A stretch of 64,000 nt of DNA from an uncultured Gemmatimonadaceae bacterium. Lineage in GTDB: Bacteria; Gemmatimonadota; Gemmatimonadetes; Gemmatimonadales; GWC2-71-9. Where the stretch lies: assembly GCA_964449145.1 (NCBI GenBank), contig CAYUYF010000016.1, positions 3,104-67,103 of the forward strand, in the 5' to 3' direction. Shown in pieces: positions 1 to 64,000 of the stretch (positions within the stretch are counted from its first letter, which is position 1; each line of letters opens with the position of its first letter). The notes under the pieces are model-generated. The model did not search any database, was not told where the DNA came from, and saw nothing but the letters and a program-made list of their open reading frames with translations. Made by a program: the position numbers and the translations under genes.

Positions 1-128
1 TCGAGGTCCTGGTCCGCATCGAATTGCAGTTCGCTCTGGGGATGGCGGCCGATGCTGATGTATGCCTGGCCGAAGATGCAGGTCTGGCCGGCACGAGGAC
101 CGGACAGGAACGTGAACTGCGCCTTCAT
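1..128 (-). CDS. FHA domain-containing protein, 5' part only (runs off the left edge)
   Basis: Not in the ORF track. Manual translation from ATG at 128: MKAQFTFLSGPRAGQTCIFGQAYISIGRHPQSELQFDADQDLD. Has the FHA 'IGR' motif and directly follows the PP2C gene. Confidence 0.75.
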   Translation of the reverse strand, partial: MKAQFTFLSGPRAGQTCIFGQAYISIGRHPQSELQFDADQDL

Positions 129-150
129 GGCGCGATGCCCGGGGGCGGGT

Positions 151-1170
151 TCAACGGTTTCCCAGCAGGAAGAAGAGCGCCACCGCCAGGGCAAACAGCG
201 CCAGCGCGCCCACCAGACCCCAGCGGGTCCCCGCCTGCTGGCTGAGCGGCACCGGAGCCGGGCTCCCGGTATAGACGGGCACCGGCTCGGTGGTCGCCTC
301 TCCTTCACTCAGCGGATACACCTGGTGGCCGACACCGGCTTCGGCGTCCGGCTCCGGCAGGCCCGCCCCGCCGAAGCGCGCCGCGACGGCCGTGATATTG
401 TCGGGGCCGCCCCGCTCGTTGGCGAGGGTCACCAGCTGGCTGCACAGTTCCACCAGGTCGGGAGTGGCGTTGACCAGGTCGCCGATCTCGTCCCGCTTGA
501 CCTGGCCCGAGAGCCCGTCAGAGCAGAGCACCAGCACGTCGCCCTTGCGGAGCGCCTGCCAGGTCAGGTCTACCTTGACCCGTGGATCGGGCCCCAGGGC
601 CTGGAGGATGATGTTCCGCCGCTCACTCTGCTCGGCTTCTTCCTCGGTGAGTTCGCCCGCTTCCACCAGGCGCTGCATCAGCGACTGGTCCTTGGTGATC
701 TGGGTGGCACTGCCGCGGCGGACCAGGTACGCCCGGCTGTCTCCCACCTGGGCCAGGTAGAGGTCGGTGCCGAAGACGCCGGCGACGGTGGCGGTGGTGC
801 CCATTCCGCGGACCTCGGGATGCTCGCGGGCGTGGGTGTTGATGCGCTGGTTGGCGAGTTCCACCGCCTCCTTCATCCGGTAGGCGAATCGCTGTGCGCT
901 GACCTCGGTGTCCTGCGCCCAGGCGGTGGACATATGGGTGAAGATCGAATCCGCGGCCATCTTGCTGGCCACCTCGCCGGCGGCGGCGCCACCCATGCCG
1001 TCGGCCACCATGAAGAGCGAGCCCCGCTCCCCGACCTCGTGCTCGCGGACCTCGGGCTGCAGGCTGGCAACCTTGCGCGACAGATCCGCCACGAGGAAGG
1101 TGTCCTCGTTGTGGTCGCGCGTGCGGCCCAGGTCGGTCTTGCCGAAGACGGAGATGTGGACGGTCGCCAA
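151..1170 (-). CDS. PP2C/PPM-family Ser/Thr protein phosphatase with C-terminal TM helix (PstP/PrpC-like)
   Basis: Motifs RDHNED, VADGMGG, VGDSRAY, LCSDGL, GGPDNIT; hydrophobic C-terminus WGLVGALALFALAVALFFLLG; TTG start with GAGGT upstream. Confidence 0.93.
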   Translation of the reverse strand: MATVHISVFGKTDLGRTRDHNEDTFLVADLSRKVASLQPEVREHEVGERGSLFMVADGMGGAAAGEVASKMAADSIFTHMSTAWAQDTEVSAQRFAYRMKEAVELANQRINTHAREHPEVRGMGTTATVAGVFGTDLYLAQVGDSRAYLVRRGSATQITKDQSLMQRLVEAGELTEEEAEQSERRNIILQALGPDPRVKVDLTWQALRKGDVLVLCSDGLSGQVKRDEIGDLVNATPDLVELCSQLVTLANERGGPDNITAVAARFGGAGLPEPDAEAGVGHQVYPLSEGEATTEPVPVYTGSPAPVPLSQQAGTRWGLVGALALFALAVALFFLLGNR

Positions 1171-1176
1171 GAGACC

Positions 1177-2862
1177 TCAGGGGTTTACGAGCTGTTTCAG
1201 TCGGTCGACCAGCGCCTGTCCCGCGGTAGTCGGTCGAAGATCCTGCGAGCGCTGCGCCCAAAGCAATGCCTCGGGGTACTGCTTGTCTTCCTGCCGTGCC
1301 ACCGCCACCATGTTCGCGGCGAGCGCACGAATTGAATCTGTCACATCGCGGCGCCGGAAGACAGCTTCCGCCGCCAGTCGGGCCCGATCGCGCGTCGCGG
1401 GCTCGAAGACGTCCTCGACATCGGGCAGTGTGACGGCCGTCACGGGTGGGTCGACTGGCACCGGCGGTCTGGCCGAGTCCCGACCTCCCGTCGGCCTCGG
1501 AGGTGGGTCCGTTCCGGGGCGTCCGCCGCCGGTATCGGGCTTCACGGGCGTCCCGCCCGGCGTCGTCCCCGGATTGGTCCCGGGATTGGTGGTCGACCCG
1601 TTGGCCTGGCTGGCCTGCGTATCCGGCGGGATCACCACCATCTGGGCTGAGTCCAGGCTGGGACTTGGGAACAACGTCCCCTTGAGCGCCACCGCCCCGC
1701 CGCCGATGGCCAGCAGCACTGCGCCGGCCGCCACGGGCACTACCGGAAACCCGCGGCGGGGTTTCTCCACCGCCACCTGGGCCGTGGGGGCCGGCGGCGG
1801 GGATGGCGGCGTCCGCCGTCCCACCGCCGGGTCCACCCGCGTCGCCGGCACCATTTTCTTGAGGTCGTCGGCCTTGACCACCTGGGTCCCGGCCTCGACA
1901 TCCACCAGTCCCGTGCTGGCCTGGGCCACCGCCTTGACGTCCCGCCCGAACTCCGCCGCCGAGGCATAGCGGTCGGCCGGCATGCGGGCCAGCACCCGGT
2001 CCAGCACCCGCTGCAGTTCCGCCGGAAAGCGCACTTCGGGTCGCGCCTCGGCCAGCGGCACCGGGTCGTCGGTGAGCCGCTTGATCATCGTCTCCTGCTG
2101 GCTGTCGGCAGGGAAGGGCGTGGCTCCAGTCAGCATCCGGTAGAACACCAGGCCCAGCGAGTAGATATCGCTCCGGCCATCCACCGGGTCGCCGGAGAGC
2201 TGTTCCGGGCTCATGTACTCCGGGGTGCCCACGACGAAGCCGGTCTTGGTGACCTTCTGCTCCCCCGCGTCCCCGCCGACCGCCTTGGCGATCCCGAAGT
2301 CCACCACCTTCACGGTGTCCTTCCCACGGGCGGTGACGACCATGATGTTGTCGGGCTTGAGGTCCCGGTGCACGATGCCGAACTCGTGCGCGGCCTGCAG
2401 TGCGTCGGCCGACTGCTGGATCATGACCGCGGCCCGGGGCAGCGGGAGGGTGCCCACTTCCTCCAGGAGGTCGGTCAGGCTCTTCCCCTCGATGAATTCC
2501 ATCGCGAGGTAGATGAGCCCCTCGCTGGTCTCGCCGAAGTCGTAGATGGCGCAGACGTTGGCGTGGTTGATCCGGCTGGCGTTGGCGGCTTCCCGATTGA
2601 AACGGGAGATGGCGTCCGGATCGGACATCGAGCCCGGCGTCATGATCTTGATGGCGCACTGGCGGCCCATCTTTACATGCTCGGCCAGGTAGACCTGGCC
2701 CATGCCGCCCTCGCCCAGCTTCTTGGTGATGTGGTATCGGTCGGCGATCACCTGATTGACCAGATCGGTGGAGGCCCCCGAATTCCGGAGTGGGGTGCCG
2801 TCCCGCTGGCAGAACAGCTGGTCGTCGCCGTACTCGGCGCTGCAGGTGGTACAGACCTTCAT
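1177..2862 (-). CDS. Hanks-type Ser/Thr protein kinase (N-terminal Zn-ribbon-like motif, TM, Pro/Gly/Thr-rich external tail)
   Basis: LGEGGMGQVY, AIK, HRDLKPDN, DFG, GTPEYMSPE; N-terminal CTTC...FCQRDG; TM VVPVAAGAVLLAIGGGAVAL. Confidence 0.95.
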   Translation of the reverse strand: MKVCTTCSAEYGDDQLFCQRDGTPLRNSGASTDLVNQVIADRYHITKKLGEGGMGQVYLAEHVKMGRQCAIKIMTPGSMSDPDAISRFNREAANASRINHANVCAIYDFGETSEGLIYLAMEFIEGKSLTDLLEEVGTLPLPRAAVMIQQSADALQAAHEFGIVHRDLKPDNIMVVTARGKDTVKVVDFGIAKAVGGDAGEQKVTKTGFVVGTPEYMSPEQLSGDPVDGRSDIYSLGLVFYRMLTGATPFPADSQQETMIKRLTDDPVPLAEARPEVRFPAELQRVLDRVLARMPADRYASAAEFGRDVKAVAQASTGLVDVEAGTQVVKADDLKKMVPATRVDPAVGRRTPPSPPPAPTAQVAVEKPRRGFPVVPVAAGAVLLAIGGGAVALKGTLFPSPSLDSAQMVVIPPDTQASQANGSTTNPGTNPGTTPGGTPVKPDTGGGRPGTDPPPRPTGGRDSARPPVPVDPPVTAVTLPDVEDVFEPATRDRARLAAEAVFRRRDVTDSIRALAANMVAVARQEDKQYPEALLWAQRSQDLRPTTAGQALVDRLKQLVNP

Positions 2863-3776
2863 CCGATCTCCACCCGGATCATCTGATCTCCCACCAGCAA
2901 CCGCCCGTTCGGCCCCACCCGCCGCTCGCCCCGGACGGCCACTGCCACACCATTGCGGCTACCCGCGTCCAACAGCACGAAGTCGGCGTCCTCGCTGCGG
3001 ATCAGCGCGTGCAGGGCGCTCATCGAGGAGTCGAAGGGGAACTGCCAGTCCCCCTGCTCGCGGCCGATGCGGACGCTCCGTCCGGGTGAGAGATGCATGA
3101 TGTCGCGCGGGCTCCCGTCGGCGCGGATCTGGGCAATGTTGGCAATGTCCGCCGCGGGGGTGAGGCTGCCGAGCCGCCGGGTCTGGTCCTGCTCCGGCGG
3201 GCGCGGGCCGGGATAGCCCAGGCGCCGATACCGGAAGATCTGGCTGCCGCAGAGGATCTGGTCGCCGTCGGTGAGCCGGTGGGCTTCTTCCAGGTAGAGC
3301 CAGGTGCCGTTCTTGCTGCCCAGGTCTCGCACCGTCAGGATGCCGTCCACGAACAGGAACTGGGCGTGCATGGGGGAGAGGTACTCGTCGTCGGCGAAGT
3401 TGATGTCCGCACCAGCCCGCCCGACGGTGGTCACCGCACTGTGAATGGGAAAGCGGTGCGCCACCTCTCCCGTGCGGTCCAGCAGCGCCAGGTGCGCCTG
3501 TCCAGGCGGCGGCGCGGGCTTGGAGGTGCCGGGAACCAGCGGCTGTGGGCCGGTGTCCCCGAAGGTGTGGCCGCACGCCGGACAGAACTTGAAGCCTTGG
3601 TCGTTCATCCGGCCGCAACGGCTGCACGCATGGGCCGCGCGCGCCTGAGAGAGGCGGGCGCCACACCGGCCGCAGAAGGGCAGGTCGGCGCCCACCGGCG
3701 TGTTGCAGGAGGGACAGCGAACCGAACTGCCGGCCTCCGCGACTTCGAGCCGAGGGTCAGGTGCTGGAGTAGCCAT
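2859..3776 (-). CDS. Double zinc-ribbon plus tandem FHA domain protein
   Basis: CPSC..CGRC and CSRC..CPAC ribbons; FHA motifs VGR..YLSPMHA..GSKNGT and IGR..SMSALHA..GSRNG; ATGA-type overlap with the kinase; GAGGT RBS. Confidence 0.88.
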   Translation of the reverse strand: MATPAPDPRLEVAEAGSSVRCPSCNTPVGADLPFCGRCGARLSQARAAHACSRCGRMNDQGFKFCPACGHTFGDTGPQPLVPGTSKPAPPPGQAHLALLDRTGEVAHRFPIHSAVTTVGRAGADINFADDEYLSPMHAQFLFVDGILTVRDLGSKNGTWLYLEEAHRLTDGDQILCGSQIFRYRRLGYPGPRPPEQDQTRRLGSLTPAADIANIAQIRADGSPRDIMHLSPGRSVRIGREQGDWQFPFDSSMSALHALIRSEDADFVLLDAGSRNGVAVAVRGERRVGPNGRLLVGDQMIRVEIG

Positions 3777-3964
3777 TACACCTCATGGGGCTGGGACGCC
3801 GTCTGGCCGCTACCCAGCACGCGCCGAATGCTGGACGATACGGTGATCCTCGGGTGTGCTGGAATCGGGAAGCACGAAGACGTGTACTCCAATCTAGGAA
3901 TCGGGGGTGAGAGCGTCAACGGATGATTTGGCGTAAGTATTGGTGCCCGTGTACCTTGCAGCCC

Positions 3965-5986
3965 ATGTCCGACCCCGGCCACTGGCTTTTCTCGGCCCTC
4001 CTGCTCCTGGCGGCGGCCTGCGCAGCCGGTCCGGGACCCACCACCGCCGCAAGAACTCCACCCGTTGAGGGACCCGCCAGCGGGCCGCCGAGCCCGGTGA
4101 TCGGTCTGGCAGCCGATAGCGGCCTCCCCCCGGTTGACACCATATCGGGGCCGATCCGGCTGCGGGTGGTCTACCCCTTGGCCACGGACCGAATAGACGT
4201 CCGCGATTCTACCTTCATCTTCGGTTCTACCGGAACCGGTGAAGCCACGCTGGCTGTCAATGGGCGGCCGGTTGCCGTGGCCCCCAACGGCGCCTGGTTG
4301 GCCTGGGTGGGGGTCCCGGAGGATTCGGTGATCGACTTTGCGGTCACCGCGCATACCGCCACCGACTCCGCCACGCTCGTCCACAGCGTGGCGCGGGCCC
4401 GGCGGTTCAAGGTGCCTGGGGCACCGGTGTGGATCGACTCACTCTCTTTCTCCCCTGCAAGCCAGGCCTGGTGGCCGGCCGGGGAGTATCTCCCGCTCAG
4501 CATCCGGGCCAGCGAAGGAGCCACGGTTCGGCTGCTCCTGCCCGACGGGACCGTGGTCCCGCTGAGTCCGGCCGTCCCGCCCGACGACGTCCCATGGGGG
4601 ATCCGGGCCTTTGACCGCGACACCGCGAATCTCCTGGTCTCCAACCGTGCCGGGCGGTACACCGGTGTGATCCGCGGGGTGCCCCTGGGCGAGCAGCGCA
4701 CGCCACTCCTCGGGCCGGTCCCGCCGGAGGCTCCCCTCCCAGTGGCAGCGCCGAGGCGCCGAGGCCCCCAGGTGCCGACCGTCCTCGCCATTCTGGGCCA
4801 CGATACCGCCCGCGCCAGTTGGCCGCTGAACCTGCGGCTGCTGGATTCGATCCCACCCGTGGTCCAGTTTGATGATGACACGGCCCGCCTCGGGGATACC
4901 GACAGCCTCACCGTGGGGCGGTCGCGTCCCGGCGCGACCTACCACTGGTTCTTCCCCACCGGCACCCGCGCCGTTGCCACCGGTCGTCTGGGCGATGATC
5001 TCCGGATTCGGCTCTCCCGGGGTCAGGAGGCCTGGGTCTCCGCGGCCGACGCCCAGTTGCTGCCGCCGGGCACCTCCGCGTTCCGGTCCACGGTGGGTTC
5101 CATCACCATGACCCCGCTGCCTGACCGCCTCCAGCTCCGCATTCCGCTGGGTGGCCGGGTACCGTTTCGCATGGAGGAGGAGCCGTCTCGACTCACCATC
5201 CGGCTGTACAACGCCGTCGGCGACATCAACTGGACCCGCTATGGGGCCAGCGACCGGTATCTGCGGGATGTCAGATGGTTGCAGGCCACCGACGACGAAG
5301 TGACGATCACCATCGATGTGACGGGTCCCATCTGGGGATACCGGACTCGCTGGAGCCGGACCGATCTGGTTGTGGACCTGCGACGGCCGCCGGACATTGA
5401 CGCCGACCGACCCCTGGCCGGGCGGATGGTCCTGGTGGACCCGGGCCACCCACCGCTGGGCGCGACCGGGCCAACCGGGCTCAGGGAAGCAGAGGCCAAC
5501 CTCGCCGTGGCGCTGCAGCTGCAACTGCTGCTGGAAGAGCAGGGTGCCACCGTGGTGCTCACCCGCACGACCGACGCCCCGCTGGACCTCTGGCCGCGGG
5601 TGCGGATGGCCGACAGTCTTGCCCCCGATTTGCTGGTCTCGGTTCACAACAACGCCCTGCCGGACGGAGTGAATCCGTTCACCAACAACGGCTCCAGCGT
5701 TTTCTATAACCACCCGCGGAGCCTGCCGCTGGCGCGGGCAATTCAGCGGCAGCTGGTCCGTCGGCTGGGACTTCAGGACCTGGGAGTCGGGCGCGGCGAC
5801 CTGGCGCTGGTCCGCCCCACCTGGATGCCCGCCGTGCTTACCGAAGGCCTGTTCATGATGGTCCCGGAACAGGAGGCGGCGCTTCGGACCGAAACGGGTC
5901 AGCGGCGCTACGCCATGGCCATCCGTGATGGTATTACCGATTGGCTCCGGGATGTGGCGCTGGGGCGCCGGACAGACGTCCCCTAG
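3965..5986 (+). CDS. N-acetylmuramoyl-L-alanine amidase (Amidase_3), probable lipoprotein with AMIN-like middle region
   Basis: C-terminal LVDPGH, EAEANL, SVHNNA, LTEG zinc-amidase motifs; lipobox-like LLLLAAAC; start placed at ATG 3965 rather than 3923. Confidence 0.88.
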   Translation: MSDPGHWLFSALLLLAAACAAGPGPTTAARTPPVEGPASGPPSPVIGLAADSGLPPVDTISGPIRLRVVYPLATDRIDVRDSTFIFGSTGTGEATLAVNGRPVAVAPNGAWLAWVGVPEDSVIDFAVTAHTATDSATLVHSVARARRFKVPGAPVWIDSLSFSPASQAWWPAGEYLPLSIRASEGATVRLLLPDGTVVPLSPAVPPDDVPWGIRAFDRDTANLLVSNRAGRYTGVIRGVPLGEQRTPLLGPVPPEAPLPVAAPRRRGPQVPTVLAILGHDTARASWPLNLRLLDSIPPVVQFDDDTARLGDTDSLTVGRSRPGATYHWFFPTGTRAVATGRLGDDLRIRLSRGQEAWVSAADAQLLPPGTSAFRSTVGSITMTPLPDRLQLRIPLGGRVPFRMEEEPSRLTIRLYNAVGDINWTRYGASDRYLRDVRWLQATDDEVTITIDVTGPIWGYRTRWSRTDLVVDLRRPPDIDADRPLAGRMVLVDPGHPPLGATGPTGLREAEANLAVALQLQLLLEEQGATVVLTRTTDAPLDLWPRVRMADSLAPDLLVSVHNNALPDGVNPFTNNGSSVFYNHPRSLPLARAIQRQLVRRLGLQDLGVGRGDLALVRPTWMPAVLTEGLFMMVPEQEAALRTETGQRRYAMAIRDGITDWLRDVALGRRTDVP

Positions 5987-6044
5987 CCCGAGAGCAAGCC
6001 TGGCCCGCCCGGGCCCGTTACCGTCCCATTCGATATCGAGCGCA

Positions 6045-8282
6045 ATGCCCCTGGTGTCCCATCCCTGCTTCCGCACCCTCGCCCTGCTCGGGCTCCTGGG
6101 CCTCGTCCCGGCCCCGGCGGTCCAGGCGCAGTCGCCCGGGGACCGCCTTGCCCTGCGGACCTTCCGCGATTCGCTCGCTGCCGCCAACGACAGCGTTTCC
6201 CTGCTGGGCCTCGAACAACAGCTCATCGCGGTGGCCAAGGCGGATCGTAACAACGCCATGCGACACCTGCGGCTTGGCTTCGTGGCCCAGCGACTCGGGG
6301 AGCTGGGGAGCGATCGCCGCTTCGAGGATGCCGCCGGCGAGTTCGAGTGGGCCACCGAACTCGAGCCCACCTGGCCGTGGGCCTGGTTCGGGCTGGGCCT
6401 CGCCGAGGACCGGGTCGGGGACTCCCAGGTGGCGCTGGTGTCGGGGCTGCAGGCGATGTTCGGCAAGGACCACCTCTCCCGGGCCGCCAACGCCTACGCC
6501 CGCTCCGTGCAGGCCGACTCGTCGTTTGTGCTCGGCCTCGTCGAGCTGGCCTCGACCGCTCTCCGCCAGCGGGTCAACATCAAGACCGATCTGGCCCGCG
6601 AGGCCCTCCGCCAGGCCGCCGCCACCTCCGCCGCCGCCAATCCGGAGGTGTTGCTCTACCGTGGGCGGGTGGAGCGGGAGGTGGGGGACATCGACTCGGC
6701 GCATGCCGCCTTCAGCGGCTATCTCGATCGTGGCGGGCACCGGGGACTGGGTCTGCTGGAGCTGGCCCGCACCCGCTTCCTGCGCGGCACCTTGGACGGG
6801 GCGCAGGCCTACTTCGATGGCGCCGGCATCGACGATACGCTCTCGGTCCGGGAATACCGCGCCGACCTGGCCCTGATCGCCAACGACAGCGCTCTGGCCG
6901 AGTTCGACTTCAGCGCCGGGACCAGGCGGCAGGAATTCCTGCGCCGGTTCTGGTCCCAGCGCGACCGGGGCGCGTTGCTGGCCGACGGCGAGCGGCTCCG
7001 GGAACACTACCGGCGCCTGTACTATGCCCGCGCCAACTTCCGGCTGGTCAGCCGGAACCGTCACTACGACATCGTCGAACGCTTTCGTTCCGGCAGCCGC
7101 GATTATGACGATCGCGGCATCATCTATCTCCGCCACGGGGAACCCACCCGCCGCGCCAACTACAACGCGCCGGGTATGAAGCTCAACGAGTCGTGGCAGT
7201 ACGAGCGGGCCAGTGGCGACCTGATCTTCCACTTTGTCGCCAGCGAGGACGTTCAGGATTTCAAGCTGGTGGAGAGTGTCTTCGACATCCTCGGCTTCAG
7301 TGAGGCGGTGGCGCTCCGAGGGGACCGTGACGCGGCCGCTTCCGGCTCTCGCGCCAACGAGCTGATCCTCTCCCGCGAGCGGTTCTCCCCCATCTACAGC
7401 CAGCTGCTCACCTCCGGCCGGGCCGGATCGCAAAAGTACTTCACCGACGAGCGCAGCATCGGTCGACGGAGCATTTCGGTGGGGACCCGCACCGACAGCT
7501 ACGAACTCACCTACGCCACCCGCCTCCGGCTGCAGACGGGCGTGGTGGTCGTCGGCCGGGATTCCACCGGCAGCCTTCTGCACGTCACCTATGCCATTCC
7601 CGGCTCGGCGCTCCGGGAGGTGCCGTCGCAGCGGGGGCACCTGTATCCGGTGCGACTCAGGCTCACGATCACCGATCAGACCGGCAGGCCCGTCGGCCAG
7701 GTGGACACGACCCGTCTGTTCGTGGCCCAGGAGCCGGTGCCGGCCCGGGAGCACCTGGTGGGGCGGATCGCGGTGCCGGTCATCCCGGGCCGCCTGCAGT
7801 ACCGCCTCGCGGTGGAGCAGGGCGACGAGAACGGCGTGGTCCTCGCCGCCGACACCATCAGTGCCGGGGATTTCTCCGGGGGACGCTTCGACCTCAGCGG
7901 GATCGTGCTCGGCGCCCGGGAAGCCAACCTGACCTGGCGTCCGTCGCCCGAGGATACCGTCTGGTTCAACCCGCTCGGCCGTTTCCGGCAGGCCAACGCC
8001 ATGGAGGTGTACTACGAGGTGTACGGCCTCACTGCGGGTGAGCAGGTTCACACCGAGTTGCTGATCACCAAGCAGGGTGGTGGCGGCTTCCTCGGACTCT
8101 TCGGGTCACGCAAGCCCGCCATCCGGCTGGCCTTCGATGAAGCTGCCGAAGCCCGGGTGACCCGGGTGCACCGGACGGTGTCGCTGGAGAAGCTCGACAC
8201 CGGGCGGTACTGGATCGAGGCGGTCGTCAAGGATCCGGACGGGTCCGAGCGGAAGAGCCGCACCGGCTTCGAGGTCCGCTAG
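6045..8282 (+). CDS. GWxTD-domain protein (signal peptide, TPR-like helical N-terminus, beta-rich C-terminus)
   Basis: EFLRRFWSQRD...EHYRRLYYARANF...DYDDRGIIYLRHGEP...ESWQY matches the GWxTD domain layout; signal peptide LALLGLLGLVPAPAVQAQ; start placed at ATG 6045. Confidence 0.8.
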   Translation: MPLVSHPCFRTLALLGLLGLVPAPAVQAQSPGDRLALRTFRDSLAAANDSVSLLGLEQQLIAVAKADRNNAMRHLRLGFVAQRLGELGSDRRFEDAAGEFEWATELEPTWPWAWFGLGLAEDRVGDSQVALVSGLQAMFGKDHLSRAANAYARSVQADSSFVLGLVELASTALRQRVNIKTDLAREALRQAAATSAAANPEVLLYRGRVEREVGDIDSAHAAFSGYLDRGGHRGLGLLELARTRFLRGTLDGAQAYFDGAGIDDTLSVREYRADLALIANDSALAEFDFSAGTRRQEFLRRFWSQRDRGALLADGERLREHYRRLYYARANFRLVSRNRHYDIVERFRSGSRDYDDRGIIYLRHGEPTRRANYNAPGMKLNESWQYERASGDLIFHFVASEDVQDFKLVESVFDILGFSEAVALRGDRDAAASGSRANELILSRERFSPIYSQLLTSGRAGSQKYFTDERSIGRRSISVGTRTDSYELTYATRLRLQTGVVVVGRDSTGSLLHVTYAIPGSALREVPSQRGHLYPVRLRLTITDQTGRPVGQVDTTRLFVAQEPVPAREHLVGRIAVPVIPGRLQYRLAVEQGDENGVVLAADTISAGDFSGGRFDLSGIVLGAREANLTWRPSPEDTVWFNPLGRFRQANAMEVYYEVYGLTAGEQVHTELLITKQGGGGFLGLFGSRKPAIRLAFDEAAEARVTRVHRTVSLEKLDTGRYWIEAVVKDPDGSERKSRTGFEVR

Positions 8283-8322
8283 GGCACCTCCGTCGTCCGC
8301 GCCGGGACCGCTGGATCGCGGC

Positions 8323-8352
8323 TTGACTGCCTCATGTTGAGCCACCTACTGT
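8323..8352 (+). promoter_or_regulatory. sigma70-type promoter for kinase 2 (probably leaderless mRNA)
   Basis: TTGACT(8323-8328)-N18-TACTGT(8347-8352)-N6-ATG(8359); no Shine-Dalgarno. Confidence 0.55.
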
Positions 8353-8358
8353 TCGACC

Positions 8359-10404
8359 ATGTTCTGTTCCCGCTGCGGAACCGAGGTACAGCAGGCCTCC
8401 CAGTTCTGCCCCACCTGCGGGCTCGATCTCCGCGCCAGCGCCCCCGTTCCGGCCATCGGCGCCGCCGATGTCTCCGAGTTGGACCTCGTCCGCGAGGCCA
8501 TGGCGGCCGAGTACGAGCTGGTTGAGGAGCTCGGCCGCGGCGGCATGGCGGTGGTCTACCGGGCCCGGGAGACCCACCTGGAGCGGGAAGTCGCGGTCAA
8601 GGTCCTGCCGTTCTCGCTGGCCTTCGACGCCGACTTCGTTGAGCGCTTTACCCGCGAAGCCCGCACTGCCGCCCAGTTGGAACACCCCAACATCATCCCC
8701 ATCTATCGGGTCGGCAAATCGGGGCGGGTGATCTACTTCGTGATGAAGTACCTGCGGGGAGGCTCGCTGTCGCGGGTCATGCACGAGCGGAAACGGCTGG
8801 ACCCGCCGGAGATCCGCAAGCTGCTGCTGGATGTGGGAAGCGCGCTGGGCTATGCCCACAAGCGCGGCATCGTGCATCGGGACGTCAAGCCCGACAACGT
8901 CATGTTCGATGAACATGGCCTGTGCATCGTCACCGACTTCGGCATCGCCAAGGCGGGCACCAAGTCGCGGCTGACCGGCACCGGCATGGCCATCGGGACG
9001 CCGCACTACATGTCGCCAGAGCAGGCCCGGGCCCAGAACATCGACGGCCGCAGCGACCTCTACAGCCTGGGCATCGTGGCATACCAGGCGCTGGTCGGCG
9101 AGTTGCCCTACGACGGGGAGGACAGCTTCGCCATCGGCTACAAGCACATCATGGAACCGATTCCGGTCCCGCTGCTGGATACTCCCGATGAGCGGCGGCT
9201 GTTCGAGGTCATCAAGCGGCTGATGATGAAGGACCCCTTCGACCGCTTCCAGGCGGCGGAAGACCTGGTCGCCGCCCTCTCCGGTCAGCCCCAGGCGGCG
9301 ATGTTCGCCAGTCAGGTGCCCTCCAGCAGCGGACGGCGGCTCTCCCAGGCGCAGGCGGCCATGGCGGTGCAGTCCACCACACCGCTCCCCGCGGTGCAGA
9401 CGCCGCGCTCGCCGCTGCCGCCGACCCCGGCGTTCTCCTCCCCTCGACCGAGCCAGGCGCTGGAGGTGGATACCCCCAGGCGGCCGGTGATGCGCCGCTC
9501 CGTGGCGGCGGCCACGCCAGCGCGTTCGGGGGGCTGGGTCCAGTGGTTCATGGCCCTGGTGGTCCTCGGGGGTTTCGTGGCTGGGGGGTGGTACCTCTAC
9601 AAGGAAGGCCTGCTGGGCGGGCACCCGCCGGTCGAGGAGGTGCCGGCCCCGCAGGACAACGGTCCAGCCGCGGTGGGTGGAGAAGGCGGGGTCGGCCAGC
9701 CGGCGCCCACGGCCGACGTTCCTGCGGACGACTTCGGCCTCACGCCCCAAAACCAGCCGGTGAGCGCACCGACGCTGAGCGGTGGAGCGGCACTCAGCTC
9801 GCCGGCCGCCCCCGTGGCCCGGGATAGCGGGATTCTCCTGCTCCGGGGACTCCCGGCCGGGTCGCAGGTCATGATCGACGGCGCCCAGCTCGCCCAGACC
9901 AGCCCCCGGATCCCGCTGCCAGCCGGCGGCCATGAGGTGGGAGTTCTGGCGCGCGGCTTCCCCTTCTTCACGGACAGCGTGGTCATTGTGGCGGGGCAGA
10001 CCCTGACCTACACCCCGAATCTCGGCACGCCCCCCAGGGCGCTCGTCGCCTCCGATTCCGCCGTGCAGGCCTGGCGCCGGACCCTGGCCGCCCTGGATTG
10101 CGACAATCCGAAGCTGAGCAACCGGTTCGGTGCCAGCTGCTACGACCAGCGGCCGCTGCTGCAGTCCAGCAGGGTCCCGATCCCGCCGGGGGTAAACGGA
10201 GTTCCGCCGGCGGTTCGGCTGATCGTCAAGGTCTCCAGCCAAGGCAAGACCCTCGCCATCAAGACGCCGCCGGCCGCGGGCGATCCGGTCTTCATCCGCG
10301 CGGTGGAGGCGTTCGCCCTCACCGTCCGCTGGACTCCGGCCCAGCGGGCCGGTGAGCCGGTGGATGGCTGGACCCAGGTGGTCTTCCAGCCCGACGTGCC
10401 GTGA
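8359..10404 (+). CDS. Ser/Thr protein kinase: Zn-ribbon, kinase, TM, PEGA-like and TonB-C-like domains
   Basis: MFCSRC..CPTC; LGRGGMAVVY, AVK, HRDVKPDN, DFG, GTPHYMSPE; TM WFMALVVLGGFVAGGWYL; GILLLRGLPAGSQVMIDG (PEGA-like); C-terminal VRLIVKVSSQG...AVEAFALTVRWTPAQRAGEPVDGWTQVVF (TonB-C-like). Confidence 0.9.
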   Translation: MFCSRCGTEVQQASQFCPTCGLDLRASAPVPAIGAADVSELDLVREAMAAEYELVEELGRGGMAVVYRARETHLEREVAVKVLPFSLAFDADFVERFTREARTAAQLEHPNIIPIYRVGKSGRVIYFVMKYLRGGSLSRVMHERKRLDPPEIRKLLLDVGSALGYAHKRGIVHRDVKPDNVMFDEHGLCIVTDFGIAKAGTKSRLTGTGMAIGTPHYMSPEQARAQNIDGRSDLYSLGIVAYQALVGELPYDGEDSFAIGYKHIMEPIPVPLLDTPDERRLFEVIKRLMMKDPFDRFQAAEDLVAALSGQPQAAMFASQVPSSSGRRLSQAQAAMAVQSTTPLPAVQTPRSPLPPTPAFSSPRPSQALEVDTPRRPVMRRSVAAATPARSGGWVQWFMALVVLGGFVAGGWYLYKEGLLGGHPPVEEVPAPQDNGPAAVGGEGGVGQPAPTADVPADDFGLTPQNQPVSAPTLSGGAALSSPAAPVARDSGILLLRGLPAGSQVMIDGAQLAQTSPRIPLPAGGHEVGVLARGFPFFTDSVVIVAGQTLTYTPNLGTPPRALVASDSAVQAWRRTLAALDCDNPKLSNRFGASCYDQRPLLQSSRVPIPPGVNGVPPAVRLIVKVSSQGKTLAIKTPPAAGDPVFIRAVEAFALTVRWTPAQRAGEPVDGWTQVVFQPDVP

Positions 10405-10910
10405 CCCAGCCGCAGATCCACCCCACGGCCTTCATTGCCCCCGGCGCCATGGTCATGGGCGATGTTCACCTGGCAGAAGAATCGAGCGTCTGGTACACCG
10501 CGGTCCTCCGGGGCGACATGGCCCCGATCCGGATCGGCAGCCAGACCTGCCTCCAGGACGGGACCATCGTCCACGTGGATCATGAGATCCCCTGCCTCAT
10601 CGGCAATCGGGTGGGGGTCGGGCACCGGGCCATCCTTCACGGGTGCACGGTGGAGGATGACTGCCTCATCGGCATGGGGGCGATCCTGCTCAACCGGGTC
10701 CACGTGGGGCGGGGCAGCGTCATCGCGGCCGGAGCGCTGCTGACCGAAGGTCTGCGGATCCCACCCCGGTCGCTGGTCATGGGCATGCCCGGCAAGGTCG
10801 TCCGGGAAGTCAGCGACGCACTCGCCCGTCGGATCGAGCATACCTGGCGGCACTACATCGAGCAGGCTCGGGCCCATCGGTCGGGGCAGTTTCCGGCGGT
10901 GGGTGGTTAG
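10401..10910 (+). CDS. Gamma carbonic anhydrase family protein (YrdA/PaaY-like)
   Basis: Hexapeptide repeats; three metal His (IVH, VGH, ILHG); GTGA overlap with the kinase stop. Confidence 0.92.
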   Translation: MTQPQIHPTAFIAPGAMVMGDVHLAEESSVWYTAVLRGDMAPIRIGSQTCLQDGTIVHVDHEIPCLIGNRVGVGHRAILHGCTVEDDCLIGMGAILLNRVHVGRGSVIAAGALLTEGLRIPPRSLVMGMPGKVVREVSDALARRIEHTWRHYIEQARAHRSGQFPAVGG

Positions 10911-11004
10911 ATGGCTGAGCGGTTGGACGACGGGACGGTTGGAGACCGAGAATCTGGCCGGAGCCGGAGCGCACCGCCACGTTTGTGATGTGAAAACAGG
11001 TTTC

Positions 11005-11020
11005 CCACGAAAATTCGTGG
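11005..11020. promoter_or_regulatory. 16-bp dyad upstream of nrdJ (candidate operator)
   Basis: CCACGAA-AA-TTCGTGG, perfect 7-bp arms. Confidence 0.35.
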
Positions 11021-11150
11021 ATTCCGAGGCTCTTGGCGGCGAGCGCATTCGTTCCTAGCTTTGACACCGGTTTCTCCTCCTGTTGACCTCGCGTTACCAC
11101 ATTATAGTTCTGGTGTTACACACTCCTCGCCTCGGCATCAGGGACGGGTC

Positions 11151-13682
11151 ATGACGACTTCCGGCAATTCCCACACGCTCGATCTTTCGGCCAACGCCAT
11201 CACGGTCCTGGAAAAGCGTTACCTCATCAAAGACGACCAGGGCAAGCCGACCGAGTCGGCGGTGGACCTCTTCTGGCGGGTGGCGCGGACCATCGCCGAG
11301 CCGGACCGGAAGTACGGGGCGTCGGCGGGGGCCACCGAGGCGCTGGCAGAGGCCTTCTTCGGGCTCATGGGACACCGGATGTTCATGCCCAACAGCCCCA
11401 CTCTAATGAATGCCGGCCGGCCCCTCGGCCAGCTGTCGGCCTGCTTCGTCCTGCCGGTGGAGGACACCCTCTCCAATGGCCGGGATGGGATCTACGACAC
11501 CCTGCGGGCGATGGCGCTGGTGCACCAGTCGGGCGGCGGCACCGGGTTCGGCTTCTCCCGGCTGCGGCCCCAGAACGACATCGTCCGGTCCACTATGGGG
11601 GTGGCCAGCGGCCCGGTCTCGTTCATGAGCCTCTATGACGCCTCCACCGATGTCGTCAAGCAGGGCGGCACCCGCCGGGGGGCCAACATGGGCATCCTCC
11701 GGGTGGACCATCCGGACATCATGGAGTTTGTCACCTGCAAGGACGACACGACCAAGATCACCAACTTCAACATCTCGGTGGCGGTCACCGACGCATTCAT
11801 GGCGGCGGTGGACGCCGACAGCGCATACGATCTCATCCACCCCAAGACCAAGCAGGTCGTCGGGCAGCTCCAGGCCCGGCAGGTATGGAACCGGATCATC
11901 CACGGCGCCTGGAAGACCGGTGAGCCGGGGATCTTCTTCATCGACCGCGCCAATCACTACAATCCGGTGCCGCACCTGGGGGCCTACGAGGCCACCAACC
12001 CCTGTGGCGAGCAGCCGCTCCTGCCCTACGACGTCTGCAACCTCGGCTCGGTGAACGTCGGGTACTTCGTGAAGGACGGCCAGGTCGACTGGGACCAGAT
12101 GCGCCAGGTCATCCACCTCTCGACCCACTTCCTCGAGAACGTCATTGACGCCAACAACTACCCGCTCCCGGAGATCGACCACCTCTCCAAGCGGATCCGG
12201 CGCATCGGCCTCGGCGTGATGGGCCTGGCCGATCTCCTCATCAAGCTGGGGATCGCCTACGACAGCGAAGCGGGCGTCGAGATGGGCCGGAAGATCATGG
12301 CCTTCGTGGACGAGGAGTCCAAGGTGGAGTCGGAGCGGCTGGCGACGCAGCGCGGCGTTTTCACCGAGTGGGAGCAGAGCATCTGGGGTCCGGACGCCAC
12401 CTGCGCCCGCGATCCCCAGGGCAACCGGATCCGGCCCATGCGCCGGCTCCGCAACTGCAACGTCACCACCGTCGCGCCCACCGGCACCATTTCGATCATC
12501 GCCGGCTGCAGCTCGGGGATCGAGCCGCTCTTCGCCGTCGCCTTCATGCGCAACCAGGCCGGCGTGCTCATGCCGGACGTGAACGAGGACTTCGTGGCGA
12601 TCGCCCAGCGGGAGGGGTGGTATTCCGAGGCCCTCATGACGCAGATCGCCGAGTCCGGCAACATCCATTTCCCCGAGGTGCCGGAGAAGTGGCAGCGGGT
12701 CTTCGCCACCGCCAACGAGATCAAGCCGGAGTGGCACATCCGGATGCAGGCGGCGTTCCAGGCGCATAACGACAGCGCCATCTCCAAGACCTGCAATTTC
12801 GCCAACGACGCCACCGAGGAGTACGTCGAGGAGATCTACCGCCTCGCCTTCTCGCTCAACTGCAAGGGCGTCACCGTCTACCGCGACGGCAGCCGGGACA
12901 TGCAGGTGCTCTCCACCGGCTCCACCGCCCGGAAGGTGGCGGAGCAGGCCACCAGCAGCGGCAAGGCGGAGGCCCGCTCGGACCTGGTCATGCAGCCCGC
13001 CGGCGCCCCCGCGCGGGCCGACGCGGCGGATCTCTACGGGGAGATCGCGGAGGTCCGGGCCGAGAACGAGCGGCTCCGGAAGCTGGTGCTCGACCTCGAG
13101 GCGGAGAACCTGCAGCGCCGCCAGAAGCGCTCCCGGCCGGACATGCTCCGCGGCACCACCCGGCGCATCGAGACCCCCCTGGGGACGCTCTACGTCACCA
13201 TCACCGAGGACGACCGGGCCCAGCCGTTCGAGGTCTTCATGAGCCTCGGCAAGGCCGGCGGGGCCATCATGGCCGACGTCGAGGCGATGGGCCGGCTGAT
13301 CAGCCTGGCACTCCGCTCCGGCATTCCGCTCAAGGAGATCCACCGCCAGATCCGGGGCATCAGCTCCGATCGCGCCATCGGGCTCGGGCCCAACAAGGTG
13401 CTCTCGGTGCCGGATGCCGTCGGCATCGCGATTGAGCGGTGGATGCAGGAGAAGCAGGGGATCCAGCAGGAACTCCTCTCCAGCCACACCCCCGCGATGG
13501 GCACCCCGATTCCCACCGTGGCCCAGGTGCAACAGATCATGACCCAGGGCGGCGAGCAGTTCCAGCTGGTCAAGGAGCAGCAGCCGGTCCTCACCGGCGC
13601 CTGCCCGGACTGCGGGTCGCAGCTCGAGTTCGCCGAAGGATGCAACAAGTGCCACGTCTGCGGCTTCTCGGAATGCGGGTGA
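11151..13682 (+). CDS. nrdJ: Class II (adenosylcobalamin-dependent) ribonucleotide reductase with C-terminal TSCPD-like and Zn-ribbon domains
   Basis: PNSPTLMNAG, LSACFV, GGGTG, TNPCGEQ, CNLGS, APTGTIS, KGVTVYRDGSR; C-terminal CPDC...GCNKCHVCGFSEC; no ATP-cone; start placed at ATG 11151. Confidence 0.95.
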   Translation: MTTSGNSHTLDLSANAITVLEKRYLIKDDQGKPTESAVDLFWRVARTIAEPDRKYGASAGATEALAEAFFGLMGHRMFMPNSPTLMNAGRPLGQLSACFVLPVEDTLSNGRDGIYDTLRAMALVHQSGGGTGFGFSRLRPQNDIVRSTMGVASGPVSFMSLYDASTDVVKQGGTRRGANMGILRVDHPDIMEFVTCKDDTTKITNFNISVAVTDAFMAAVDADSAYDLIHPKTKQVVGQLQARQVWNRIIHGAWKTGEPGIFFIDRANHYNPVPHLGAYEATNPCGEQPLLPYDVCNLGSVNVGYFVKDGQVDWDQMRQVIHLSTHFLENVIDANNYPLPEIDHLSKRIRRIGLGVMGLADLLIKLGIAYDSEAGVEMGRKIMAFVDEESKVESERLATQRGVFTEWEQSIWGPDATCARDPQGNRIRPMRRLRNCNVTTVAPTGTISIIAGCSSGIEPLFAVAFMRNQAGVLMPDVNEDFVAIAQREGWYSEALMTQIAESGNIHFPEVPEKWQRVFATANEIKPEWHIRMQAAFQAHNDSAISKTCNFANDATEEYVEEIYRLAFSLNCKGVTVYRDGSRDMQVLSTGSTARKVAEQATSSGKAEARSDLVMQPAGAPARADAADLYGEIAEVRAENERLRKLVLDLEAENLQRRQKRSRPDMLRGTTRRIETPLGTLYVTITEDDRAQPFEVFMSLGKAGGAIMADVEAMGRLISLALRSGIPLKEIHRQIRGISSDRAIGLGPNKVLSVPDAVGIAIERWMQEKQGIQQELLSSHTPAMGTPIPTVAQVQQIMTQGGEQFQLVKEQQPVLTGACPDCGSQLEFAEGCNKCHVCGFSECG

Positions 13683-13728
13683 CGCAGTAGCCGGGCGCGC
13701 CGCGCCCGGCCGACTTCACCCGCACGCA

Positions 13729-13763
13729 ACCCCGGGGCCGGACCTGACATCCGGCCTCGGGGT
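13729..13763 (+). terminator. Intrinsic terminator-like hairpin after nrdJ
   Basis: ACCCCGGGGCCGGA-cctgaca-TCCGGCCTCGGGGT followed by CTTGTTGTG; a second GC hairpin at 13690-13710. Confidence 0.6.
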
Positions 13764-13836
13764 CTTGTTGTGCACCCCGCGCTGGCCCGGGGTTCCGGCC
13801 GATGCCGGGATCGCAGGGACCCCGAGCCGCCTCCCC

Positions 13837-13877
13837 TTGCACTTCTACAAGAGCGACGATATCCTCTCCTGTAGAAG
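13837..13877 (+). promoter_or_regulatory. sigma70 promoter of padR, overlapped by a 12-bp inverted repeat (candidate PadR operator)
   Basis: TTGCAC(13837-42)-N17-TATCCT(13860-65); arms CTTCTACAAGAG(13842-53) and CTCCTGTAGAAG(13866-77), one mismatch. Confidence 0.65.
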
Positions 13878-13892
13878 CCAAAGGGGAGATCC

Positions 13893-14225
13893 ATGCCCGA
13901 AGACCGTCTCGAGCTGCCTCAGGGCACGCTCGACCTCCTGATCCTGAAGGCCCTTTCTCTGGGTCCCCAGCACGGCTGGGCGATCTCGGAACGGCTGCAC
14001 CAGGTCTCGCAGGCCAGTCTGCAGGTCCCCCAGGGGTCACTCTACCCCGCGCTCCACCGGCTGGAGCGGCGCGGCTGGATCAGCGCCGAATGGAACACCT
14101 CCGACAACAATCGCCGGGCCAAGTACTACCAGCTCACCCGCGACGGCCGCCGCCAGCTCAAGGCGGAAGCGGAGGAATGGCGCCGGCTCACCGTGGCCGT
14201 GGACCTCGTGCTGGGGATGAGCTGA
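13893..14225 (+). CDS. PadR-family transcriptional regulator (acidobacterial type)
   Basis: QGTLDLLILKAL..HGWAI..QGSLYPALHRLE..NNRRAKYYQLT; GGGGAG RBS. Confidence 0.93.
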   Translation: MPEDRLELPQGTLDLLILKALSLGPQHGWAISERLHQVSQASLQVPQGSLYPALHRLERRGWISAEWNTSDNNRRAKYYQLTRDGRRQLKAEAEEWRRLTVAVDLVLGMS

Positions 14226-14228
14226 GCT

Positions 14229-16931
14229 ATGTGGACGCGACTCTGGGCTGACCTTCGCTACCGTGGCCGCGCACTCATCTTCCGGTCCGCGGTGGAACAG
14301 GAACTGGACGAGGAACTCCGCTATCATCTGGAGAAGGCGGCGGAGCACCACCGGGCTCAGGGCCTGCCGGCTGAGGAGGCGATGCGGCGGGCCCGGGTGG
14401 AGTTCGGCGGGGCGGAGGTCGTGAAGGATGCGAGCCGGGACGGGCGCGGACTGGCCTGGCTGGAGCAGGGGGGGCAGGACCTGCGCTACGGCCTTCGGGC
14501 TCTGCGCCGAAGCCCAGGGTTCGCCGCCGCCGTGATTGTGACACTCGGCCTCGGGATCGGCATCAATGCTGCGATGTTCGGGATCGTGGACCGGTTGCTG
14601 TTTCGTACTCCGCCATTTCTCCGGCAGCCGGGGCAGGTGCACCGGGTCTACCTCCAGTCGACGGATAGGGGCGAGCTGGAGACCGGCACGACCATTCAGT
14701 ACACCCGTTACCTGGACTTGCGGCAGTGGGCGACTGCCTTCTCCGATTTCGCGGGCTATAGCGTCAGGCAACTGCCGGTGGGGGTCGGCACGGGCGCGCG
14801 GGAGCGGCCCGTGGGCACGGTGTCGGCTACCCTCTTCGATTTCTTCGACGCCGCCCCGGTGCTGGGCCGATTCTTCACCGCGCAGGAGGACACCGTGCCG
14901 GTGGGGGCACCGGTGGCGGTGCTGAGCTACGGCTTCTGGCGGACCCAGTACGGGGGCCGGGAGGAGGTCCTGGGTCAGACGCTCAGGATCGGCACGGCGG
15001 ATTACACCATCATCGGGGTTGCGCCGCGCGAGTTCGAGGGGATCGCGGACGAGGCTCCGCCGGTGCTCTTCGTGCCCATCACCACCTACGCTGGGAATTT
15101 CCGGGCGGGTCCGGCCCAGGCCCGCTACTACACCCGCTACAACTGGAGCTGGATGGAAGTCCTGGTACGCCGCAAGCCCGGGGTGAGCCTGGAGGAGGCG
15201 CATGCGAGCCTGAGCCAGGCGCACCGCCAAAGCTGGGACAAGGAACGGAGCCTGAGCCCGGGGACACCCTCCGAGGTGGCCCGGCCGGGGGCGATCGCCG
15301 GGCCGGTTCAGGGCGAGCGCGGCCCAGGGCAGAGCACGGTGACCAAGGTGGCCGGGTGGGTCAGCGGAGTGGCTGTCATCGTCCTGCTGATCGCCTGCGC
15401 CAACGTGGCCAACCTGATGCTGGCCCGTGCGGTGCGGCGCCGCCGGGAGATTGCACTCCGCCTGGCGCTGGGGGTGAGCCGGGGGCGCCTCTTCCGCCAG
15501 CTGCTGACGGAGAGCCTGCTGCTGGCGGTCTTCGGCGGGCTCGTGGGTCTGCTGCTGGCCGACTGGGCAGGGGCGGTCCTTCGTAGCGCATTCCTCCCGG
15601 ACATTCCGGTCGCAGGGGCGCTGGCCTCTCCGCGAACGATCGGGGTGGCCGTCCTCCTGGCCGGCCTGGCGGGGGGCCTGACCGGGTTGGCGCCGCTCCT
15701 CTACGCCGGGCGCACCGACCTGGTGGATTCGCTCAAATCCGGCAGCCGGGACGGCGGCTACCGACGCTCCCGCGCCCGCACCACCCTGTTGCTGGTCCAG
15801 ATCGGCCTGTCGGTGGTACTGCTGGTCGGTGCAGGGCTGTTTGTCCGGAGCCTCGTCAACGTCAGGTCCCTCAGGCTGGGATACGACGTGGACCCGGTGC
15901 TGTACATCTACCCGGAGCAACGCGGTGCCCGGCTGAGCGATACCGAGGCGGTGGCTCTCAAGGGTCGGCTGCTGGAGGCGGCCCGAGTTCTGCCTGGCGT
16001 TGAGCAGGCTGCGCTGGGACTGACGGTGCCCTTCTGGGATACCTGGGCCCAGGATCTGTTCGTGTCCGGGATCGACTCGGTCAGCCGACTGGGTAACTTC
16101 ACGCTGCAGGCCGGGTCGCCGGAGTTCTTCGCGACGATCGGGACCCGGATTCTGCGCGGGCGGGGCATCGAGGCGGAGGACATCGAGCACACCCCGCTGG
16201 TCGTCGTGGTGAGCCAGTCCATGGCCACCACGCTCTGGCCGGGCCAGGAGGCCCTGGGGCAATGCCTGCGGATTGATGCCGACTCGGCGCCGTGTACGAG
16301 GGTCGTCGGAATTGCGGAGGACATCAGGCAGAACAGCATCACCGATGATCCGGGCCGCAACTACTACCTCCCGATCGCCCAGTTTCATCCGGGCGACGCC
16401 GTGCTGTTCGTGCGGGCCCGTGGAGCGGCGGAGGATCTCAGGGAATCGGTGCGCCGCTCGCTGCAGCCACTCATGCCGGGGGACGGCTACGTCAACGTGA
16501 CCACGATGCGCGACATTGTCGGGCCGCGTTTCCGCTCGTGGGAGCTGGGCGCCACCATGTTCGTGGCCTTCGGCAGCCTCGCCCTGGTACTGGCCGCCAT
16601 CGGACTCTATGGGATCATTGCCTATGACGTGGTGCGCCGCACCCACGAGATCGGGATCCGCATCGCGCTGGGCGCCCGGGTGGGCACGGTGGTGCGGCTG
16701 GTGCTCGGGGACGGGCTCCGGATAGCGCTGGTGGGCTCGCTGGCCGGCAGTGCGCTGGCGTTCGTCGCAGCCTCCTGGATTGCCCCCCTCCTCTACGATC
16801 AGTCACCCCGTGATCCGCTGGTCTTCGCGGTCGTGACCGGAACCCTGCTCGCGGTCGCGGGTGTCGCCAGCGCGATGCCCGCCCTCCGGGCGGCCCGCGT
16901 CAACCCCAATGTGGCCTTGAGAACCGAATAG
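14229..16931 (+). CDS. ADOP-type duplicated MacB/FtsX ABC transporter permease
   Basis: N-terminal ELDEELRYHLE..ARVEFGG, DLRYGLRALRRSPGF; two MacB/FtsX halves (LLIACANVANL..RRREIALRLALG; RTHEIGIRIALGA); ends ARVNPNVALRTE. Confidence 0.92.
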   Translation: MWTRLWADLRYRGRALIFRSAVEQELDEELRYHLEKAAEHHRAQGLPAEEAMRRARVEFGGAEVVKDASRDGRGLAWLEQGGQDLRYGLRALRRSPGFAAAVIVTLGLGIGINAAMFGIVDRLLFRTPPFLRQPGQVHRVYLQSTDRGELETGTTIQYTRYLDLRQWATAFSDFAGYSVRQLPVGVGTGARERPVGTVSATLFDFFDAAPVLGRFFTAQEDTVPVGAPVAVLSYGFWRTQYGGREEVLGQTLRIGTADYTIIGVAPREFEGIADEAPPVLFVPITTYAGNFRAGPAQARYYTRYNWSWMEVLVRRKPGVSLEEAHASLSQAHRQSWDKERSLSPGTPSEVARPGAIAGPVQGERGPGQSTVTKVAGWVSGVAVIVLLIACANVANLMLARAVRRRREIALRLALGVSRGRLFRQLLTESLLLAVFGGLVGLLLADWAGAVLRSAFLPDIPVAGALASPRTIGVAVLLAGLAGGLTGLAPLLYAGRTDLVDSLKSGSRDGGYRRSRARTTLLLVQIGLSVVLLVGAGLFVRSLVNVRSLRLGYDVDPVLYIYPEQRGARLSDTEAVALKGRLLEAARVLPGVEQAALGLTVPFWDTWAQDLFVSGIDSVSRLGNFTLQAGSPEFFATIGTRILRGRGIEAEDIEHTPLVVVVSQSMATTLWPGQEALGQCLRIDADSAPCTRVVGIAEDIRQNSITDDPGRNYYLPIAQFHPGDAVLFVRARGAAEDLRESVRRSLQPLMPGDGYVNVTTMRDIVGPRFRSWELGATMFVAFGSLALVLAAIGLYGIIAYDVVRRTHEIGIRIALGARVGTVVRLVLGDGLRIALVGSLAGSALAFVAASWIAPLLYDQSPRDPLVFAVVTGTLLAVAGVASAMPALRAARVNPNVALRTE

Positions 16932-16944
16932 CGCAGGCCCGGCA

Positions 16945-17136
16945 GTGAGGCACCATGAAGCCTACCTCGTCGTGACCGCCACGGTCTTCGCGCTGCCCAC
17001 CGTCGCACCCATCTGGCGCATCGCCGTAGAGGGGCTCCGGATGCTGAGCGATCCGGCGTTCGCACTGACAACCGTCTTCGCCACGGCGCTCTTCCTGTGG
17101 GCGGCTCGCCTGCTGCGATCCATCCTGGCGTCCTAG
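16945..17136 (+). pseudogene. Small two-TM membrane protein, possibly frameshifted at the start (or a GTG-initiated variant)
   Basis: Coding-like GC3 and two hydrophobic segments. The GAGG-preceded ATG at 16955 is out of frame; adding one G (ATG AAG [G]CC TAC) gives MKAYLVVTATVF. Confidence 0.4.
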
Positions 17137-17272
17137 GCCCCGGCGGCCCGGCGGACGGTCTGGGGGTGTCGTCAGGCTGGCAGGTCCATCGCTCGCCGGA
17201 TAGACTCCGGGTACCCTGGCGGTGGGCTATCGGGCAGATCAGGGGCGTCGGGGAAACCGGAGGTAACGTCTC

Positions 17273-17764
17273 GTGGACCTTTACCAGATCCCCGTGACCA
17301 GCATTGACGGCACGCCCGGCACGCTGGCGCCGTTCATGGGCCAGGTGCTGCTGGTCGTCAATGTGGCCAGCCACTGCGAGTACACCTCCCAGTACGCCGC
17401 TCTGGAACTGCTGTACCGCCGGCATCGGGCCGACGGTTTCGCCGTGCTGGGCTTCCCCTGCAACCAGTTTGCCGGCGAGGAGCCGGGATCCGAGGCGGAG
17501 ATACTGCAGTTCTGCCTGCGGGAGTTCGAGATCTCCTTCCCGCTCTTTTCCAAGGTGGAGGTCAACGGGCCAGGGGCGCATCCGCTCTACCAATATCTCA
17601 AGACCGGTGCCCTGGACCCTGGCCACTCCGCCGACCTGGAGTGGAACTTCACCAAGTTCCTGGTCGGCAGGGACGGGAAGGTTCGCGGGCGGTATGCTCC
17701 CAAGTCCTCTCCGGGAGTCGCCGAGCCGGAGATCGTGGCCGCACTGCTGGCGCGGCCTCACTAG
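17273..17764 (+). CDS. Cys-type glutathione peroxidase family protein
   Basis: VNVASHC, GFPCNQF, LFSKVEVNG, WNFTKFLV; GGAGGT RBS. Confidence 0.93.
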   Translation: MDLYQIPVTSIDGTPGTLAPFMGQVLLVVNVASHCEYTSQYAALELLYRRHRADGFAVLGFPCNQFAGEEPGSEAEILQFCLREFEISFPLFSKVEVNGPGAHPLYQYLKTGALDPGHSADLEWNFTKFLVGRDGKVRGRYAPKSSPGVAEPEIVAALLARPH

Positions 17765-17829
17765 CCGCAGGGCGGCGGCGCAAGGGCGGTCCGGCCCAGT
17801 CCGGAATCAAGCCACCCCAGCGCCCTCGG

Positions 17830-17858
17830 TTGCGAGGCGCGCGCCGCGATCCTATGTT
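17830..17858 (+). promoter_or_regulatory. sigma70 promoter for the small peptide gene
   Basis: TTGCGA(17830-35)-N17-TATGTT(17853-58). Confidence 0.55.
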
Positions 17859-17906
17859 GGCGGCGCGGAGACCGGGTGTCTCCGTCTCCCACACCTGGAG
17901 AGCCCT

Positions 17907-18047
17907 ATGGCGACTCCGAAACGCCCCGTCCGCAAGACCAAACTCCGCAACCTCAAACGGAAGTCGGTGAGACTCTCGGTCGCCGCCCGCATCATCGGCG
18001 GGGAGGAGCAGGGTGGGGCGGACAGGACCCGAAAGAAAGCCAAGTAA
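17907..18047 (+). CDS. 46-aa basic micropeptide with a double-Gly leader-like motif
   Basis: MATPKRPVRKTKLRNLKRKSVRLSVAARIIGGEEQGGADRTRKKAK; GGAG RBS at 17897-17900; own promoter and downstream hairpin. Confidence 0.65.
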   Translation: MATPKRPVRKTKLRNLKRKSVRLSVAARIIGGEEQGGADRTRKKAK

Positions 18048-18077
18048 GTCCTCTTCGGGCCCGGTCTGGTCCAGTAA

Positions 18078-18102
18078 CCGGTGGGGCCGTGTCGCCCACC
18101 GG
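18078..18102 (+). terminator. Hairpin after the micropeptide gene
   Basis: CCGGTGGG-N9-CCCACCGG followed by a weakly U-rich tract. Confidence 0.4.
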
Positions 18103-18287
18103 AGGTCTTCGCTTGCCTCCGCATTGATTCCCTTCTCGTAGGTCTCGCCGCCGGCCTCGCCGCTCCGACCGGCGGCCCCAATCGCCCCTCCCCCGGAACT
18201 ACCGCGCCGCCGGTCACGTTCTCCTCCCGAAGCTCACCTCGAGCCGCCTGCCGCATGCTCGACCATCCGTCCACCTGGGAGCGTGGC

Positions 18288-18584
18288 ATGAAGCGGTTCC
18301 GCGCGGTCCTGCATCATCCGGTCACCAATCTCGTGGTGGCCCTGGTCCTGGTCTCCACCAGCCTGATCGAAGTCTGGGGGTCCATCACGGGTGGTGCCGT
18401 AGAGATGGTGGTGGGCTCCATGGAGATGAGGGTGGGCGCCTACGACGGGGTACTGGCCTACGGACTGGTGCATCTCTTCCGCGCCATCGCGGAGCTGGTG
18501 GAGGACGTCGAGCACGGGCTCACGCGGGAGCAGGCTCGCGAGGTTCGGCGGAGCCCGCCGCTTGCCCCCGTCGGTGAGCGCTGA
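18288..18584 (+). CDS. Hypothetical small membrane protein
   Basis: Hydrophobic segments (LVVALVLVSTSLIEVW; GVLAYGLVHLF), coding-like codon usage; alternative ATG at 18255. Confidence 0.6.
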   Translation: MKRFRAVLHHPVTNLVVALVLVSTSLIEVWGSITGGAVEMVVGSMEMRVGAYDGVLAYGLVHLFRAIAELVEDVEHGLTREQAREVRRSPPLAPVGER

Positions 18585-18602
18585 CGCGGCGCCTGCACCC
18601 GC

Positions 18603-18631
18603 TTGCCGGCGGACCGGTGTCACCTTATACT
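18603..18631 (+). promoter_or_regulatory. sigma70 promoter of arsR-SRPBCC (leaderless), with an imperfect dyad over the start codon
   Basis: TTGCCG-N17-TATACT-N7-ATG(18639); imperfect dyad TTAGG-TAAATG-CCTTA spans the ATG. Confidence 0.6.
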
Positions 18632-18638
18632 TAGGTAA

Positions 18639-18977
18639 ATGCCTTATCAACGGCCGCGCCTCGATCGAGTCTTTCAGGCCCTCGCCGATCCCACCCGACG
18701 GGCGGTGGTCGCACGGCTCGGTGCGGGGCCCGCCAGCACCACCGACCTGGCCCGGCCGTTTCGGATGGCGCTGCCGTCCTTTGCCCAGCACCTCGGGGTC
18801 CTGGAGGCGTCCGGCCTGGTGCGGTCGCGAAAGGTGGGGCGGGTGCGGACCTACGAACTCACCCCCCGCCCGCTTCAGGCGGCCGAACAGTGGATCGCCG
18901 ATCAGCGGGGGATGTGGGAAGCGCGTCTCGACCAGCTGGAAACCTACCTTACCCTTGGCCAGGAGGCTTCGCAGTGA
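18639..18977 (+). CDS. ArsR/SmtB-family HTH regulator
   Basis: [37 protein letters not shown]. Confidence 0.92.
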
Positions 18978-19492
18978 CCCGCCCGTTCAACTACCATCCG
19001 GATCCCAGGCTCGATCTGGTTCTCGAACGCTCGGTGGATGTCCCCCGGCACCTCGTGTGGAAGGCGTGGACCACTCCGGACCACATCATGCAATGGTTCA
19101 CGCCCAGGCCCTGGTCCACGGTGGACTGTGAGATCGATCTCCGTCCCGGGGGGATTTTCCGGACCGTCATGCGTTCTCCGGAGGGGGAGGACTTCCCCAA
19201 TACCGGCTGCTACCTGGAGGTAATCGAGGCGGAGCGTCTCAGCTGGACGGATGCGCTGGAGCCAGGCTTTCGTCCCGCCCGACTGGCCGCCGAGCCGCCC
19301 CGCGGCGGGATCATCGCTTTCACCGCCGTGATCACCCTGGCCGATCATGGCGGCGGCACCCGTTACACCGCGCTCGCCATGCACCGCAGTGAGGCGGAGC
19401 GGGAGCGTCACGAAGGGATGGGTTTCCATGACGGCTGGGGCAAGGCGCTGGACCAGCTGGTTGCTCTGGCCCGGTCCATCAAGGCCACCTGA
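18974..19492 (+). CDS. SRPBCC/AHSA1 (START-like) ligand-binding protein
   Basis: [42 protein letters not shown]; GTGA overlap with arsR; AGGAGG RBS. Confidence 0.9.
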
Positions 19493-19551
19493 ACTCGTAC
19501 CGGCCGCGGCCGGTCCGGTCCGTCTGGAGGGCGCTCCCCCTATATTCTGGC

Positions 19552-20871
19552 ATGGTCAATCGCCGGAACTTCGTCGCCGCCAGCGGGCTAGCCGGGTTCG
19601 GTCTCGCCGCCGGTCGGCCGCTCGAGCCGGCGGCCTTTCCACTCCCGCAGGACCCCCTTCCAACGCTCAACCGGCCCTCCGGCCCCGCCAACGTCGTGGC
19701 CCGAGACGAGGCTTATTGGGGCCGGGTCCGTGCCTACTACCGGGTCTCGGATCAGTACACCAACCTCGAGGCGGGTTACTACGGTATGATGGCCGTCCCG
19801 GTCCTGGCGGAATTCCACCGCCACATTGACCGGGTCAACCTCGAAAGCTCCTTCTACGCCCGCCGCAGCTACGATGCCGATCTCGAGGCCGCCCGGGTTC
19901 GGGTCGCCGAGCTGGTTGGGGTCCGGGCTGCAGAGATCGTCTTTACCCGAGGCGCCACCGAGGCGCTCCAGTGCCTCATCGCCCAGTACAACCAGCTGCG
20001 CCCGGGCGACACGGTGCTCTACTCGGATGTGGACTACATGGCGATGCAGGACGCCATGAACTGGCTGGCCGGCCGAAGGGGCGTCACGGTGGAGCACTTC
20101 AGCCTTCCGGAACCGGCTACGCCCGCCGCGGCGCTGGCCGCATATGATGATGCGCTCACCCGCAATCCCCGCACCCGGCTGCTCCTGCTCACCCACCTGA
20201 ACAACAAGTCCGGCCTGGTCCTGCCAGTCAAAGAGATCGCCGAGCTGGCCCGGCAGCGGGGGGTGGACGTGGTGGTGGACGCGGCGCACTCGTTCGGTCA
20301 GGTGGAGCTGACCATTCCGGACCTCAGCGCCGATTTCGTCGGCTTCAACCTGCACAAATGGCTGGGTGCCCCGATCGGCGCCGGAGCGATGTACATCCGG
20401 GAAGGGCGGCTGCCGGACATCGACCGGATGTACGCCGACGAGACTGCGCCTGAATCCAGCATCAACAGCCGGATCCACACCGGGACGGCCAACTTCGCGA
20501 CCTACCTCACCGTGCCGGCTGCGCTGGATTTTCACGCCGCGGTGGGGCCGGCGTACAAGGCTGCTCGGGTCCACTACCTCCGCGACCGGTGGGTCTCCCA
20601 GGTCCGGGGCACACCGGGCATTGAGATCCTCACTCCGGACGACCCCGTCTCGGTGGCGGCCATCACCTCCTTTCGCCTCCACGGCCGCACCGGCAAGCCC
20701 GAGAACCAGGCGGTCGTGGCCGAGCTGCTGGAGCGGTACCGGCTGTTCACGGTCTGGCGGACCGGTTTGGCGGGAGGCGACTGCGTCCGGGTCACCCCCG
20801 CGCTGTACAACACGCCGGCCGACGCCGATCGACTGGCCGTGGCGCTGAGGGAGATTGCCGCGCGAGGGTAG
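19552..20871 (+). CDS. Class V PLP-dependent aminotransferase (isopenicillin N epimerase/cysteine desulfurase-like) with Tat signal
   Basis: NRRNF Tat motif; TRGATEAL, VVDAAHS, NLHKW (PLP lysine). Confidence 0.88.
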   Translation: MVNRRNFVAASGLAGFGLAAGRPLEPAAFPLPQDPLPTLNRPSGPANVVARDEAYWGRVRAYYRVSDQYTNLEAGYYGMMAVPVLAEFHRHIDRVNLESSFYARRSYDADLEAARVRVAELVGVRAAEIVFTRGATEALQCLIAQYNQLRPGDTVLYSDVDYMAMQDAMNWLAGRRGVTVEHFSLPEPATPAAALAAYDDALTRNPRTRLLLLTHLNNKSGLVLPVKEIAELARQRGVDVVVDAAHSFGQVELTIPDLSADFVGFNLHKWLGAPIGAGAMYIREGRLPDIDRMYADETAPESSINSRIHTGTANFATYLTVPAALDFHAAVGPAYKAARVHYLRDRWVSQVRGTPGIEILTPDDPVSVAAITSFRLHGRTGKPENQAVVAELLERYRLFTVWRTGLAGGDCVRVTPALYNTPADADRLAVALREIAARG

Positions 20872-20881
20872 CGCTCGAGGC

Positions 20882-21679
20882 ATGCTTATCCGCCTGGCCG
20901 TCAACCTGGTCCTGCTGGTCGCGATCTACTGGACCCTGCTGTTCTTTGCCCAGCGGCGGCTGATGTACCCAGCGCCGTCGGCGGCGGGTGCGCCGCCGGC
21001 GCCGGCGGAGGCGACGGTGGTCTGGCTCGACTCGCCCGCCGGCCGCACCGAGGCGTGGTACCTCCCTCCGCTGGGCCGGCGGGGCTCCTCGGCCCCCATC
21101 CTCCTCTTCGCCCACGGCAATGCCGAGCTGATCCAGTATTGGCCCCCGGACTTCGAGGAGGCCAGGCGATGGGGCATGGGGGTGCTGCTGGTGGAGTACC
21201 CTGGCTATGGCCATTCCGGCGGAGCGCCATCCCGGGCGTCCATCCAGCAAGCCTTCGAGGCGGCGTTCGACTGGGCCAGCGCCGAACCGGGGATAGATGC
21301 CGCACGCATCGTGGCCTATGGCCGCTCGCTGGGGGGAGGTGCGGTGTGCGCCCTCACGGGCACCCGGCGTCCGGCCGGCCTGATTCTGGAGTCCACCTTT
21401 TCCAACACGACGGAGTTCGCCTGGGGGATGGGGGCGCCGCCATTCCTGGTGCGGGATCGCTTCGACAATCTCGCCGCGGTGCGGGCCTTCACCGGCCCCC
21501 GGCTGATTCTCCACGGCGAGTCCGATCACATCATCCCTACCCGCCACGGCCGGCGCCTGGCAGAAGCTGGCGCCGTGCCGCTCCACCTGATGGCTTGCGG
21601 GCACAACGACTGCCCCCGGCCGTGGCCGGAGATCAGGGAGTTCCTGGTCGCAAACCGACTCGTACCGGCCGAACCGTGA
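20882..21679 (+). CDS. Membrane-anchored alpha/beta hydrolase (ABHD/BEM46-like)
   Basis: N-terminal TM; FAHGNAE, EYPGYG, GRSLGG nucleophile elbow, ILHGESD, CGHND. Confidence 0.88.
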   Translation: MLIRLAVNLVLLVAIYWTLLFFAQRRLMYPAPSAAGAPPAPAEATVVWLDSPAGRTEAWYLPPLGRRGSSAPILLFAHGNAELIQYWPPDFEEARRWGMGVLLVEYPGYGHSGGAPSRASIQQAFEAAFDWASAEPGIDAARIVAYGRSLGGGAVCALTGTRRPAGLILESTFSNTTEFAWGMGAPPFLVRDRFDNLAAVRAFTGPRLILHGESDHIIPTRHGRRLAEAGAVPLHLMACGHNDCPRPWPEIREFLVANRLVPAEP

Positions 21680-21707
21680 GTCCGCCCGGGGAGCGTGCCG
21701 GGGGAGA

Positions 21708-22820
21708 CTAGTGTCGAGAGGTTCGGCGGCGGCGTCGCTCGCCGGTGGGCGGCGTCCCGCCGGAGGAGCGGCGTACCCATCGGGGCAGGGCCTGCCGACG
21801 GGCATCCACATCCTGCACATCCGCCCTGGCGCCAAGAGCAAGGAAAAGGACCCGGGCCCTCGCCAGGGAGGCGCGAGCCTGCTGGATGTTGCCTTGATCC
21901 GCCTGCAGTTCGGAGAGGCTCCGCCACGCTTCGGCTTCGCTCAGGGGGCTGCGGGCGGCCACGGCGCAGCTGATCGCAGTCCGAAGACGGGACTCCGCCA
22001 GGGTCGGCAAACCCGTCGAATGAAATACCATGCCGAGCACTCGGTAGGCATCAGGCTTGTCGGCCACCGAGTTGGTCCGGTCGAAGGTTGCCAGCGCCCG
22101 CTCCGCCAGCTGGCGCGCCTCATCGTACTGTTCCAGGGCGCAGTGGAGCTCGGCGCGGTTCAGGGCGCAGAGGGCCTCCAGGTGAACATCGCCCACCAAT
22201 GCGGCCAGATAGCTGGCCCGGCTGTAGTGGCGGTGCGCCTCCTCCCAGACCTCGCCGTCGGCCTCCAGCATCCCGAGGTTATGGTGCACCTGCGCCGCCG
22301 CGCGATCATCGCCGGCCTCCTCGTGGCCCGCGAGCGCCCGGCGATAGTGCAGTTCCGCCGAGCCCCGGTCTCCCCGGATGCTCGCAATGTTGCCGAGATT
22401 CTGGTCCACCCGGGCCAGGAGCCGGGCGTTGGCGCATCCGGTCTCCCGGGCCCGTTCGTAGGCGGTTGAGGCCCCGGTCAGGTCACCGGACTCGAAGGCG
22501 ATCCCCGCCAGGGTATTGAGCGCCTCCGCGGTGAGGTCGGTATCTCCGGCGGCCGTGGCCAGCTCGTGGCTCTCGGTGGCGTAGCGCCGGGCAGCGTCGG
22601 ACTCGCCCTGCTGCTGGTGCAGGACCGCGAAGCGGCGGAGGGCCTCGGCCAGCGCGCGCCGATCCTGCTCTCCGCGCGCGAGGTCAATCGCCCGGGCGAA
22701 ACTCGACAGGGCCTCCGCCCAGCGCCCTTCGAGCTGGTGACGGCAGCCCGCCAGGAGGTGGGCTCCCTGCCGCACCGCCTCTGTGGACTCCGCTCGGGGA
22801 TTCGCCGTTGGTAGTGGCAC
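21708..22820 (-). CDS. Tetratricopeptide-repeat protein without an output domain
   Basis: Repeated A-L..L-G/A...G..A..Y..A helical units throughout. Confidence 0.8.
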   Translation of the reverse strand: MPLPTANPRAESTEAVRQGAHLLAGCRHQLEGRWAEALSSFARAIDLARGEQDRRALAEALRRFAVLHQQQGESDAARRYATESHELATAAGDTDLTAEALNTLAGIAFESGDLTGASTAYERARETGCANARLLARVDQNLGNIASIRGDRGSAELHYRRALAGHEEAGDDRAAAQVHHNLGMLEADGEVWEEAHRHYSRASYLAALVGDVHLEALCALNRAELHCALEQYDEARQLAERALATFDRTNSVADKPDAYRVLGMVFHSTGLPTLAESRLRTAISCAVAARSPLSEAEAWRSLSELQADQGNIQQARASLARARVLFLALGARADVQDVDARRQALPRWVRRSSGGTPPTGERRRRRTSRH

Positions 22821-23306
22821 GCCTTGCCTGGTCAGAGGACTCCGGCCGGGGTACGGCCTCTGGCTTCAGGACCAGCTCGCCAGAAACCACCCCCCATGCC
22901 GGTGTACCCAAGCAGGGCGTGGGCCACGTCACCAGAGTAACGTCAATATTCTTGACAGTTGCTCAGATTTGTTCTCGTAACACGCTGATAGATATGGAAT
23001 AAGTTATCGCGAACAATTGCGTTGGTTGACTCAATACCAGACAGGCACCGGTGGATCTGCGGGCCTGGTCCGCCACAAGACGGGGCGCCGTTGCTACAGC
23101 CTCACCACCCGGGGCGGCGGCAGCCCTACCGGGCTTGGAATGCCCCGGGCCGGTCGCCTGCGGGGCGAGCGCCCGTCGCCGCCTTGCCCGATCGGCCGAC
23201 GAGCCGTATGGTGGACCTCGAAGCCGACTTCAGTTCGCTGGCACCAACCTGGTGGACCGCGCCGCTCCCCGCGGGCCGGTCCATGCCACTGGACCAGGAG
23301 GCCCGC

Positions 23307-23861
23307 ATGGATCCGCCGAGAGCTGGCTGCAACGTCATCCCACTCGTTGTGTGTCTCGCCGCCTGTAGTGGCCCTCCGCCCGCCGCGCCCTCCCTGACGG
23401 CCGGACTCTCGGAAGCCATCGCCTCGCTCCCCTGGGAAAAGAACCGCGGTGGTTTCCCAGCCTGGTGTCCCGATCTCTCCCCGTGCGATACGCTGTGGAT
23501 TGAGCCTCGGGTGGTGCAGCTTCCCCATCCCGCGCCGGTGTTTTTCGTTCCCGCCTCCCGGCCGGTGCTGCTCCAGCTGGAGGGGGAGCCGGCCGAGGCC
23601 CTCCCGGCGCTCGCCTCCTGGCGGCGACCGCTCCGTTGGGGCGACTGGGGTGAATGTCGGGCCCAGCGCCACGACCCTGGCTGGGCCTCGTATCGCCGGG
23701 CCTGCGTGGCGCTGGCGGTGGCCGGGGACACCCTCGGTGACACGGTGCACGTGGCGATGCTGGTGCTCTCGCCCACCAGCGGCCTGAGCTGGCCCCGGCT
23801 CCGGCTCAGCGACCGCCACAGCGGCTGGCACTCCGAGATCTCCTGGATGGGCGGGGAGTAG
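23307..23861 (+). CDS. Hypothetical Cys/Trp/Pro-rich lipoprotein
   Basis: Lipobox VVCLAAC; CAGGAG RBS before ATG 23307; the frame is open back to 23022, so the start is uncertain. Confidence 0.55.
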   Translation: MDPPRAGCNVIPLVVCLAACSGPPPAAPSLTAGLSEAIASLPWEKNRGGFPAWCPDLSPCDTLWIEPRVVQLPHPAPVFFVPASRPVLLQLEGEPAEALPALASWRRPLRWGDWGECRAQRHDPGWASYRRACVALAVAGDTLGDTVHVAMLVLSPTSGLSWPRLRLSDRHSGWHSEISWMGGE

Positions 23862-23959
23862 GGCGCGGTGGGAGGGTAGGACAGGCTGCGCGGGTCCGGC
23901 TCAGTTCCCGCGACCATTCATCCGATACTCCAGAGAACCCTCCTTTCTGGAGTTCGGCA

Positions 23960-24703
23960 ATGTCGCTCTACTGTCCGCGGCTCGGTTCCCTTGTGGTGGC
24001 GCTCCTGGCCAGTGCGGCCTGTTCCTCCCAGACCTCCCCGGCGCCGGCGCTCGTCATCTACGGGTCCTCCCAGGCGGCTCCAGCTCCGGTGCTAGGGCTG
24101 GCCGTAGCCGGGGCGGCGCCTCGATCGCCGCTGCCTCGCGCCAGCTTCGCCACCGACTCGGCGGCGCCCAGCCACATGTGGATCGCGATGTACTCGCTGT
24201 ACCTCTCCCCGAACCCCGACTGCACCGCGCCGTTCCTGGTGCAGGACTACGGAGCGGGCGGGTCGGTCAAGGATTTCGCGCTCAACCAGGTGCTGTTCCA
24301 GGCCGAGCCCGATGCCGGCACCTATCCCTGCATGATCTTCCGGATGAGTGACGTGCTGTCCATGGTGCCGGAGCGCAGCTTCGGCCCCTGCGACTCGACC
24401 CAGACCTACGTCGGGGACATTTACCGCGATGGTGAGACCGACTGGATCGACCAGGACGGCAATGCCATCATCGGGCGCGGGAGCGATGACCCGGCCGGCG
24501 CGGTGGACGATCACGTCGCCATCTTCTTCACTACCGACACCGGCGCCGCATTGGGTCGGGGCGTCAGCTCCAACCAACTGGTGGGGCTGACCAGCCCGCT
24601 GGTCTCTCCCGGGCAGTCTACGCTCTATTGGGACATGTCCGGCGCGGTGCAGGACGAGAACGGCTATTGCTCGATTCTGCCCCGGCCGATCACCTTCCGG
24701 TAG
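23960..24703 (+). CDS. Hypothetical lipoprotein
   Basis: Lipobox LLASAAC; GGAG RBS; coding-like codon usage; four mature Cys. Confidence 0.7.
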   Translation: MSLYCPRLGSLVVALLASAACSSQTSPAPALVIYGSSQAAPAPVLGLAVAGAAPRSPLPRASFATDSAAPSHMWIAMYSLYLSPNPDCTAPFLVQDYGAGGSVKDFALNQVLFQAEPDAGTYPCMIFRMSDVLSMVPERSFGPCDSTQTYVGDIYRDGETDWIDQDGNAIIGRGSDDPAGAVDDHVAIFFTTDTGAALGRGVSSNQLVGLTSPLVSPGQSTLYWDMSGAVQDENGYCSILPRPITFR

Positions 24704-24792
24704 GCGCCTCGCGGGGCGGCGGATCCAGAGATCCGGTCCGGCGGATGCGACGTTATCATTGGACCACTCCTCTCTTCCTGTCCGAGGTGCCA

Positions 24793-25161
24793 ATGATGAC
24801 CGCCCGCACCCGCAACATTCTCGGGTGGGCCGCTCAACTCGTCGCCGCCGCCATTCTCGGCATGGCCGGCGTGTCCAAGCTCCTGGGCGCCCCGGATTCC
24901 GTGGCTCTGTTCACCCTCCTCGGCGCCGAGCCGTACGGGCGCCTGGCCCTGGGCGCCGTGGAGCTGGTGGCGGCGATCCTGCTCCTGTGGCCGGCGCGGG
25001 CGGTGGTCGGCGCCGGACTCGGGGCCGCGCTCATGATCGGTGCCATCGGGACCCATCTGCTGAAGATCGGGATCAGTTATCCGGGAGATTACAGCCTCAT
25101 CATCATGGCGTGCGTGGTGCTCGTCGCATGCGCGGCGACGGTGGGGTTGCGGCGGGCGTAG
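24793..25161 (+). CDS. DoxX/MauE-family membrane protein
   Basis: Four TM segments, GAVELVAAILLL, AIGTHL; GAGGT RBS. Confidence 0.8.
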   Translation: MMTARTRNILGWAAQLVAAAILGMAGVSKLLGAPDSVALFTLLGAEPYGRLALGAVELVAAILLLWPARAVVGAGLGAALMIGAIGTHLLKIGISYPGDYSLIIMACVVLVACAATVGLRRA

Positions 25162-25257
25162 GCGGGCCTTCGGCTGGGTTCCGTTGGTGAGCCGCGATCC
25201 GTGCTCCTCCGCAGGCGAGCTAAGAGTCGGATCGCGGAGCCTGAAGTGCCCTCGGGC

Positions 25258-28200
25258 CTACTTGACCAAGTCGAGGATCCCCCGAATCGGGATGCCCGCC
25301 CATGCCGGGCGATTGCCCAGCTCGTAGCGCAGTTCGTACAGCGCCTTGTCCAGGGCGTAGGTGTCGAGGAGCTGGGCCAGATCGGCCGGTGCCGCCGGCA
25401 GCAGTCTGGACTCCTTCACGGTGCGGCGGTACGCGTTGAGGAACACCGCCGAGACCGACTGTTCCCACAGCCGGGCCCACGGTTCCAGCCGCTCGGGGTC
25501 GGCGGCCCGGCGGGCGGCATGCGACTGCAGGGCCACCCGCGCGGCGTAGCTGAACGATCGCAGCATCCCCGCCAGATCCTTCAGGGGCGACTGCTTGGCC
25601 CGGCGTTCCGCGAGCGTACGGGCTGGCTCCCCCTCGAAATCCAGAATCACGAAATCCTGCCCGACCCGGAGCACCTGCCCCAGGTGGTAGTCGCCGTGAA
25701 TGCGGATCTTGAGCGAGCCGGGAGTCAGATCGGTGAGGCGCCGGATCCGGGTGAGGATCGCGGTGCGCTGGCTCAGGACCTGGCTGGCGAGTTCCACCAG
25801 CTCGTTGGGGAGCTTGGGCAGCGCCTCCTTGAGCATGTCGAAGGCCAGGGTGGCGTTGTTCTTGACCGCCTGCGCCAAAGCAGTGACGTCGGCTCCCCCC
25901 AGCGGCACCGGCTGGAACGCGGGATCGTCGGTCGGGGTGGCGAGCGCCAGGTGAAGCGCGGCCGTCTGGTGGCCCAGGGCCGCCGCGGCTTCGTCGGAGA
26001 CACCGAGCAACTCGGCGAGGTCCGGGGTCAGCCACTGCTCCCCCATATCCAGCCAGCCCGACGGACCGACCGCGTGGGTGGCATCGGCGGTGCGGGTCAC
26101 GGCGCGCTCGTAGTAGCGGCCCAGCTCCTCGATCATCCAGGTCCAGCCGTCACCCTGATTGGGGACCAGCCGCTGGATGAGGCCGAGGGTCGTGTCGGGG
26201 GTGTCAGGCGCGTGGTAGTCGAGGCTGCCGGCGAAGACCGGCACGCCGGTGAAGCGGACCCGTTCGGTAAGGTAACGAGTGATCTCGCAGTCGGGACTCG
26301 GGCCCACGTCCAGCCGGCGGAACACCTTGAGGATGAACTGGTCGCCAAAAATGATGGAACTGTTGCTCTGCTCGCCGCCGATCAGCGAGACCGGCCAGCC
26401 CGACGCCGGCGCGTCGGTCTCGGTCAGGGCCTTGCCGGGGGCGCCGGTCATCGACCCCACCTGGCCTGCGAGGCGGCCGCGATCCCGGGCCAGCGAGAGG
26501 AGCGCGCGGCAGACCTCTTCCGACAGCAGCGCATCGTGCAGCACGCCGCTCTCCCCGCCCTGGGTCAGGTTGCCGAGGATGGAGCCGGGGTGCGATTCCC
26601 GCACCTGTTCCGCGGCGGTGCCGAGGCTGACGGCCAGGGGCATCACATAACGCTCTCCGCCACCGTCGCTGAAGCGCACCGCCACCACCAATAGTCCCGC
26701 CTGGGCGGTAATGCGGCAGCCATCCTCGATCCGAAGGTGCTCGATGCGCCGCGCCTTACCGCTATACCAGCGCTGCCTGGGCAGGAAGGCCGGCAGGAAC
26801 CGCGACTCCAGCGCCGAGCGGAAGCCGTCCTCGAGCAGTCCTGCCCACGGCTCGCCGGTTCCCAGCACCAGCGCCGGCTCGGCCGCCGCCGGGCTGGGCT
26901 GTTCCTCGGGCCGGGTCTGCAGCTCCAGCCAGAGGAAGCCGTAGGGGCCGAGGGTGAGCGGGTAGGGCGTCTTGCCGATGCGGGGAAAGTCGACGTAGCC
27001 GCGCATTTCCACCGGAGTGGTACCGGCCAGGGCGGACAGGTCCAGTTCGAACGGCTGGGCGAAGCGCGACAGGTTGGCCACACACAACACCTGCTCCCCG
27101 TCGCTCTTGCGGAGGTAGGCCAGCACCTTCCGGTTGCTGGGCTCGAGGAACTCGATCGTTCCCCGGCCGAAGACCTGGAACAGCTTGCGGAGCGCGATCA
27201 TGTGCCGGATCCAGTTCAGCAGGCTGGAGGGCTCGCTCTGTTGGGCTTCGACATTCACGGCCTCATAGCCGTACACCGGGTCCATGACCAGCGGGCTGTA
27301 CAGCCGGCCGGGGGTGGCGCGGGAGAAGCCGGCATTCCGGTCGCCGCTCCACTGCATGGGGGTGCGGACCCCGTGCCGGTCTCCCAGGTAGATGTTGTCG
27401 CCCATCCCGATTTCATCCCCGTAATAGAGAATCGGCGTGCCGGGGAAGGAGAGCAGGATGCCGTGGAGCAGCTCGATGCGGTTGCGGTCGTTCTCCAGCA
27501 GCGGGGCCAGACGGCGCCGGATGCCCACGTTGACGCGCATGCGCGGGTCGGCGCTGTACGCGAAGTACATGTAGTCCCGCTCCTCGTCGGAGACCATCTC
27601 GAGCGTGAGCTCGTCGTGGTTGCGGAGGAACAGGCCCCACTGGCAGGTCGGCGGGATCGGGGGCGTGGCCTTCATGATCTCGGTGACGGGATGCCGGTCT
27701 TCCAGCCGGAGCGCCATGAACAGGCGGGGCATCAGCGGGAAGTGGAACGCCATGTGGCACTCATCGTCCTCCCCGAAGTAGGCCCGGACGTCCTCCGGCC
27801 ACTGGTTGGCCTCGGCGAGCAGCATGCGGCCGTCGTAGCCCTGGTCCAGGGCGGCGCGGAGCCGCTTGAGCAGGACATGGGTCTCCGGCAGGTTTTCGTT
27901 GTTGGTGCCCTCTCGCTCGATCAGGTACGGGATCGCGTCCAGCCGGAGCGCATCCACGCCGAGGTCGAGCCAGAATTGCATCACCTTGATGACCTCCTGC
28001 TCCACCACCGGGTTGTCGAAATTGAGGTCCGGCTGGTGGGAGAAGAACCGATGCCAGTAGTAACTCTTGGCCACCGGGTCCCAGCTCCAGTTGGAGGTGT
28101 GGGTGTCCGTGAAGATGACGCGGGTGCCGGCGTACTTGCTGTCGCTGTCGCTCCAGACGTAGAAATCGCGTTCCTGCGAGCCCGGCGCCGCCGTGCGGGC

Positions 28201-28563
28201 CGCCTGGAACCATGGGTGCTGGTCGGAGGTGTGGTTGATCACCAGCTCAATCAGGACCTGCATGCCCCGCTCGTGGGCGGCGGCGAGGAACTCCTGGAAG
28301 TCCTCCAGGGTGCCATAGCTGGGGTGCACGCTGGTATAGTCGGCGATGTCATACCCGTCGTCCCTGAGGGGCGAGGGGAAGAACGGCAGGATCCAGAGGC
28401 AGGTGACGCCCAGCTCCTCCAGGTAGTCGAGCTTCTCGATCAGGCCACGGAAGTCGCCGACGCCGTCCCCGTTGGCATCGTGGAAGCAGCGCACATGGAC
28501 TTCGTAAATGATCGCATCCCGGTACCAGAGCGGATCTGACGAGCTGCCCGGCCGTTTAATCAC
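25258..28563 (-). CDS. treS: Trehalose synthase (maltose alpha-D-glucosyltransferase) fused to maltokinase Pep2/Mak
   Basis: [36 protein letters not shown]; C-terminal [26 protein letters not shown]. Confidence 0.95.
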
Positions 28564-31475
28564 GACACCTCCACTGGAAGAGAAACGCCTGTCCGCGGCA
28601 CCGCCTGGCTGGTCGCCAGGAGCCCCCAGGGCAGGTCCGCGAGCACCTCCGGGATGGAAAGCCGGTGGGCTTCGGTCCGCACGGTGGCGCCGGTAAGTAG
28701 GTTGTGCCAGGCCGCCCCGGCGAGTTCCGGCGGCAGCTGAATGGTGGTCCCGGCCCAGGCCGGTCCCAGCGGGACTTGTTCGTTGTGATCCCAGCCCACC
28801 ATCTGGGCAGGGAGCCGCGGCACCAGGACCAGCACCGCCGAACTCCCGCGACTGCGCGCCAGGGCCACCAGGTGGCTGCCGGCAGGGCCGGTGGCCGACA
28901 GGGGACGATAGTCTCCCTCGAGGAACAGCTCCCGCTCCCGCCGCCGGAGCCGCAGGGCGGCCGCGGTCAGGAACAGCTTGATGTTGCCGCTGCGCCAGTC
29001 ACCGAGCACACCTGCCAGGCCGGCGGCCGGCTCCCCCCGCTCCACGCGATCCAGCATCGGTGCCAGTCGCTCCAGTTCCGCGCGGCGGGCCGCGAAATCC
29101 ACCGGCCGCCGGTTGTCCGGATCCACCAGGCTGAGGTCCCAGAGTTCGGTCCCCTGGTAGACGTCCGGTACCCCCGGCGCGGTCAGCTTCAAGAGCAGCT
29201 GTGAGCCCGAGTTGAGCATGCCGAGCCACGCCAGACGGTGAGCCACCGGCACGAACGACCGGAGAAACGCGGTGGAGCTGCGGCCGACCAGGACGGCCGC
29301 GACGAAATCCTCCACGGCCCGTTCGTACCGCACGACCGGATTGAGCCAGCTGGTATGCAGCTTGGCCTCCCGCATGGCCTTTCTCATGTATCCCTGCATC
29401 CGGTCCACCAGCGCCGGCCCCGACCGACCATTGCCGTCGGGCGGCCAGATCCCCGCCAGCGCCTGGTAGAACCGGTACTCGTCCACCGGCGCGGGGGCGG
29501 GTACTCCTGCGACGTCGGCGCGGGCGTCCCGGGTGACCCGGTGCCACCGGGTCACCAGCGCCTGCCACTGCCGGGGGATCTCCGAAATCACCGCCAGCCG
29601 GGACCGGGTATCCTCGCCCCACTTGGTGTCGTGCGTGGCGGTGGCGAGCATCGCCAGCGGCGCGTGCTGCTGGCGCTCCAGGTTGGCCGAGTGGAACTCC
29701 GCGACCGGATCCGCGCAGACGGTGGGCTCGCCCCCCACCTCGTTGAGTCCGGGGAGCGGGGCCCAGCGGTAGAAGGCGGTGTCCTCCACGCCCTTGGCCT
29801 GCACCGGGGCGGTGTACTGCTGGAACTTCATTGCGAAGCGGACCCGGCGGTCATGTTCCGCCGGGTCGGCAGCGGCGGGGAGGGACGGCAGCAGCATCCC
29901 GCGGATGAACCCGAAGATCGTGGGCTCCAGGGCCGGGTTGCGGCGCAGTGCCTCGGCGATCACCTGATCCACCATGGCCGCGTCCGCGGGCGTCGACCCG
30001 TCGGGCCGGACGTAGGTGCGATAGACCGGAAAGCATGCCACCACCTCCCCCAGCGCCTCCTGCAGGCTGTCGAGGGTGAAGTCCCGGTAGCGGCGGTCAC
30101 TCTCGGAGATCCGGTTGAGCGCCGCGGCGAGCACGTTGAGCTCCGCCGCCATGGAGGTGGCGATGATGGCCTTCTTGCTGGTGTACACCACCTCCGCGAA
30201 TGGCCGGTCCTCGCCGATGAACCGGGCGCAGTAGCGGCTGAGCGCGGCCACTCCGGCGGGATCGACAAACACCGCGTTGACCCGATTCAGGAACTCGTAT
30301 CCCGTGGTGCCATGCACCGGCCATTCCGGGGGGAGCCGCTCGCCGGGTGAGAGGATCTTCTCGACCAGGGTCCAGGCGGGACCGCCCTCGGCCAGCCGCT
30401 CGGCCAGTTGCCGCAGGTAGTGACCCGGCTCGAACAACCCATCCACGTGGTCCAGCCGCACGCCGGTCACCGCACCCTCGGCCACCAGCTGCGCCAGCAG
30501 GCTGTGGGTGGCCTCGAAGACCGCGGGCTCTTCCTGCCGGATTCCCGCCAGCTCGTTCACGTCGAAGAAGCGCCGGTAGTTGATCTCGTGCATCGCGGTG
30601 CGCCAGGACGCCAGTCGGTAGGGCTGGGCCTCAAGCAGCCGGTGCAGCAGGTCCATGGAGGCCGGCTGGCCGGCGGTGCCGTTGAAGGCCGCGACGTTTC
30701 GCTCCACATGGACCCGCACCAGCGGAGACCGGGCGAGGAGAGCCTCCAGCCGACCCAGCGCCACTTCCTTCTCCCGCCGCCGGGCATCCACCAGCGCCAG
30801 CTCGGTGGTGGTGTAGACCGGCAGGTGCTCCAGGTGAAAGAGGATGCTCTGGAACTCGGTGAGGTCGGGATCAGCAGGGGTCAGCGCCCGCACGAGTTCC
30901 GCCAGATTGTGCTCCAGCACCATCCGCAACTGGCGCGGATTGAGCGGGAGCTCATGATCGAAGTAGTGCAACACCATTCCTGTCGGTGCCAGCACCAGCC
31001 TGAGCTGGCCGGCTTCCAGGGTGACGCCGTACTGGTCTCCGAGGATGGGCAGCAGCAGGCGGCCCTTGAGCTCCGGCTTGACGGGGTCCCAGTCGATGTC
31101 GAAATAGGCCGCATACGGGGAGGACGGGCCGTTCTCCAGCACGCTCCGCCACCAGGAATTGGCGGTCGGATCCGCCGCCATGTGGTTGGGGACGAAATCC
31201 ACCACGATCCCCATGCCGTGTGCCTTGGCCGTCTGTGCCAGCTCCAGAAATCCCGCGGCGCCGCCCAGGTCCTCATTCAGGCGGCTGTGATCGCAGACGT
31301 CGTAGCCGTGTGGGCTCTGCGGCCGGGCCGCGAGCACCGGCGAACAGTAGCACTCGGTGACGCCAAGCTCCGCCAGGTAGGGCAGCAGCCGGGTCGCCTC
31401 ACGAAATCCACATGCAGCGCCGAGCTGGAGCCGGTAGCTGGTCAGCGGCAGGCGAGCCGGGGCGGGGGTCGGCAC
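28560..31475 (-). CDS. treY: Malto-oligosyltrehalose synthase
   Basis: SYRLQ, STHGYD-like [47 protein letters not shown]; start placed at GTG 31475. Confidence 0.94.
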
Positions 31476-31477
31476 CG

Positions 31478-33355
31478 TCAGACGCCTCCGGTGCGGGTAC
31501 CCAGCAGGACCGCACCTGGCTCGGTGAACTCCACGGCGCAGCGGTCCGTGGCCACGGTGATCGGCGCCGCACCAGCCGCAGCCGCATCCGCTCCCGTGGA
31601 GAGAAGCAGATGCCACCGCTGACCGGGGCCGAGCCTGCTCATCGGGTGTCCCTCCAGCTCCACCTGCCCGGCCCCCGACAGGCAGACGATGGCCAGGATC
31701 GTGCTGGCGCCGCCGGTCTCCCGGCGCACAAGGAGGATGTCGTCCCCGAGGTCGGCGATCTCACAGTCGCCCTCCACCAGCGCCGCCTCGGTGCGCCGCA
31801 GCCGGAGCAGGTGACGGTAGAGCAGGAGGGTGCTGCGGTGCGGTTCCCGCTCCCGTTCCAGCCAGTCGAGGCGGCTCGCCACAAAGGTGGCCTCGGCCTG
31901 GGGATCGGGGATGCGCTCCCGGGCGGCGGGATCGCGGAAGGCGGCGAAGCGGGCGAATTCGGATCGCCGCCCGTTGCGCACCGCCTCACCCAGTTCCGGG
32001 TTGTGATCCGTGAAGTACAGGAATGGGCTGCTGGCGGCCCACTCCTGACCCATGAAGAGGAGCGGCGTCTGTGGCAGCACCAGGAGCAGGGCCGAGGCCG
32101 CCCGATAGGCGGCCGGAGCGATGAAATGGTGCAGCCGGTCCCCCAGCGCCCGGTTGCCGACCTGGTCATGGTTCTGGAGGAAGAACACGAATCTCGTTGC
32201 CGCCAGCCCGGCGGGATCGGTCCCCCTCGGCGCGCCAAAATACTCGGCGTACTGACCCATGTAGAACCAGCCGCGGAGCGCGGTCGCCGCGATGTCGGCG
32301 GCGGAGCCGGAGAAATCGCCGAAGTAGCCATCGGCGTCGCCGGCCAATTTGCGGCGCATCTGGTGGTGGAAGTCGTCCGACCAGGCCGCGTCGAGGCCGG
32401 CGCCGCCCTCCGCTTCCGGCTTGACCAGGTAGGCCAGGTTACGCACCTCCTCCGCGATCACCAGCGCCACCCGCCCCTCGGCACGGGCGGCCTGATGCAC
32501 CGCCTCGGCCAGCGCGGTGAGGATGTGCCTCGGACTCTCGTCGTGGATCGCGTGGGTGGCGTCGAGCCGGAGGCCGTCAAGGTGATACTCGGTGATCCAG
32601 GCGACCGCATTCGCGATGACATACTCGCGTACCGGCGCACTGCCCGGTCCATCAAAGTTGATGGCCGCTCCCCAGGGGGTGCGATGGGCGGCGGAATGGT
32701 ACTGACCGGAGAAGGTACCCTGATAGGCGCCATCGGGGCCGAGGTGGTTGTAGACCACGTCGAGATGTACCGCCAGTCCCAGGCGGTGCGCCTCGTTGAC
32801 CAGGGCGCGGAGGTCGTCGGGCGGCCCATAGCACCGGGCGGGCGCAAACGGCGCGACCCCGTCGTAGCCCCAGTTCCGGTCGCCTGGAAAATCCGCAACA
32901 GGCATCAGCTCGATGGCGGTGACGCCGAGGTCCACGAGGTCGGGCAGGCGCGCGGCGGCCGCCCGAAAGGTGCCTTCGGGAGTGAAGGTGCCCACGTGCA
33001 GCTCGTACAGGACCAGCCGCTCGAGGGGAACCCCCGTCCAGTCGGCGTCGGCCCACGGGTACGCCGCCGGATCCACGACTTCGGATGGGCCGTGCACCCC
33101 GGTGGGCTGGAAACGCGAGGCAGGATCCGGGAAGGGGCCGGCACCGTTGACCAGGAACCGGTACCTCGTGCCGGGACCGGCGGCGGGGTGGGTCAGCTCG
33201 AACCAGCCTTCCCGAGTTGGCGCCATCGGGGCCGGGGGGCCGGCGCCCGCTTCGATGACAAGTTCCACCCGCGTGGCCTCGGGCGCCCAGACCCGGAATC
33301 GGGTCCCTTCGGCGCCCAGCCACCTCGGCCCGGCGTCCGGGCCCCGGCGTGTCAC
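31478..33355 (-). CDS. treZ: Malto-oligosyltrehalose trehalohydrolase
   Basis: [52 protein letters not shown]; GTGA overlap with the glgB stop. Confidence 0.94.
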
Positions 33356-35264
33356 GCGGAGTCCTCCGGGCGCGGCCCGCGAAAGGCCACCACCGACAGC
33401 GGCGGCAGGGTGAGCGCGAGCGACCATGGGCGGCCGTGGGCGGCGGCGGGGGCCGCTTCCACCCCGCCGAAGTTGCCTACGCCGCTGCCGCCGTAGAGCG
33501 CGGCGTCGCTGTTGAGGATCTCGGTCCAGTAGCCGCCATCGGGGATGCCCACGCGATAGTCCCCGCGTACCACGGGCGTGAAGTTGCAGACGAACAGCAC
33601 CACCTGGCCGGGCTCCCGTCCGCGCCGAAGGAAACTCACCACGCTCCGCTGGTTATCGTTGCAGTCCACCCACTCGAACCCGCTGGGCTCGAAATCCACG
33701 GCGTGGAGGGCCGGCTCCGCGCGGTAGCAGGTGTTGAGGTCACGGACCCAGCGCTGCAGGCCGCGGTGGTCCGCCTCCTCCAGCAGGTGCCAGTCGAGGC
33801 TCGCCTCGTGGTTCCACTCCCGCCACTGGCCGAACTCGCCGCCCATGAACAGCAGCTTCTTCCCCGGGTGCCCGTACATGTAGCCGTACAGGGCGCGGAG
33901 ATTGGCGAAGCGCTGCCACCGGTCCCCCGGCATCCGGCCGATCATCGAGCCCTTGCCGTGGACCACTTCGTCATGGGAGAACGGCAGCACGAAATTCTCG
34001 CTGAAGGCGTACATCATCGAGAACGTGATGGCGTTATGGTGGTGGCTCCGGTGCACCGGCTCCCGCCCCATGTAGTCCAGCATGTCGTGCATCCAGCCCA
34101 TGTTCCACTTGAACCCGAAGCCCAGCCCGCCAAGGTAGGTGGGACGCGAGACCATCGGCCAGCTGGTGGACTCCTCGGCGATGACCGTGGTGCCGGGGTA
34201 ATCCAGATGCAGCTGCTCATTGAGGGTACGGAGGAAGTCCACCGCCTCGAGGTTCTCGCGGCCGCCGTACTTGTTCGGCACCCACTCCCCGGATTGCCGG
34301 GCGTAGTCGAGGTAGAGCATCGAGGCCACGGCATCCACGCGCAGCGCATCAATGTGGTAGCGGTCCAGCCAGAACATCGCGTTGCTGAGCAGGAACGCCC
34401 GGACCTCGTCACGGCCGTAGTTGAAGACAAACGTGTCCCAGTCGGGATGGTGCCCCTGGCGCGGGTCGGCGTGCTCGTAGAGGTGGGTGCCGTCGAAATA
34501 GGCCAGGCCGATCTCATCGCGGGGGAAGTGGGCCGGCACCCAGTCCAGAATGACCCCGATGCCCCGGCGGTGCAGGGTATCCACCAGGTACATCAGGTCC
34601 TCCGGCGTCCCGTAGCGGGAGGTGGGCGCAAAGTACCCGGTGACCTGGTAGCCCCACGAGCCGTAGAAGGGATGTTCGGCCAGGGGCAGGAGCTCCACGT
34701 GGGTAAAACCCTGGGCCTCGACGTAATCGGTCAGCGCGCCGGCCATTTCCCGGTAGCTCAGCCAGCGATGTTTCCCGTCCTCGTAGGTGCGGCGCCAGGA
34801 ACCGAGGTGCACTTCGTAGATGGACATCGGCGCGTCGTGGATCTTGGCGGCAGACCGGGCGGCCAGCCAGTCACCGTCCCCCCAGGCATAGGCCGGCGCC
34901 CGCGCCACGCGGGAGGCGGTCTTCGGCGGGAGCTCGGTGGCAAAGGCGAAGGGATCGGCCTTGTCGGCGGTGAAGTGGCCGTCGCGGGAGACTACCCGGT
35001 ACTTGTACCCGGTGCCGGGCGTGACTTTCGGAATGAAGCACTGCCACACCCCGCGGTCGGTGGGAGACATCGGATGCGCGTTGGGGTCCCAGCCGTTGAA
35101 GTCGCCGATGACCGAGACCCGGCCTGCGTTCGGCGCGACCACCGCGAAGCGCACGCCGGCGCCACCGGGGCCGTTGGCCTCGTGCGCGCCCAGAATCCGG
35201 TAGATCCGGCAGGCCGAGCGGTCGCCCAGCTGCGTGAACTCGTCGTGGGTCAGTGTCGCGGTGA

Positions 35265-35268
<4 letters not shown>
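33352..35268 (-). CDS. glgB: 1,4-alpha-glucan branching enzyme
   Basis: [45 protein letters not shown]; ATGA overlap with the glgX stop. Confidence 0.96.
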
Positions 35269-37409
<2,141 letters not shown>

Positions 37410-37552
37410 AACTGGAATGCTCTCACTCTCCGGCGCGATGCCGTGCGCCCAGTGGCTCGTCGTTCGGCTCCCGGCCGACCCGGTCCTGAGTTCGCCGACT
37501 GCCGGCGCAATCCTGCAAGTACTTGTGAATCCTAGTGATATCAATGTAACTT

Positions 37553-37582
37553 GGGCGACCTGTTGATATCAACATATCGCCC
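37553..37582. promoter_or_regulatory. 30-bp palindrome in the glgX / glycosyltransferase divergent intergenic region
   Basis: GGGCGA-cc-TGTTGATATCAACA-ta-TCGCCC; perfect 14-bp core at 37561-37574. Confidence 0.6.
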
Positions 37583-37632
37583 GTTGCCGCGAGCTGCCGC
37601 ACGTTTCCTCCTTGCTCACGCCGGAGTCGCTG

Positions 37633-38886
37633 ATGCCGGACAAATTCACGCTGTCACCGGAAGTCGAGGCCGACCTCGGCTCGATTGGCGGCGTGGAGCT
37701 CGCAGTGGCGGTGAGCGCACTGGAGCGTCCCGAGGAGGCCGGGAAGGCCATCGCCACGGTCCGCGCCGGCCTGGCGGAGCGATTTCCCGGCGTGAAGGCG
37801 GTGGTCCTGCATCTCCATGGCGGCACGCCGCACGCCGACGCGCCCCCGGCGCCGGGCGACATCCCGGTCCTGAATCTCCTGTGCCGGGACAGCGGCCCGG
37901 GCGGGACGCCGTGGCCCCGCGCCATCGCGCTGCGGCTGGCCTTCGAGTCCAGCCACCGGCTGGGCGCCAAGGCCGCGGCCGTCGTCGGTGCGGAGGTGGC
38001 GAGCCTGACCCCCGCGTGGATCGGACAGCTGCTCGAGCCGGTGGTGCGACAGGGTCACGACCTCGTCACGCCCTACTACCTTCGCCATCCGTACAGCGGT
38101 GCGGTCACCAGCGGGCTGATTTACCCGCTCATCCGCGCCCTGTACGGCAAGCAGCTGCGGTACCCGCTGGGCGCGGAATTCGCCTGTTCCGCCCGCCTGA
38201 TCGAACGTGAGCTGCGCGCGACCTCCCGGCGCAGCCAGCCCGGGCCCCAGTCGCGCGAACTGCAGCTGCTGGCAGAGGCGGTGGGAAACGGCTGGGGCAT
38301 CTGTCAGGCGGTGCTGGGTCCCCGCACCCTCGTGGCTGGCGAAGGCACGACCGGCCTTGCCGGCGTCCTGCAGGACGTCCTCTCCCAGGTGTTCGCGGAG
38401 ATGGAACGCTCCGCCGCCACCTGGCAGAAGCTGCGGGGGTCCGCCGCGGTGGATCTGGCGGGGGCGGTGGACGGGGCGACGATCGAGCCGGTGCCGCTCG
38501 AACACAAGCGGCTCGTGGACGGCTTCCGGCTGGGCCAGCAGAACCTCCAGGATGTCTGGGGACTGGTGCTTCCTCCCAGTACGCTGGTTGAACTGAAGAA
38601 GATGGCCCGGCTGGGGGAAGCGGACTTCCGTATGCCCGACCGGCTCTGGGCCCGGATCGCCTTCGATTTCTCGCTGGCCTGCCGGGTCCGGGTGATGAGC
38701 CGCGACCACCTCATGGGGGCGCTGGTGCCCTTGTATCTCGGCTGGCTGGGTTCGTTGCATACCGAGCTGGGCGATGCACCGCCCGCCCGGGTTGAAGCGC
38801 GGCTGGAGCAGCTGTGTCTGCAGTTCGAGGCGGAAAAGCCATACCTGATCTCGCGGTGGCGGTGGCCCGATCGTTTCATTCCCTGA
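37633..38886 (+). CDS. GpgS/glucosylglycerate synthase-like GT-A glycosyltransferase homolog with degenerate catalytic motifs
   Basis: PYYLRHPYSGAVTSGLIYPLIRALYG..RYPLGAEF and C-terminal FEAEKPYLISRW match the family; DxD position reads GAE; alternative TTG start at 37612. Confidence 0.75.
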   Translation: MPDKFTLSPEVEADLGSIGGVELAVAVSALERPEEAGKAIATVRAGLAERFPGVKAVVLHLHGGTPHADAPPAPGDIPVLNLLCRDSGPGGTPWPRAIALRLAFESSHRLGAKAAAVVGAEVASLTPAWIGQLLEPVVRQGHDLVTPYYLRHPYSGAVTSGLIYPLIRALYGKQLRYPLGAEFACSARLIERELRATSRRSQPGPQSRELQLLAEAVGNGWGICQAVLGPRTLVAGEGTTGLAGVLQDVLSQVFAEMERSAATWQKLRGSAAVDLAGAVDGATIEPVPLEHKRLVDGFRLGQQNLQDVWGLVLPPSTLVELKKMARLGEADFRMPDRLWARIAFDFSLACRVRVMSRDHLMGALVPLYLGWLGSLHTELGDAPPARVEARLEQLCLQFEAEKPYLISRWRWPDRFIP

Positions 38887-38915
38887 CCGGACCGCGCGCC
38901 GGAGGAGGAGGAGTC

Positions 38916-39617
38916 ATGTGGACCCAGATTGACGACGCTCTGCGGGAGTCCCTGGGCCGGGTGCTGACCAGCCTGGCCAGCCTGCTGCCCGGGCTGGTGG
39001 CACTGCTCCTGTCGGTGCTGCTGGCGGTGCTGCTGGGCGCGCTTGCCCGGTGGGTCCTGGTCGGGCTGCTCCGCGCCTTCCGGTTCGACCAGCGGCTGGA
39101 ACGCTGGGGGGTGTCGGCGCTGGCGGAGTGGTCGCCGGAGCGCAGTCCCACTCTGCTGGTGGGCCGGCTGGCGCACTGGATGCTGGTGCTGCTCGGCGCG
39201 ATCATCGGCCTGGCCGCGCTGGACCCGACGTTGATGTCCACGATGCTGGGACGCCTGGGGACCTACCTGCCCAACGTCTTTGTTGCGGTGCTGCTGATGA
39301 TCATGGGCTCGATCCTGGCCCGGTTTCTCGCCCGTGGGGTCCTCATCAGTGCGGTGAACATGCAGCTGCATTCGGCCCGGCTCATGAGCCTGGGGGTCAA
39401 GTGGCTGGTGCTGCTGCTGACGGTGGCCATGGCCCTCGATCATCTGAGTATTGGCGGCACCATCTTGCAGCTGGCTTTCGGCACCCTGTTCGGCGGCATC
39501 GTGCTGGCGCTGGCCCTGGCGGTGGGGCTAGGATCCAAGGAAATCGTCAGCAAGTCGTGGGAACGTCAGGCGGATCGCCAGGCGGACCGGACCGAGCCGC
39601 CACTCGAGCACCTGTAA
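38916..39617 (+). CDS. MscS-related 'conserved TM helix' repeat membrane protein (CmpX-like), no cytoplasmic cage domain
   Basis: Two TM-helix-type repeats (SLLPGLVALLL; TYLPNVFVAVLL), C-terminal LALAVGLGSKE; GGAGGAG RBS. Confidence 0.75.
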   Translation: MWTQIDDALRESLGRVLTSLASLLPGLVALLLSVLLAVLLGALARWVLVGLLRAFRFDQRLERWGVSALAEWSPERSPTLLVGRLAHWMLVLLGAIIGLAALDPTLMSTMLGRLGTYLPNVFVAVLLMIMGSILARFLARGVLISAVNMQLHSARLMSLGVKWLVLLLTVAMALDHLSIGGTILQLAFGTLFGGIVLALALAVGLGSKEIVSKSWERQADRQADRTEPPLEHL

Positions 39618-39632
39618 GCGGGAGTCATCGTC

Positions 39633-41627
39633 ATGCACGCGAGCGACGGGCGGCGACGGGTCGTCATCGAGAAGGTCAAGCCAGAGATCGACGACGCGCG
39701 GTTTCCCATCAAGCGGGTCGTGGGAGAAGCCGTGGTCGTCACGGCGGACGTCTTCGGCGATGGACACGATGCGGTGGCCTGCGTGCTGCGCTACCAGGGC
39801 CCGGGGATGAGCGAGTGGCGCGAGCTCCCCATGGAGCCGCTGGGCAACGACCGGTGGAGGGCCAGCTTCCGGGTCGCCGAGCTGGGCCTCTACCACTACA
39901 CCGTGGAGGGCTGGGCCGACCGGTTTCTCACCTGGCGGCGTGACCTTGCCCGCCGACTGGAGGCGCCCGATCAGGATCTCGAGCCGGAGCTGGAGATCGG
40001 GGCCCGGTTGCTCGAGGCCACCGCCCGGCGGGCGGATCGCACCGACGCCGCCCAGCTCACGGCATGGGTCGCCGACCTGCGCGCACCCGGCGCCCCCGCC
40101 GACCGCGCGGCCATCGCCCTCGACCCGGAGCTGGAGGCCGTGGCCGCCCGCTGGCCCGACCGGAGCCTGTCCACGCGGTACCCGCGTGAGCCCGGCGTCC
40201 GCGTGGAACGGCCCCGCGCCCGGTACAGCACCTGGTACGAACTGTTCCCGCGATCCACCAGCGCCACGCCGGGCCGGCACGGGACCTTCGCGGACGTCGA
40301 GAAGCGGCTGCCTGACATCGCCGACATGGGCTTCGACGTGCTCTACCTCCCCCCGATCCACCCGATCGGACGGAGCTTTCGCAAGGGGCCCAACAACAGT
40401 CTGGTCGCCGGGCCAGAGGACGTGGGAAGTCCGTGGGCCATCGGAGCGCGCGAAGGCGGGCACACCGAGATTCTCCCCGCGCTAGGCTCCGCGGAGGACT
40501 TCCAGCGACTCGCCCGGGCCGCCAGCCAGCGGGGCATCGAGCTGGCCATGGATATCGCGTTCCAGTGCTCACCCGACCACCCCTGGGTCACCGCCCATCC
40601 CGAGTGGTTCCGCCACCGGCCGGATGGGAGCATCCAGTACGCCGAAAACCCGCCCAAGAAGTACCAGGACATCTTTCCGCTGGACTTCGAGACGGAGGAC
40701 TGGAAGGGCCTGTGGGAGGCGCTCAAGCAGGTGGTGCTGTTCTGGGCCGAGCGGGGCGTGCGGATCTTCCGGGTGGACAACCCGCACACCAAGGCCTTCG
40801 GCTTCTGGGAATGGATGATCCGCGAGGTCCAGGCGGCCTACCCCGACACCATCTTTCTGGCCGAGGCCTTTACCCGCCCCAAGGTGATGTATCGCCTGGC
40901 CAAGCTGGGCTTCTCGCAATCGTACACCTACTTCTCGTGGCGCAACACCCGGCAGGAGCTGGTCGAGTACTTCACCGAGCTGACCCGGACGGAGGTGCGT
41001 GAGTTCTTCCGCCCCAACCTGTGGCCCAACACTCCGGATATCCTGACCGAGTACCTGCAGATTGGCGGCCGGCCGGCCTTCCAGCTGCGGGCGATCCTCG
41101 CGGCGACGCTGGGGGCAAGCTATGGGATCTACGGTCCCGCCTTCGAGCTGCTCGAACACCGGCCGCGCTCGCCCGGGAGCGAGGAATATCTCGACTCGGA
41201 GAAATTCCAGATCCGGCACTGGCAGCTGGACGCGCCGCACAGCCTGCGCCCCCTGCTCACCCGCCTCAACCGGGCCCGGCGGGAGAACCCCGCACTGCAG
41301 CGTGACGCCGGACTGCTGTTCCACCCGGTGGATAACCCGCTGCTCGTGTGTTACAGCAAGACCAGCGAGGACGGCCTGCACGCCGCGCTGGTGGTGGTGA
41401 ACCTGGACCTGCAGCACCGGCAGGCGGGATGGGTCCGGCTCGACCTGGACGCTCTGGGCCTGGAAGAGGGCCTGCCGTTTCAGGTGGAGGACGCGCTGAG
41501 CGGCAGCCGCTACCTGTGGCAGGGCTCCGCCAACTATGTGGAGCTCGATCCGGCGAGCATGCCGGCCCATCTGTTCCGGATCCGGCGGAAGGTGCGGAGC
41601 GAGCGGGACTTCGACTACTACCTCTGA
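39633..41627 (+). CDS. glgE: Alpha-1,4-glucan:maltose-1-phosphate maltosyltransferase
   Basis: VVIEKVKPEID, WYELFPRS, YLPPIHPIG, GSPWAIG, QCSPDHPW, YAENPPKKYQDI, FRVDNPHTK, AEAFT. Confidence 0.96.
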   Translation: MHASDGRRRVVIEKVKPEIDDARFPIKRVVGEAVVVTADVFGDGHDAVACVLRYQGPGMSEWRELPMEPLGNDRWRASFRVAELGLYHYTVEGWADRFLTWRRDLARRLEAPDQDLEPELEIGARLLEATARRADRTDAAQLTAWVADLRAPGAPADRAAIALDPELEAVAARWPDRSLSTRYPREPGVRVERPRARYSTWYELFPRSTSATPGRHGTFADVEKRLPDIADMGFDVLYLPPIHPIGRSFRKGPNNSLVAGPEDVGSPWAIGAREGGHTEILPALGSAEDFQRLARAASQRGIELAMDIAFQCSPDHPWVTAHPEWFRHRPDGSIQYAENPPKKYQDIFPLDFETEDWKGLWEALKQVVLFWAERGVRIFRVDNPHTKAFGFWEWMIREVQAAYPDTIFLAEAFTRPKVMYRLAKLGFSQSYTYFSWRNTRQELVEYFTELTRTEVREFFRPNLWPNTPDILTEYLQIGGRPAFQLRAILAATLGASYGIYGPAFELLEHRPRSPGSEEYLDSEKFQIRHWQLDAPHSLRPLLTRLNRARRENPALQRDAGLLFHPVDNPLLVCYSKTSEDGLHAALVVVNLDLQHRQAGWVRLDLDALGLEEGLPFQVEDALSGSRYLWQGSANYVELDPASMPAHLFRIRRKVRSERDFDYYL

Positions 41628-41649
41628 GCCGGGGCGGCGGACAGCGAAA

Positions 41650-41682
41650 ACGGCGGTGAGGGGCCCTGGCTCCTCACCGCCG
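41650..41682 (-). terminator. Intrinsic terminator between convergent glgE and yceI
   Basis: 12-bp stem ACGGCGGTGAGG / CCTCACCGCCGT; TTTT tract on the minus strand. Confidence 0.7.
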
Positions 41683-41708
41683 TCGTGTGTCCGCCGGGTC
41701 GCCGCCGG

Positions 41709-42314
41709 TCACTCCAGCCGCACGGCCTCCAGCGCGATCGTGATCTCCACCTCGTTGCCGATGAGGGTATTCGCGCCGACGACCGTGTTCCATTCCATGC
41801 CGTAGTCACGGCGGTCGATGGTCGTGGTCGCGTCGAACGCCACCCGATCGTGCCCGTCGGAGTCCTTGGTCACGCCGCGGTACTGGCCGGTGAAGCGCGC
41901 CGGGTGTGAGCGGCCCTTGATGGTCAGCACGCCGACTACTTCGGCGGTGGTATCGCTCATGGAGAGGCCGGTGCCGCGGAACTTCATTTCCGGGAAGCTG
42001 TCCACCGCGAAGAACCGCCCGCTGCGCAGGTCGGCATCGCGGAGCGCGTTGCCGGTAGTGAGGCTGGCGGTCTGGACGATCACATCCACCCGGCCGCTGC
42101 GGAGTCCGCGGCTGTCGGTGGTGATCACCGCGTACCAGTTGGTGAAGCTGCCGCGCACCCGCCCCACCAGGTGGCGAACCCGGAAGTCGATCTGGGAGTG
42201 AACGATATCCACCACCCAGCGGTCCCCCGGGGGGGGCACTGGCGTCTGGGCGGCGAGCACGCCGGTCAGGCCGGTCACCAGCATGCCAGCCACCACCGCT
42301 GTCCGTGGGATCAT
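41709..42314 (-). CDS. YceI-family lipid/polyisoprenoid-binding protein, exported
   Basis: HSQIDFRVRH, SLTTGNALRDADLRS..FF, TIDRRDYGM; signal peptide from ATG 42314. Confidence 0.88.
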   Translation of the reverse strand: MIPRTAVVAGMLVTGLTGVLAAQTPVPPPGDRWVVDIVHSQIDFRVRHLVGRVRGSFTNWYAVITTDSRGLRSGRVDVIVQTASLTTGNALRDADLRSGRFFAVDSFPEMKFRGTGLSMSDTTAEVVGVLTIKGRSHPARFTGQYRGVTKDSDGHDRVAFDATTTIDRRDYGMEWNTVVGANTLIGNEVEITIALEAVRLE

Positions 42315-42628
42315 GAGGCCGCTCCACCTGAGGGTCTCCGGCCAAACTAGCCTCGTCAGGTGAAGGTGCCATGAGAATAGGCGGAAATGGGCCATGGCTC
42401 GGTGCCGGCGGCCCAGACGGCGAAGACAGGGGCGGGGGTGCCAGGTCCGCAAGCTCCACCAGGGTCGGAGATGTCTCCGGGCCACACGGACGCCGGCCCG
42501 GGACGCCACGCCGAACCCAGACCTGAGCCCCCCCCGGCGGTGCGCGGCGAGCATGGAGCGCCGCAGCCCCCCCTTCTAGATTTCCCGTCCGGGGTCCCTT
42601 CCTGCCAACATCTGCTCCCACGAGCCCA

Positions 42629-43744
42629 ATGCGCTACCGCCGCATGCCCATCGAAGTCGAGTCTCCCGAAGAGATCGGCTACGGCTCCATCCGCTGCAAC
42701 CTTGCCGAGAGTTCGATCCGCGATCGAATCCTGGGTGAACTCGACCTCGGTCCCGACCTCGCCCGCTGTGTGCTGCAGTACGGCGATCATCGCGGTCACC
42801 CGGAGTTCCGTGGCGCCCTGGCCGTGGAGGCCGGCTGCTCCCCCCGGGAAGTGCTGCTGACCCCGGGGGCGGTGGGCGCACTGTTCTTCGTCCATACCGC
42901 GCTGCTCTCCCCGGGAGACCACCTGGTGGTCCTGCGACCGAACTATGCCACCAATCTGGAGACGCCGCGGGTCATCGGCTGTGAGGTCAACCACCTCGAC
43001 CTCACCTTCGAGGCCGGGTTTCGCTACACCGCCGACGACATCGCGGCGCTGCTGCGGCCCACGACCCGGCTGGTGAGCCTCACCACTCCCCACAACCCCA
43101 CCGGCACGGTCCTCCCGGCCGGGGAGCTCGCCCGCATCGCTGAGCTGTGCCGGGTCCACGGCGCCCGGCTGCTGGTGGACGAGACCTACCGCGACTTGAC
43201 GCCCAGCGGGCCGCCGCCGCTGGCCACCCAGCTCGGCGAGCACGTCATCAGCGTCGCGTCACTGTCCAAGGCGTACGGGTTGCCGGGCCTGCGGGTCGGG
43301 TGGCTGGCAACCAGGGACCCGGCCCTGGCAGAACGATTCCTCGCGGCCAAGGAGCAAATCGTCATCGCCGGGCCGATACTGGACGAGGAAATCGCCTGGC
43401 GGGTCTACGCCCGCCGCCGCAACCTGCTGCCGGGCATCCTGGCGGATGTGGCGATGCGCTCCGCAGTGCTGCGGCGGTGGATGGCGGGGCAGGGCACCCT
43501 CGAATGGGTGGAGCCGGAAGCAGGGGTTGTTGCGTTCCCCCGGATCAAACCAGCCCTGGATGTGGACGTCGAGCGATTCTACGGTGTCCTCAACGAGACC
43601 TACGCCACCTGGGTCGGTCCCGGCCACTGGTTCGAGCAGGACCGGCGCTATATGCGGCTCGGTTTCGGATGGCCCACCCCCACGGAGCTGGAGGAGGGGC
43701 TCTCCAATATCGGGTTGGCGCTTGCGGCCGCGACCGGGGCCTGA
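42629..43744 (+). CDS. Class I/II PLP-dependent aminotransferase
   Basis: TPHNPTG, LVDETY, SLSKAYGLPGLRVGW. Confidence 0.9.
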   Translation: MRYRRMPIEVESPEEIGYGSIRCNLAESSIRDRILGELDLGPDLARCVLQYGDHRGHPEFRGALAVEAGCSPREVLLTPGAVGALFFVHTALLSPGDHLVVLRPNYATNLETPRVIGCEVNHLDLTFEAGFRYTADDIAALLRPTTRLVSLTTPHNPTGTVLPAGELARIAELCRVHGARLLVDETYRDLTPSGPPPLATQLGEHVISVASLSKAYGLPGLRVGWLATRDPALAERFLAAKEQIVIAGPILDEEIAWRVYARRRNLLPGILADVAMRSAVLRRWMAGQGTLEWVEPEAGVVAFPRIKPALDVDVERFYGVLNETYATWVGPGHWFEQDRRYMRLGFGWPTPTELEEGLSNIGLALAAATGA

Positions 43745-43992
43745 CGTCACGCCAGTCCCCCCTCCGGGCTCCCCTCCGCCCTCGCCCAGTGGTTCCGGTG
43801 AATCCTGGCACGCCTACGGTCGTAGTAGCCGATGGACGATCCAACCCAGGGACACCAGCCGGTATCCAATGGGGGCATTCGCAAACCGGCCGGTTGCTCA
43901 GGTCCCTTTCATATAAGTCTATGTCCCTCTCGTGTCTCTTGTCGGAGCTCCAGGTGCTGCCACCACACCAGTTGGCCCCCGTACGGGACGCG

Positions 43993-46644
43993 ATGTCCTC
44001 CCGCAGAACTGCGGCGAGGTCGCTGCTTGCAGCAGCGATGCTGGTCGGCGCCTCGAACGCTCTCCTCTCCGCCCAGAGTCAGGCGGCGGACGCGGCCTCC
44101 CCGCCAGCGACCGCCAAGGAGTTTACCGCGCGGCATACGCGGGCCGCCGCGATCCACATTGACGGTCATCTGGATGAGCCGGCCTGGGCCGTCGCACCGT
44201 GGCGCCGGGATTTCCTGCAGAAGGAGCCGGTGGAGGGGGGCGATCCCTCGGGCCGGACCGAGGTCGCCTTCCTGTACGACGACCAGGCGCTCTATGTCGG
44301 GGCCCGGATGTACAGTGCGGCTCCGCGCCGGATCCCGACGGCGGTGACCCGCCGGGACCAGTTCAGCAACGCCGAGCACCTGGTCATCGCACTGGACACC
44401 TATCACGACCGGCGGACCGCCTACAGCTTCATCATCTCCTCCGGCGGGGTCCGCAGCGACTATTACCATCCCAGTGACTCCGAAGGCTCTCGCGATTACA
44501 CCTGGGACCCGGTGTGGCAGGCGAAGGCCACCGTCGATTCGCTGGGCTGGGTCGCCGAGGTCCGGATTCCCTTTTCCCAGTTGCGGTTCTCGGGGGCCGG
44601 TGCCCAGACCTGGGGTGTCCAGATCAACCGCTGGATGCCGCACGCTGACGAAGACGTCTACTGGATCGTTATCCCCAAGAGCGAGACGGGCTGGTCCTCC
44701 CGGTTCGGGCTGCTCACCGGGATTGAAGGTGTGCGCCCCACCCGGCGGGTGGAGATCCAGCCCTATGTGGCCGGGAACGGAACATTCGAAGATGTGGCTA
44801 CGGGAGACCCGTTCAAGGACGGCAGCGATTTCGAGGGGCGAATCGGGGCCGATTTCAAGATGGGCCTGGGCCCGAACCTCACGCTGGATGCCACGGTCAA
44901 CCCCGATTTCGGCCAGGTGGAGGCCGATCCCGCCGAGGTGAACCTCTCCGCCTTTGAGACCTTCTTCGATGAGCGCAGGCCCTTCTTCACCGAGGGCGCC
45001 CAGCTTCTCCGCGGCGAGGGGCAGAACTTCTTCTATTCTCGCCGGATCGGGCAGTCTCCACGGGGCGCGGCCAACGGCGACTTCGTGGACCGGCCCAGGA
45101 ATGCCACCATCCTGGGGGCGGCCAAGGTCAGTGGACGCCTGCGGGGCGGGACATCCATCGGCGTGCTGACCGCGTTCACGGGCAAGGAGAACGCGCGGAC
45201 CTATGATGTGTCCACCGGACGCTTCGGCAAGACGCCGATCGAGCCCTTCACCGCGTACGGTGTCGCGCGGGTGCAGCAGGAGTTCGGGCCGGACGCCTCG
45301 GTGGCCGGCGTGTCGCTCACCATGGTGCAGCGGGACCTCGGCGACTCCGCCCTCAAGGCGCTGCTGCCCGGCTTCGCCATTACTGGTGGCGCCGACGTGA
45401 GCCTCCGGTTCAAGGGTGGTGCCTATGAGGTCCAGGGATCGGCCGGCTTCAGCCACCTGCGCGGGGACCAGGCCGCCATGCTTCGGGTGCAGCAGCACCC
45501 GGCGCATTTCTTTCAGCGTCCCGACGCCACCGAGTTCAGGCTCGACTCGACGCGTGGCTCCCTGACCGGTGCGGCCGCATCCCTCAGCGCCGCCAAGAAC
45601 GCCGGCCGTCACTGGTTGTGGAGCACCGGCGCGAGCTTCGAGTCCCCGACCTTCGAGATCAATGATGTCGGCCGGCTGGGGAGCGCCAATGATATCGACG
45701 CCTACGCTCAGCTGCGCTATCGCGAAACCGCCCCCGGGCGGCTCCTGCATGGCCACAGCTCCAATCTGTATCTGGGCCGGGGCTGGAACTTTGCCGGGGT
45801 CAACACCTACACCAGCGCCTCGCTGGGCAACAATTTCACCTTCAAGAACTTCTGGAACCTCTTCCTCGGTGGCTTCGTGGAGGCCCGGGCCCAGAGCGAC
45901 GATCTCACCCGGGGCGGGCCGCTGATGGGGCGGCCGGGTGGCTGGGGGGGCGACCTCGAGCTGAACGGGAACGAGGGGAAACCGGTCAACTGGAACGCAT
46001 CGCTCGGCTACTTCAACGATGAAGCCGGCGGCTGGAGCCGGGATCTGGGGCTGTACCTCTCCGCCCGGCCCGCGCCCGCCTGGCGGATCAGCGTGTCCCC
46101 GGAGTGGGAGCGCCGGGTGACCAGCCGCCAGTTCGTCACCACCGTCACCGGCGGCTCGGCTGCCACCTACGGAACGCGGTACGTCTTTGCGTACGTGAAT
46201 CGCAATACGCTCTCGGCCAGCATTCGGGTGAACTATGCCTTCTCGCCGGATTTGAGCCTGGAGCTGTGGGGGGAGCCCTTCGCCGCCAGCGGGCGGTATT
46301 CCCGCTTCGGGGAGCTGCCCGCCGCCCGGAGCCACTCGCTCCGCCAGTATGGCACTGACGGCACCACCATTACCGGTCTGCCGGATGGCTCGCGGGACGT
46401 GACCGATGGAGCCCAGACCTTCAACCTCGCCGACCGCGATTTCAACTTCCTCTCCTTCCGGAGCAACCTGGTGCTGCGTTGGGAGTGGCGCCCGGGCAGC
46501 ACCCTCTTCGTGGTATGGCAGCAGGACCGTTCCGGGGACGCCACCGGCCGCACCGCACGGGTAGGATCGCTGTTCGACTCCTTCACGGCCGACGGGGCCC
46601 AGTTTCTGGCGGTGAAGATGACCTACTGGCTTGCCGCCCGCTGA
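43993..46644 (+). CDS. Exported/outer-membrane protein with a CBM9-like N-terminal domain and a DUF5916-like region
   Basis: Signal peptide; IDGHLDEPAW, ALYVGARM, ATVNPDFGQVEAD, FFDERRPFF, FYSRRIG; amphipathic beta-strand C-terminus ending KMTYW; start placed at ATG 43993. Confidence 0.78.
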   Translation: MSSRRTAARSLLAAAMLVGASNALLSAQSQAADAASPPATAKEFTARHTRAAAIHIDGHLDEPAWAVAPWRRDFLQKEPVEGGDPSGRTEVAFLYDDQALYVGARMYSAAPRRIPTAVTRRDQFSNAEHLVIALDTYHDRRTAYSFIISSGGVRSDYYHPSDSEGSRDYTWDPVWQAKATVDSLGWVAEVRIPFSQLRFSGAGAQTWGVQINRWMPHADEDVYWIVIPKSETGWSSRFGLLTGIEGVRPTRRVEIQPYVAGNGTFEDVATGDPFKDGSDFEGRIGADFKMGLGPNLTLDATVNPDFGQVEADPAEVNLSAFETFFDERRPFFTEGAQLLRGEGQNFFYSRRIGQSPRGAANGDFVDRPRNATILGAAKVSGRLRGGTSIGVLTAFTGKENARTYDVSTGRFGKTPIEPFTAYGVARVQQEFGPDASVAGVSLTMVQRDLGDSALKALLPGFAITGGADVSLRFKGGAYEVQGSAGFSHLRGDQAAMLRVQQHPAHFFQRPDATEFRLDSTRGSLTGAAASLSAAKNAGRHWLWSTGASFESPTFEINDVGRLGSANDIDAYAQLRYRETAPGRLLHGHSSNLYLGRGWNFAGVNTYTSASLGNNFTFKNFWNLFLGGFVEARAQSDDLTRGGPLMGRPGGWGGDLELNGNEGKPVNWNASLGYFNDEAGGWSRDLGLYLSARPAPAWRISVSPEWERRVTSRQFVTTVTGGSAATYGTRYVFAYVNRNTLSASIRVNYAFSPDLSLELWGEPFAASGRYSRFGELPAARSHSLRQYGTDGTTITGLPDGSRDVTDGAQTFNLADRDFNFLSFRSNLVLRWEWRPGSTLFVVWQQDRSGDATGRTARVGSLFDSFTADGAQFLAVKMTYWLAAR

Positions 46645-46815
46645 GGCTCGGTGACTCGGCGGGCCATCCGGGCGCGGGCCGGCGGTTCGGCGCCGGCTCC
46701 CGTGTCCGCCGCCCCGGGATCGGGGGCCCATCGCCACGGCTGGTGCGGCGTTCACCTTCGGGGTAGTTTGGCGGGGTGCCGTCCGCCCCGGAAATCCTCT
46801 ACAAAGGTTGCTGTC

Positions 46816-47082
46816 ATGTCCGACCAGCCCGCTGAACTGACCCCGATCAAGCCCGCCCGCATCGCCCAGGAGATCAGCAAGCTCAGCGCCCAGCGGCGCA
46901 GCGGCGAGGTCAAGCCCACCGACTACGACCAGCGTTTTGCCCGCATGATCCAGGAACTCCGCGGCCGCCACGTCGACGGCACCCGGGAGGACATTATGGC
47001 CGCACTCAAGCCACTGCTGGATGCCGGCGAGATCACCGAAAAGGAACACTTCCGCCTGCTGGCCCAGCTCGGCATGAAGTGA
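46816..47082 (+). CDS. Small hypothetical protein with two SHOCT-like motifs
   Basis: KLSAQRRSGEVKPTDYDQRF and LLDAGEITEKEHFRLL; strong coding codon bias. Confidence 0.7.
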   Translation: MSDQPAELTPIKPARIAQEISKLSAQRRSGEVKPTDYDQRFARMIQELRGRHVDGTREDIMAALKPLLDAGEITEKEHFRLLAQLGMK

Positions 47083-47831
47083 TGTCGCTCCCCTCGCCGC
47101 TTGCGCCGCTCGACCTGACGGTGCCGGCCGGTGACGGCCTGCTCCTCAGGGGCGTGCTCGTCTATCCAGAGCATCCGGTCGGGGAGCGATACCCCCTTGC
47201 AGTCCTGGCCCACCAGTACCCCTCCACGGCGGACAGCTTCTCTCCCCTGATCGACGATCTGCTGGAGCTGGGGGTGGCGGTGCTCGCCTTCGACCTCCGG
47301 GGGCACGGGGCCTCCACCGCCGGACCCCAGGGTCCGGTGGTGATTGACACCCCCGTGGGTTTCACCGGCGAGGCCTTCGGCGCCGCCTTCATGGGCAGCG
47401 CCAGCCGGGTGGGATTCGGCCGGATTGATGACGATGTCCTGCGCGTGGCCAGCTGGGGCGCGGCCCAGAATTACATCGATGCCGGACGCCGGCTCCTCGT
47501 CGGCGCCAGCGTCGGGGGAAGCGGAGTGCTGCTGGCTGCCCCCGAGATCACCGGGCTGGCGGGCATTGTGACCTTCGGCGCCGCCGGTGCCCCGGTCTTT
47601 CCCGATGGCCCTGCACGGATCAGGGCCGCGCTGGAACAGACCGGCGTGCCCGCGCTGCTTACCTCCTCCGAGGGCGATGCGTTCAACGGTGCCGGCAACG
47701 TGCGCGAGTGGAGCGAGGGGCTCAAGACCGTGCAGACCCGGCTGGTGCCCGGCGACGCCCACGCCATGGCCATCTACTACGAAGTGCGCGACACCGTGCT
47801 CCGGTTCATCCGCAAGACCCTCGACCTGTAG
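47079..47831 (+). CDS. Alpha/beta hydrolase
   Basis: FDLRGHGAS, GASVGG nucleophile elbow, candidate Asp (EGDAF) and His (DAHAM); GTGA overlap. Confidence 0.82.
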   Translation: MMSLPSPLAPLDLTVPAGDGLLLRGVLVYPEHPVGERYPLAVLAHQYPSTADSFSPLIDDLLELGVAVLAFDLRGHGASTAGPQGPVVIDTPVGFTGEAFGAAFMGSASRVGFGRIDDDVLRVASWGAAQNYIDAGRRLLVGASVGGSGVLLAAPEITGLAGIVTFGAAGAPVFPDGPARIRAALEQTGVPALLTSSEGDAFNGAGNVREWSEGLKTVQTRLVPGDAHAMAIYYEVRDTVLRFIRKTLDL

Positions 47832-47851
47832 GCCTCAGCCGGCCGTCTCCC

Positions 47852-48727
47852 TTGCGCCAGCGTCTGGTCGGACCCTCGGCACCACCGGTTTCCGTCATCG
47901 GGTACGGTGGGATGCACCTCTCGCTCGCGGAGCGCCCCTCCGACCGGCAGGGCATCAAGGTCATTCATGCCGCCCTCGACGCGGGGATGACCCTCATTGA
48001 TACCGCCGATGCGTATTGTCTCGACGCCTCTGAGGTAGGGCACAACGAACGGCTGATCGCCCGCGCGCTCCGGGAGTGGCGCGGTCCGCGGGACCAGGTG
48101 CTCGTCGCCACCAAGGGTGGGATCGTGCGCGACGCCGCCCGGTGGACCCCGAACGGCCGTCCCAGCCATCTCCGAGGGGCGTGCGAGGCCTCGCTCAAGG
48201 CGCTCGGCGTGGAGCGCCTGGCACTGTACCAGCTGCACGCGCCCGATCCACAGGTGCCGTTCGAGGAAAGTGTCGGAGCCCTCGCCGATCTCCGGCGTGA
48301 GGGCAAGGTCGAATGGGTCGGGTTGTCAAATGTCTCGGTCCGGCAGATCGAGGCCGCCGGGCGAATCGTCCCCATCACCAGTGTGCAGAACCGGCTCAAC
48401 CCGTTCTTCCGGGAGGCGATCTTCTCGGGAGTCCTCCGGCACTGTGCCGAGCAGGGCATCGGGTTCCTTGCCTACAGCCCAACCGGTGGCGGCCGGCTCA
48501 CCCGAAAGCTGCCGGGCCACCCCGTCCTCGGTTCCCTGGCGGCGCGTCTGGGGGTCACCGCCCATGCGGTCTGCCTGGCCTGGGTCCTGGCCCAGGGGGA
48601 GGTGGTCATCGCCATTCCCAGCGCGCGACAGGAAGCACACGCTGAGGACAGTGCCGGCGCTGGGAGCCTCACTCTGAGCCCGGTGGACCTTCAGGTCATC
48701 AGCGATGCGGAGTTCGACCGGAGCTAG
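47852..48727 (+). CDS. Aldo/keto reductase
   Basis: [40 protein letters not shown]; start placed at TTG 47852. Confidence 0.9.
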
Positions 48728-48806
48728 CCACCGCCGTGGGCGCCTGCCCCGATCCTGCGGTTCACTCGTCTGCGCCCGACCCATCCTCCCCGCGTATATT
48801 ACCGGC

Positions 48807-50034
<1,228 letters not shown>

Positions 50035-50060
<26 letters not shown>

Positions 50061-50730
50061 CAGCCCCCTGGTTGCCCTCGGCACCATGTTTCTCGCCGGG
50101 CTGGTCACCAGCCTGACGCCCTGCGTCTACCCCATGATCCCGGTGGTGGCGGGGGTCCTGGGCGGGGCCGGCAGCGCGGGCCGCAGTCGCGCACAGACCG
50201 TCGGCTACAGTCTGGTCTACGCGCTGGGGCTGGCGCTGGTCTACGCCAGTCTCGGGCTGGTGGCGGGACTAACGGGCTCGCTGTTCGGCACCATCAGCTC
50301 GAGCCCCTGGGCCTATTTTGCGATGGGGAATCTGCTCCTGGTGTTTGGCCTGGCCATGCTGGACGTCTTTCCGGTGACCGTTCCCGGTTCGGTGCTCGGA
50401 TGGGCCAGCCGGTTCGGAGGAGGCTCCTACGGTGGCGCCTTTGCCATGGGCGCCACCTCCGGGCTGGTGGCGGCACCGTGTGGAGCCCCCGCTTTTGCCG
50501 CCGCGCTCACCTTCGTGACCACGACCGGCTCCGCCTTCCTTGGCTTCTGGTACCTGTTTGTCTTCTCGCTCGGCATGACCGCCCTGCTGATTGTGGTGGG
50601 AGTGGGTGCCGGACTGGGCGCCAGGCTGCCGGGCAGCGGACCCTGGACACTCTGGGTCAAGCGGGCCGCAGGCGTGCTGCTCCTCGCGATGGCCGAGTAC
50701 TACTTCATTCAGATGGGGATGGTCTCATGA
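50035..50730 (+). CDS. ccdA: CcdA / DsbD-beta transmembrane electron transporter
   Basis: Six TM segments with TPCVYPMIP and AAPCGAP redox Cys motifs; overlaps the ispG end by 26 nt. Confidence 0.88.
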
Positions 50731-51245
50731 GCGGCAGGACGTGGTTGAGCGGCTGGCTGGCCGGGACCGTAATCCTGGCCTTCTGCACCCCGGTGCACGC
50801 CCAGGGAGATGCCGGGATATCGGTGGGAGCCCGGGCGCCGGTGGTGACCGTCAACGACCTCGATGGACGGCCGGTGGACCTGGGCCAGTGGATCGGCCGA
50901 AAGCCGATGGTGATCGAATGGTGGGCCACCTGGTGTGAGAACTGTGAACTGCTCCTGCCACGCTTCCGGGAGGCCCGGAAGCTGACCGGCGATCGGGTGG
51001 AATACATCGGCATCAACGTGACGGTCAACCAGAGCCCGGAGCGCGTCCGGCGCTACCTGCAGCAGCACGAGGTACCCTTCAGGGTCCTGTACGACACCGA
51101 GGGGACCAGCACCCGAGCCTACCTTGCCCCGGCCACGTCGTTCGTCGTGATCGTGGACTCACTTGGCAAGGTCATTTACACCGGGGTAGGGGGCGATCAG
51201 GCGTTCGAACCTGCCCTCAAACGCGCCGCCGGCGTCCAGAACTGA
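50727..51245 (+). CDS. Exported TlpA/ResA-like thioredoxin
   Basis: Signal peptide; WWATWCENC; ATGA overlap with ccdA. Confidence 0.88.
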   Translation: MSGRTWLSGWLAGTVILAFCTPVHAQGDAGISVGARAPVVTVNDLDGRPVDLGQWIGRKPMVIEWWATWCENCELLLPRFREARKLTGDRVEYIGINVTVNQSPERVRRYLQQHEVPFRVLYDTEGTSTRAYLAPATSFVVIVDSLGKVIYTGVGGDQAFEPALKRAAGVQN

Positions 51246-51255
51246 GGTCGACATC

Positions 51256-51819
51256 ATGCACCGCCTGATCCCGGTATTCGCCATGGCCCTGGCTCTTGCC
51301 ACCCCGCTCCACGCCCAGGACGCCCCGGCGGCGTCCCTGGTCACGGGCCCCCAGGAGGGGGATCGAGCACCCGATTTTTCGCTGCCCTGGGCCTCCGCCG
51401 AGGGTGCGGGGGGCGCGCAGTGGTTCAGCCTCAGCGGCCACCGGGGCCGGGTGGTGGTGCTGGCGTTCTATCCAGCCGATTTCTCCTCCGGGTGCACGGC
51501 GGAGCTCCGGACGTTCTCCGAGCAGTACCCCGACCTGTTCGGCGACGGGGTGGTCGTAGCCGGAATCAGTACAGACTCGATTGAGACCCATGTCCGCTTT
51601 GCGCAGAGTCTCGGGCTCCCCTTCAGGCTGCTCAGCGACATGGACCAGCGCGTTTCGAGCGCGTGGGGCAGCGCCGGAGGCAACGGCAGAAACCGCCGGA
51701 CCGTGTTCGTGATAGACCCGCGTGGAAAAGTCTCGTATGTGGATCGCCGGTTTGGGGCCCTGGACCCGAAGGCCTACGAGCGCCTGAAGGAAGCGGTACA
51801 GGGAGCCAAGGGCCCGTAA
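51256..51819 (+). CDS. Exported peroxiredoxin (Bcp/PrxQ-like, single Cys)
   Basis: Signal peptide; GDRAPDFSLP, FYPADFSSGCTAE, GISTD, RTVFVID. Confidence 0.88.
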   Translation: MHRLIPVFAMALALATPLHAQDAPAASLVTGPQEGDRAPDFSLPWASAEGAGGAQWFSLSGHRGRVVVLAFYPADFSSGCTAELRTFSEQYPDLFGDGVVVAGISTDSIETHVRFAQSLGLPFRLLSDMDQRVSSAWGSAGGNGRNRRTVFVIDPRGKVSYVDRRFGALDPKAYERLKEAVQGAKGP

Positions 51820-51859
51820 GGGTCCTCTGAGGACGCCTACCCCAGCGGCTGGTGGGGCT

Positions 51860-52145
51860 GTATACACACTCTGTGCATAGAAAACCGCCTAGTGACGACA
51901 CTGTCGCTAGTCCTATTTTCAACATTGCTGGAGGCCTTTTTCCCATTGTGGGCTATGTGGTTAGCCAATTCAGTTAAAGTGGATAACCAGCTCCAGCTCT
52001 AGTTGCTTCACCAGCAACCGCTTCCCAGCAGCTTTCCACCGAAATCCCCATTCAACATGTGGAAAAAGTGCTCTCTCCACAGGCGTGGGATAGTCAGGCA
52101 CCGCTCCCGCGACAGCCTGCCCCATGCAAGTGTCAATGTGGAAAA
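51860..52145. other. AT-rich DnaA-box cluster, candidate replication origin (oriC)
   Basis: Perfect TGTGGAAAA at 52058-66 and 52137-45; one-mismatch boxes at 51860-68, 51872-80, 51916-24 and 51978-86; two-mismatch boxes at 51956-64, 52032-40 and 52073-81; about 48% GC by hand count over 51861-52080. Confidence 0.7.
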
Positions 52146-52203
52146 GCCACCCCCTTTCGTGACACGGTAACATATCAACGAGGCGGGCGACTGGATCAAG
52201 TCC

Positions 52204-53880
52204 GTGGCTGGCAGGCGGCCGCTGGCGGCAGCTGGGCCGCGGTTCGGCTCGCGGCAGGGTCGTGGGCTTTCTGGGGCCGGTCTCCGGGCTATTTTCCTCC
52301 TCGTGCTCCCCCCAGCTGCAGTCGGCCGAAGCGGGTTCCTCCGCGCCAAGCGGGTACTGTCACTTGCTGACGGCGTGGTGGGTGACGCCCTGTGGTGGCA
52401 GGACGGGGTGATCCGGCTGGTGGGCATGGCCCGGGAGATGGAGCGCCAGGTCCCCAGCCGGGTTCCCCGCATAGACCTGCCGCGAACCACCGTGACCCCG
52501 GGGATCGTGGATGGTCACACCCACTTCGGGCTGTGGGCGCTGGGCCAGACTCGGGTGAATCTGGTGGGCGCGGCCAGCCGCGCCGAGGCACTCAGCCGGA
52601 TCGCCGCCGGGACCCCGGAGCAGGGCTGGCTGCGCGGGCACGGCTGGGACGCCAATCGCTGGGAGGCTGTCCCGGATCGCTGGGCCCTCGATGGGGCCAG
52701 CGGCGCGTTTCCGGCGGCGTTCGACTCTGTGGACGTCCATGCCCTCTGGGCCAACTCGCTGGCCCTCCAGAAGGCCGGGATCACTCGCGAGAGCCCCGAC
52801 CTGCCCGGTGGCAGGATCGTCCGGGACGCCAGCGGTGAACCGACCGGGCTCCTGCTGGAACATGCCGCCGATCCGGTGCGGGCCATCCTGCCGGTCCCCG
52901 AGGCTGGCCGGATGCTGGCCGCCATCGAAAGCGCTCAGCGTGCGGCCCACCGGCTGGGGATCGTCGGCATTCACGACATCGAGGGGCCGGAGGTCCTGGG
53001 GGCCTTCCGACGGCTGGAGGAGGAGGAACGGCTCCGGCTCCGGGTGTTGTTTCATCCACCGGTGGCGCAGCTGGACGACCTGCTGGCGGCCGGGGTCCGG
53101 AGCTCGGCTGGCACTCCCTGGCTGACCCTGGGTGGGGTGAAGCTGTTTTTCGACGGAACCCTCGGCAGCCGGACCGCGTGGATGCTGGAGCCCTACGAGG
53201 ACGGCGCGGATCGCGGCATGCCGCTTACGGCTCCTGAGGTTGCCCGCGAGGCGGTCCAGCGCGCCGCCGCGGGGGGGATCGCGCTGGTCATCCACGCCAT
53301 CGGTGATGCGGCCGTGCGGCGGGCCCTCGACCTGCTGGCCGAGGCGCCTCGCGCGGCCTTGCCGCACCGGATCGAGCACCTGCAGTGTGTGCACCCCGGG
53401 GACCTGGGCCGGCTCGCGGATCTGGGGATCGTCGCTTCCGTGCAGCCGTCCCATCTTCCGGGAGATGCGGCGGTGGCAGAGGAGCGGTGGGGCGGACGGG
53501 CTCGGGGGGCGTATCCATTTCGCAGCTTGGAGGAGCGGGGCACCGTGCTGGCCTTCGGCAGCGACGCGCCGGTTACGCATCTCGATCCCAGGCTCGGTCT
53601 CGCCGCGGCGATGGACCGTCCGGCGTCTCTTGGTGGCGAGGGCGGCCCGTGGAATCCGGAGGAGCGGCTGAGTTTCGAGTCGGCGCTCAGGGGCTTTACC
53701 GTGGGGAATGCGGCGGCGGCTGGCCTGGGAGACCGGCGGGGACGGGTAGCGCCGGGGTTCGACGCCGACTTCGTCGCGTGGGAGATGGATGCCGCCGTCG
53801 AGCACGGCGTCGGCTCCGCCATGCGGGACGCCAGAGTCCGGATGACCGTCGTGGACGGCCAGATCGTCTGGATGCAGTAG
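52204..53880 (+). CDS. Amidohydrolase family 3 (YtcJ-like) metallo-hydrolase; start uncertain
   Basis: PGIVDGHTH, VDVHALWANS, GVKLFFDG, HAIGD, RIEH, AFGSDAP. Confidence 0.88.
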   Translation: MAGRRPLAAAGPRFGSRQGRGLSGAGLRAIFLLVLPPAAVGRSGFLRAKRVLSLADGVVGDALWWQDGVIRLVGMAREMERQVPSRVPRIDLPRTTVTPGIVDGHTHFGLWALGQTRVNLVGAASRAEALSRIAAGTPEQGWLRGHGWDANRWEAVPDRWALDGASGAFPAAFDSVDVHALWANSLALQKAGITRESPDLPGGRIVRDASGEPTGLLLEHAADPVRAILPVPEAGRMLAAIESAQRAAHRLGIVGIHDIEGPEVLGAFRRLEEEERLRLRVLFHPPVAQLDDLLAAGVRSSAGTPWLTLGGVKLFFDGTLGSRTAWMLEPYEDGADRGMPLTAPEVAREAVQRAAAGGIALVIHAIGDAAVRRALDLLAEAPRAALPHRIEHLQCVHPGDLGRLADLGIVASVQPSHLPGDAAVAEERWGGRARGAYPFRSLEERGTVLAFGSDAPVTHLDPRLGLAAAMDRPASLGGEGGPWNPEERLSFESALRGFTVGNAAAAGLGDRRGRVAPGFDADFVAWEMDAAVEHGVGSAMRDARVRMTVVDGQIVWMQ

Positions 53881-53981
53881 GGCGCCGCGACCCCCTGCGC
53901 CGGGGATCCGCGCCCTGTCCGGTCGTGCCAGGTCCGATTAGACTCCCCCATCCTTCCAGTTGCCTTTCACACGAGGAGTCC

Positions 53982-55445
53982 GTGCCACTCGCCTCCATCC
54001 GCCGCACCAAGATTGTCGCCACACTCGGTCCCGCCTGGAGTCGGCCGGATCAGATGCATCAGCTCTTCGATGACGGCGTCAATGTCGTGCGCGTCAACTC
54101 CTCGCACGGCACTCCGGAGGTCCGGGGCGAGTGGATCAAGGCGGTCCATACGGTGCGGGCGGAACGCCGGGATGCCATCGGCCTCCTGCTGGACCTGCAG
54201 GGGCCGCGCATCCGGGTCGGCATGCTGCCCACGCCCATCCGGCTGGTCCCCGGCTCGGAGGTGGTGTTCGCCCCGGAGCACCTGGCCACCGCCGGAGAAA
54301 TCCCCACGACCTACGACGATCTGGCGCTGGACGTCCGTCCCGAGGCCCGGATACTGCTCGATGACGGGCTGCTGGCCGTGCGGGTCAAGGAGGTTCGTGG
54401 CGACCGGGTGGCGGGCATCGTGGAATACGGCGGCGAACTGAAGTCGAACAAGGGGATGAATCTCCCGGGCATCGACGTCAGCGCCCCAGCCCTGACCGAC
54501 AAGGACCGCGAAGACGTGGTCCAGGCGGTGGAACTCGGGGTGGATTACATCGCGCTGTCGTTCGTGCGGAGGGCGGCCGATGTCGAACAGCTCCGGCGCC
54601 TGGTGCCCCGCCACATCAAGCTGGTCGCCAAGATCGAGAAGGACACCGCCTTGCGGGACCTGTGCGGGATTCTCGAGGTGTCCGACGCCATCATGGTGGC
54701 ACGGGGTGACCTCGGCGTGGAGCTGCCATTCGAGGAGGTGCCGCTGGTCCAGAAGCGCATCATCCGGGAGGCCAACCTCCACGGCAAGCCGGTGATCACG
54801 GCGACCCAGATGCTGGAATCCATGGTCCACGCGCCGGTGCCGACCCGCGCCGAGGCGTCGGATGTGGCCAATGCGATCCTCGACGGGACCGACGCCGTGA
54901 TGCTCTCGGCCGAGACGGCCGTGGGGGAGTACCCCCGTGAGGCGGTGCAGGCGATGGACCGCATTGCGCGAGAGATGGAGTCCCATCGCCAGGGCCGCAG
55001 TCCCGCCTTCGACGCGGCGGTGGGGCGCCGCACGCCGGACACCGAGACCGACAAGCATTCCCGTCCCGGCGGGGACACGCCCGCCCGGACGGAAGATGCC
55101 ATTGCGGTGGCGGTTTGCGCCGCGAGCGAACTGCTCCGCGTGCCCATCATTCTGTGTTTCACCAGCAGCGGCTTCACCGCCCGCAAGGTGGCCACCTATC
55201 GCCCCATCGTGCCCATCGTGGCGGCCACGCCGGAGCCGGAGACCTACCGGCAGCTGTCCCTGGTCTGGGGGGTGCTGCCGATCCAGACCCAGCACGCCGA
55301 CGATTACGACAACCTCCTGAGCCAGGCCCGGCAGCAGGTGCTGGAGCGTGGCTTCGCCCGGGCCGGCGAGCGGGTCGTGGTGACGGCCGGCGTGCCGTTC
55401 GACGTGCCCGGCACCACCAATCTGCTGAAGATCGAGGCGGTGTGA
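53982..55445 (+). CDS. pyk: Pyruvate kinase
   Basis: RRTKIVATLGPA, DLQGPRIR, AKIE, IMVARGDLGVE, ATQMLESM, PTRAEASDVANA; GAGGAG RBS before GTG 53982. Confidence 0.97.
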   Translation: MPLASIRRTKIVATLGPAWSRPDQMHQLFDDGVNVVRVNSSHGTPEVRGEWIKAVHTVRAERRDAIGLLLDLQGPRIRVGMLPTPIRLVPGSEVVFAPEHLATAGEIPTTYDDLALDVRPEARILLDDGLLAVRVKEVRGDRVAGIVEYGGELKSNKGMNLPGIDVSAPALTDKDREDVVQAVELGVDYIALSFVRRAADVEQLRRLVPRHIKLVAKIEKDTALRDLCGILEVSDAIMVARGDLGVELPFEEVPLVQKRIIREANLHGKPVITATQMLESMVHAPVPTRAEASDVANAILDGTDAVMLSAETAVGEYPREAVQAMDRIAREMESHRQGRSPAFDAAVGRRTPDTETDKHSRPGGDTPARTEDAIAVAVCAASELLRVPIILCFTSSGFTARKVATYRPIVPIVAATPEPETYRQLSLVWGVLPIQTQHADDYDNLLSQARQQVLERGFARAGERVVVTAGVPFDVPGTTNLLKIEAV

Positions 55446-55541
55446 GGTGGGACCGGGTGCCACCCGTTCAGCGGTCGGCTGGTCGCGGTCAGCCATCCGA
55501 CTCCGATAGCTGATCGCCGCGAGCCGACAGGGCTTTCCGTC

Positions 55542-56321
55542 ATGCGTCTCACCTTTCTCGGCACCGGCACCTCTTTCGGCGTCCCGCAGGTCGGGTGCGA
55601 CTGCCCCGTCTGCCGCTCCACCGACCCGAGGGACCGCCGCTCCCGCTCGGGGGCGGTGCTGCAGGAGGCGGACCGGACGGTCCTGATCGACACCCCGCCG
55701 GAGCTCCGGCTGCAGCTCCTGGCCGCCGATGTGCGACACGTGGACGCGGTCCTGTACACCCACGAGCACGCCGATCATCTCAACGGCATCGACGACCTGC
55801 GGGTGTTTTCGGTGCGGGCGCGCAAGCCGCTCCCGTGCTACGGGCCGGCCGAGACCCTGCAACGGGTGCGCGAGGGGTTCCGCTACATCTTCGACGACGA
55901 AGTGCGGGCGTTCGAGGGCACCTCCAAGCCCAAGCTCGAACTGCACCCGCTGGAGCCTGGCGTGCCTACCGCGGTGGTCGGCCTGCCGGTGCTGCCGCTG
56001 GCGTTCGATCACGGGTTTCTCCGGGTCTTCGGCTACCGGTTCGGGCCGATCGCGTACATCACCGACGTCAAGTCGGTGCCGGAGCCGGTGCGGGCGCGGC
56101 TGCAGGGACTCAAACTGCTGGTGCTCAATGCGCTGTGGTGGCGCAGCCATCCGACGCACTTGTCCATCGGCGAAGCGATCGAGACGGCGCAAGCCATCGG
56201 GGCGGAGCGAACCTACCTGACCCATCTGACTCACGAGACCGGCCACGCCGAACTGGCGGCCCAGCTGCCGCCCGGCATCTTTCCCGCCTACGACGGGCTC
56301 TCCATTGAGGTGATGTCATGA
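55542..56321 (+). CDS. MBL-fold metallo-hydrolase (PhnP-like)
   Basis: FLGTGTSFGVP..CDCPVC, HEHADH, AYITD, LTHLTH, AYDGL. Confidence 0.9.
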   Translation: MRLTFLGTGTSFGVPQVGCDCPVCRSTDPRDRRSRSGAVLQEADRTVLIDTPPELRLQLLAADVRHVDAVLYTHEHADHLNGIDDLRVFSVRARKPLPCYGPAETLQRVREGFRYIFDDEVRAFEGTSKPKLELHPLEPGVPTAVVGLPVLPLAFDHGFLRVFGYRFGPIAYITDVKSVPEPVRARLQGLKLLVLNALWWRSHPTHLSIGEAIETAQAIGAERTYLTHLTHETGHAELAAQLPPGIFPAYDGLSIEVMS

Positions 56322-57694
56322 AGCTGTATTACGGGCGGATGCTCTCCGACCGCCTGGGGGATGAGCGGGGGCTGCCCCGGGCCCGCCTGGCCGACCTGAG
56401 CCGCCGCTTCGGCGATGTGCAGGCCGAGGTCCGCCGTCGCCGGGCGGCCGGCGAGTACGGCTTCTACGGTCTGGGCGATCAGGCCCCGGCCGTCCAGGCG
56501 ATCCGCCAGTTTGCCGAGGGGCTCGGTCAGGCCTTCGACCATATCCTGGTGCTGGGCATCGGCGGCTCCGCGCTCGGCACCCGGGCCCTGTTGAGTGCCC
56601 TGAAGCGTCCGGCGTGGAATGAGCTGGACGATGAAGGCCGGGAGTTCTTTCCCCGCCTGACCGTGCTCGACAACGTGGATCCCACCAGCGTGGCCGAGGC
56701 GCTCCGGCGCATCGACCCGCGGCGGGTGCTGGTCAACGTCATCAGCAAGTCCGGCGGGACCGCGGAGACCATGGCCCAGTATCTCGTGGTGCGGCAATGG
56801 CTCGAGGACGCCCTCGGCCCGAAGGCCACCCGCCACCTGGTGTTCACCACCGACCCCACCAAGGGCGCGCTGCGCGAGATGGCCCAGCGCGAGGGCATCG
56901 CCGCGCTGGAGGTTCCCCCCTCGGTCGGCGGCCGCTTCAGCGTGCTCTCCCCGGTGGGCCTCCTCCCGGCCGCGCTGGTCGGCATCGACATCGAGGGGCT
57001 GCTCGCCGGGGCCCGCCGGGCGCTGGTGCGCGCCGAATCGGACGACCTCCTCCAGAACCCGGCGGCGCTCTACGCTGCGCTGCACTGGGCGGCGGACGCA
57101 TCGCTGGGCGCCCGGATTCACGTGCTCATGGCGTACACCGACCGGCTCAAGGACTTCACCGACTGGTATCGCCAGCTGTGGGCGGAAAGCCTCGGCAAGG
57201 CCCGGGATCGCCGCGGCCAGGAGGTGCACCTCGGCCCGACACCGGTCGGTGCAGTCGGCGCCACCGACCAGCACAGCCAGGTGCAGCTCTTCATGGAAGG
57301 CCCGTACGACAAGGTCATCACTTTCCTGGGGCTGGAGCGCTTTCCCGAAGACGTGAACATCCCGGTGGCCGCCAGTGCACCCGCAGACCTGGCCTATCTT
57401 GGAGGCCACACGCTGGCCGGGCTCTTGCAGGCGGAGTACCAGGCGACTGCGGCCGCCCTTGCCCGCATGGGCCGGATGAACTGCTCCGTGCAACTCGAGG
57501 ACCTCTCCGCGTCGTCGCTGGGCGAAGCCATCATGTTCTTCCAGCTGGCGACCGGTTATGCCGGCGTCTGGTACGGGGTTGATCCCTTCGACCAGCCCGG
57601 CGTGGAACTCGGCAAGCAGCTCACCTATGCCGCCATGGGGCGGCCCGGGTATGCCGCCGAGCCGATCGAACTTCCCCCGGGGGACGAGGTCTGA
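56318..57694 (+). CDS. pgi: Glucose-6-phosphate isomerase
   Basis: LGIGGSALG, SKSGGTAET, VGGRFSV, QLWAESLGK, DQHSQVQL, PFDQPGVELGK. Confidence 0.96.
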   Translation: MKLYYGRMLSDRLGDERGLPRARLADLSRRFGDVQAEVRRRRAAGEYGFYGLGDQAPAVQAIRQFAEGLGQAFDHILVLGIGGSALGTRALLSALKRPAWNELDDEGREFFPRLTVLDNVDPTSVAEALRRIDPRRVLVNVISKSGGTAETMAQYLVVRQWLEDALGPKATRHLVFTTDPTKGALREMAQREGIAALEVPPSVGGRFSVLSPVGLLPAALVGIDIEGLLAGARRALVRAESDDLLQNPAALYAALHWAADASLGARIHVLMAYTDRLKDFTDWYRQLWAESLGKARDRRGQEVHLGPTPVGAVGATDQHSQVQLFMEGPYDKVITFLGLERFPEDVNIPVAASAPADLAYLGGHTLAGLLQAEYQATAAALARMGRMNCSVQLEDLSASSLGEAIMFFQLATGYAGVWYGVDPFDQPGVELGKQLTYAAMGRPGYAAEPIELPPGDEV

Positions 57695-57730
57695 GCCCCG
57701 GCTCACGCGCTCTCACCTGCTGAGGCTTGT

Positions 57731-59431
57731 ATGCGTGCATCGCACTGGTCCGTGTTCCTCGTTTCGGCGCTCTGCCTGGTGGCGGCCCCGCTGCAGGCGC
57801 AGGCGGTACTCCGTTCCGGCGTCACCGCCCGCGGCGAGCTGAGGTCCGGTGACCTCAAGCTCGATGACGACACCTACGCGGACCTGTGGCGCTTCACCGG
57901 GACCGCCGGCGAGGCCGTCACGGTCACGCTGCGCTCCCGCGATTTCGACACCTACCTCGTCGTGGGCTACTTCGACGAGGCGGGGGACTTCAAGAACCTC
58001 CAGAGCGATGACGACGGCGCCGGCGGCACTGACAGCCGGGTGACCCTGCGGCTGCCCCGCGGCGGCGAGTTCATCGCCCGCGCCAACACCCTGAGCAAGG
58101 GGGAAACCGGCGCCTACACCCTGGATCTGGCGCCGGCCTCGGAGCCGGTCCCCACCGTGGCAAGCAAGTCGCTGGGCAGTTACGCCGAAATCGCCATCGG
58201 CCAGGTCGTGCGGGGCGCGCTGGCAAGCGGTGACGAGAAGCTGGCGGACGACTCCTATGCCGACACCTATCGTTTCACCGGTACGGCCGGGCTGCGCGTG
58301 ACCATCACCCTGAAGTCCTCGGACTTCGATGCCTACCTCTCCGTGGGCCGCGCGCAGGACGGTCGGTTCACCGAGATCGAATCCGATGACGACGGAGGGG
58401 ACGGCACCGACGCCCAGCTGGAACTGGCATTGCCCGGCACGGGCGAGTACCTGGTTCGCGCCAACACCCTCATGGAAGGGGAGACCGGGGCCTACGAGCT
58501 CCAGGTGCAGGTGGCGGGCGGCGGTGAGAGCCGGGCCCTGAGTGCCGGCGACCCGCTGGTGTCGGTCCAGCCGGGCGCGCGGATGCCGCTGGTGCTGGGG
58601 CAGACGCTGCGCGGCACCCTCGAGACGGGAGACGAGAAGCTCTCCGACGACAGCTACGCCGACATCTGGGTCTACCAGGGCCGCAGGGGCGAGACCCTCA
58701 CCATGGTCCAGCGGTCCACGGCTCACGACGCCTATCTCACGGCGGGGCCCGTGAGCAACGGTCGCTGGGTCTGGAGCGAGAGCAACAACAACGATGCCGG
58801 CGGCACCGATGCCAGACTGGTCGTGACACTCAAGGCCGATGGCGAATACTGGGTGCGGCCCAATGCGCTCAACAAGGGCCTCGGGGCCTACACGCTCTTC
58901 GTGACCAGCGACCTGAGCCCGGCGGCGCCGGTTGCCAGCGTCTCACCCCGGCCCCCGGCCGGGCAGCCCCAGCCGTCCATGCCCTCCGCCGGGCCACTGC
59001 AGCAGGGCATCACACCGGGCGCGAGCAACGCCGGTGGCGGGCCCACCCCCCGGCCCAGCCAGCCGGCCACCACGGCCGCAGCGGGTGCACGGGTGCCGAT
59101 CCAGGTTGGGCAGACCGTTCGGGGCGAGCTCACCGCGGCGGACGAGTTCAACTTCGACTCGACCTACGTGGACACCTATGTCTTCCGGGGCAGCCGAGGC
59201 CAGCGCGTGGACATCATCATGATGTCGCCCGCCTTCGGCAGTTACGTGCTGTTCGGGCGCGCGCCAGCACCGGGGGTGACGTTCTCCTCCATCGAGACCA
59301 AGGGCGCCAGCAGAGGCGCCGAGGCGCGCATGTCGGTGACCGTGCCGGATGACGGCGAATACTGGGTCCGGGCCAACTCGTTCGGAAAGGTGACCGGTTC
59401 GTACGTGCTGTCGGTGGAGTCCAGCCGCTAG
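57731..59431 (+). CDS. Exported protein with four PPC (pre-peptidase C-terminal)-like repeats and no catalytic domain
   Basis: Signal peptide; four repeats Y[AV]D.[WY].F.G..G..V...S..[FH]D.YL...[DN]DD/NN.G.GTD..L..LP..GEY.VRAN; Pro/Ala/Gly linker before repeat 4. Confidence 0.8.
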   Translation: MRASHWSVFLVSALCLVAAPLQAQAVLRSGVTARGELRSGDLKLDDDTYADLWRFTGTAGEAVTVTLRSRDFDTYLVVGYFDEAGDFKNLQSDDDGAGGTDSRVTLRLPRGGEFIARANTLSKGETGAYTLDLAPASEPVPTVASKSLGSYAEIAIGQVVRGALASGDEKLADDSYADTYRFTGTAGLRVTITLKSSDFDAYLSVGRAQDGRFTEIESDDDGGDGTDAQLELALPGTGEYLVRANTLMEGETGAYELQVQVAGGGESRALSAGDPLVSVQPGARMPLVLGQTLRGTLETGDEKLSDDSYADIWVYQGRRGETLTMVQRSTAHDAYLTAGPVSNGRWVWSESNNNDAGGTDARLVVTLKADGEYWVRPNALNKGLGAYTLFVTSDLSPAAPVASVSPRPPAGQPQPSMPSAGPLQQGITPGASNAGGGPTPRPSQPATTAAAGARVPIQVGQTVRGELTAADEFNFDSTYVDTYVFRGSRGQRVDIIMMSPAFGSYVLFGRAPAPGVTFSSIETKGASRGAEARMSVTVPDDGEYWVRANSFGKVTGSYVLSVESSR

Positions 59432-59497
59432 CCAGCGAGCGGCGGGTTCCGTAGATTACCAGTACGGTTTGTGTAACTCATACAAGGACAGTCACTT

Positions 59498-60913
59498 ATG
59501 GCCGATCACCGCGCTTCGCTCATCGCCCTCTACGGTGGCGCCGTCAAGCAGGATGCCGACCGGGTGCAGGTGCTGGATGCCGCGAAGCTCAAGTCCGAGG
59601 CCACCGATCGCGTCGTGTGGCAGGCCGTGTTCGGGGCGGGCCGCGAGCGGGAGGCGGCCCGCTGGCTCCTGTGGGAGATGGGGCAGGCGGTGGGAGTCCG
59701 GCCCTCGTCCATCGGGCCGATCTACTTCGCTCGCGGTCGGGGGGAGTGTGGCGGGTTCACGGTACCCGCGATCAACGTCCGAATGATGGCCTACGACACC
59801 GCCCGGGCCATCTTCCGGGCGGCGCTGGCCCACAAGGGCGGCGCCATCCTGCTCGAGATCGCCCGGTCGGAAATCGCCTACACCGACCAGCGGCCGGCAG
59901 AATACGTCGCCGTGATGATCGGCGCCGCGCTCCGGGAGGGGTGGACCCTGCCGATCTTCATCCAGGGCGATCACTGCCAGGTCAACGCCAAGAAGTACCA
60001 GGCGGACCCCAAGGGAGAGGTCGAGGAGGTCAAGAAGCTCATCGCCGAGGAGGTCGGCGCCGGTTTCTACAACATTGACGTGGACACCTCCACCCTGGTG
60101 GACCTCTCCAAGGCCACGCTGCTGGAGCAGCAGCGGCTCAACTTCGAGCACGCGGCCGAGATCACCGCGTTCATCCGCGAGATCGAGCCGGACGGCATCT
60201 CGGTCTCGGTCGGCGCGGAGATCGGCGAGGTGGGCCACAAGAACAGCACCGTGGAAGAACTACGGGCCTTCATGGAGGGGTACACCGCCGCCATCCGCCG
60301 GGTGGGAGACATCGAAGGCATCTCCAAGATTTCGGTGCAGACCGGGACCAGCCACGGCGGCGTGGTCATGCCCGACGGCAGCATCGCCAAGGTCAAGCTG
60401 GACCTCGACGCGCTGGCCGCCCTCTCCAAGGCGGCCCGGGACGAGTATGGGATGTCCGGGGCGGTGCAGCACGGCGCCAGCACCCTGCCGGCGGACGCAT
60501 TCGGCAACTTTGCCCGGCTGGAGACGGCCGAGATCCACCTGGCCACCAACTTCCAGAGCATCGTCTTTGATCATCCCGCCCTGCCGGAGGCGCTCCGCAA
60601 GGAGATGTACGACTGGCTGGATGCCAACGCCGAGAGCGAGCGCAAGGCCGGGGACACCCCGGAGCAGTTCTACTACAAGGCGCGCAAGAAGGCGATCGGC
60701 CCGTTCAAGCAGCGGGTCTGGGGCCTACCGGCGGCCACGCGGGCAGAAATCGCAGCGGAGCTGGAGAAGACCTTCGGTTTCCTGTTCGACCAGCTCAAGG
60801 TGAACGGCACCGCCGACCTGGTGCGCCGGTTCGTCACGGCGCCCTACCAGGGCCACGGGACGCTCAAGCGGGCGCTCGTCACTGCGGTGGACGACGCCGA
60901 GGCGGGGGAATAG
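59498..60913 (+). CDS. Class II fructose-bisphosphate aldolase family protein (long form)
   Basis: TVPAIN, QGDH, AEIGEVG, TGTSHGG, AVQHGAS; sits in the pyk/pgi cluster. Confidence 0.85.
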   Translation: MADHRASLIALYGGAVKQDADRVQVLDAAKLKSEATDRVVWQAVFGAGREREAARWLLWEMGQAVGVRPSSIGPIYFARGRGECGGFTVPAINVRMMAYDTARAIFRAALAHKGGAILLEIARSEIAYTDQRPAEYVAVMIGAALREGWTLPIFIQGDHCQVNAKKYQADPKGEVEEVKKLIAEEVGAGFYNIDVDTSTLVDLSKATLLEQQRLNFEHAAEITAFIREIEPDGISVSVGAEIGEVGHKNSTVEELRAFMEGYTAAIRRVGDIEGISKISVQTGTSHGGVVMPDGSIAKVKLDLDALAALSKAARDEYGMSGAVQHGASTLPADAFGNFARLETAEIHLATNFQSIVFDHPALPEALRKEMYDWLDANAESERKAGDTPEQFYYKARKKAIGPFKQRVWGLPAATRAEIAAELEKTFGFLFDQLKVNGTADLVRRFVTAPYQGHGTLKRALVTAVDDAEAGE

Positions 60914-60915
60914 CC

Positions 60916-61272
60916 ATGGCGCGCGACGACGAGCGGGACGTGATCTACGTGGAGCGGGAGGACAGCTCCCTCAAGCCGGTCCTCTTCGGTGCGCTGCTGG
61001 GGCTGGCGGCAGGGCTCCTGTTCGCGCCTCATAGCGGAGCAGAGACCCGGCGCCTGCTGCAGCGCCGGCTGCGCCGGGCGCGGGCCCTGGCGGAGGAGAA
61101 GGTGAGTGAGTTGAGCGAGCGTCTGGAAGAGGTGCGCGGGGCGGCCACCGACCCGGAAGCGCGGCGCGGCGAGGTCCGTTCCGATCTCGAGCGGCGGCTG
61201 GCCGAGGCCCGCGCCCGGCGGCAGGCGATGCCGGAGGAGGATCTGGACGACGACGAGGAGCCGGTCGCCTGA
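60916..61272 (+). CDS. YtxH-domain protein
   Basis: LFGALLGLAAGLLFAPHSGAETRR followed by a coiled coil. Confidence 0.82.
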   Translation: MARDDERDVIYVEREDSSLKPVLFGALLGLAAGLLFAPHSGAETRRLLQRRLRRARALAEEKVSELSERLEEVRGAATDPEARRGEVRSDLERRLAEARARRQAMPEEDLDDDEEPVA

Positions 61273-62228
61273 CACCCGGCGCCCTGCCGGACCGGCTGAA
61301 ACGGCTCTGGGCCTTCAGTCGGCGCACCCTCCACCAGGCAGATCGTCACCGCATTCCTTTTCTGGCGAGCGCGCTGACGTTCGACGCCCTCCTCGCCGCC
61401 ATTCCGTTCCTCCTGCTGGTGCTGGTGGGGCTCTCCTATGCGGCCGAACTCTCCCCCTACGCCAGCCCTGAGGACTTGCAGCGGCTGTTCTCCCGGTTCG
61501 TGCCCCACATCACCAACGCCCAGGGGGATGGCCCGTTCGACCGGATCAGCGGGGTGCTCCTGGGCGTGATCCGCTCGCGGGGGACGATCTCGCTCTACGC
61601 CCTCCCGCTCTTCCTCTGGTTCTCCACCCGGCTCTTCGCCTCGATCCGCACCGCCCTCACCCTGGTCTACGACGTGCCCCCGCGCCGGGAGGGTCAGCAC
61701 TTCGTCTTCGGGTACCTGGCCGGGAAGCTCCGCGATGCGGTCATGGTCGGGGTGACCGTGGTGCTCGTCGTCGTCAACGCGGTGCTGACCGCCGGCCTCA
61801 AGGTGCTCAAGGCCCGGGCCAACCTCCTGGGGGCAGACGATCCCGCCTTCGGGTTCTTCCTGACCGGCCTGGGCCGGGTGCTCACGGAATGCGTGGCGTT
61901 CGCGTTCCTGGTGGGACTGTTCTACCTGGTCTACCGCCACGCCTCACCCCGGCGCCTCCCGCGCGGGGCGGCCATTGCCGGATCGATCTTCTCCGCGATC
62001 ATGTTCGAGGTGGCCAAGCGGGGGTTCGGGTGGTATCTGCGGCACCTCGCGATGATGCAGGAGTTCGCCGCCGGTCCGAACCTGGCCGCCGTGCTGCTCT
62101 TCATCCTGTGGCTCTACTACACGGCGCTGGTCTTCCTGCTGGGGTCGGTGGTCGCCGAGACGTGGGACCTCCGCAGCCGCCAGCGCGCCACCGAGCCGCG
62201 TGCTTCCGCTCCGCCACCGGTGCCGTAG
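61269..62228 (+). CDS. YihY/virulence factor BrkB-family membrane protein; probable CTG start
   Basis: The frame upstream of the 61419 GTG encodes the family N-terminal motif ASALTFDALLAAIPF; later LFLWFSTRLF..ALTLVY and LLFILWLYYTALVFLLG. Confidence 0.85.
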   Translation: MTPGALPDRLKRLWAFSRRTLHQADRHRIPFLASALTFDALLAAIPFLLLVLVGLSYAAELSPYASPEDLQRLFSRFVPHITNAQGDGPFDRISGVLLGVIRSRGTISLYALPLFLWFSTRLFASIRTALTLVYDVPPRREGQHFVFGYLAGKLRDAVMVGVTVVLVVVNAVLTAGLKVLKARANLLGADDPAFGFFLTGLGRVLTECVAFAFLVGLFYLVYRHASPRRLPRGAAIAGSIFSAIMFEVAKRGFGWYLRHLAMMQEFAAGPNLAAVLLFILWLYYTALVFLLGSVVAETWDLRSRQRATEPRASAPPPVP

Positions 62229-62270
62229 ATTCCGGCGTTATCCCTTTTCACCTTCACGACCGCCTCCCTC

Positions 62271-64000
62271 ATGCGCGTTCTTCCGGCCCTGCTGCTGCTG
62301 CCGTCCCTGCTGGCGGCCCAGGAGTTCGACTTCCACGATCGGGGTCCCTACCGCCCGGTCGTGCCGCAACCCGAGTCGCTGCTCGGCTATCCGATCGGCA
62401 GCCAGCACACGATGTACTACCAGCAGCAGGCCGTCCTCGACCGGCTGGTCGCCGCCGCACCTGACCGGGCACGCGCCGAGGTGATCGGGCGCACGGCCGA
62501 GGGAAAGATCATGCGGCTGCTGATTATCTCCGACCCAGCGAACATCGCCCGGCTCGACGAGATCCGGGCCGATCTCGGCCGGCTGGCGGACCCCCGGCGC
62601 ACCACCCCGCAGGAGGCGCGCGCGATCGCCGAGCGGACGCCGGTCACCGTGCTGCTCACCCATTCGGTGCACGGCAACGAACCGGCCGGGTTCGAGGCCG
62701 CGATGCAGACGGCCTACCAGCTGCTCGCCTCCGACGAGCCCGCCACGCTGGAGATCCTCCGCCATGCGGTGGTGCTGATCAACCCGTCGCAGAATCCTGA
62801 CGGACACGAGCGTTTCGCCGCCTGGTCCAACAGCGTGGCGGTGGGCAGTGACGACCCGCTGGCCCTGGAGCAGACCGAGCCCTGGTCGGTGTGGGGCCGG
62901 TACAACCATTACCGCTTCGACATGAACCGCGACCTGCTGGCGCAGTCCCAGCTGGAGTCGCGCGCCCTGGCCTCGGTGTACGTGCGCTGGCATCCGCAGG
63001 TGGTGGCGGACCTGCACAGCACCACCTCCCAGTACTTCTTCCCGCCGGTGGCCCAGGCGCACAATCAGAACCTGCCGGCCAGCTCGTACCAGTGGTTCGA
63101 GCGCTTCGGCCGCGCCAACGGCGCCGCCTTCGACCGCTACGGCTGGCAGTACTACGTCCGGGACATCTTTGACTTCTTCTATCCCGGCTACATCGACATG
63201 TGGCCATCGATGCGTGGCGGGATCGGAATGACGTTCGAGACCGATGGCGGGCCGGAGCTCAAGAAGCGCAAGGACGACGGCACCTACACCACGTTCACCA
63301 TGGCCATCGCCCGTCACTACGTGGCCTCGCTGGCGACCCTCGCCGAGGCCGCTCGTGGCCGGGTGGAGCGGCTCCACGACTTCTACCAGTTCCACGCGAC
63401 CGGGATGCGGGAGGCCGAGGGCCGGTCCTTCCGCCGGGTGATGTTTACCGCCGCCGATCCCGGCCGGGCGCGCTGGCTGGCTGAGCGGCTGGTGGGAGAG
63501 GAGATCGAAGTCACTCGGCTCACCCAGCCCTGGACCACCACACGGGCGGTGCCCTATGTGAGGGATGGAGCAGGAGATCCGGTGGCCGGCCGGAGCCGCG
63601 GCCAGGCCCCGCTGGCGGGCGCCACGCGGGTGGTCTTGCAGCCCGGAACCTACGTAGTGGACCTGGCCCAGCCGCAGGCGCGCCTCGCCACCACGATGCT
63701 GGAGGCGAGGGCGAGCTTCGACTCCGGCTTTGTCCGACGGCAGCTCGCCGCGTATCAGCGCAACCAGCGCCGGGGGCCGGCGGAGAATCAGGAAGGGTAC
63801 GACTTCTACGACGTGACTGCCTGGTCGCTGCCCCTGACGCTGGGGCTCGACGCCTGGTGGACCGATGACACCAGCCCGGTGACCGGGGTGCGGGTTGTGG
63901 CGGGCCAGGCGCCCGACCAGCCTGCGGCCCCCGGGCGGGCCCAGTCGGCCTATGTCTTCAGCAACGAAAGCGACGCCGGCGCGCTGCTCGCCATGAGGCT
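62271..64000 (+). CDS. M14-family zinc carboxypeptidase, exported; 3' truncated by the window edge
   Basis: Not in the ORF track. Manual translation MRVLPALLLLPSLLAAQEFDF..; HSVHGNEP, NPSQNPDGHER, NHYRFDMNRD, DLHS motifs; frame still in phase at the window end. Confidence 0.88.
   Translation, partial: MRVLPALLLLPSLLAAQEFDFHDRGPYRPVVPQPESLLGYPIGSQHTMYYQQQAVLDRLVAAAPDRARAEVIGRTAEGKIMRLLIISDPANIARLDEIRADLGRLADPRRTTPQEARAIAERTPVTVLLTHSVHGNEPAGFEAAMQTAYQLLASDEPATLEILRHAVVLINPSQNPDGHERFAAWSNSVAVGSDDPLALEQTEPWSVWGRYNHYRFDMNRDLLAQSQLESRALASVYVRWHPQVVADLHSTTSQYFFPPVAQAHNQNLPASSYQWFERFGRANGAAFDRYGWQYYVRDIFDFFYPGYIDMWPSMRGGIGMTFETDGGPELKKRKDDGTYTTFTMAIARHYVASLATLAEAARGRVERLHDFYQFHATGMREAEGRSFRRVMFTAADPGRARWLAERLVGEEIEVTRLTQPWTTTRAVPYVRDGAGDPVAGRSRGQAPLAGATRVVLQPGTYVVDLAQPQARLATTMLEARASFDSGFVRRQLAAYQRNQRRGPAENQEGYDFYDVTAWSLPLTLGLDAWWTDDTSPVTGVRVVAGQAPDQPAAPGRAQSAYVFSNESDAGALLAMR

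What the first reader, a model, noticed from the sequence alone, without database searches (positions are those of the whole stretch)
1..10404. Candidate trans-envelope phospho-signalling locus: kinase/PP2C/FHA operon divergent from amidase, GWxTD protein and TonB-C kinase
Seen: about 10 kb holding two Hanks kinases, a phosphatase, two FHA proteins, a lipoprotein peptidoglycan amidase and an exported GWxTD protein of unknown function, arranged around a 188-bp divergent gap (3777-3964). Known: Gram-positive PASTA kinases sense peptidoglycan; neither kinase here has PASTA repeats. Inference: a diderm alternative in which amidase activity or outer-envelope state is relayed by non-PASTA kinases, with the GWxTD protein as periplasmic partner. 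Caveat: kinase 2 has its own promoter, so adjacency need not mean co-regulation.
Basis: inference. Interest (0 to 1): 0.65.

Follow-up and report, generated by a model that had tools for sequence, protein, structure and literature searches.

The report
Conserved envelope kinase-amidase gene neighbourhood
A Gemmatimonadales genome keeps protein-kinase signalling genes next to a cell-wall-cutting enzyme and an exported protein of unknown function, an arrangement shared by many related species, which hints at but does not prove a cell-envelope sensing system.

Summary
The gene content is real. On the minus strand lies a tight operon: zinc-ribbon/double-FHA protein, Hanks kinase STK1, tail-anchored PP2C, and an FHA protein cut by the window edge. 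In a 92% relative that last protein is FHA-TM-trypsin-like protease. On the plus strand lie a lipoprotein Amidase_3, an exported TPR-GWxTD protein, Hanks kinase STK2 (PEGA plus TonB-C-like periplasmic end), a gamma-carbonic-anhydrase-like gene and class II ribonucleotide reductase.

In loci whose GWxTD protein is at least 50% identical, the amidase is upstream in 80/80, STK2 downstream in 64/64 and PP2C divergent in 68/71. The layout persists in lineages of 56-58% GC. Metatranscriptome contigs span the gene junctions.

The case for function is weaker:
- The conserved block also holds unrelated genes (reductase 45/45).
- Modules are lost independently. Clade B lacks STK1 and the FHA genes, and two lineages lack STK2.
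- A second GWxTD subfamily has no amidase or kinase nearby.

In several lineages PP2C sits next to peptidoglycan-recycling genes (MurQ, AnmK, NagZ, AmpG-like).

Verdict: a real, conserved envelope neighbourhood. The amidase-to-kinase relay is plausible but unproven. It is a new variant of a known kind.

The parts
1..128 (-). N-terminal 42 codons of an FHA protein, cut by the window edge. The full orthologue is a 488-aa protein with FHA, TM, coiled coil and a periplasmic trypsin-like serine protease.
   Evidence: Translation. It is 98% identical to L001:3945-4070. The full L001 protein has FHA at 63.6 bits and Trypsin_2 at 85.2 bits. The His/Asp/Ser triad motifs NRHV, DLALL and GSSGSP are present.
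151..1170 (-). PP2C Ser/Thr phosphatase with a C-terminal membrane anchor (aa 315-338).
   Evidence: Pfam PP2C/PP2C_2, and NCBIfam Stp1/IreP 237.8 bits against a cut-off of 230. Motifs RDHNED, DGMGG and GGPDN, and a hydrophobic tail. Divergent from the amidase in 68/71 loci.
1177..2862 (-). STK1, a bitopic Hanks kinase. It has an N-terminal CxxC, a kinase domain, a TM at aa 371-395, a Pro-rich linker and a periplasmic helical domain of about 90 aa with no known family.
   Evidence: Pkinase 172.9 bits. Motifs GEGGMGQV, HRDLKPDN and DFG. No Pfam hit on aa 392-561. Its start overlaps the stop of the upstream gene.
2859..3776 (-). Cytoplasmic protein with a double zinc ribbon and two FHA domains. 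It is the first gene of the minus-strand operon.
   Evidence: FHA 69 bits in 2 stretches, DZR and Zn_Ribbon_1. Four CxxC pairs. RNA contig 2755-3734 spans its junction with STK1.
3777..3964 (.). Divergent intergenic region, presumed to hold promoters for both operons.
   Evidence: Sequence. One weak sigma-70-like site on the minus strand at 3919-3891, no more than chance gives. No RNA contig covers 3735-4006, while both flanks are covered.
3965..5986 (+). Lipoprotein N-acetylmuramoyl-L-alanine amidase. An N-terminal region of about 470 aa has no known family. The C-terminal Amidase_3 domain (aa 489-658) is of the CwlV/LytH type, without the AmiA/B/C regulatory insertion.
   Evidence: Amidase_3 124.2 bits. 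One-stretch matches to CwlV 1jwq, 5emi, 4rn7 and LytH 7tj4, but two-stretch matches to AmiA and AmiC. Zn and catalytic motifs DPGH, EAEAN, SVHNNA and TEGLF. Lipobox Cys19 is invariant.
6045..8282 (+). Exported GWxTD-family protein. It has a signal peptide, a TPR superhelix (aa 30-331), a conserved alpha/beta GWxTD core (aa 355-482) and two beta-sandwich domains (aa 497-745).
   Evidence: TIGR04514 37.1 bits against a cut-off of 28. AF2 model with pLDDT 94.6 and pTM 0.91. Foldseek gives only generic TPR and tandem beta-sandwich matches. RNA contig 5370-6481 spans the amidase/GWxTD junction.
8359..10404 (+). STK2, a bitopic Hanks kinase. It has an N-terminal zinc ribbon, a kinase domain, a TM (about aa 389-411), a Pro-rich spacer, a PEGA domain (aa 492-552) and a TonB-C-like C-terminal domain (from about aa 590 to the C-terminus at aa 681).
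   Evidence: Pkinase 168.5 bits, Zn_Ribbon_1 and PEGA. TonB_C matched in 32/32 orthologues, and the top PDB profile hits are TonB 6i97, 6fip and 2k9k. TM seen. RNA contig 8102-8560 spans the GWxTD/STK2 junction.
10401..10910 (+). Gamma-carbonic-anhydrase-like hexapeptide-repeat protein. Its start overlaps the STK2 stop by 4 bp.
   Evidence: Hexapep 61.7 bits, and NCBIfam gamma-CA 173 bits, below the 250 cut-off. It follows STK2 in 56/56 loci. RNA contig 10344-10455 spans the junction.
11148..13682 (+). Class II (NrdJ-type) ribonucleotide reductase. It is the last gene of the conserved plus-strand block. The start is uncertain (TTG 11061 or ATG 11148).
   Evidence: Translation. Orthologues carry Ribonuc_red_lgN/lgC/TSCPD. 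Present downstream in 45/45 loci. RNA contig 10618-11140 runs from the gamma-CA-like gene into its leader.
13729..13763 (+). The only strong intrinsic-terminator-like hairpin in the first 14 kb. It closes the plus-strand block.
   Evidence: 14-pair stem with 11 G-C pairs.

Best explanation
This is an anciently conserved Gemmatimonadota cell-envelope neighbourhood made of two divergent transcription units.

Unit 1, minus strand, is shown by sequence to be a tight operon. It encodes a self-contained trans-membrane Ser/Thr signalling set:
- a cytoplasmic zinc-ribbon/double-FHA reader;
- the bitopic Hanks kinase STK1, with a small periplasmic domain;
- a tail-anchored PP2C that resets phosphorylation;
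- an FHA-TM-trypsin-like protein, whose cytoplasmic phospho-threonine reader is fused to a periplasmic protease. This offers an inside-out output.

Unit 2, plus strand, encodes:
- a lipoprotein peptidoglycan amidase of the unregulated CwlV/LytH type;
- an exported TPR-GWxTD protein, inferred to be its accessory or targeting partner, by analogy with amidase activators and TPR adaptors of wall hydrolases;
- STK2, whose periplasmic part copies TonB's build (TM, Pro-rich spacer, then PEGA and a TonB-C-like head) and so could reach the wall or outer membrane.

Inferred mechanism: the periplasmic domains of the kinases report envelope or peptidoglycan state. Phospho-threonine marks are read by the FHA proteins, and PP2C erases them. 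The outputs adjust wall turnover through the amidase/GWxTD pair, the protease and the recycling genes.

Shown: gene content, domain architectures, intact catalytic motifs, conserved linkage and transcription across the junctions.

Inferred: every functional connection between the units.

My sub-estimates:
- Unit 1 is one signalling module: 0.9.
- The amidase and GWxTD work together: 0.6.
- The kinases and PP2C act on or respond to the wall processes encoded next door: about 0.4.
For: - Domains and motifs.
- Operon structure of unit 1: a 4-bp overlap, then 6-bp and 22-bp gaps.
- Conserved linkage in loci with GWxTD at least 50% identical: amidase 80/80, STK2 64/64, PP2C 68/71.
- The full layout also occurs in 56-58% GC lineages where the reductase is only 70% identical and GWxTD 37-40%.
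- L165 packs amidase, GWxTD x2 and STK2 with gaps of 20, 2 and 3 bp. L171 also has the trio.
- PP2C lies beside MurQ-AnmK (L166-L168, L170) and beside an AmpG-like permease, NagZ, AnmK and MurQ (clade B).
- STK2's C-terminus is TonB-C-like and has two invariant cysteines.
- The amidase lacks the AmiA/B/C autoinhibitory insertion.
- RNA contigs span every plus-strand junction, and none crosses the divergent gap.
Against: - The conserved, apparently co-transcribed block also contains a gamma-CA-like gene and ribonucleotide reductase (56/56 and 45/45). GGT and GcpE sit at its edges. Synteny alone therefore does not single out the envelope genes.
- Modules come and go independently. Clade B lacks STK1, the zinc-ribbon FHA gene and the FHA-protease, and has an opposite-strand ORF between GWxTD and STK2. 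L170 lacks STK2 and the gamma-CA-like gene. L173/L174 lack the amidase, STK2 and the gamma-CA-like gene, yet keep PP2C, three GWxTD copies and the reductase.
- A second deep GWxTD subfamily lies between a PtsN-like EIIA gene and guaA, with no amidase, kinase or PP2C nearby.
- The amidase and GWxTD are exported, so neither can be a direct kinase substrate.
- No interaction, phosphorylation or phenotype data exist.
- The RNA evidence comes from unstranded assembled contigs of a near-identical strain.
Confidence: 0.42

Rival explanations
1. Positional synteny without functional coupling. The region is a slowly rearranging piece of the Gemmatimonadales chromosome that holds three unrelated units side by side. 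These are a general-purpose STK/PP2C/FHA signalling operon, a peptidoglycan amidase with its GWxTD accessory protein, and an STK2/gamma-CA-like/NrdJ unit. The kinases act on targets unrelated to the amidase or GWxTD.
For: - Unrelated genes (gamma-CA-like, NrdJ, GcpE, GGT) are conserved in the same order as strongly as the envelope genes.
- STK2 is translationally coupled to the gamma-CA-like gene, not to GWxTD.
- Clade B inserts an opposite-strand gene between GWxTD and STK2.
- STK1 and the FHA genes, STK2, and the amidase are each lost in some lineages while PP2C, GWxTD and the reductase stay.
Against: - Flanks outside the block do rearrange: the left flank differs between clades, and in the window synteny breaks right after the reductase.
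- Even so, the amidase-GWxTD-STK2 order survives to a GWxTD identity of 37%.
- L165 has gaps of 2-20 bp from the amidase through STK2.
- Signalling genes recur next to several different peptidoglycan genes (amidase, MurQ/AnmK, AmpG-like/NagZ).
- Both kinases and the FHA-protease have periplasmic domains.
Confidence: 0.38
2. STK2 belongs functionally with its downstream genes. Together with the gamma-CA-like protein it links envelope or growth state to deoxynucleotide supply (NrdJ) or cell-cycle progression. The amidase/GWxTD pair is merely upstream in the same transcript.
For: - The STK2 stop overlaps the start of the gamma-CA-like gene. The order STK2, gamma-CA-like gene, reductase is kept in all loci that have STK2 (56/56 and 45/45).
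- RNA contigs bridge STK2 to the gamma-CA-like gene, and that gene to the reductase leader.
- STK2 and the gamma-CA-like gene are lost together in L170 and L173/L174.
Against: - No known precedent was found in the searched literature.
- The reductase stays when STK2 and the gamma-CA-like gene are lost, so it does not depend on them.
- STK2's ectodomain points to an envelope cue, not a nucleotide cue.
Confidence: 0.1
3. The kinases are part of an anti-phage defence island (PD-T4-6 or MADS-type kinases), or of a type VI secretion threonine-phosphorylation switch (PpkA/PppA/Fha1).
For: Both kinase domains score strongly against PADLOC PD-T4-6 and mad6 models (E down to 4e-95). The combination of FHA, PP2C and a Hanks kinase is also the make-up of the T6SS switch.
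Against: - The PADLOC matches cover only the generic kinase domain. None of the other five proteins matched a defence-system partner of these kinases: four had no hit, and the FHA-protease had only weak matches over its protease domain.
- The NCBIfam MAD6 and PglW models are far below cut-off.
- The locus is a stable core-genome block in more than 100 loci, flanked by housekeeping genes, not a variable island.
- No T6SS genes were seen in the window's called ORFs or in the flanks of the related loci whose genes were listed.
Confidence: 0.03

Closest known systems
Actinobacterial fhaA-fhaB-pstP-rodA-pbpA-pknA-pknB cluster (Mycobacterium tuberculosis Rv0014c-Rv0020c), from established knowledge
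   Same: One operon combines FHA-domain proteins, a membrane-anchored PP2C phosphatase and transmembrane Hanks kinases. It sits with peptidoglycan genes and is conserved across a whole phylum.
   Different: - No PASTA repeats, and no RodA or PbpA in the operon.
- One FHA protein is fused to a periplasmic trypsin-like protease.
- The neighbouring wall gene is an exported amidase.
- The organism is a diderm.
PASTA kinase / PP2C pairs of Firmicutes (PrkC-PrpC, Stk1-Stp1, IreK-IreP)
   Same: The PP2C passes the NCBIfam Stp1/IreP model. The kinase domains are closest to the PknB/Stk1 model over its kinase half. A cell-wall link is suspected.
   Different: The defining PASTA ectodomain is absent. 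The ectodomains are a small helical domain in STK1 and PEGA plus a TonB-C-like domain in STK2.
TonB (energy transducer) C-terminal domain
   Same: STK2's periplasmic part has TonB's layout: a TM, a Pro-rich spacer and a C-terminal domain that matches TonB_C. TonB structures are the best PDB hits.
   Different: - The N-terminus is a zinc ribbon plus a Hanks kinase, not a short ExbBD-coupled anchor.
- No exbB or exbD genes are adjacent.
- The window protein's score is below Pfam's cut-off.
- Two invariant cysteines and a PEGA domain precede the TonB-C-like domain.
Dedicated partners of Amidase_3 enzymes (EnvC/NlpD with AmiA/B/C, ActH with LytH, GerS with CwlD) and the TPR adaptor NlpI, from established knowledge; LytH and CwlD structures appear among the PDB hits
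   Same: An Amidase_3 enzyme is encoded next to an exported accessory-like protein. The GWxTD protein has a long TPR superhelix, as ActH and NlpI have TPRs. The amidase domain matches LytH and CwlD end to end.
   Different: - The GWxTD protein has no LytM, GerS or rhomboid homology.
- The amidase lacks the autoinhibitory helix that EnvC and NlpD relieve.
- Partnership rests on adjacency only, and L174 has GWxTD without the amidase.
Pseudomonas aeruginosa T6SS threonine phosphorylation pathway (TagQRST-PpkA-PppA-Fha1), from established knowledge
   Same: A diderm trans-envelope Ser/Thr pathway. Periplasmic and outer-membrane accessory proteins feed a bitopic Hanks kinase, with an FHA reader and a PP2C eraser.
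   Different: No T6SS genes are present. The accessory proteins are unrelated, and the context is peptidoglycan turnover.

Membership tests
Hanks-type (eukaryote-like) Ser/Thr protein kinases | Pkinase fold with a Gly-rich loop, a VAIK-type Lys, the HRDxKxxN catalytic loop and DFG | tested here: met
   Pkinase 172.9 bits (STK1) and 168.5 bits (STK2). HRDLKPDN/DFG and VAVK/HRDVKPDN/DFG.
PASTA kinases (PknB/PrkC/Stk1) | Extracellular PASTA repeats after the TM segment | tested here: not met
   No PASTA hit in Pfam on the full proteins or on the isolated ectodomains. NCBIfam PknB_PASTA_kin scores 320 and 316 bits against a cut-off of 450, matching only model positions 2-356 of 563.
PP2C (PPM) phosphatases, Stp1/IreP family | PP2C fold with metal-binding Asp motifs, scoring above the curated cut-off | tested here: met
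   NCBIfam NF033484 237.8 bits against a cut-off of 230, plus Pfam PP2C and PP2C_2. Motifs RDHNED, DGMGG and GGPDN.
FHA-domain phospho-threonine readers | FHA domain above the Pfam threshold | tested here: met
   ZnFHA2 has FHA at 69 bits in 2 stretches. The FHA-protease orthologue L001 has FHA at 63.6 bits. The 42-aa fragment in the window is too short to score on its own.
Amidase_3 N-acetylmuramoyl-L-alanine amidases | Amidase_3 domain with the Zn ligands His/Glu/His and the catalytic Glu | tested here: met
   124.2 bits. Motifs DPGH, EAEAN, SVHNNA and TEGLF. CwlV 1jwq at E 7.9e-22.
AmiA/AmiB/AmiC-type division amidases | Autoinhibitory helix insertion in the catalytic domain, and for AmiC an AMIN targeting domain | tested here: not met
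   AmiA 8c2o and AmiC 4bin align in two stretches broken at the insertion, whereas CwlV and LytH align in one. AMIN was matched by 1 of 18 orthologues, only at E 0.075. The NCBIfam AmiA/B/C models are far below cut-off.
GWxTD domain family (TIGR04514) | Score above the curated domain cut-off, and the GWxTD motif | tested here: inconclusive
   37.1 bits against a cut-off of 28, and sources name the homologues 'GWxTD domain-containing protein'. The motif itself reads DYDDRG here and DDRG in the family consensus.
TonB C-terminal domain (PF03544) | TonB_C fold or sequence signature above threshold | tested here: inconclusive
   The window protein scores 15-17 bits against a cut-off of 24.6. Even so, 32/32 orthologues match at E<=1 (best 1.5e-7), 20/32 also match TonB_2, and the profile's three best PDB hits are TonB domains at E 0.003-0.008. 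No structure model of this domain was made.
TonB-ExbB-ExbD energy transduction system | N-terminal ExbBD-coupled anchor and linked exbB and exbD genes | tested here: not met
   The N-terminus is a zinc ribbon plus a kinase. No exbBD-like genes appear in the flanks of the window or of related loci.
Actinobacterial fha-pstP-rodA-pbpA-pknAB division/wall cluster | SEDS (RodA) and class B PBP genes inside the operon | tested here: not met
   The minus-strand operon is ZnFHA, STK1, PP2C and FHA-protease only. L166 and L167 show the same four genes.
Anti-phage kinase systems (PD-T4-6, MADS, BREX PglW) | Full-length match to a defence kinase, or partner genes, in a variable island | tested here: not met
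   PADLOC matches cover the kinase domain only. No other protein matched a partner of these defence kinase systems; the FHA-protease had only weak hits over its protease domain. NCBIfam MAD6 and PglW are far below cut-off. The locus is a stable core block.

The most novel reading that the evidence does not exclude
Gemmatimonadota use a PASTA-independent, trans-envelope Ser/Thr circuit.
- STK2 reaches the peptidoglycan or outer membrane with a TonB-like arm. Together with the TPR-GWxTD protein, it senses the products or state of the neighbouring lipoprotein amidase.
- STK1, the FHA readers and PP2C process the signal in the cytoplasm.
- The FHA-TM-protease sends it back out by cleaving periplasmic targets.

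This would be a two-way (outside-in and inside-out) wall-homeostasis loop in a diderm. It would also give the GWxTD domain family its first function.
Probability: 0.15. Interest if true: 0.8.

Novelty: new variant of a known kind. Interest (0 to 1): 0.5.

Why it matters
Wall-sensing by Hanks kinases is understood mainly through PASTA ectodomains of monoderm bacteria. How diderm phyla without PASTA kinases couple envelope state to Ser/Thr signalling is largely open. This locus offers concrete, conserved candidates:
- a Hanks kinase with a TonB-like periplasmic arm;
- an FHA reader fused to a periplasmic protease;
- a PP2C that stays next to peptidoglycan-turnover genes across a phylum;
- a large uncharacterised exported family (GWxTD), for which the paper library held no paper.

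A confident structure model of the GWxTD protein now exists for this family. If the coupling is real, it gives a testable model in cultivable Gemmatimonas. If not, it is still a useful annotation of a core-genome block and of two GWxTD subfamilies.

Tried and rejected
1. A profile search with distant GWxTD representatives returned almost only clade B proteins. It did not widen the taxon sampling.
2. The first metagenome scan attempt failed because the alignment had no conserved stretch. The second attempt mostly returned the other GWxTD subfamily.
3. The first AF2 run used 18 close sequences. It gave pLDDT 66, with the GWxTD core unmodelled. It was replaced by the 145-sequence run.
4. Foldseek against the PDB gave only generic TPR and tandem beta-sandwich hits (TM at most 0.24 on the query). 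This gave no functional lead for the GWxTD core.
5. Sequence searches of the amidase's 470-aa N-terminal region and of STK1's ectodomain found no family.
6. Rfam found nothing anywhere in the window, so there is no riboswitch before the reductase.
7. Promoter and terminator scans were at chance level, except for the hairpin after the reductase.
8. Looking up the window's own GWxTD protein to extend the contig leftwards found no record. L001 was used as a proxy.
9. I could not settle whether the EIIA/guaA-linked GWxTD subfamily co-exists in the same genomes as the amidase-linked one (paralogues) or replaces it.
10. The defence-island and T6SS readings were rejected (and the context calls).
11. 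Literature searches for GWxTD, for Hanks kinases with TonB, and for Gemmatimonas kinases found nothing relevant.

Full report
**Observation.**

The window has about 69% GC. Real genes stand out by third-position GC of 0.86-0.92.

On the minus strand there are four tightly packed genes:
- a protein with a double zinc ribbon and two FHA domains (2859-3776);
- Hanks kinase STK1 (1177-2862), whose start overlaps the previous stop;
- a PP2C phosphatase (151-1170), 6 bp further on;
- an FHA protein 22 bp further on, of which only 42 codons lie inside the window (128..<1).

Across a 188-bp gap, the plus strand carries:
- an Amidase_3 lipoprotein (3965-5986);
- an exported protein that passes the TIGR04514 GWxTD model (6045-8282);
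- a second Hanks kinase, STK2 (8359-10404);
- a gamma-carbonic-anhydrase-like gene that overlaps STK2's stop by 4 bp (10401-10910);
- a class II ribonucleotide reductase, followed by the only strong terminator-like hairpin (13729-13763).

Catalytic motifs of both kinases, the phosphatase and the amidase are intact. Neither kinase has PASTA repeats.

1. In L001, a 92% relative from a Gemmatimonadales MAG, the truncated FHA gene encodes a 488-aa protein. It has FHA, TM, coiled coil and a trypsin-like protease with a complete His/Asp/Ser triad. A cytoplasmic phospho-threonine reader is thus fused to a periplasmic protease.
2. STK2's periplasmic part consists of a Pro-rich spacer, a PEGA domain above Pfam's cut-off, and a C-terminal domain.
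   - In the window protein that domain scores only 15-17 bits for TonB_C.
   - It matches TonB_C in 32 of 32 orthologues (best E 1.5e-7).
   - The orthologue profile finds TonB C-terminal domains as its three best PDB hits.
   - Two cysteines are invariant.
   - 'TonB-C kinase' is therefore supported as a likeness, though not as a threshold-passing member.
3. The amidase catalytic domain aligns end to end with CwlV, LytH and similar enzymes. It aligns with AmiA/AmiC only in two pieces. It therefore lacks the autoinhibitory insertion of the division amidases. Its lipobox cysteine is invariant, and its N-terminal region of about 470 aa has no known relative.
4. With a 145-sequence alignment, the GWxTD protein folds confidently (pLDDT 94.6, pTM 0.91).
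   - The model has a TPR superhelix (aa 30-331), a conserved alpha/beta core carrying the family's near-invariant residues (EHYRR, DDRG, RHGEP, NESW, FHF), and two beta-sandwich domains.
   - Foldseek finds only generic TPR and tandem beta-sandwich matches, so the fold gives no function.

**Conservation.**

A scan of one genome per GTDB species found 399 loci encoding relatives. The best 80 all come from Gemmatimonadota MAGs, most labelled Gemmatimonadales. tblastn with the window's proteins shows two clades.

- *Clade A* (GWxTD at least about 60% identical, includes the window): FHA-protease, PP2C, STK1, ZnFHA <> amidase, GWxTD, STK2, gamma-CA-like gene, reductase.
- *Clade B* (53-57%): GGT, MurQ, AnmK, NagZ, an AmpG-like permease, PP2C <> amidase, GWxTD, a conserved opposite-strand 148-aa ORF, STK2, gamma-CA-like gene, reductase.

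Over all loci with GWxTD at least 50% identical and enough flank, the counts are:

| Neighbour | Loci with it / loci with enough flank |
|---|---|
| Amidase directly upstream | 80/80 |
| STK2 downstream | 64/64 |
| PP2C divergent | 68/71 |
| Gamma-CA-like gene | 56/56 |
| Reductase | 45/45 |

More distant lineages were reached through 50%-identity cluster representatives.

- L166-L169 (56-58% GC, reductase 70% identical, GWxTD 37-40%) have GGT, MurQ, AnmK, then the complete four-gene minus operon, then amidase, GWxTD, STK2, gamma-CA-like gene, reductase, GcpE.
- L165 has PP2C <> amidase, two GWxTD copies and STK2, with gaps of 20, 2 and 3 bp.
- L171 has amidase, GWxTD and STK2.
- L170 has PP2C <> amidase, three GWxTD copies and the reductase, but no STK2 or gamma-CA-like gene.
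- L173/L174 have PP2C <> three GWxTD copies and the reductase, with no amidase and no kinase.

A second deep branch of the family (36-42% identical) is always found in a different conserved context: a PtsN-like EIIA gene, then GWxTD, then guaA. None of the amidase, kinase or phosphatase genes lies within 10 kb.

**Expression.**

The sequence occurs in sludge and freshwater-sediment metagenomes. One sludge metatranscriptome holds 74% of its words. Its contigs cover both operons. They bridge these junctions:
- ZnFHA/STK1;
- amidase/GWxTD;
- GWxTD/STK2;
- STK2/gamma-CA-like gene;
- gamma-CA-like gene to the reductase leader.

No contig covers 3735-4006, the divergent gap. Depth is uneven, unlike the DNA run. 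These are unstranded assembled contigs, so they show read-through transcription but not transcript ends.

**Interpretation.**

The four-gene minus operon is, with high confidence, one trans-membrane Ser/Thr signalling module. It comprises a kinase, a phosphatase, two FHA readers and a periplasmic protease output.

The amidase and GWxTD genes are the most constant plus-strand pair. They plausibly work together, by analogy with the dedicated partners of other Amidase_3 enzymes and with TPR adaptors of wall hydrolases.

The recurrent placement of PP2C and the kinases next to several kinds of peptidoglycan genes gives a coherent envelope theme. Those genes are the amidase, MurQ/AnmK, and NagZ with the AmpG-like permease. 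The periplasmic domains of both kinases fit the same theme.

The evidence for a direct amidase-GWxTD-kinase relay is adjacency only, and it is diluted by four facts:
1. Unrelated genes are conserved and co-transcribed in the same block.
2. The modules are lost independently.
3. An opposite-strand gene separates GWxTD from STK2 in the largest clade.
4. A whole GWxTD subfamily lives without these neighbours.

I rate the coupled envelope-signalling reading at about 0.4 and plain positional synteny at nearly the same.

**Comparison with known systems.**

The closest parallels are:
- the actinobacterial fha-pstP-rodA-pbpA-pknAB cluster;
- the PASTA-kinase/PP2C pairs of Firmicutes;
- for a diderm trans-envelope layout, the T6SS threonine phosphorylation pathway.

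The defining features of each (PASTA repeats, SEDS/PBP genes, T6SS genes) were tested and are absent. This is therefore a new variant of Hanks-kinase envelope signalling rather than a member of any of them.

Strong PADLOC matches of the kinase domains to defence kinases are generic. Among the other proteins tested, only the FHA-protease had any match, weak hits over its protease domain to unrelated systems, and the locus is a stable core block.

The literature library held no paper mentioning GWxTD, and none that combines Hanks-type kinases with TonB.

**Limits.**

- No multimer prediction, whole-genome phyletic profile or experiment could be run.
- It is unresolved whether the two GWxTD subfamilies are paralogues within one genome.
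- The identification of the AmpG-like permease rests on MFS/Acatn hits and on context.

Noticed in passing
window 13893-46644: About 33 kb after the reductase is not syntenic with relatives. In many related loci the genes found at window 46651-50730 follow the reductase closely, which suggests an insertion or rearrangement in this genome. The region begins with a PadR regulator (13893-14225) and a 900-aa MacB/FtsX-type permease (14229-16931).
   Followed up: partly
window 25258-41627: A GlgE-pathway alpha-glucan cluster. It holds a TreS-maltokinase fusion (25258-28563, minus strand), another alpha-amylase-family protein (28560-31616, minus strand), an isoamylase/GlgX-like gene (35265-37544, minus strand) and GlgE (39633-41627, plus strand).
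   Followed up: partly
window 43147-46644 and 53385-55445: A 1165-aa DUF5916 protein, and a pyruvate kinase whose PK barrel starts only at residue 205. The ORF start was not checked, so this is either an N-terminal extension or a mis-called start.
   Followed up: no
L042:12247-12861, L047:12201-12647 and 35 other clade B loci: A conserved opposite-strand ORF of about 148 aa with no Pfam match lies between the GWxTD gene and STK2 in every clade B locus. It is 62-91% identical among them, apart from the query's own locus.
   Followed up: partly
L161:9545-12205, L162:9545-12205, L104, L110, L111, L146: The second GWxTD subfamily is preceded, 3 bp upstream, by a PTS_EIIA_2 (PtsN-like) gene. It sits in a conserved housekeeping block running Dus-AIRC-CorA-GGDEF ... 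guaA-proS-hisS-folC-accD-rodA.
   Followed up: partly
L170:14666-18304: The ribonucleotide reductase of this lineage carries an intein with a LAGLIDADG endonuclease domain. The same locus has three tandem GWxTD genes, the third split into 228-aa and 510-aa ORFs.
   Followed up: no
L001:1-2400: In clade A the gene beyond the FHA-protease is a large sensor protein that reads by eye as PAS-GGDEF-EAL (no family scan was run). It takes the place of the MurQ/AnmK recycling genes seen in other lineages.
   Followed up: no

What the first reader, a model, noticed from the sequence alone, without database searches (positions are those of the whole stretch)
37633..38886. Apparent pseudo-enzyme: GpgS-like glycosyltransferase with eroded catalytic motifs heading the glgE operon
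Seen: the DxD position reads VVGAEVASLTPAWI (GAE at 37987-95); the nucleotide-binding NSDGGSxDGT-type loop reads HLHGGTPHAD; the usual G-I-D and metal-binding K-x-H-D segments read SRELQLL and GPRTL. The acceptor-side stretch (RHPYSGAVTSGLIYPLIRALYG..PLGAEF) and the C-terminus are well preserved, and the frame is intact. Known: GT-A enzymes of the GpgS/MpgS/Ggs group need DxD and a His for metal-NDP-sugar binding. The reference motifs are recalled, not aligned. Inference: a catalytically dead, ligand-binding protein kept as a sensor or scaffold, possibly gating the adjacent MscS-like protein or regulating GlgE. This would be a new osmolyte-sensing module.
Basis: partly seen in the sequence, partly recalled or inferred. 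Interest (0 to 1): 0.62.

Follow-up and report, generated by a model that had tools for sequence, protein, structure and literature searches.

The report
Eroded glucosylglycerate-synthase relative paired with membrane protein
This gene encodes a well-conserved, transcribed relative of the sugar-transferring enzyme glucosylglycerate synthase that has lost nearly all residues needed to bind its sugar donor and metal, and it always sits next to a small channel-like membrane protein, so it has probably become a non-catalytic partner of that protein.

Summary
ORF 37633-38886 (+) encodes a 417-aa protein with a GT-A domain and a C-terminal helical domain. Its closest fold is Rhodothermus mannosylglycerate synthase. 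It is homologous over its full length (hhalign E 3e-85) to motif-intact glucosylglycerate-synthase-like (Ggs-like) proteins.

In 36 intact cluster representatives the donor and metal residues are 97-100% conserved. The window protein has replaced them:
- DGGSxD loop reads HLHGGTPHAD
- PGKG Lys is Arg
- DxD reads GAE
- metal His is Leu
- acceptor loop RHKYDGTIT reads RHPYSGAVT

It is not decaying. dN/dS is 0.14-0.24, 31 orthologues have intact frames, and metatranscriptome contigs cover it.

First, the erosion is not unique to this gene. It recurs across a large Gemmatimonadota/Acidobacteriota subfamily marked by a C-terminal RWRWPDRF tail, where 10 of 230 members keep all five residues against 35 of 90 tail-less relatives. 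Second, the invariant partner is the downstream 233-aa membrane protein with MscS-type TM helices (85/86 and 70/80 loci), not glgE. In intact relatives the pair sits in gpgS-ggs-msc-gpgP operons.

Best reading (about 0.6): a pseudo-glycosyltransferase kept as the cytoplasmic partner of the membrane protein. The sensing or gating role is inference, and residual non-canonical catalysis is not excluded.

The parts
37633..38886 (+). 417-aa Ggs/MGS-type GT-A protein with eroded catalytic motifs (pseudo-glycosyltransferase candidate), stop codon included
   Evidence: ORF and translation. Codon GC3 is 0.85, typical of genes in this window. AF2 model: pLDDT 85.9, pTM 0.87. Foldseek top hits are R. marinus mannosylglycerate synthase, E 7e-13, about 415 columns. 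hhalign to intact Ggs-like proteins gives E 2.8e-85. dN/dS is 0.14-0.24. RNA contigs cover it.
37623..37626 (+). GGAG ribosome-binding site, 6 nt before ATG 37633
   Evidence: Read directly from the sequence.
37810..37839 (+). Degenerate nucleotide-binding loop HLHGGTPHAD (residues 60-69). The intact family has [NS]-D-G-G-S-x-D-G-T; D62 is His, S65 is Thr, D67 is His
   Evidence: His62 is itself conserved in 28/31 clade members, while position 67 varies freely.
37918..37920 (+). Arg96 in place of the Lys of the P-G-K-G motif
   Evidence: Lys is 97% conserved in intact representatives and present in GpgS. It is found in 8% of tail-subfamily representatives and 0/31 of the window clade.
37987..37995 (+). 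G119-A120-E121 at the DxD position; the first Asp is lost and the last acid is kept as Glu
   Evidence: The clade shows G 21, D 7, E 2 at position 119, and E 26, D 4 at position 121.
38083..38109 (+). Acceptor loop RHPYSGAVT (residues 151-159); the intact family has R-H-K-Y-D-G-T-I-T. R151, H152, G156 and T159 are kept; K153, D155 and T157 are lost
38329..38331 (+). Leu233 in place of the metal-binding His of L-G-A-K-x-H-D (the His of LGVRAHRNR in GpgS)
   Evidence: The position varies freely in the clade: V 15, L 9, M 2, R 2.
38419..38886 (+). C-terminal helical domain (residues 263-417), the best-conserved part of the protein. The domain ends at 38883; the stop codon is 38884-38886
   Evidence: Helices 291-409 in the model. 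The Foldseek alignment to MGS spans about 415 columns, i.e. both domains. dN/dS is 0.10 for residues 331-417. Most family-wide invariant residues lie here.
38854..38877 (+). RWRWPDRF tail motif (residues 408-415), the signature of the eroded subfamily
   Evidence: At least 90% conserved in 185 relatives. Present in 66 of the best 150 cluster representatives and replaced by ..KPYLxERW.. in the motif-intact subfamily.
38916..39617 (+). 233-aa membrane protein with about six predicted helices and two PF05552 'MscS conserved TM helix' units; no MscS beta/vestibule domain. It is the invariant partner gene
   Evidence: Pfam and NCBIfam. Found downstream of the GT gene in 85/86 loci and 70/80 loci of the intact subfamily. 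Alignments A2 and A3. AF2 pLDDT 74. No significant PDB match. dN/dS 0.06-0.17.
39633..41627 (+). glgE (maltose-1-phosphate maltosyltransferase), 15 nt after the membrane-protein gene; probably the same transcript
   Evidence: Pfam GlgE_dom_N_S 199 bits and GLGE_C. No terminator-like site on the + strand between the three genes.
25258..37544 (-). Divergent block treS-mak (25258-28563), treY (28560-31616), treZ (31478-33427), glgB (33352-35370), glgX (35265-37544): alpha-glucan/trehalose context. The treS-mak and treY names are by correspondence with the Pfam-annotated genes at the same positions in L001/L002/L004, not tested on the window ORFs
   Evidence: ORFs. Pfam families of the same genes in orthologous loci.

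Best explanation
The gene encodes a pseudo-glycosyltransferase.

Shown:
- It descends from a glucosylglycerate-synthase-type (Ggs/MGS-like) retaining GT-A enzyme and keeps that fold, with both the GT-A domain and the C-terminal helical domain.
- It has lost the residues that hold the NDP-sugar and the metal in intact relatives.
- It remains under purifying selection, is transcribed, and is always encoded directly upstream of a 233-aa membrane protein built from MscS-type TM helices.
- The GT-plus-membrane-protein pair is ancestral. In motif-intact relatives it lies inside glucosylglycerate operons (gpgS-ggs-msc-gpgP).
- In the Gemmatimonadota/Acidobacteriota subfamily that carries the RWRWPDRF tail, the pair has moved into GlgE/TreS/GlgB alpha-glucan-trehalose clusters, and the catalytic residues have been lost many times.

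Inferred:
- The protein no longer transfers sugar from a nucleotide sugar.
- It works as the cytoplasmic subunit of a complex with the membrane protein. The constrained C-terminal domain and tail would dock on the partner. The remodelled charged pocket (H62, R96, E121, R151, H152, R176, E209, R231) would bind a small anionic metabolite.
- In this way it would couple metabolite or osmotic state to the membrane protein, or the reverse, within the trehalose/alpha-glucan osmoadaptation cluster.
For: Homology and fold:
- Foldseek to MGS 2bo4/2y4j: E 7e-13, TM 0.62-0.70 over about 415 columns; GpgS is next.
- Family profile against GpgS: E 3e-4.
- hhalign against intact Ggs-like proteins: E 2.8e-85.

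Loss of catalytic residues:
- Only 21 of 47 positions conserved at 90% or more in 36 intact representatives are kept.
- Lost or replaced are P28, D62, S65, D67, K96, G97, D119, D155, T157, Q177, G181, G207 and H233, with conservative swaps D121E, D209E and K231R.
- As a set, the former catalytic positions now vary as much as the GT-A domain average (entropy 1.41 against 1.35 bits), while retained positions are at 0.43.
- NCBIfam GpgS scores fall from 1e-15 for intact members, through 2.5e-6 and 0.04, to no hit for the window protein.

Not decay:
- dN/dS is 0.14-0.24 at dS 0.47-0.84, against glgE 0.08-0.15 and the membrane-protein gene 0.06-0.17.
- Constraint is weakest in the N-terminal donor-binding half (0.26-0.33) and strongest in the C-terminus (0.10).
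- 31 intact orthologues exist.
- A sludge metatranscriptome has contigs over the GT gene (depth about 77-130) and the membrane-protein gene (about 80), with glgX only 2-11, while a DNA run is flat at about 27.

Partnership:
- The membrane-protein gene lies immediately downstream in 85/86 loci of the tail subfamily and 70/80 loci of the intact subfamily.
- This holds across phyla and whether or not glgE is nearby.

Ancestry:
- Intact relatives are flanked by GpgS, an MPGP-family phosphatase and glycerate 2-kinase, and are sometimes fused to GpgS.

Recurrence:
- All five key residues are intact in 10/230 tail members against 35/90 tail-less members.
- Fitch parsimony needs 18-43 changes per character.
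Against: - No activity or binding was measured.
- Glu121, the DxD position that binds the metal in GpgS, is kept in 26/31 clade members (30/31 acidic). R151, H152, G156, T159 and E209 are also kept. A non-canonical active site is therefore possible.
- A minority lineage of the same tail subfamily (Terriglobia, e.g. P0049, P0053, P0072) keeps every catalytic residue in the same GlgE context with the same partner. The module can therefore work with an active enzyme, and the function of even the intact tail members is unknown.
- Physical interaction with the membrane protein is inferred from gene adjacency only. No multimer model, fusion protein or co-variation test supports it.
- NG86 dS values are approximate in a 69% G+C genome.
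- Contig depth is a poor measure of expression.
Confidence: 0.6

Rival explanations
1. It is still an enzyme with a remodelled active site. It could be a metal-independent or single-carboxylate GT-A, or a transferase or phosphorylase that uses a non-nucleotide donor available in this cluster, such as maltose-1-phosphate, glucose-1-phosphate or trehalose. In that case the nucleotide loop, the first Asp and the His are dispensable.
For: - E121 (26 E + 4 D of 31), E209, R96, R231, Y177 and the new H62 (28/31) are conserved in the clade.
- R151, H152 and G156 are invariant.
- dN/dS is low across residues 101-262 (0.14-0.18).
- The gene sits next to glgE and treS-mak, whose substrates are sugar phosphates.
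- From my own knowledge, metal-independent GT-A enzymes without DxD exist, for example GT14 C2GnT-L.
Against: - As a set, the former catalytic positions have relaxed to background variability.
- Positions 65, 67, 97 and 233 vary freely.
- In sister lineages the third DxD position is also lost (DGA, DAG, DAQ, ASS, ASK, ASQ), and there is no common replacement motif. This argues against one conserved new chemistry across the subfamily.
- The same erosion occurs in loci with no glgE nearby.
Confidence: 0.25
2. It is a scaffold or regulator of the GlgE-pathway enzymes (GlgE, TreS-Mak, GlgB) rather than of the membrane protein. Its adjacency to the membrane-protein gene would then be an inherited operon arrangement without a direct interaction.
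For: The tail subfamily is found predominantly beside glgE, glgB or treS-mak. The intact subfamily almost never is (1/80). The move into the GlgE cluster therefore coincides with the tail and with the erosion.
Against: Several tail-subfamily loci have no GlgE-pathway gene within 6-10 kb yet keep the pair, for example L007/L018, L023, L027, L037 and L043. The pair, not glgE, is the invariant. The membrane protein is the most conserved gene of the trio.
Confidence: 0.1
3. It is a decaying pseudogene, or a mis-called ORF in a high-G+C genome.
For: There is no Pfam or NCBIfam hit. A long shadow ORF lies on the opposite strand.
Against: - dN/dS is 0.14-0.24.
- GC3 is 0.85 and GC2 0.50, like real genes in this window.
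- There are more than 1400 homologues and 31 close full-length orthologues.
- The predicted fold is confident.
- It is transcribed.
Confidence: 0.02

Closest known systems
Glucosylglycerate synthase (Ggs, EC 2.4.1.268; characterised in Persephonella marina, Fernandes et al. 2007, cited in PMC3736172), represented here by the motif-intact, tail-less subfamily
   Same: - Homologous over the full length (hhalign E 2.8e-85, 27% identity).
- Same two-domain architecture.
- Same downstream membrane-protein gene.
- JGI labels several members, eroded ones included, 'glucosylglycerate synthase'.
- The intact subfamily lies in gpgS-ggs-gpgP-type operons. From my recollection of its abstract, this matches the operon described for P. 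marina.
   Different: - The window protein lacks the DGGSxD loop, the PGKG Lys, the first Asp of DxD and the metal His, and has a changed acceptor loop.
- It carries an RWRWPDRF tail instead of ..KPYLxERW..
- It sits in a GlgE/TreS cluster, not a glucosylglycerate operon.
- I could not obtain the P. marina sequence, so whether the characterised enzyme belongs to the intact subfamily is inferred, not tested.
Mannosylglycerate synthase of Rhodothermus marinus (GT78; PDB 2bo4, 2y4j, 2y4k)
   Same: It is the best structural match and covers both the GT-A domain and the C-terminal helical domain (E 7e-13, TM 0.62-0.70, about 415 columns). Some intact family members hit Pfam MGS_GT PF21969.
   Different: Identity is only 15-16%. 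MGS uses a DxD and a His for its metal (my own knowledge), and the window protein lacks both. No membrane partner is known for MGS.
Glucosyl-3-phosphoglycerate synthase GpgS (GT81; M. tuberculosis / M. hassiacum structures)
   Same: It is the only PDB family found by sequence profile (E 3e-4). That alignment identifies the nucleotide loop, DxD, GGRVT-type acceptor loop, Glu, and His segments. Intact family members hit NF010496 at 1e-12 to 1e-15.
   Different: GpgS lacks the C-terminal helical domain. The window protein scores nothing against the GpgS model and lacks the counterparts of GpgS metal ligands D134/D136/H258 (M. tuberculosis numbering, from my own knowledge), except for a Glu at the D136 position.
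Known pseudo-glycosyltransferases, e.g. Cosmc/C1GALT1C1 (a GT31-derived chaperone without DxD) and streptococcal GtfB (the non-catalytic partner of GtfA) - recalled from my own knowledge
   Same: In each case a glycosyltransferase fold is retained under selection after loss of catalytic motifs and works through protein-protein contacts.
   Different: These are different GT families with different partners. None is paired with an MscS-like membrane protein or linked to osmolyte or alpha-glucan clusters.
MscS-type channel genes embedded in compatible-solute operons, e.g. the mscS gene in the Nitrosopumilus maritimus ectoine cluster (Widderich et al. 2016, recalled from my own knowledge; I did not locate the passage in review PMC5924519)
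   Same: A gene for a mechanosensitive-channel-like protein is co-located with osmolyte-synthesis genes. This is the arrangement seen in the intact gpgS-ggs-msc-gpgP operons.
   Different: The partner here is only 233 aa. It has PF05552 helices but no PF00924 pore/vestibule domain and no significant structural match to MscS. It is paired specifically with one enzyme family, and the pairing persists after that enzyme's motifs decay.

Membership tests
GT-A fold glycosyltransferase superfamily | Rossmann-like alpha/beta/alpha GT-A fold | tested here: met
   The AF2 model (pLDDT 85.9) has alternating strands and helices over residues 23-228. Foldseek finds 208 PDB matches at E<=1e-3, led by MGS, GpgS, ArnC and GtrB.
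Ggs/MGS-type two-domain synthases | GT-A domain followed by a C-terminal helical domain, with full-length homology to Ggs-like proteins | tested here: met
   The Foldseek alignment to MGS spans about 415 columns. hhalign against 18 motif-intact Ggs-like proteins gives probability 100% and E 2.8e-85 over 409 columns.
Catalytically competent retaining GT-A of the GpgS/MGS/Ggs group | DxD motif at the end of beta-4 | tested here: not met
   The position reads G119-A120-E121. Both Asp are 100% conserved in 36 intact representatives.
Catalytically competent retaining GT-A of the GpgS/MGS/Ggs group | C-terminal metal-binding His (L-G-x-[KR]-x-H) | tested here: not met
   The position is Leu233. His is 100% conserved in intact representatives and aligned to the His of GpgS LGVRAHRNR.
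Catalytically competent retaining GT-A of the GpgS/MGS/Ggs group | Nucleotide-binding loop D-G-G-S-x-D and the Lys of P-G-K-G | tested here: not met
   The loop reads H-G-G-T-P-H and the Lys position is Arg96.
Catalytically competent retaining GT-A of the GpgS/MGS/Ggs group | Measured NDP-sugar transferase activity | not testable with these tools
   This needs purified protein and an assay.
Glucosylglycerate biosynthesis operon member (ggs) | Neighbourhood of gpgS and gpgP/MPGP phosphatase | tested here: not met
   The window neighbours are glgX, glgB, treZ, treY, treS-mak and glgE. A gpgS/MPGP/glycerate-kinase context is seen only for the intact subfamily.
Pseudoenzyme (operational definition) | Homologous to an enzyme family, key catalytic residues lost, purifying selection, expressed | tested here: met
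   Homology. Residue loss. dN/dS 0.14-0.24. Metatranscriptome contigs. Absence of activity itself was not tested.
MscS mechanosensitive channel (for the partner, 38916-39617) | MscS pore-lining TM3 plus beta/vestibule domain (Pfam PF00924) | tested here: not met
   Only PF05552 matches (31 bits, two stretches). NF033912 scores 62.6 bits, below its cutoff of 100. There is no significant PDB hit by sequence or fold; the best is a local 90-column match to MscS 6vyk with probability 0.63.
glgE operon | Same strand, short gaps and no terminator between the GT gene, the membrane-protein gene and glgE | tested here: met
   The gaps are 29 and 15 nt and there is no terminator-like site on the + strand. 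The order is conserved in L001, L004, L005, L088-L090. Co-transcription itself is not shown.

The most novel reading that the evidence does not exclude
The Ggs-derived protein is a dedicated cytoplasmic ligand sensor. It would dock, through its invariant C-terminal domain and RWRWPDRF tail, on a previously unrecognised small channel built from MscS-type helices. Together they would form a two-component osmolyte/metabolite valve or tension sensor that arose in glucosylglycerate operons and was later rewired to control the trehalose/alpha-glucan (GlgE) cycle in Gemmatimonadota and Acidobacteriota, with catalysis discarded once sensing sufficed.
Probability: 0.25. Interest if true: 0.8.

Novelty: new variant of a known kind. 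Interest (0 to 1): 0.65.

Why it matters
- Bacterial pseudo-glycosyltransferases are rare. From my own recollection, streptococcal GtfB is the main example. Here the same enzyme-to-non-enzyme transition appears to have happened many times in one family, with intact, intermediate and fully eroded members available side by side. That makes it a natural series for studying how enzymes become regulatory or structural subunits.
- The work exposes a conserved two-gene module, a Ggs-type GT plus a 233-aa MscS-helix membrane protein. The GT family is found in at least 524 GTDB species, forms 823 50%-identity clusters at E<=1e-30, and spans soil and sludge phyla. The four literature searches I ran found no description of the pairing.
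- The module links compatible-solute synthesis (glucosylglycerate) and the trehalose/alpha-glucan cycle to a membrane component. It could explain how abundant but poorly cultured soil bacteria sense or relieve osmotic stress.
- A practical consequence: KO-based labels of 'glucosylglycerate synthase' on eroded members are probably wrong and would inflate predictions of glucosylglycerate production in metagenomes.

Tried and rejected
- Pfam, NCBIfam, PADLOC and a single-sequence PDB search of the window protein gave nothing useful. Only profiles and structure revealed the family.
- I looked for a second, intact paralogue in the window by tblastn. There is none.
- I looked for an alternative DxD. 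The model's beta-4 ends exactly at G119, so GAE is the topological DxD site.
It was redone with database homologues and gave only a moderate model (pLDDT 74, pTM 0.46) with no significant fold match, so the partner's fold class stays open.
- No multimer prediction was possible with these tools, and the two genes are out of frame, so a read-through trick was not available.
- I looked for GT-membrane-protein fusions among the best 150 cluster representatives. There are none. The fusions found were with GpgS or a TrkA/RCK-like domain, plus one tandem triplication.
- The Rfam scan of 37000-40000 found nothing. The promoter/terminator scan was uninformative apart from the absence of terminators.
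- Literature searches for the pairing (GlgE + mechanosensitive + glycosyltransferase; glucosylglycerate + mechanosensitive) found no description. The original Ggs paper (PMC1913396) is not held.
- The pseudogene and mis-called-ORF readings were rejected on dN/dS, codon composition, the number of orthologues and transcription.
Full report
**What is there.** The finding covers ORF 37633-38886 (+), 417 aa. A GGAG lies 6 nt upstream of the ATG. Codon composition (GC3 0.85, GC2 0.50) matches the other genes of this 69% G+C window. A 233-aa membrane-protein gene (38916-39617) follows after 29 nt, and glgE (39633-41627) after a further 15 nt. No terminator-like site lies between them. On the other strand sits a divergent block of ORFs matching treS-mak, treY, treZ, glgB and glgX (the same genes carry the corresponding Pfam families in orthologous loci). 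The closest relatives come from uncultured Gemmatimonadales MAGs. Near-identical DNA occurs in sludge, freshwater-sediment and other metagenomes.

**Checking the observation.**
- Pfam, NCBIfam and a single-sequence PDB search find nothing for this protein.
- It has more than 1400 homologues. Several more distant ones hit Glycos_transf_2 or MGS_GT.
- An AlphaFold model built on 30 homologues is confident (pLDDT 85.9, pTM 0.87).
- Its best PDB matches are Rhodothermus mannosylglycerate synthase across both domains (E 7e-13, TM 0.62-0.70, about 415 columns), then mycobacterial GpgS for the GT-A domain.
- A family profile finds only GpgS in the PDB.
- hhalign of the 31-member window clade against 18 motif-intact relatives gives probability 100% and E 2.8e-85 over 409 columns. 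It pairs HxHxGG with SDGGSxDxT, P-R with PGKG, G-A-E with D-S-D, RHPYSGAVT with RHKYDGTIT, and LGPRTL with LGAKIHD.

The 'GID' position is a D-to-E change, and Glu is what GpgS itself has there. The acceptor loop is itself partly eroded.

**Is it more than drift in a loose family?**
- I searched 1.84 billion cluster representatives with the family profile. This gave 823 clusters at E<=1e-30.
- The best 150 split into two groups. One subfamily ends in ..YLISRWRWPDRF and includes the window protein, whose whole clade collapses into one representative. The other, tail-less subfamily ends in ..KPYLxERW..
- In 36 tail-less representatives with the full motif set, 47 positions are at least 90% conserved. 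The window keeps 21 of them.
- The losses include every position shared with GpgS at the donor/metal site: P28, D62, S65, D67, K96, G97, D119 and H233, with D121 kept as Glu.
- Inside the window clade these former catalytic positions now vary as much as the rest of the GT-A domain (1.41 against 1.35 bits), while retained positions are at 0.43 bits. A few have settled on new conserved residues: H62, R96, E121, Y177, E209 and R231.

**Not a pseudogene.**
- Among the five closest orthologues, dN/dS is 0.14-0.24 at dS 0.47-0.84. For glgE it is 0.08-0.15 and for the membrane-protein gene 0.06-0.17.
- Constraint is weakest in the N-terminal donor-binding half (0.26-0.33) and strongest at the C-terminus (0.10).
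- A sludge metatranscriptome holds contigs over the GT gene (depth about 77-130), the membrane-protein gene (about 80) and glgE (about 40), but only 2-11 over glgX. A DNA run from the same study is flat at about 27. The RNA signal is therefore unlikely to be just DNA carry-over.

**The erosion is a family phenomenon.**
- In 185 distinct close and mid-range relatives, only 13 keep the nucleotide loop, D-x-[DE] and His together. 44 look like the window protein, with only the last acid kept, and 22 keep none.
- A neighbour-joining tree shows stepwise loss towards the window protein. Most Gemmatimonadales relatives have replaced the His (Gln in the closest motif-bearing lineages, Pro or Gly in others). 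The nucleotide-loop Asp becomes His in the ancestor of the window clade, whose sister lineage still reads D-A-[DE]. Asp119 becomes Gly in the inner clade.
- A separate large Acidobacteriota clade (ASD, ASS, ASQ, ASK, GSD) lost the same residues independently.
- On a 320-sequence tree, parsimony infers an intact, tail-less root and 18-43 state changes per character. All five key residues survive in 10/230 tail members against 35/90 tail-less members.
- These counts rest on an NJ tree and a biased sample, so they are rough. The asymmetry and the recurrence are nonetheless clear.

**The constant partner.**
- tblastn over 86 loci of the tail subfamily finds the 233-aa membrane-protein gene immediately downstream in 85; the one exception is a contig end. 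GlgE-pathway genes are common nearby but absent from several loci.
- The motif-intact tail-less subfamily has the same arrangement: a homologous gene of about 230 aa (27-44% identity) lies downstream in 70 of 80 metagenomic loci, and most of the rest are contig ends.
- There the neighbours are GpgS, an MPGP-family phosphatase and glycerate 2-kinase. This is a glucosylglycerate operon, gpgS-ggs-msc-gpgP.
- Some Ggs-like proteins are fused to GpgS or to a TrkA/RCK-like domain.
- The enzyme-plus-membrane-protein pair is therefore ancestral. The tail subfamily is a derived branch that moved into GlgE/TreS clusters and then shed catalysis.
- The partner is not a true MscS. It has two PF05552 helices but no PF00924 domain, scores below cutoff on the NCBIfam msc model, and has no significant PDB match by sequence or fold. 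It is the most conserved gene of the trio.

**How it most likely works.** Shown: descent from a Ggs-type enzyme, loss of donor and metal residues, purifying selection, transcription, and obligate adjacency to the membrane protein. Inferred: the protein has stopped acting as a Leloir-type transferase and persists as the cytoplasmic subunit of a complex with the membrane protein. The highly constrained C-terminal domain and tail are the likely contact surface. The remodelled, charged former active site may still bind a small anionic metabolite. Placement in a trehalose/alpha-glucan cluster suggests a role in osmotic or storage-carbon control.

I put this at about 0.6. The main rival, at about 0.25, is a remodelled but still active enzyme, perhaps using a sugar-phosphate donor. 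The conserved Glu121, the Arg/His residues and the fully intact Terriglobia members in the same context keep that option open. A role as scaffold for GlgE-pathway enzymes is less likely (0.1), because the pair persists without glgE. Decay is excluded.

**Comparison with known systems.** In fold and ancestry it belongs to the Ggs/MGS/GpgS group, but it fails the defining catalytic features (DxD, His, nucleotide loop, Lys). It should not be annotated as glucosylglycerate synthase, although JGI does so for some eroded members. In behaviour it resembles known pseudo-glycosyltransferases such as Cosmc and GtfB (my own knowledge). The ancestral operon resembles osmolyte clusters that carry an mscS gene (my own knowledge). 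The searches I ran found no description of the GT-membrane-protein pairing. Glucosylglycerate is the primer of mycobacterial methylglucose lipopolysaccharide (PMC2674218). That offers one rationale for a Ggs-type gene beside glucan enzymes in the intact tail members, but I did not test it.

**Verdict.** The link to the membrane protein is strong by synteny. The sensor or gating mechanism remains hypothesis. Novelty: a new variant of a known kind. Interest: 0.65.

Noticed in passing
L149:3325-4899: In a gpgS-ggs-msc-gpgP operon, the GpgS (NF010496, 383 bits) is fused to a PTS EIIA/PtsN-like domain (residues 365-503). This looks like a nitrogen-PTS-type regulatory module attached to a glucosylglycerate enzyme.
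   Followed up: no
Proteins P0271, P0291, P0374, P0312, P0295 (not in the window): Motif-intact Ggs-like proteins occur fused to a bona fide GpgS domain (1061, 748 and 730 aa), fused to a TrkA/RCK-like C-terminus (622 aa), and as a triple tandem repeat (1179 aa).
   Followed up: partly
window 35265-37544 (-): The glgX ORF as listed starts at TTG 37544 (759 aa), but orthologues are called at 714 aa. The true start is probably about 45 codons downstream, which would widen the divergent promoter region shared with the GT gene.
   Followed up: no
L001:3852-5730 and L002:11986-14011: In close relatives, the treZ region is called as two ORFs (340 + 301 aa). One glgE is called at 515 aa without its N/S domain, after a 478-nt gap. 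These may be frameshifts or long-read assembly errors.
   Followed up: no
window 37810-37818, 37918-37920, 37993-37995, 38323-38325: The window clade has fixed new residues at former active-site positions: H62 (28/31, often within an H-x-H), R96 (28/31), E121 (26 E + 4 D) and R231 (29/31). Whether these form a new metal or anion site is unexplained.
   Followed up: partly
window 38916-39617 and homologues in L092-L171: The membrane partner ends in a conserved ..H-L in both subfamilies. In the tail subfamily it also has a highly conserved loop, FD.R....G......WSP..SP, at residues 57-78. These are candidate contact sites for the GT tail.
   Followed up: partly
window 41709-42554 (-), 42629-43744 (+), 43147-46644 (+): Downstream of glgE lie ORFs whose counterparts in L001 carry YceI, aminotransferase and DUF5916 Pfam families. 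The order is conserved in the closest relatives. They appear unrelated to the module.
   Followed up: no
window 37633-39617: Near-identical DNA (at least 95% of sampled words) occurs in sludge, algae-associated and freshwater-sediment metagenomes, and one sludge metatranscriptome holds 69% of the words. The organism appears to be a widespread wastewater and freshwater Gemmatimonadales.
   Followed up: partly

What the first reader, a model, noticed from the sequence alone, without database searches (positions are those of the whole stretch)
51820..52203. Candidate chromosomal origin (oriC) uncoupled from dnaA
Seen: a ~380-bp gene-free gap, about 48% GC over 51861-52080 against roughly 70% in the flanks, with about nine DnaA-box-like 9-mers. 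Two are perfect TGTGGAAAA (52058, 52137), four have one mismatch (51860, 51872, 51916, 51978) and three have two. The pair at 51860/51872 is inverted with a 3-nt gap. No dnaA, dnaN, gyrB, rpmH or gidA is present in 64 kb. Known: clustered TT(A/T)TNCACA boxes in an AT-rich intergenic region define oriC, and some lineages place oriC away from dnaA. Inference: oriC of this lineage lies between prx and an amidohydrolase, or this is a datA/DARS-like DnaA-titration locus. I could not find a convincing DnaA-trio run.
Basis: partly seen in the sequence, partly recalled or inferred. Interest (0 to 1): 0.75.

Follow-up and report, generated by a model that had tools for sequence, protein, structure and literature searches.

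The report
Conserved DnaA-box cluster, possible replication origin
A 300-base non-coding stretch packed with binding sites for the replication initiator DnaA sits in the same place in at least 81 Gemmatimonadales genomes; it may be their unmapped chromosome origin, but this could not be proven here.

Summary
The gap 51820-52203 is the lowest-GC spot in the 64 kb. It contains the window's only two perfect TTWTNCACA boxes and 7 boxes with at most one mismatch, against 0.5 expected (P<2e-4).

The element (about 51855-52150) is non-coding. It matches no Rfam family, has no consensus RNA fold, and yielded no contigs in the one metatranscriptome that carries its neighbours. It lies in the same synteny (ispG-dsbD-tlpA-prx-[hypothetical]-ELEMENT-[amidohydrolase]-pyk) in 81 Gemmatimonadales species genomes. 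The layout of conserved blocks separated by variable sequence of fixed length is classic for oriC. The element always holds the least stable duplex within about 3 kb. It also carries a conserved non-DnaA palindrome, YGACACTGTCR. No dnaA, dnaN, gyrB or parAB gene and no parS site lies in the window.

Origin status is unproven. No chromosome-scale skew, coverage profile or dnaA locus of this lineage could be obtained. Local skew is uninformative. Genes on both sides share one strand, no DnaA-trio is visible, and a promoter (RNA 5' end at 52183) abuts the last box.

My estimates: oriC 0.4, non-origin DnaA-box cluster (titration or regulation of the pyk operon) 0.33, other regulator's site 0.17.

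The parts
51855..52150 (.). Conserved non-coding element as a whole: AT-rich DNA with a DnaA-box array.
   Evidence: Alignments with orthologous gaps. Lowest GC in the window. Least stable duplex of the region.
51860..51880 (.). Inverted pair of one-mismatch boxes, GTATACACA (+) / CTATGCACA (-), 3-nt gap. In the larger clade the homologous site is the AT-rich block GATGTTCATAAT-N7-TCTG(C/A)ATAA, which is the least stable 30 bp and the candidate unwinding region.
   Evidence: Conserved at offsets -37 and -25 in 13-14 of 14 close relatives. Duplex stability minimum at -44..-37 in 32 of 41 larger-clade genomes.
51889..51910 (.). Palindrome CTAGTGACGACACTGTCGCTAG with core YGACACTGTCR (51896-51906). 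It is not a DnaA box. It is probably the site of an unknown dimeric protein. In this clade it also resembles an intrinsic terminator for prx.
   Evidence: The core is present in all 7 loci retrieved through the protein alone. The arms beyond the core show no covariation. Terminator-like hit.
51916..51924 (+). Box TTTTCAACA (1 mismatch).
   Evidence: Conserved at offset +18/+19 in the close clade.
51937..51964 (.). Conserved block CTTTTTCCCATTGTGGGCTATGTGGTTAG: TTTTTCCCA (1 mismatch) and two TGTGG repeats (51947 and 51956; the latter is CTAACCACA, 2 mismatches).
51978..51986 (-). Box TTATCCACT (1 mismatch; the closest in the element to the E. coli TTATCCACA consensus).
   Evidence: Conserved at offset +80/+81.
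52032..52040 (+). Box CTTTCCACC (2 mismatches), in a block conserved as (A/T)TCCAC in the close clade.
52049..52066 (.). Head-to-head double box ATTCAACA|TGTGGAAAA. The right half is the perfect box at 52058. In the larger clade it is a near-perfect palindrome, TTTTC(C/A)ACATGTGGAAA. It lies 149 +/- 2 nt from the palindrome core.
   Evidence: Spacing classes 168-171 in 77 genomes. The search pattern allowed only 166-172.
52073..52092 (.). Block CTCTCCACAGGCGTGGGATA: inverted weak boxes (CTCTCCACA with 2 mismatches; CGTGGGATA). Specific to the close clade.
52137..52145 (-). Second perfect box, TTTTCCACA, centred about 42 nt upstream of the RNA 5' end.
   Evidence: Conserved at offset +240/+241 in the close clade. 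It reads TTATCCACA in L006.
52168..52183 (+). Putative promoter -10-like TAACATATC (52168-52176) and RNA 5' end at 52183 for the amidohydrolase-pyk operon.
   Evidence: A metatranscriptome contig starts at 52183 directly after adapter sequence. The GGTMAC-WTWT motif is shared with L005 and L006. Assigning it as a promoter is inference.
51256..51819 (+). Upstream flank: peroxiredoxin (AhpC/TSA).
   Evidence: Pfam hit. RNA contig starts at 51253.
52204..53880 (+). Downstream flank: amidohydrolase (Amidohydro_3; gene caller starts it at 52375). It is followed by pyk (54003-55445), an MBL-fold gene, pgi and fba.

Best explanation
The element is a DNA-level, DnaA-binding nucleoprotein site. The single most likely specific role is the chromosomal replication origin (oriC), or its DnaA-assembly core, of this Gemmatimonadales lineage, located away from dnaA.

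Proposed mechanism (inferred, not shown):
1. DnaA occupies the strong boxes: the two perfect TTTTCCACA at 52058 and 52137, and TTATCCACT at 51978.
2. ATP-DnaA then fills the weaker, precisely spaced boxes.
3. An unknown dimeric factor binds the palindrome YGACACTGTCR.
4. The complex opens the least stable AT-rich segment at the left end (51860-51885; GATGTTCATAAT...TCTGCATAA in most relatives) for helicase loading.
5. The amidohydrolase-pyk promoter sits at the right edge, so DnaA occupancy probably also affects that operon.

Shown here: the boxes, their statistical excess, their conserved positions, the non-coding and unstructured nature of the element, the duplex stability minimum, and the synteny.

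Inferred: DnaA binding. Unwinding and initiation are not tested.
For: - Box excess: 7 boxes with <=1 mismatch against 0.51 expected, and both perfect boxes of the 64 kb lie here.
- Breadth: 81 of 94 pattern hits in one-genome-per-species contigs are Gemmatimonadales, always between prx/hypothetical and amidohydrolase/pyk, one per genome except in one MAG.
- Enrichment in relatives: every copy has 3-8 boxes against 0.05-0.13 per equal length of flank.
- Architecture: conserved blocks are separated by unconserved sequence of constant length, the pattern classically described for enterobacterial oriC (my own knowledge). Box offsets are identical in the window, L001, L005 and L006 although the flanking protein is only 63-68% identical.
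- Unwinding candidate: the least stable 30-bp duplex within +/-1.5 kb lies inside the element in 47 of 47 genomes.
- Independence from the neighbour gene: the element persists where the amidohydrolase gene is missing (17 loci). The position I infer for the downstream promoter relative to the core also appears to differ between the two clades.
- Not RNA, not protein: no Rfam, tRNA or tmRNA hit. RNAalifold gives -0.7 kcal/mol and no covariation over 82 sequences. No RNA contigs in X9 while the flanks have depth 50-90. The small ORFs are broken in relatives.
- Uncoupling is plausible: dnaA loci of Bacteroidota, in the related FCB group, show no box cluster beside dnaA.
- Position: in the only chromosome-sized contig with coordinates (3,592,909 bp), the element lies at 50.25% of its length. 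That would fit a contig broken at the terminus, but it may be coincidence.
Against: - No chromosome-scale evidence: no GC-skew switch, no coverage peak, and no dnaA locus for comparison.
- GC and GC3 skew show no clear change at 52 kb. The phylum has weak compositional bias and only 56.6% leading-strand genes (PMC4613354), so this counts for little.
- Genes are on the + strand for about 14 kb to the left and at least 12 kb to the right, in the window and in relatives. There is no divergent gene orientation.
- GGGNAGGG, the E. coli FtsK-orienting motif (unverified in this phylum), favours the + strand 7:2 inside left-side minus-strand genes. That hints the fork crosses the locus rightwards. It is not significant.
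- No DnaA-trio run and no repeated 13-mers.
- No parS site and no ori-linked genes in 64 kb.
- The larger clade has only about 4-5 good boxes, and the element abuts the start of the next gene.
- Cultured Gemmatimonas genomes were not hit by the strict pattern.
Confidence: 0.4

Rival explanations
1. The element is a DnaA-box cluster that is not the origin. It is either a DnaA-titrating or DnaA-recycling locus (like datA/DARS of E. coli or the DnaA-box clusters of B. subtilis), or a DnaA-controlled promoter region for the amidohydrolase-pyk-pgi-fba glycolytic operon. DnaA binds the array. The last box at about -42, or in most relatives the double box just downstream of a -10-like motif, sets transcription. 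The array as a whole buffers free DnaA.
For: - The box evidence is the same as for oriC.
- An RNA 5' end at 52183 lies 38 nt after the last perfect box, and the spacing from box to the -10-like motif is conserved in the window, L005 and L006.
- In the larger clade the double box sits between a conserved TAAGATATTCAC motif and the start codon.
- The element always precedes the pyk operon.
- Flanking genes share one strand and there is no skew change.
- No dnaA lies within 64 kb.
- Pyruvate kinase is linked to replication control in B. subtilis (PMC9009071).
Against: - Conservation over about 300 bp with fixed spacers is more than known DnaA-regulated promoters need.
- The core (AT-rich block, palindrome, 149 nt, double box) keeps its geometry, while the promoter position I infer for the larger clade differs from the one seen in the window's clade.
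- It is the least stable duplex of the region in every genome.
- It is single-copy.
- No IHF site was identified.
- The -10 assignment in the larger clade is only inference.
Confidence: 0.33
2. The element is the regulatory region of the glycolytic operon and is read mainly by other proteins, not DnaA. A dimeric regulator recognises TTTTCCACATGTGGAAA, another recognises GACACTGTC, and fixed spacing allows DNA looping. The likeness to DnaA boxes is incidental.
For: - Two motifs are palindromes, which is typical of dimeric regulators.
- In the larger clade only 4-5 sites fit the DnaA consensus.
- The element is always directly upstream of the operon.
- A box-like TGTGAAAAC and a CCAC-N8-GTGG palindrome also lie upstream of nrdJ. 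The palindrome fits the NrdR-box shape, which shows that such cores occur in other regulators' sites.
Against: - Perfect matches to the stringent DnaA consensus TT(A/T)TNCACA are expected to bind DnaA in any bacterium, because the DNA-binding domain is highly conserved (my own knowledge).
- In the window's clade 10-13 separate CCAC/GTGG-core sites occur in both orientations. Most are not palindromic, which fits a monomeric binder such as DnaA.
- The left half of the double box is degenerate (TTCAACA) while the right half is perfect.
Confidence: 0.17
3. The element is made of RNA-level features: the 3' UTR and terminator of prx or the hypothetical gene, plus a long 5' leader or small RNA for the downstream operon.
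For: - A terminator-like hairpin followed by a T-run lies at 51889-51920.
- In the window's clade the arms of the palindrome are longer, 7-16 bp.
- In the larger clade, short GC hairpins of variable sequence follow the double box (seen by eye in the sequence stack; not tested for covariation).
Against: - No Rfam hit up to E = 10.
- No consensus structure or covariation in 82 sequences.
- Positions beyond the invariant palindrome core pair no more often than shuffled controls.
- No RNA contigs cover 51621-52182 in X9. This is weak evidence, because the 3' part of prx is also uncovered.
Confidence: 0.05

Closest known systems
Enterobacterial oriC (E. coli gidA-mioC origin)
   Same: It is a cluster of TT(A/T)TNCACA boxes in both orientations. 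It has blocks of conserved sequence separated by unconserved spacers of fixed length. It lies tens of kb from dnaA, and its flanking genes are transcribed in the same direction with a promoter at its edge. (The E. coli features are from my own knowledge.)
   Different: No repeated AT-rich 13-mers, no GATC clustering and no recognised IHF or Fis sites. Origin activity and a skew switch are not shown. An extra conserved palindrome, YGACACTGTCR, is present.
Caulobacter crescentus Cori (hemE / RP001 origin)
   Same: The origin is not directly beside dnaA. It lies next to a metabolic gene whose strong promoter sits inside the origin, and it carries binding sites for a second regulator (CtrA) besides DnaA. 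(My own knowledge.)
   Different: No TTAA-N7-TTAA sites. The second motif here is a different palindrome whose binding protein is unknown. Function is untested.
B. subtilis DnaA-box clusters (DBCs) and E. coli datA / DARS1 / DARS2
   Same: These are intergenic clusters of DnaA boxes away from oriC, often at promoters. They titrate or recycle DnaA and tune initiation. (My own knowledge.)
   Different: There is no sequence homology to them. No IHF or Fis site was identified. The conservation here spans at least 81 species, with exact spacing and a duplex stability minimum. That is more origin-like than is known for those loci.
Cyanobacterial oriC boxes (TTTTCCACA type)
   Same: The perfect boxes here have exactly the TTTTCCACA variant reported for cyanobacterial origins. 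(My own knowledge; not checked in a paper here.)
   Different: A different phylum and a different genomic context. Cyanobacterial origins usually lie next to dnaN.
matS (MatP site, GTGACRNYGTCAC) of the enterobacterial terminus region
   Same: The palindrome G(C/T)GACACTGTC(G/A)C differs from matS only at positions 2 and 12. A few relatives have one exact half-site. This is a resemblance recalled from memory.
   Different: MatP is restricted to some Gammaproteobacteria. Only one site is seen here, whereas the terminus region carries about 23. No MatP homologue was looked for. I treat this as a lead only.

Membership tests
Bacterial chromosomal origin (oriC) | Cluster of DnaA boxes well above chance | tested here: met
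   7 boxes with <=1 mismatch against 0.51 expected, and 2 perfect against 0.018. 3-8 boxes per element in 82 genomes against 0.05-0.13 in flanks.
Bacterial chromosomal origin (oriC) | AT-rich DNA unwinding element next to the boxes | tested here: inconclusive
   The least stable 30 bp of +/-1.5 kb lies inside the element in 47 of 47 genomes. It is only about 30-40 bp long, contains boxes itself, and shows no repeated 13-mers.
Bacterial chromosomal origin (oriC) | DnaA-trio run ([T/A]A[G/A] triplets) beside a box pair | tested here: not met
   Inspection of both strands of the AT-rich blocks in both clades found no run of 3 or more triplets (sequences). This feature is common but not universal.
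Bacterial chromosomal origin (oriC) | Lies at the GC-skew switch / replication start of the chromosome | tested here: inconclusive
   Only 64 kb and 21-kb loci were available. Skew and GC3 skew show no clear change. The phylum has weak bias. Whole-contig data were not retrievable.
Bacterial chromosomal origin (oriC) | One copy per chromosome at a conserved position | tested here: met
   One hit per genome in 79 of 80 MAGs, always between prx/hypothetical and amidohydrolase/pyk. One MAG has two copies on two contigs, each with the whole syntenic block, so it is probably a mixed bin.
Bacterial chromosomal origin (oriC) | Binds DnaA, unwinds and supports autonomous replication | not testable with these tools
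   Needs EMSA or footprinting, P1/KMnO4 unwinding assays, a minichromosome test and marker-frequency analysis.
Bacterial chromosomal origin (oriC) | Adjacent to dnaA or dnaN (common, not defining) | tested here: not met
   No Bac_DnaA, DNA_pol3_beta or gyrB domains in the window's ORFs or in the 21-kb loci of relatives.
Non-origin DnaA-box clusters (datA, DARS, B. subtilis DBCs) | DnaA-box cluster outside the origin | tested here: inconclusive
   The cluster is shown. Whether it lies outside the origin depends on where the origin is, which is unknown.
Non-origin DnaA-box clusters (datA, DARS, B. subtilis DBCs) | IHF or Fis site essential for datA / DARS2 function | tested here: not met
   No WATCAANNNNTTR match was seen by eye in the conserved blocks. 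This is a weak test, because the IHF consensus is loose.
Non-origin DnaA-box clusters (datA, DARS, B. subtilis DBCs) | Alters the DnaA-ATP/ADP balance or free DnaA level | not testable with these tools
   Needs deletion or extra-copy experiments with measurement of initiation timing.
Structured non-coding RNA | Match to a known family, or a conserved secondary structure with covariation | tested here: not met
   Rfam at E <= 10 gives nothing in the gap, and nothing at gathering thresholds across the whole window. ARAGORN finds nothing. RNAalifold on 82 sequences gives -0.7 kcal/mol with 3 invariant pairs and no covariation.
Protein-coding gene | Open reading frame conserved in relatives | tested here: not met
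   The three ORFs of 41-67 aa carry internal stops in 7-9 of 13 close relatives.
parS / ParB site | TGTTNCACGTGNAACA palindrome | tested here: not met
   Only 3-mismatch hits occur in the window, and none lies in the element.
Intrinsic terminator (palindrome 51889-51910 only) | GC-rich stem with compensatory changes, followed by a U-tract | tested here: inconclusive
   The consensus scan calls it. Across 82 sequences the arms beyond the invariant core pair no better than shuffled controls. The U-tract is poor in the larger clade.

The most novel reading that the evidence does not exclude
This is the chromosomal origin of a large Gemmatimonadales clade. It is uncoupled from dnaA and carries a conserved non-DnaA palindrome (YGACACTGTCR) for an unknown origin-binding factor. 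The promoter of the pyruvate-kinase/glycolysis operon is built into its edge, so that DnaA occupancy of the origin and expression of central carbon metabolism are physically coupled.
Probability: 0.3. Interest if true: 0.65.

Novelty: new member of a known kind. Interest (0 to 1): 0.5.

Why it matters
No replication origin has been described for Gemmatimonadota. My literature searches found nothing.

- If this is oriC, it fixes the origin for a widespread soil and wastewater lineage. That would allow growth-rate estimates from metagenome coverage, correct rotation of assemblies, and construction of replicating vectors. It would also point to a new origin-binding factor that recognises the palindrome.
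- If it is not the origin, it is a deeply conserved DnaA-box array in front of pyruvate kinase. That would make the proposed link between the initiator and central carbon metabolism directly testable outside Bacillus and E. coli.

Either way, the element is a precise, portable sequence marker present once per genome.

Tried and rejected
**Rejected explanations**
- Known RNA families, tRNA and tmRNA: no hits.
- Consensus RNA fold over 82 sequences: none.
- Hairpin covariation around the palindrome: none beyond the core.
- Small ORFs in the gap: not conserved.
- parS: absent.
- Sigma-70 consensus promoter scan: no hit.
- dif and IHF sites: no convincing match by eye.

**Tests that proved uninformative**
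- GC skew, cumulative skew and per-gene GC3 skew in the window: dominated by gene and codon effects, with no usable replication signal.
- GGGNAGGG polarity: + strand bias on both flanks, but confounded by gene orientation. The 7:2 count inside minus-strand genes is not significant.

**Attempts to reach chromosome scale or a dnaA locus that failed**
- The pyruvate kinase protein search returned no long contigs.
- PLSDB holds no Gemmatimonadota replicon.
- A metagenome scan with a DnaA alignment gave 80 dnaA loci. The high-GC ones belong to Limnocylindrales, Trueperaceae, Phosphoribacter, Binataceae, Nitrospiraceae, Roseiflexaceae and others. None could be shown to be Gemmatimonadota. Tetranucleotide similarity could not separate phyla.
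- Literature searches for a Gemmatimonadota origin, and for the TTTTCCACA box, found nothing useful.

**Caveat on the 82-sequence set**
The set was collected with the pattern GACACTGTCR-N146-152-CATGTGGAMA. The invariance of those two motifs, and the +/-3 limit on spacing, are therefore partly built in. The seven loci found through the flanking protein alone are the unbiased sample, and all seven carry the element.

Full report
**1. The observation**

The gap between the peroxiredoxin gene (51256-51819) and the amidohydrolase ORF (from 52204) is real.
- GC is 47.7% over 51861-52080 and 54.2% over the whole gap, against 66.6% and 71.4% in the flanks (68.7% for the window). This is the lowest-GC 300-bp window of the 64 kb.
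- A scan with TTWTNCACA finds perfect boxes at 52058(-) and 52137(-), the only two in the window.
- One-mismatch boxes lie at 51860(+), 51872(-), 51916(+), 51937(+) and 51978(-). Two-mismatch boxes lie at 51956, 52032 and 52073.
- In 5000 dinucleotide-preserving shuffles of the gap itself, 0.51 boxes with at most one mismatch are expected. Seven are seen, and no shuffle reached seven.

The enrichment is therefore not a by-product of the AT-richer composition.

**2. What it is not**

- Not a known RNA. Rfam gives nothing in the gap even at E = 10 and nothing at gathering thresholds across the window. ARAGORN finds no tRNA or tmRNA.
- Not protein-coding. The three short ORFs in the gap are interrupted by stop codons in 7-9 of 13 close relatives.
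- Not a structured RNA. RNAalifold on 82 related sequences predicts essentially no structure: -0.7 kcal/mol and three invariant pairs.
- Probably not transcribed at a high level. One metatranscriptome (X9) carries this organism. Its contigs cover prx (51253-51620, depth 92) and the amidohydrolase (from 52183, depth 85), but nothing between 51621 and 52182.
- Both RNA contigs start directly after adapter sequence. This marks RNA 5' ends at 51253 (3 nt before the prx ATG) and at 52183.
- Contig depth is a poor measure, and the 3' part of prx is also uncovered. This counts against an abundant RNA but does not prove the region is silent.

**3. Relatives**

- The window comes from a 69.9-kb metagenomic contig.
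- Homologues of the amidohydrolase led to seven loci in Gemmatimonadetes/Gemmatimonadales MAGs.
- All seven share the order ispG - dsbD-like - tlpA-like - prx - [a 245-283 aa protein with no Pfam hit, absent in the window] - gap - amidohydrolase - pyk - MBL - pgi - ... - fba. All seven carry the element in the gap.
- In the window, L001, L005 and L006 the boxes sit at identical offsets (0, +12, +56, +77, +118, +198, +277), although the flanking protein is only 63-68% identical.
- Between the boxes the sequence is unrelated but the length is kept.
- A pattern built from two shared motifs (GACACTGTCR-N146-152-CATGTGGAMA) hit 94 stretches in the one-genome-per-species collection.
- 81 of these hits are Gemmatimonadales or Gemmatimonadota MAGs with the same synteny. 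The other 13 are chance hits inside genes of unrelated taxa.
- In 17 loci the amidohydrolase gene is missing and the element directly precedes pyk.
- The spacing between the two motifs is 168-171 nt in 77 genomes. The pattern allowed only 166-172, so the invariance of the two motifs and the narrow spacing are partly built into this set.

**4. Anatomy**

Two clades are visible.
- The window's clade has 14 sequences. It averages 7 boxes with at most one mismatch, at fixed offsets. Counting weaker CCAC/GTGG-core sites by eye in the stacked sequences gives about 10-13 in all.
- The larger clade has 68 sequences and a compact version of about 230 bp. It consists of a strongly conserved AT-rich block (CATGTCGAAGATGTTCATAAT-N7-TCTG(C/A)ATAA(A/T)TA, containing two tandem one-mismatch boxes), the palindrome GCGACACTGTCGC, about 100 bp of variable sequence, and then ...TTTTACACGCAAATAAGATATTCACTTCCnGGGCTTTTCCACATGTGGAAAC directly before the next gene.
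- Every element has 3-8 good boxes, against 0.05-0.13 per equal length in its own flanks.
- The least stable 30-bp duplex within +/-1.5 kb lies inside the element in 47 of 47 genomes. In 32 of 41 genomes of the larger clade it falls in the AT-rich left block.
- The palindrome core YGACACTGTCR is not a DnaA box. Positions outside the core pair no more often than shuffled controls. It therefore looks like a protein recognition site rather than a hairpin.
- In the window's clade the palindrome has longer arms and a T-run, and the terminator scan picks it up.

**5. Surroundings**

- Pfam annotation of essentially all long ORFs shows kinases and phosphatases, an amidase, class II ribonucleotide reductase (10989-13682), a GlgE-pathway glycogen/trehalose cluster (25-41.6 kb), DUF5916, hydrolases, ispG, thiol-redox genes, and the pyk-pgi-fba group.
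- There is no dnaA, dnaN, gyrB, gidA or parAB gene and no parS site.
- Genes are on the + strand from 37.5 kb to the end of the window on both sides of the element, and the same holds in relatives.

**6. Is it the origin?**

I could not obtain the decisive data.
- Loci are limited to about 20 kb. GC skew and GC3 skew at this scale are dominated by gene effects.
- The only sequenced member analysed in the literature, G. aurantiaca, has weak compositional bias and only 56.6% of genes on the leading strand (PMC4613354). Neither local skew nor gene orientation is therefore strong evidence.
- A KOPS-like motif (GGGNAGGG) favours the + strand 7:2 inside left-side minus-strand genes. If it is polar in this phylum, that hints at a fork passing rightwards through the locus. 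It is not significant and the motif is unverified here.
- All attempts to obtain a Gemmatimonadales dnaA locus failed.
- Two side results bear on the prior. Bacteroidota dnaA loci, from the related FCB group, have no box cluster next to dnaA, so an origin uncoupled from dnaA is plausible here. In the only chromosome-sized contig with coordinates (3,592,909 bp), the element lies at 50.25% of its length. That would fit a contig broken at the terminus, but with one case it may be chance.

**7. Weighing**

DnaA binding itself is very likely, at about 0.75-0.8. Perfect matches to the stringent consensus should bind DnaA in any bacterium, and nearly every conserved block contains such a core. This rests on my own knowledge of DnaA specificity.
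- For an origin: the block-and-fixed-spacer architecture, one copy per genome, persistence when the neighbouring gene is lost, a core geometry that appears independent of where the downstream promoter sits, and the stability minimum.
- Against an origin: no strand switch, no DnaA-trio, few boxes in the larger clade, and a promoter at or inside the element.
- My estimates: oriC 0.40. A non-origin DnaA-box cluster (titration, recycling or DnaA control of the pyk operon) 0.33. A regulatory region read mainly by other proteins 0.17. RNA-level features 0.05.

The link to pyruvate kinase is worth noting, because PykA is tied to replication control in B. subtilis (PMC9009071).

**8. Novelty**

Origins and DnaA-box clusters are known kinds. 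This element appears undescribed: searches for Gemmatimonas or Gemmatimonadetes together with oriC, DoriC, DnaA box or DnaA-trio found nothing relevant. I rate it a new member of a known kind, of moderate interest. It would be upgraded if whole-genome skew or coverage places the origin here.

Noticed in passing
window 10940-11150 (upstream of nrdJ, 10989-13682); L001 740-930: This is the second-lowest-GC spot of the window. It carries a conserved TTTGTGATGTGAAAA (box-like GTTTTCACA on the minus strand) and a palindrome CCACGAAAATTCGTGG whose CAC-N8-GTG shape resembles an NrdR box. Both are shared with L001-L003. They may be NrdR and/or DnaA control sites for the class II ribonucleotide reductase.
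   Followed up: partly
window 51253 and 52183: Metatranscriptome contigs start at these positions directly after adapter sequence. This suggests RNA 5' ends 3 nt before the prx ATG (a nearly leaderless mRNA) and 21 nt before the GTG at 52204. The second would favour the long form of the amidohydrolase over the gene caller's start at 52375.
   Followed up: partly
L001 8590-9435; L004 8876-9703; L006 8758-9609; L008 8936-9670 (absent in the window): A protein of 245-283 aa with no Pfam match lies between prx and the element in most relatives, and is fused to prx in L007. It is missing in the window's genome, where the element follows prx directly.
   Followed up: partly
L012, L014, L017, L022, L030, L037, L044, L051, L057, L058, L062, L067, L072, L082, L084, L098, L100: In 17 of 81 genomes the amidohydrolase gene is absent and the element sits directly upstream of pyruvate kinase.
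   Followed up: yes
L004 (ERZ25039554 contig_17289, 3,592,909 bp; locus at 1,795,825-1,817,396): The element lies at 50.25% of the only chromosome-sized contig for which coordinates were returned. It could be chance. It could also mean that the contig ends lie opposite the element, at the terminus if this is the origin, or at the origin if the contig was rotated to start there.
   Followed up: no
L030 and L082 (CAVOSV010000002.1 and CAVOSV010000003.1, MAG MFD00392.bin.1.1): One MAG carries two copies of the whole ispG...pyk block with the element, on contigs of 2.33 Mb and 0.67 Mb. This is probably a bin holding two related genomes.
   Followed up: no
L162, L142, L180 (metagenome dnaA loci; the L180 protein cluster includes a member named Candidatus Limnocylindrales) and L107-L115, L119 (Bacteroidota dnaA loci): These dnaA genes have no DnaA-box cluster within 1 kb on either side, unlike the Trueperaceae, Phosphoribacter and other loci in the same set. 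This suggests origins uncoupled from dnaA in these lineages too.
   Followed up: partly
window 25258-41627: A large glycogen/trehalose gene cluster (TreS-maltokinase, isoamylase-like, branching-enzyme-like, GlgE). Most of it lies on the minus strand. It is the only long minus-strand block left of the element.
   Followed up: no
window 1-64000 and flanks of 83 loci: GGGNAGGG and especially GGGCAGGG are biased to the + strand: 10:5 and 4:0 in the window, and 72:20 and 63:16 in the left and right flanks of relatives. The bias holds inside minus-strand genes of the window. This may be a polar, KOPS-like motif in this lineage.
   Followed up: partly
window 49053 -> 54155: One contig in both a DNA run (X2) and the RNA run (X9) joins these two positions with 12 unmatched letters between them, but only 21 letters fit on the shorter side. 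It is most likely a short shared word with another strain rather than a real 5.1-kb deletion.
   Followed up: no
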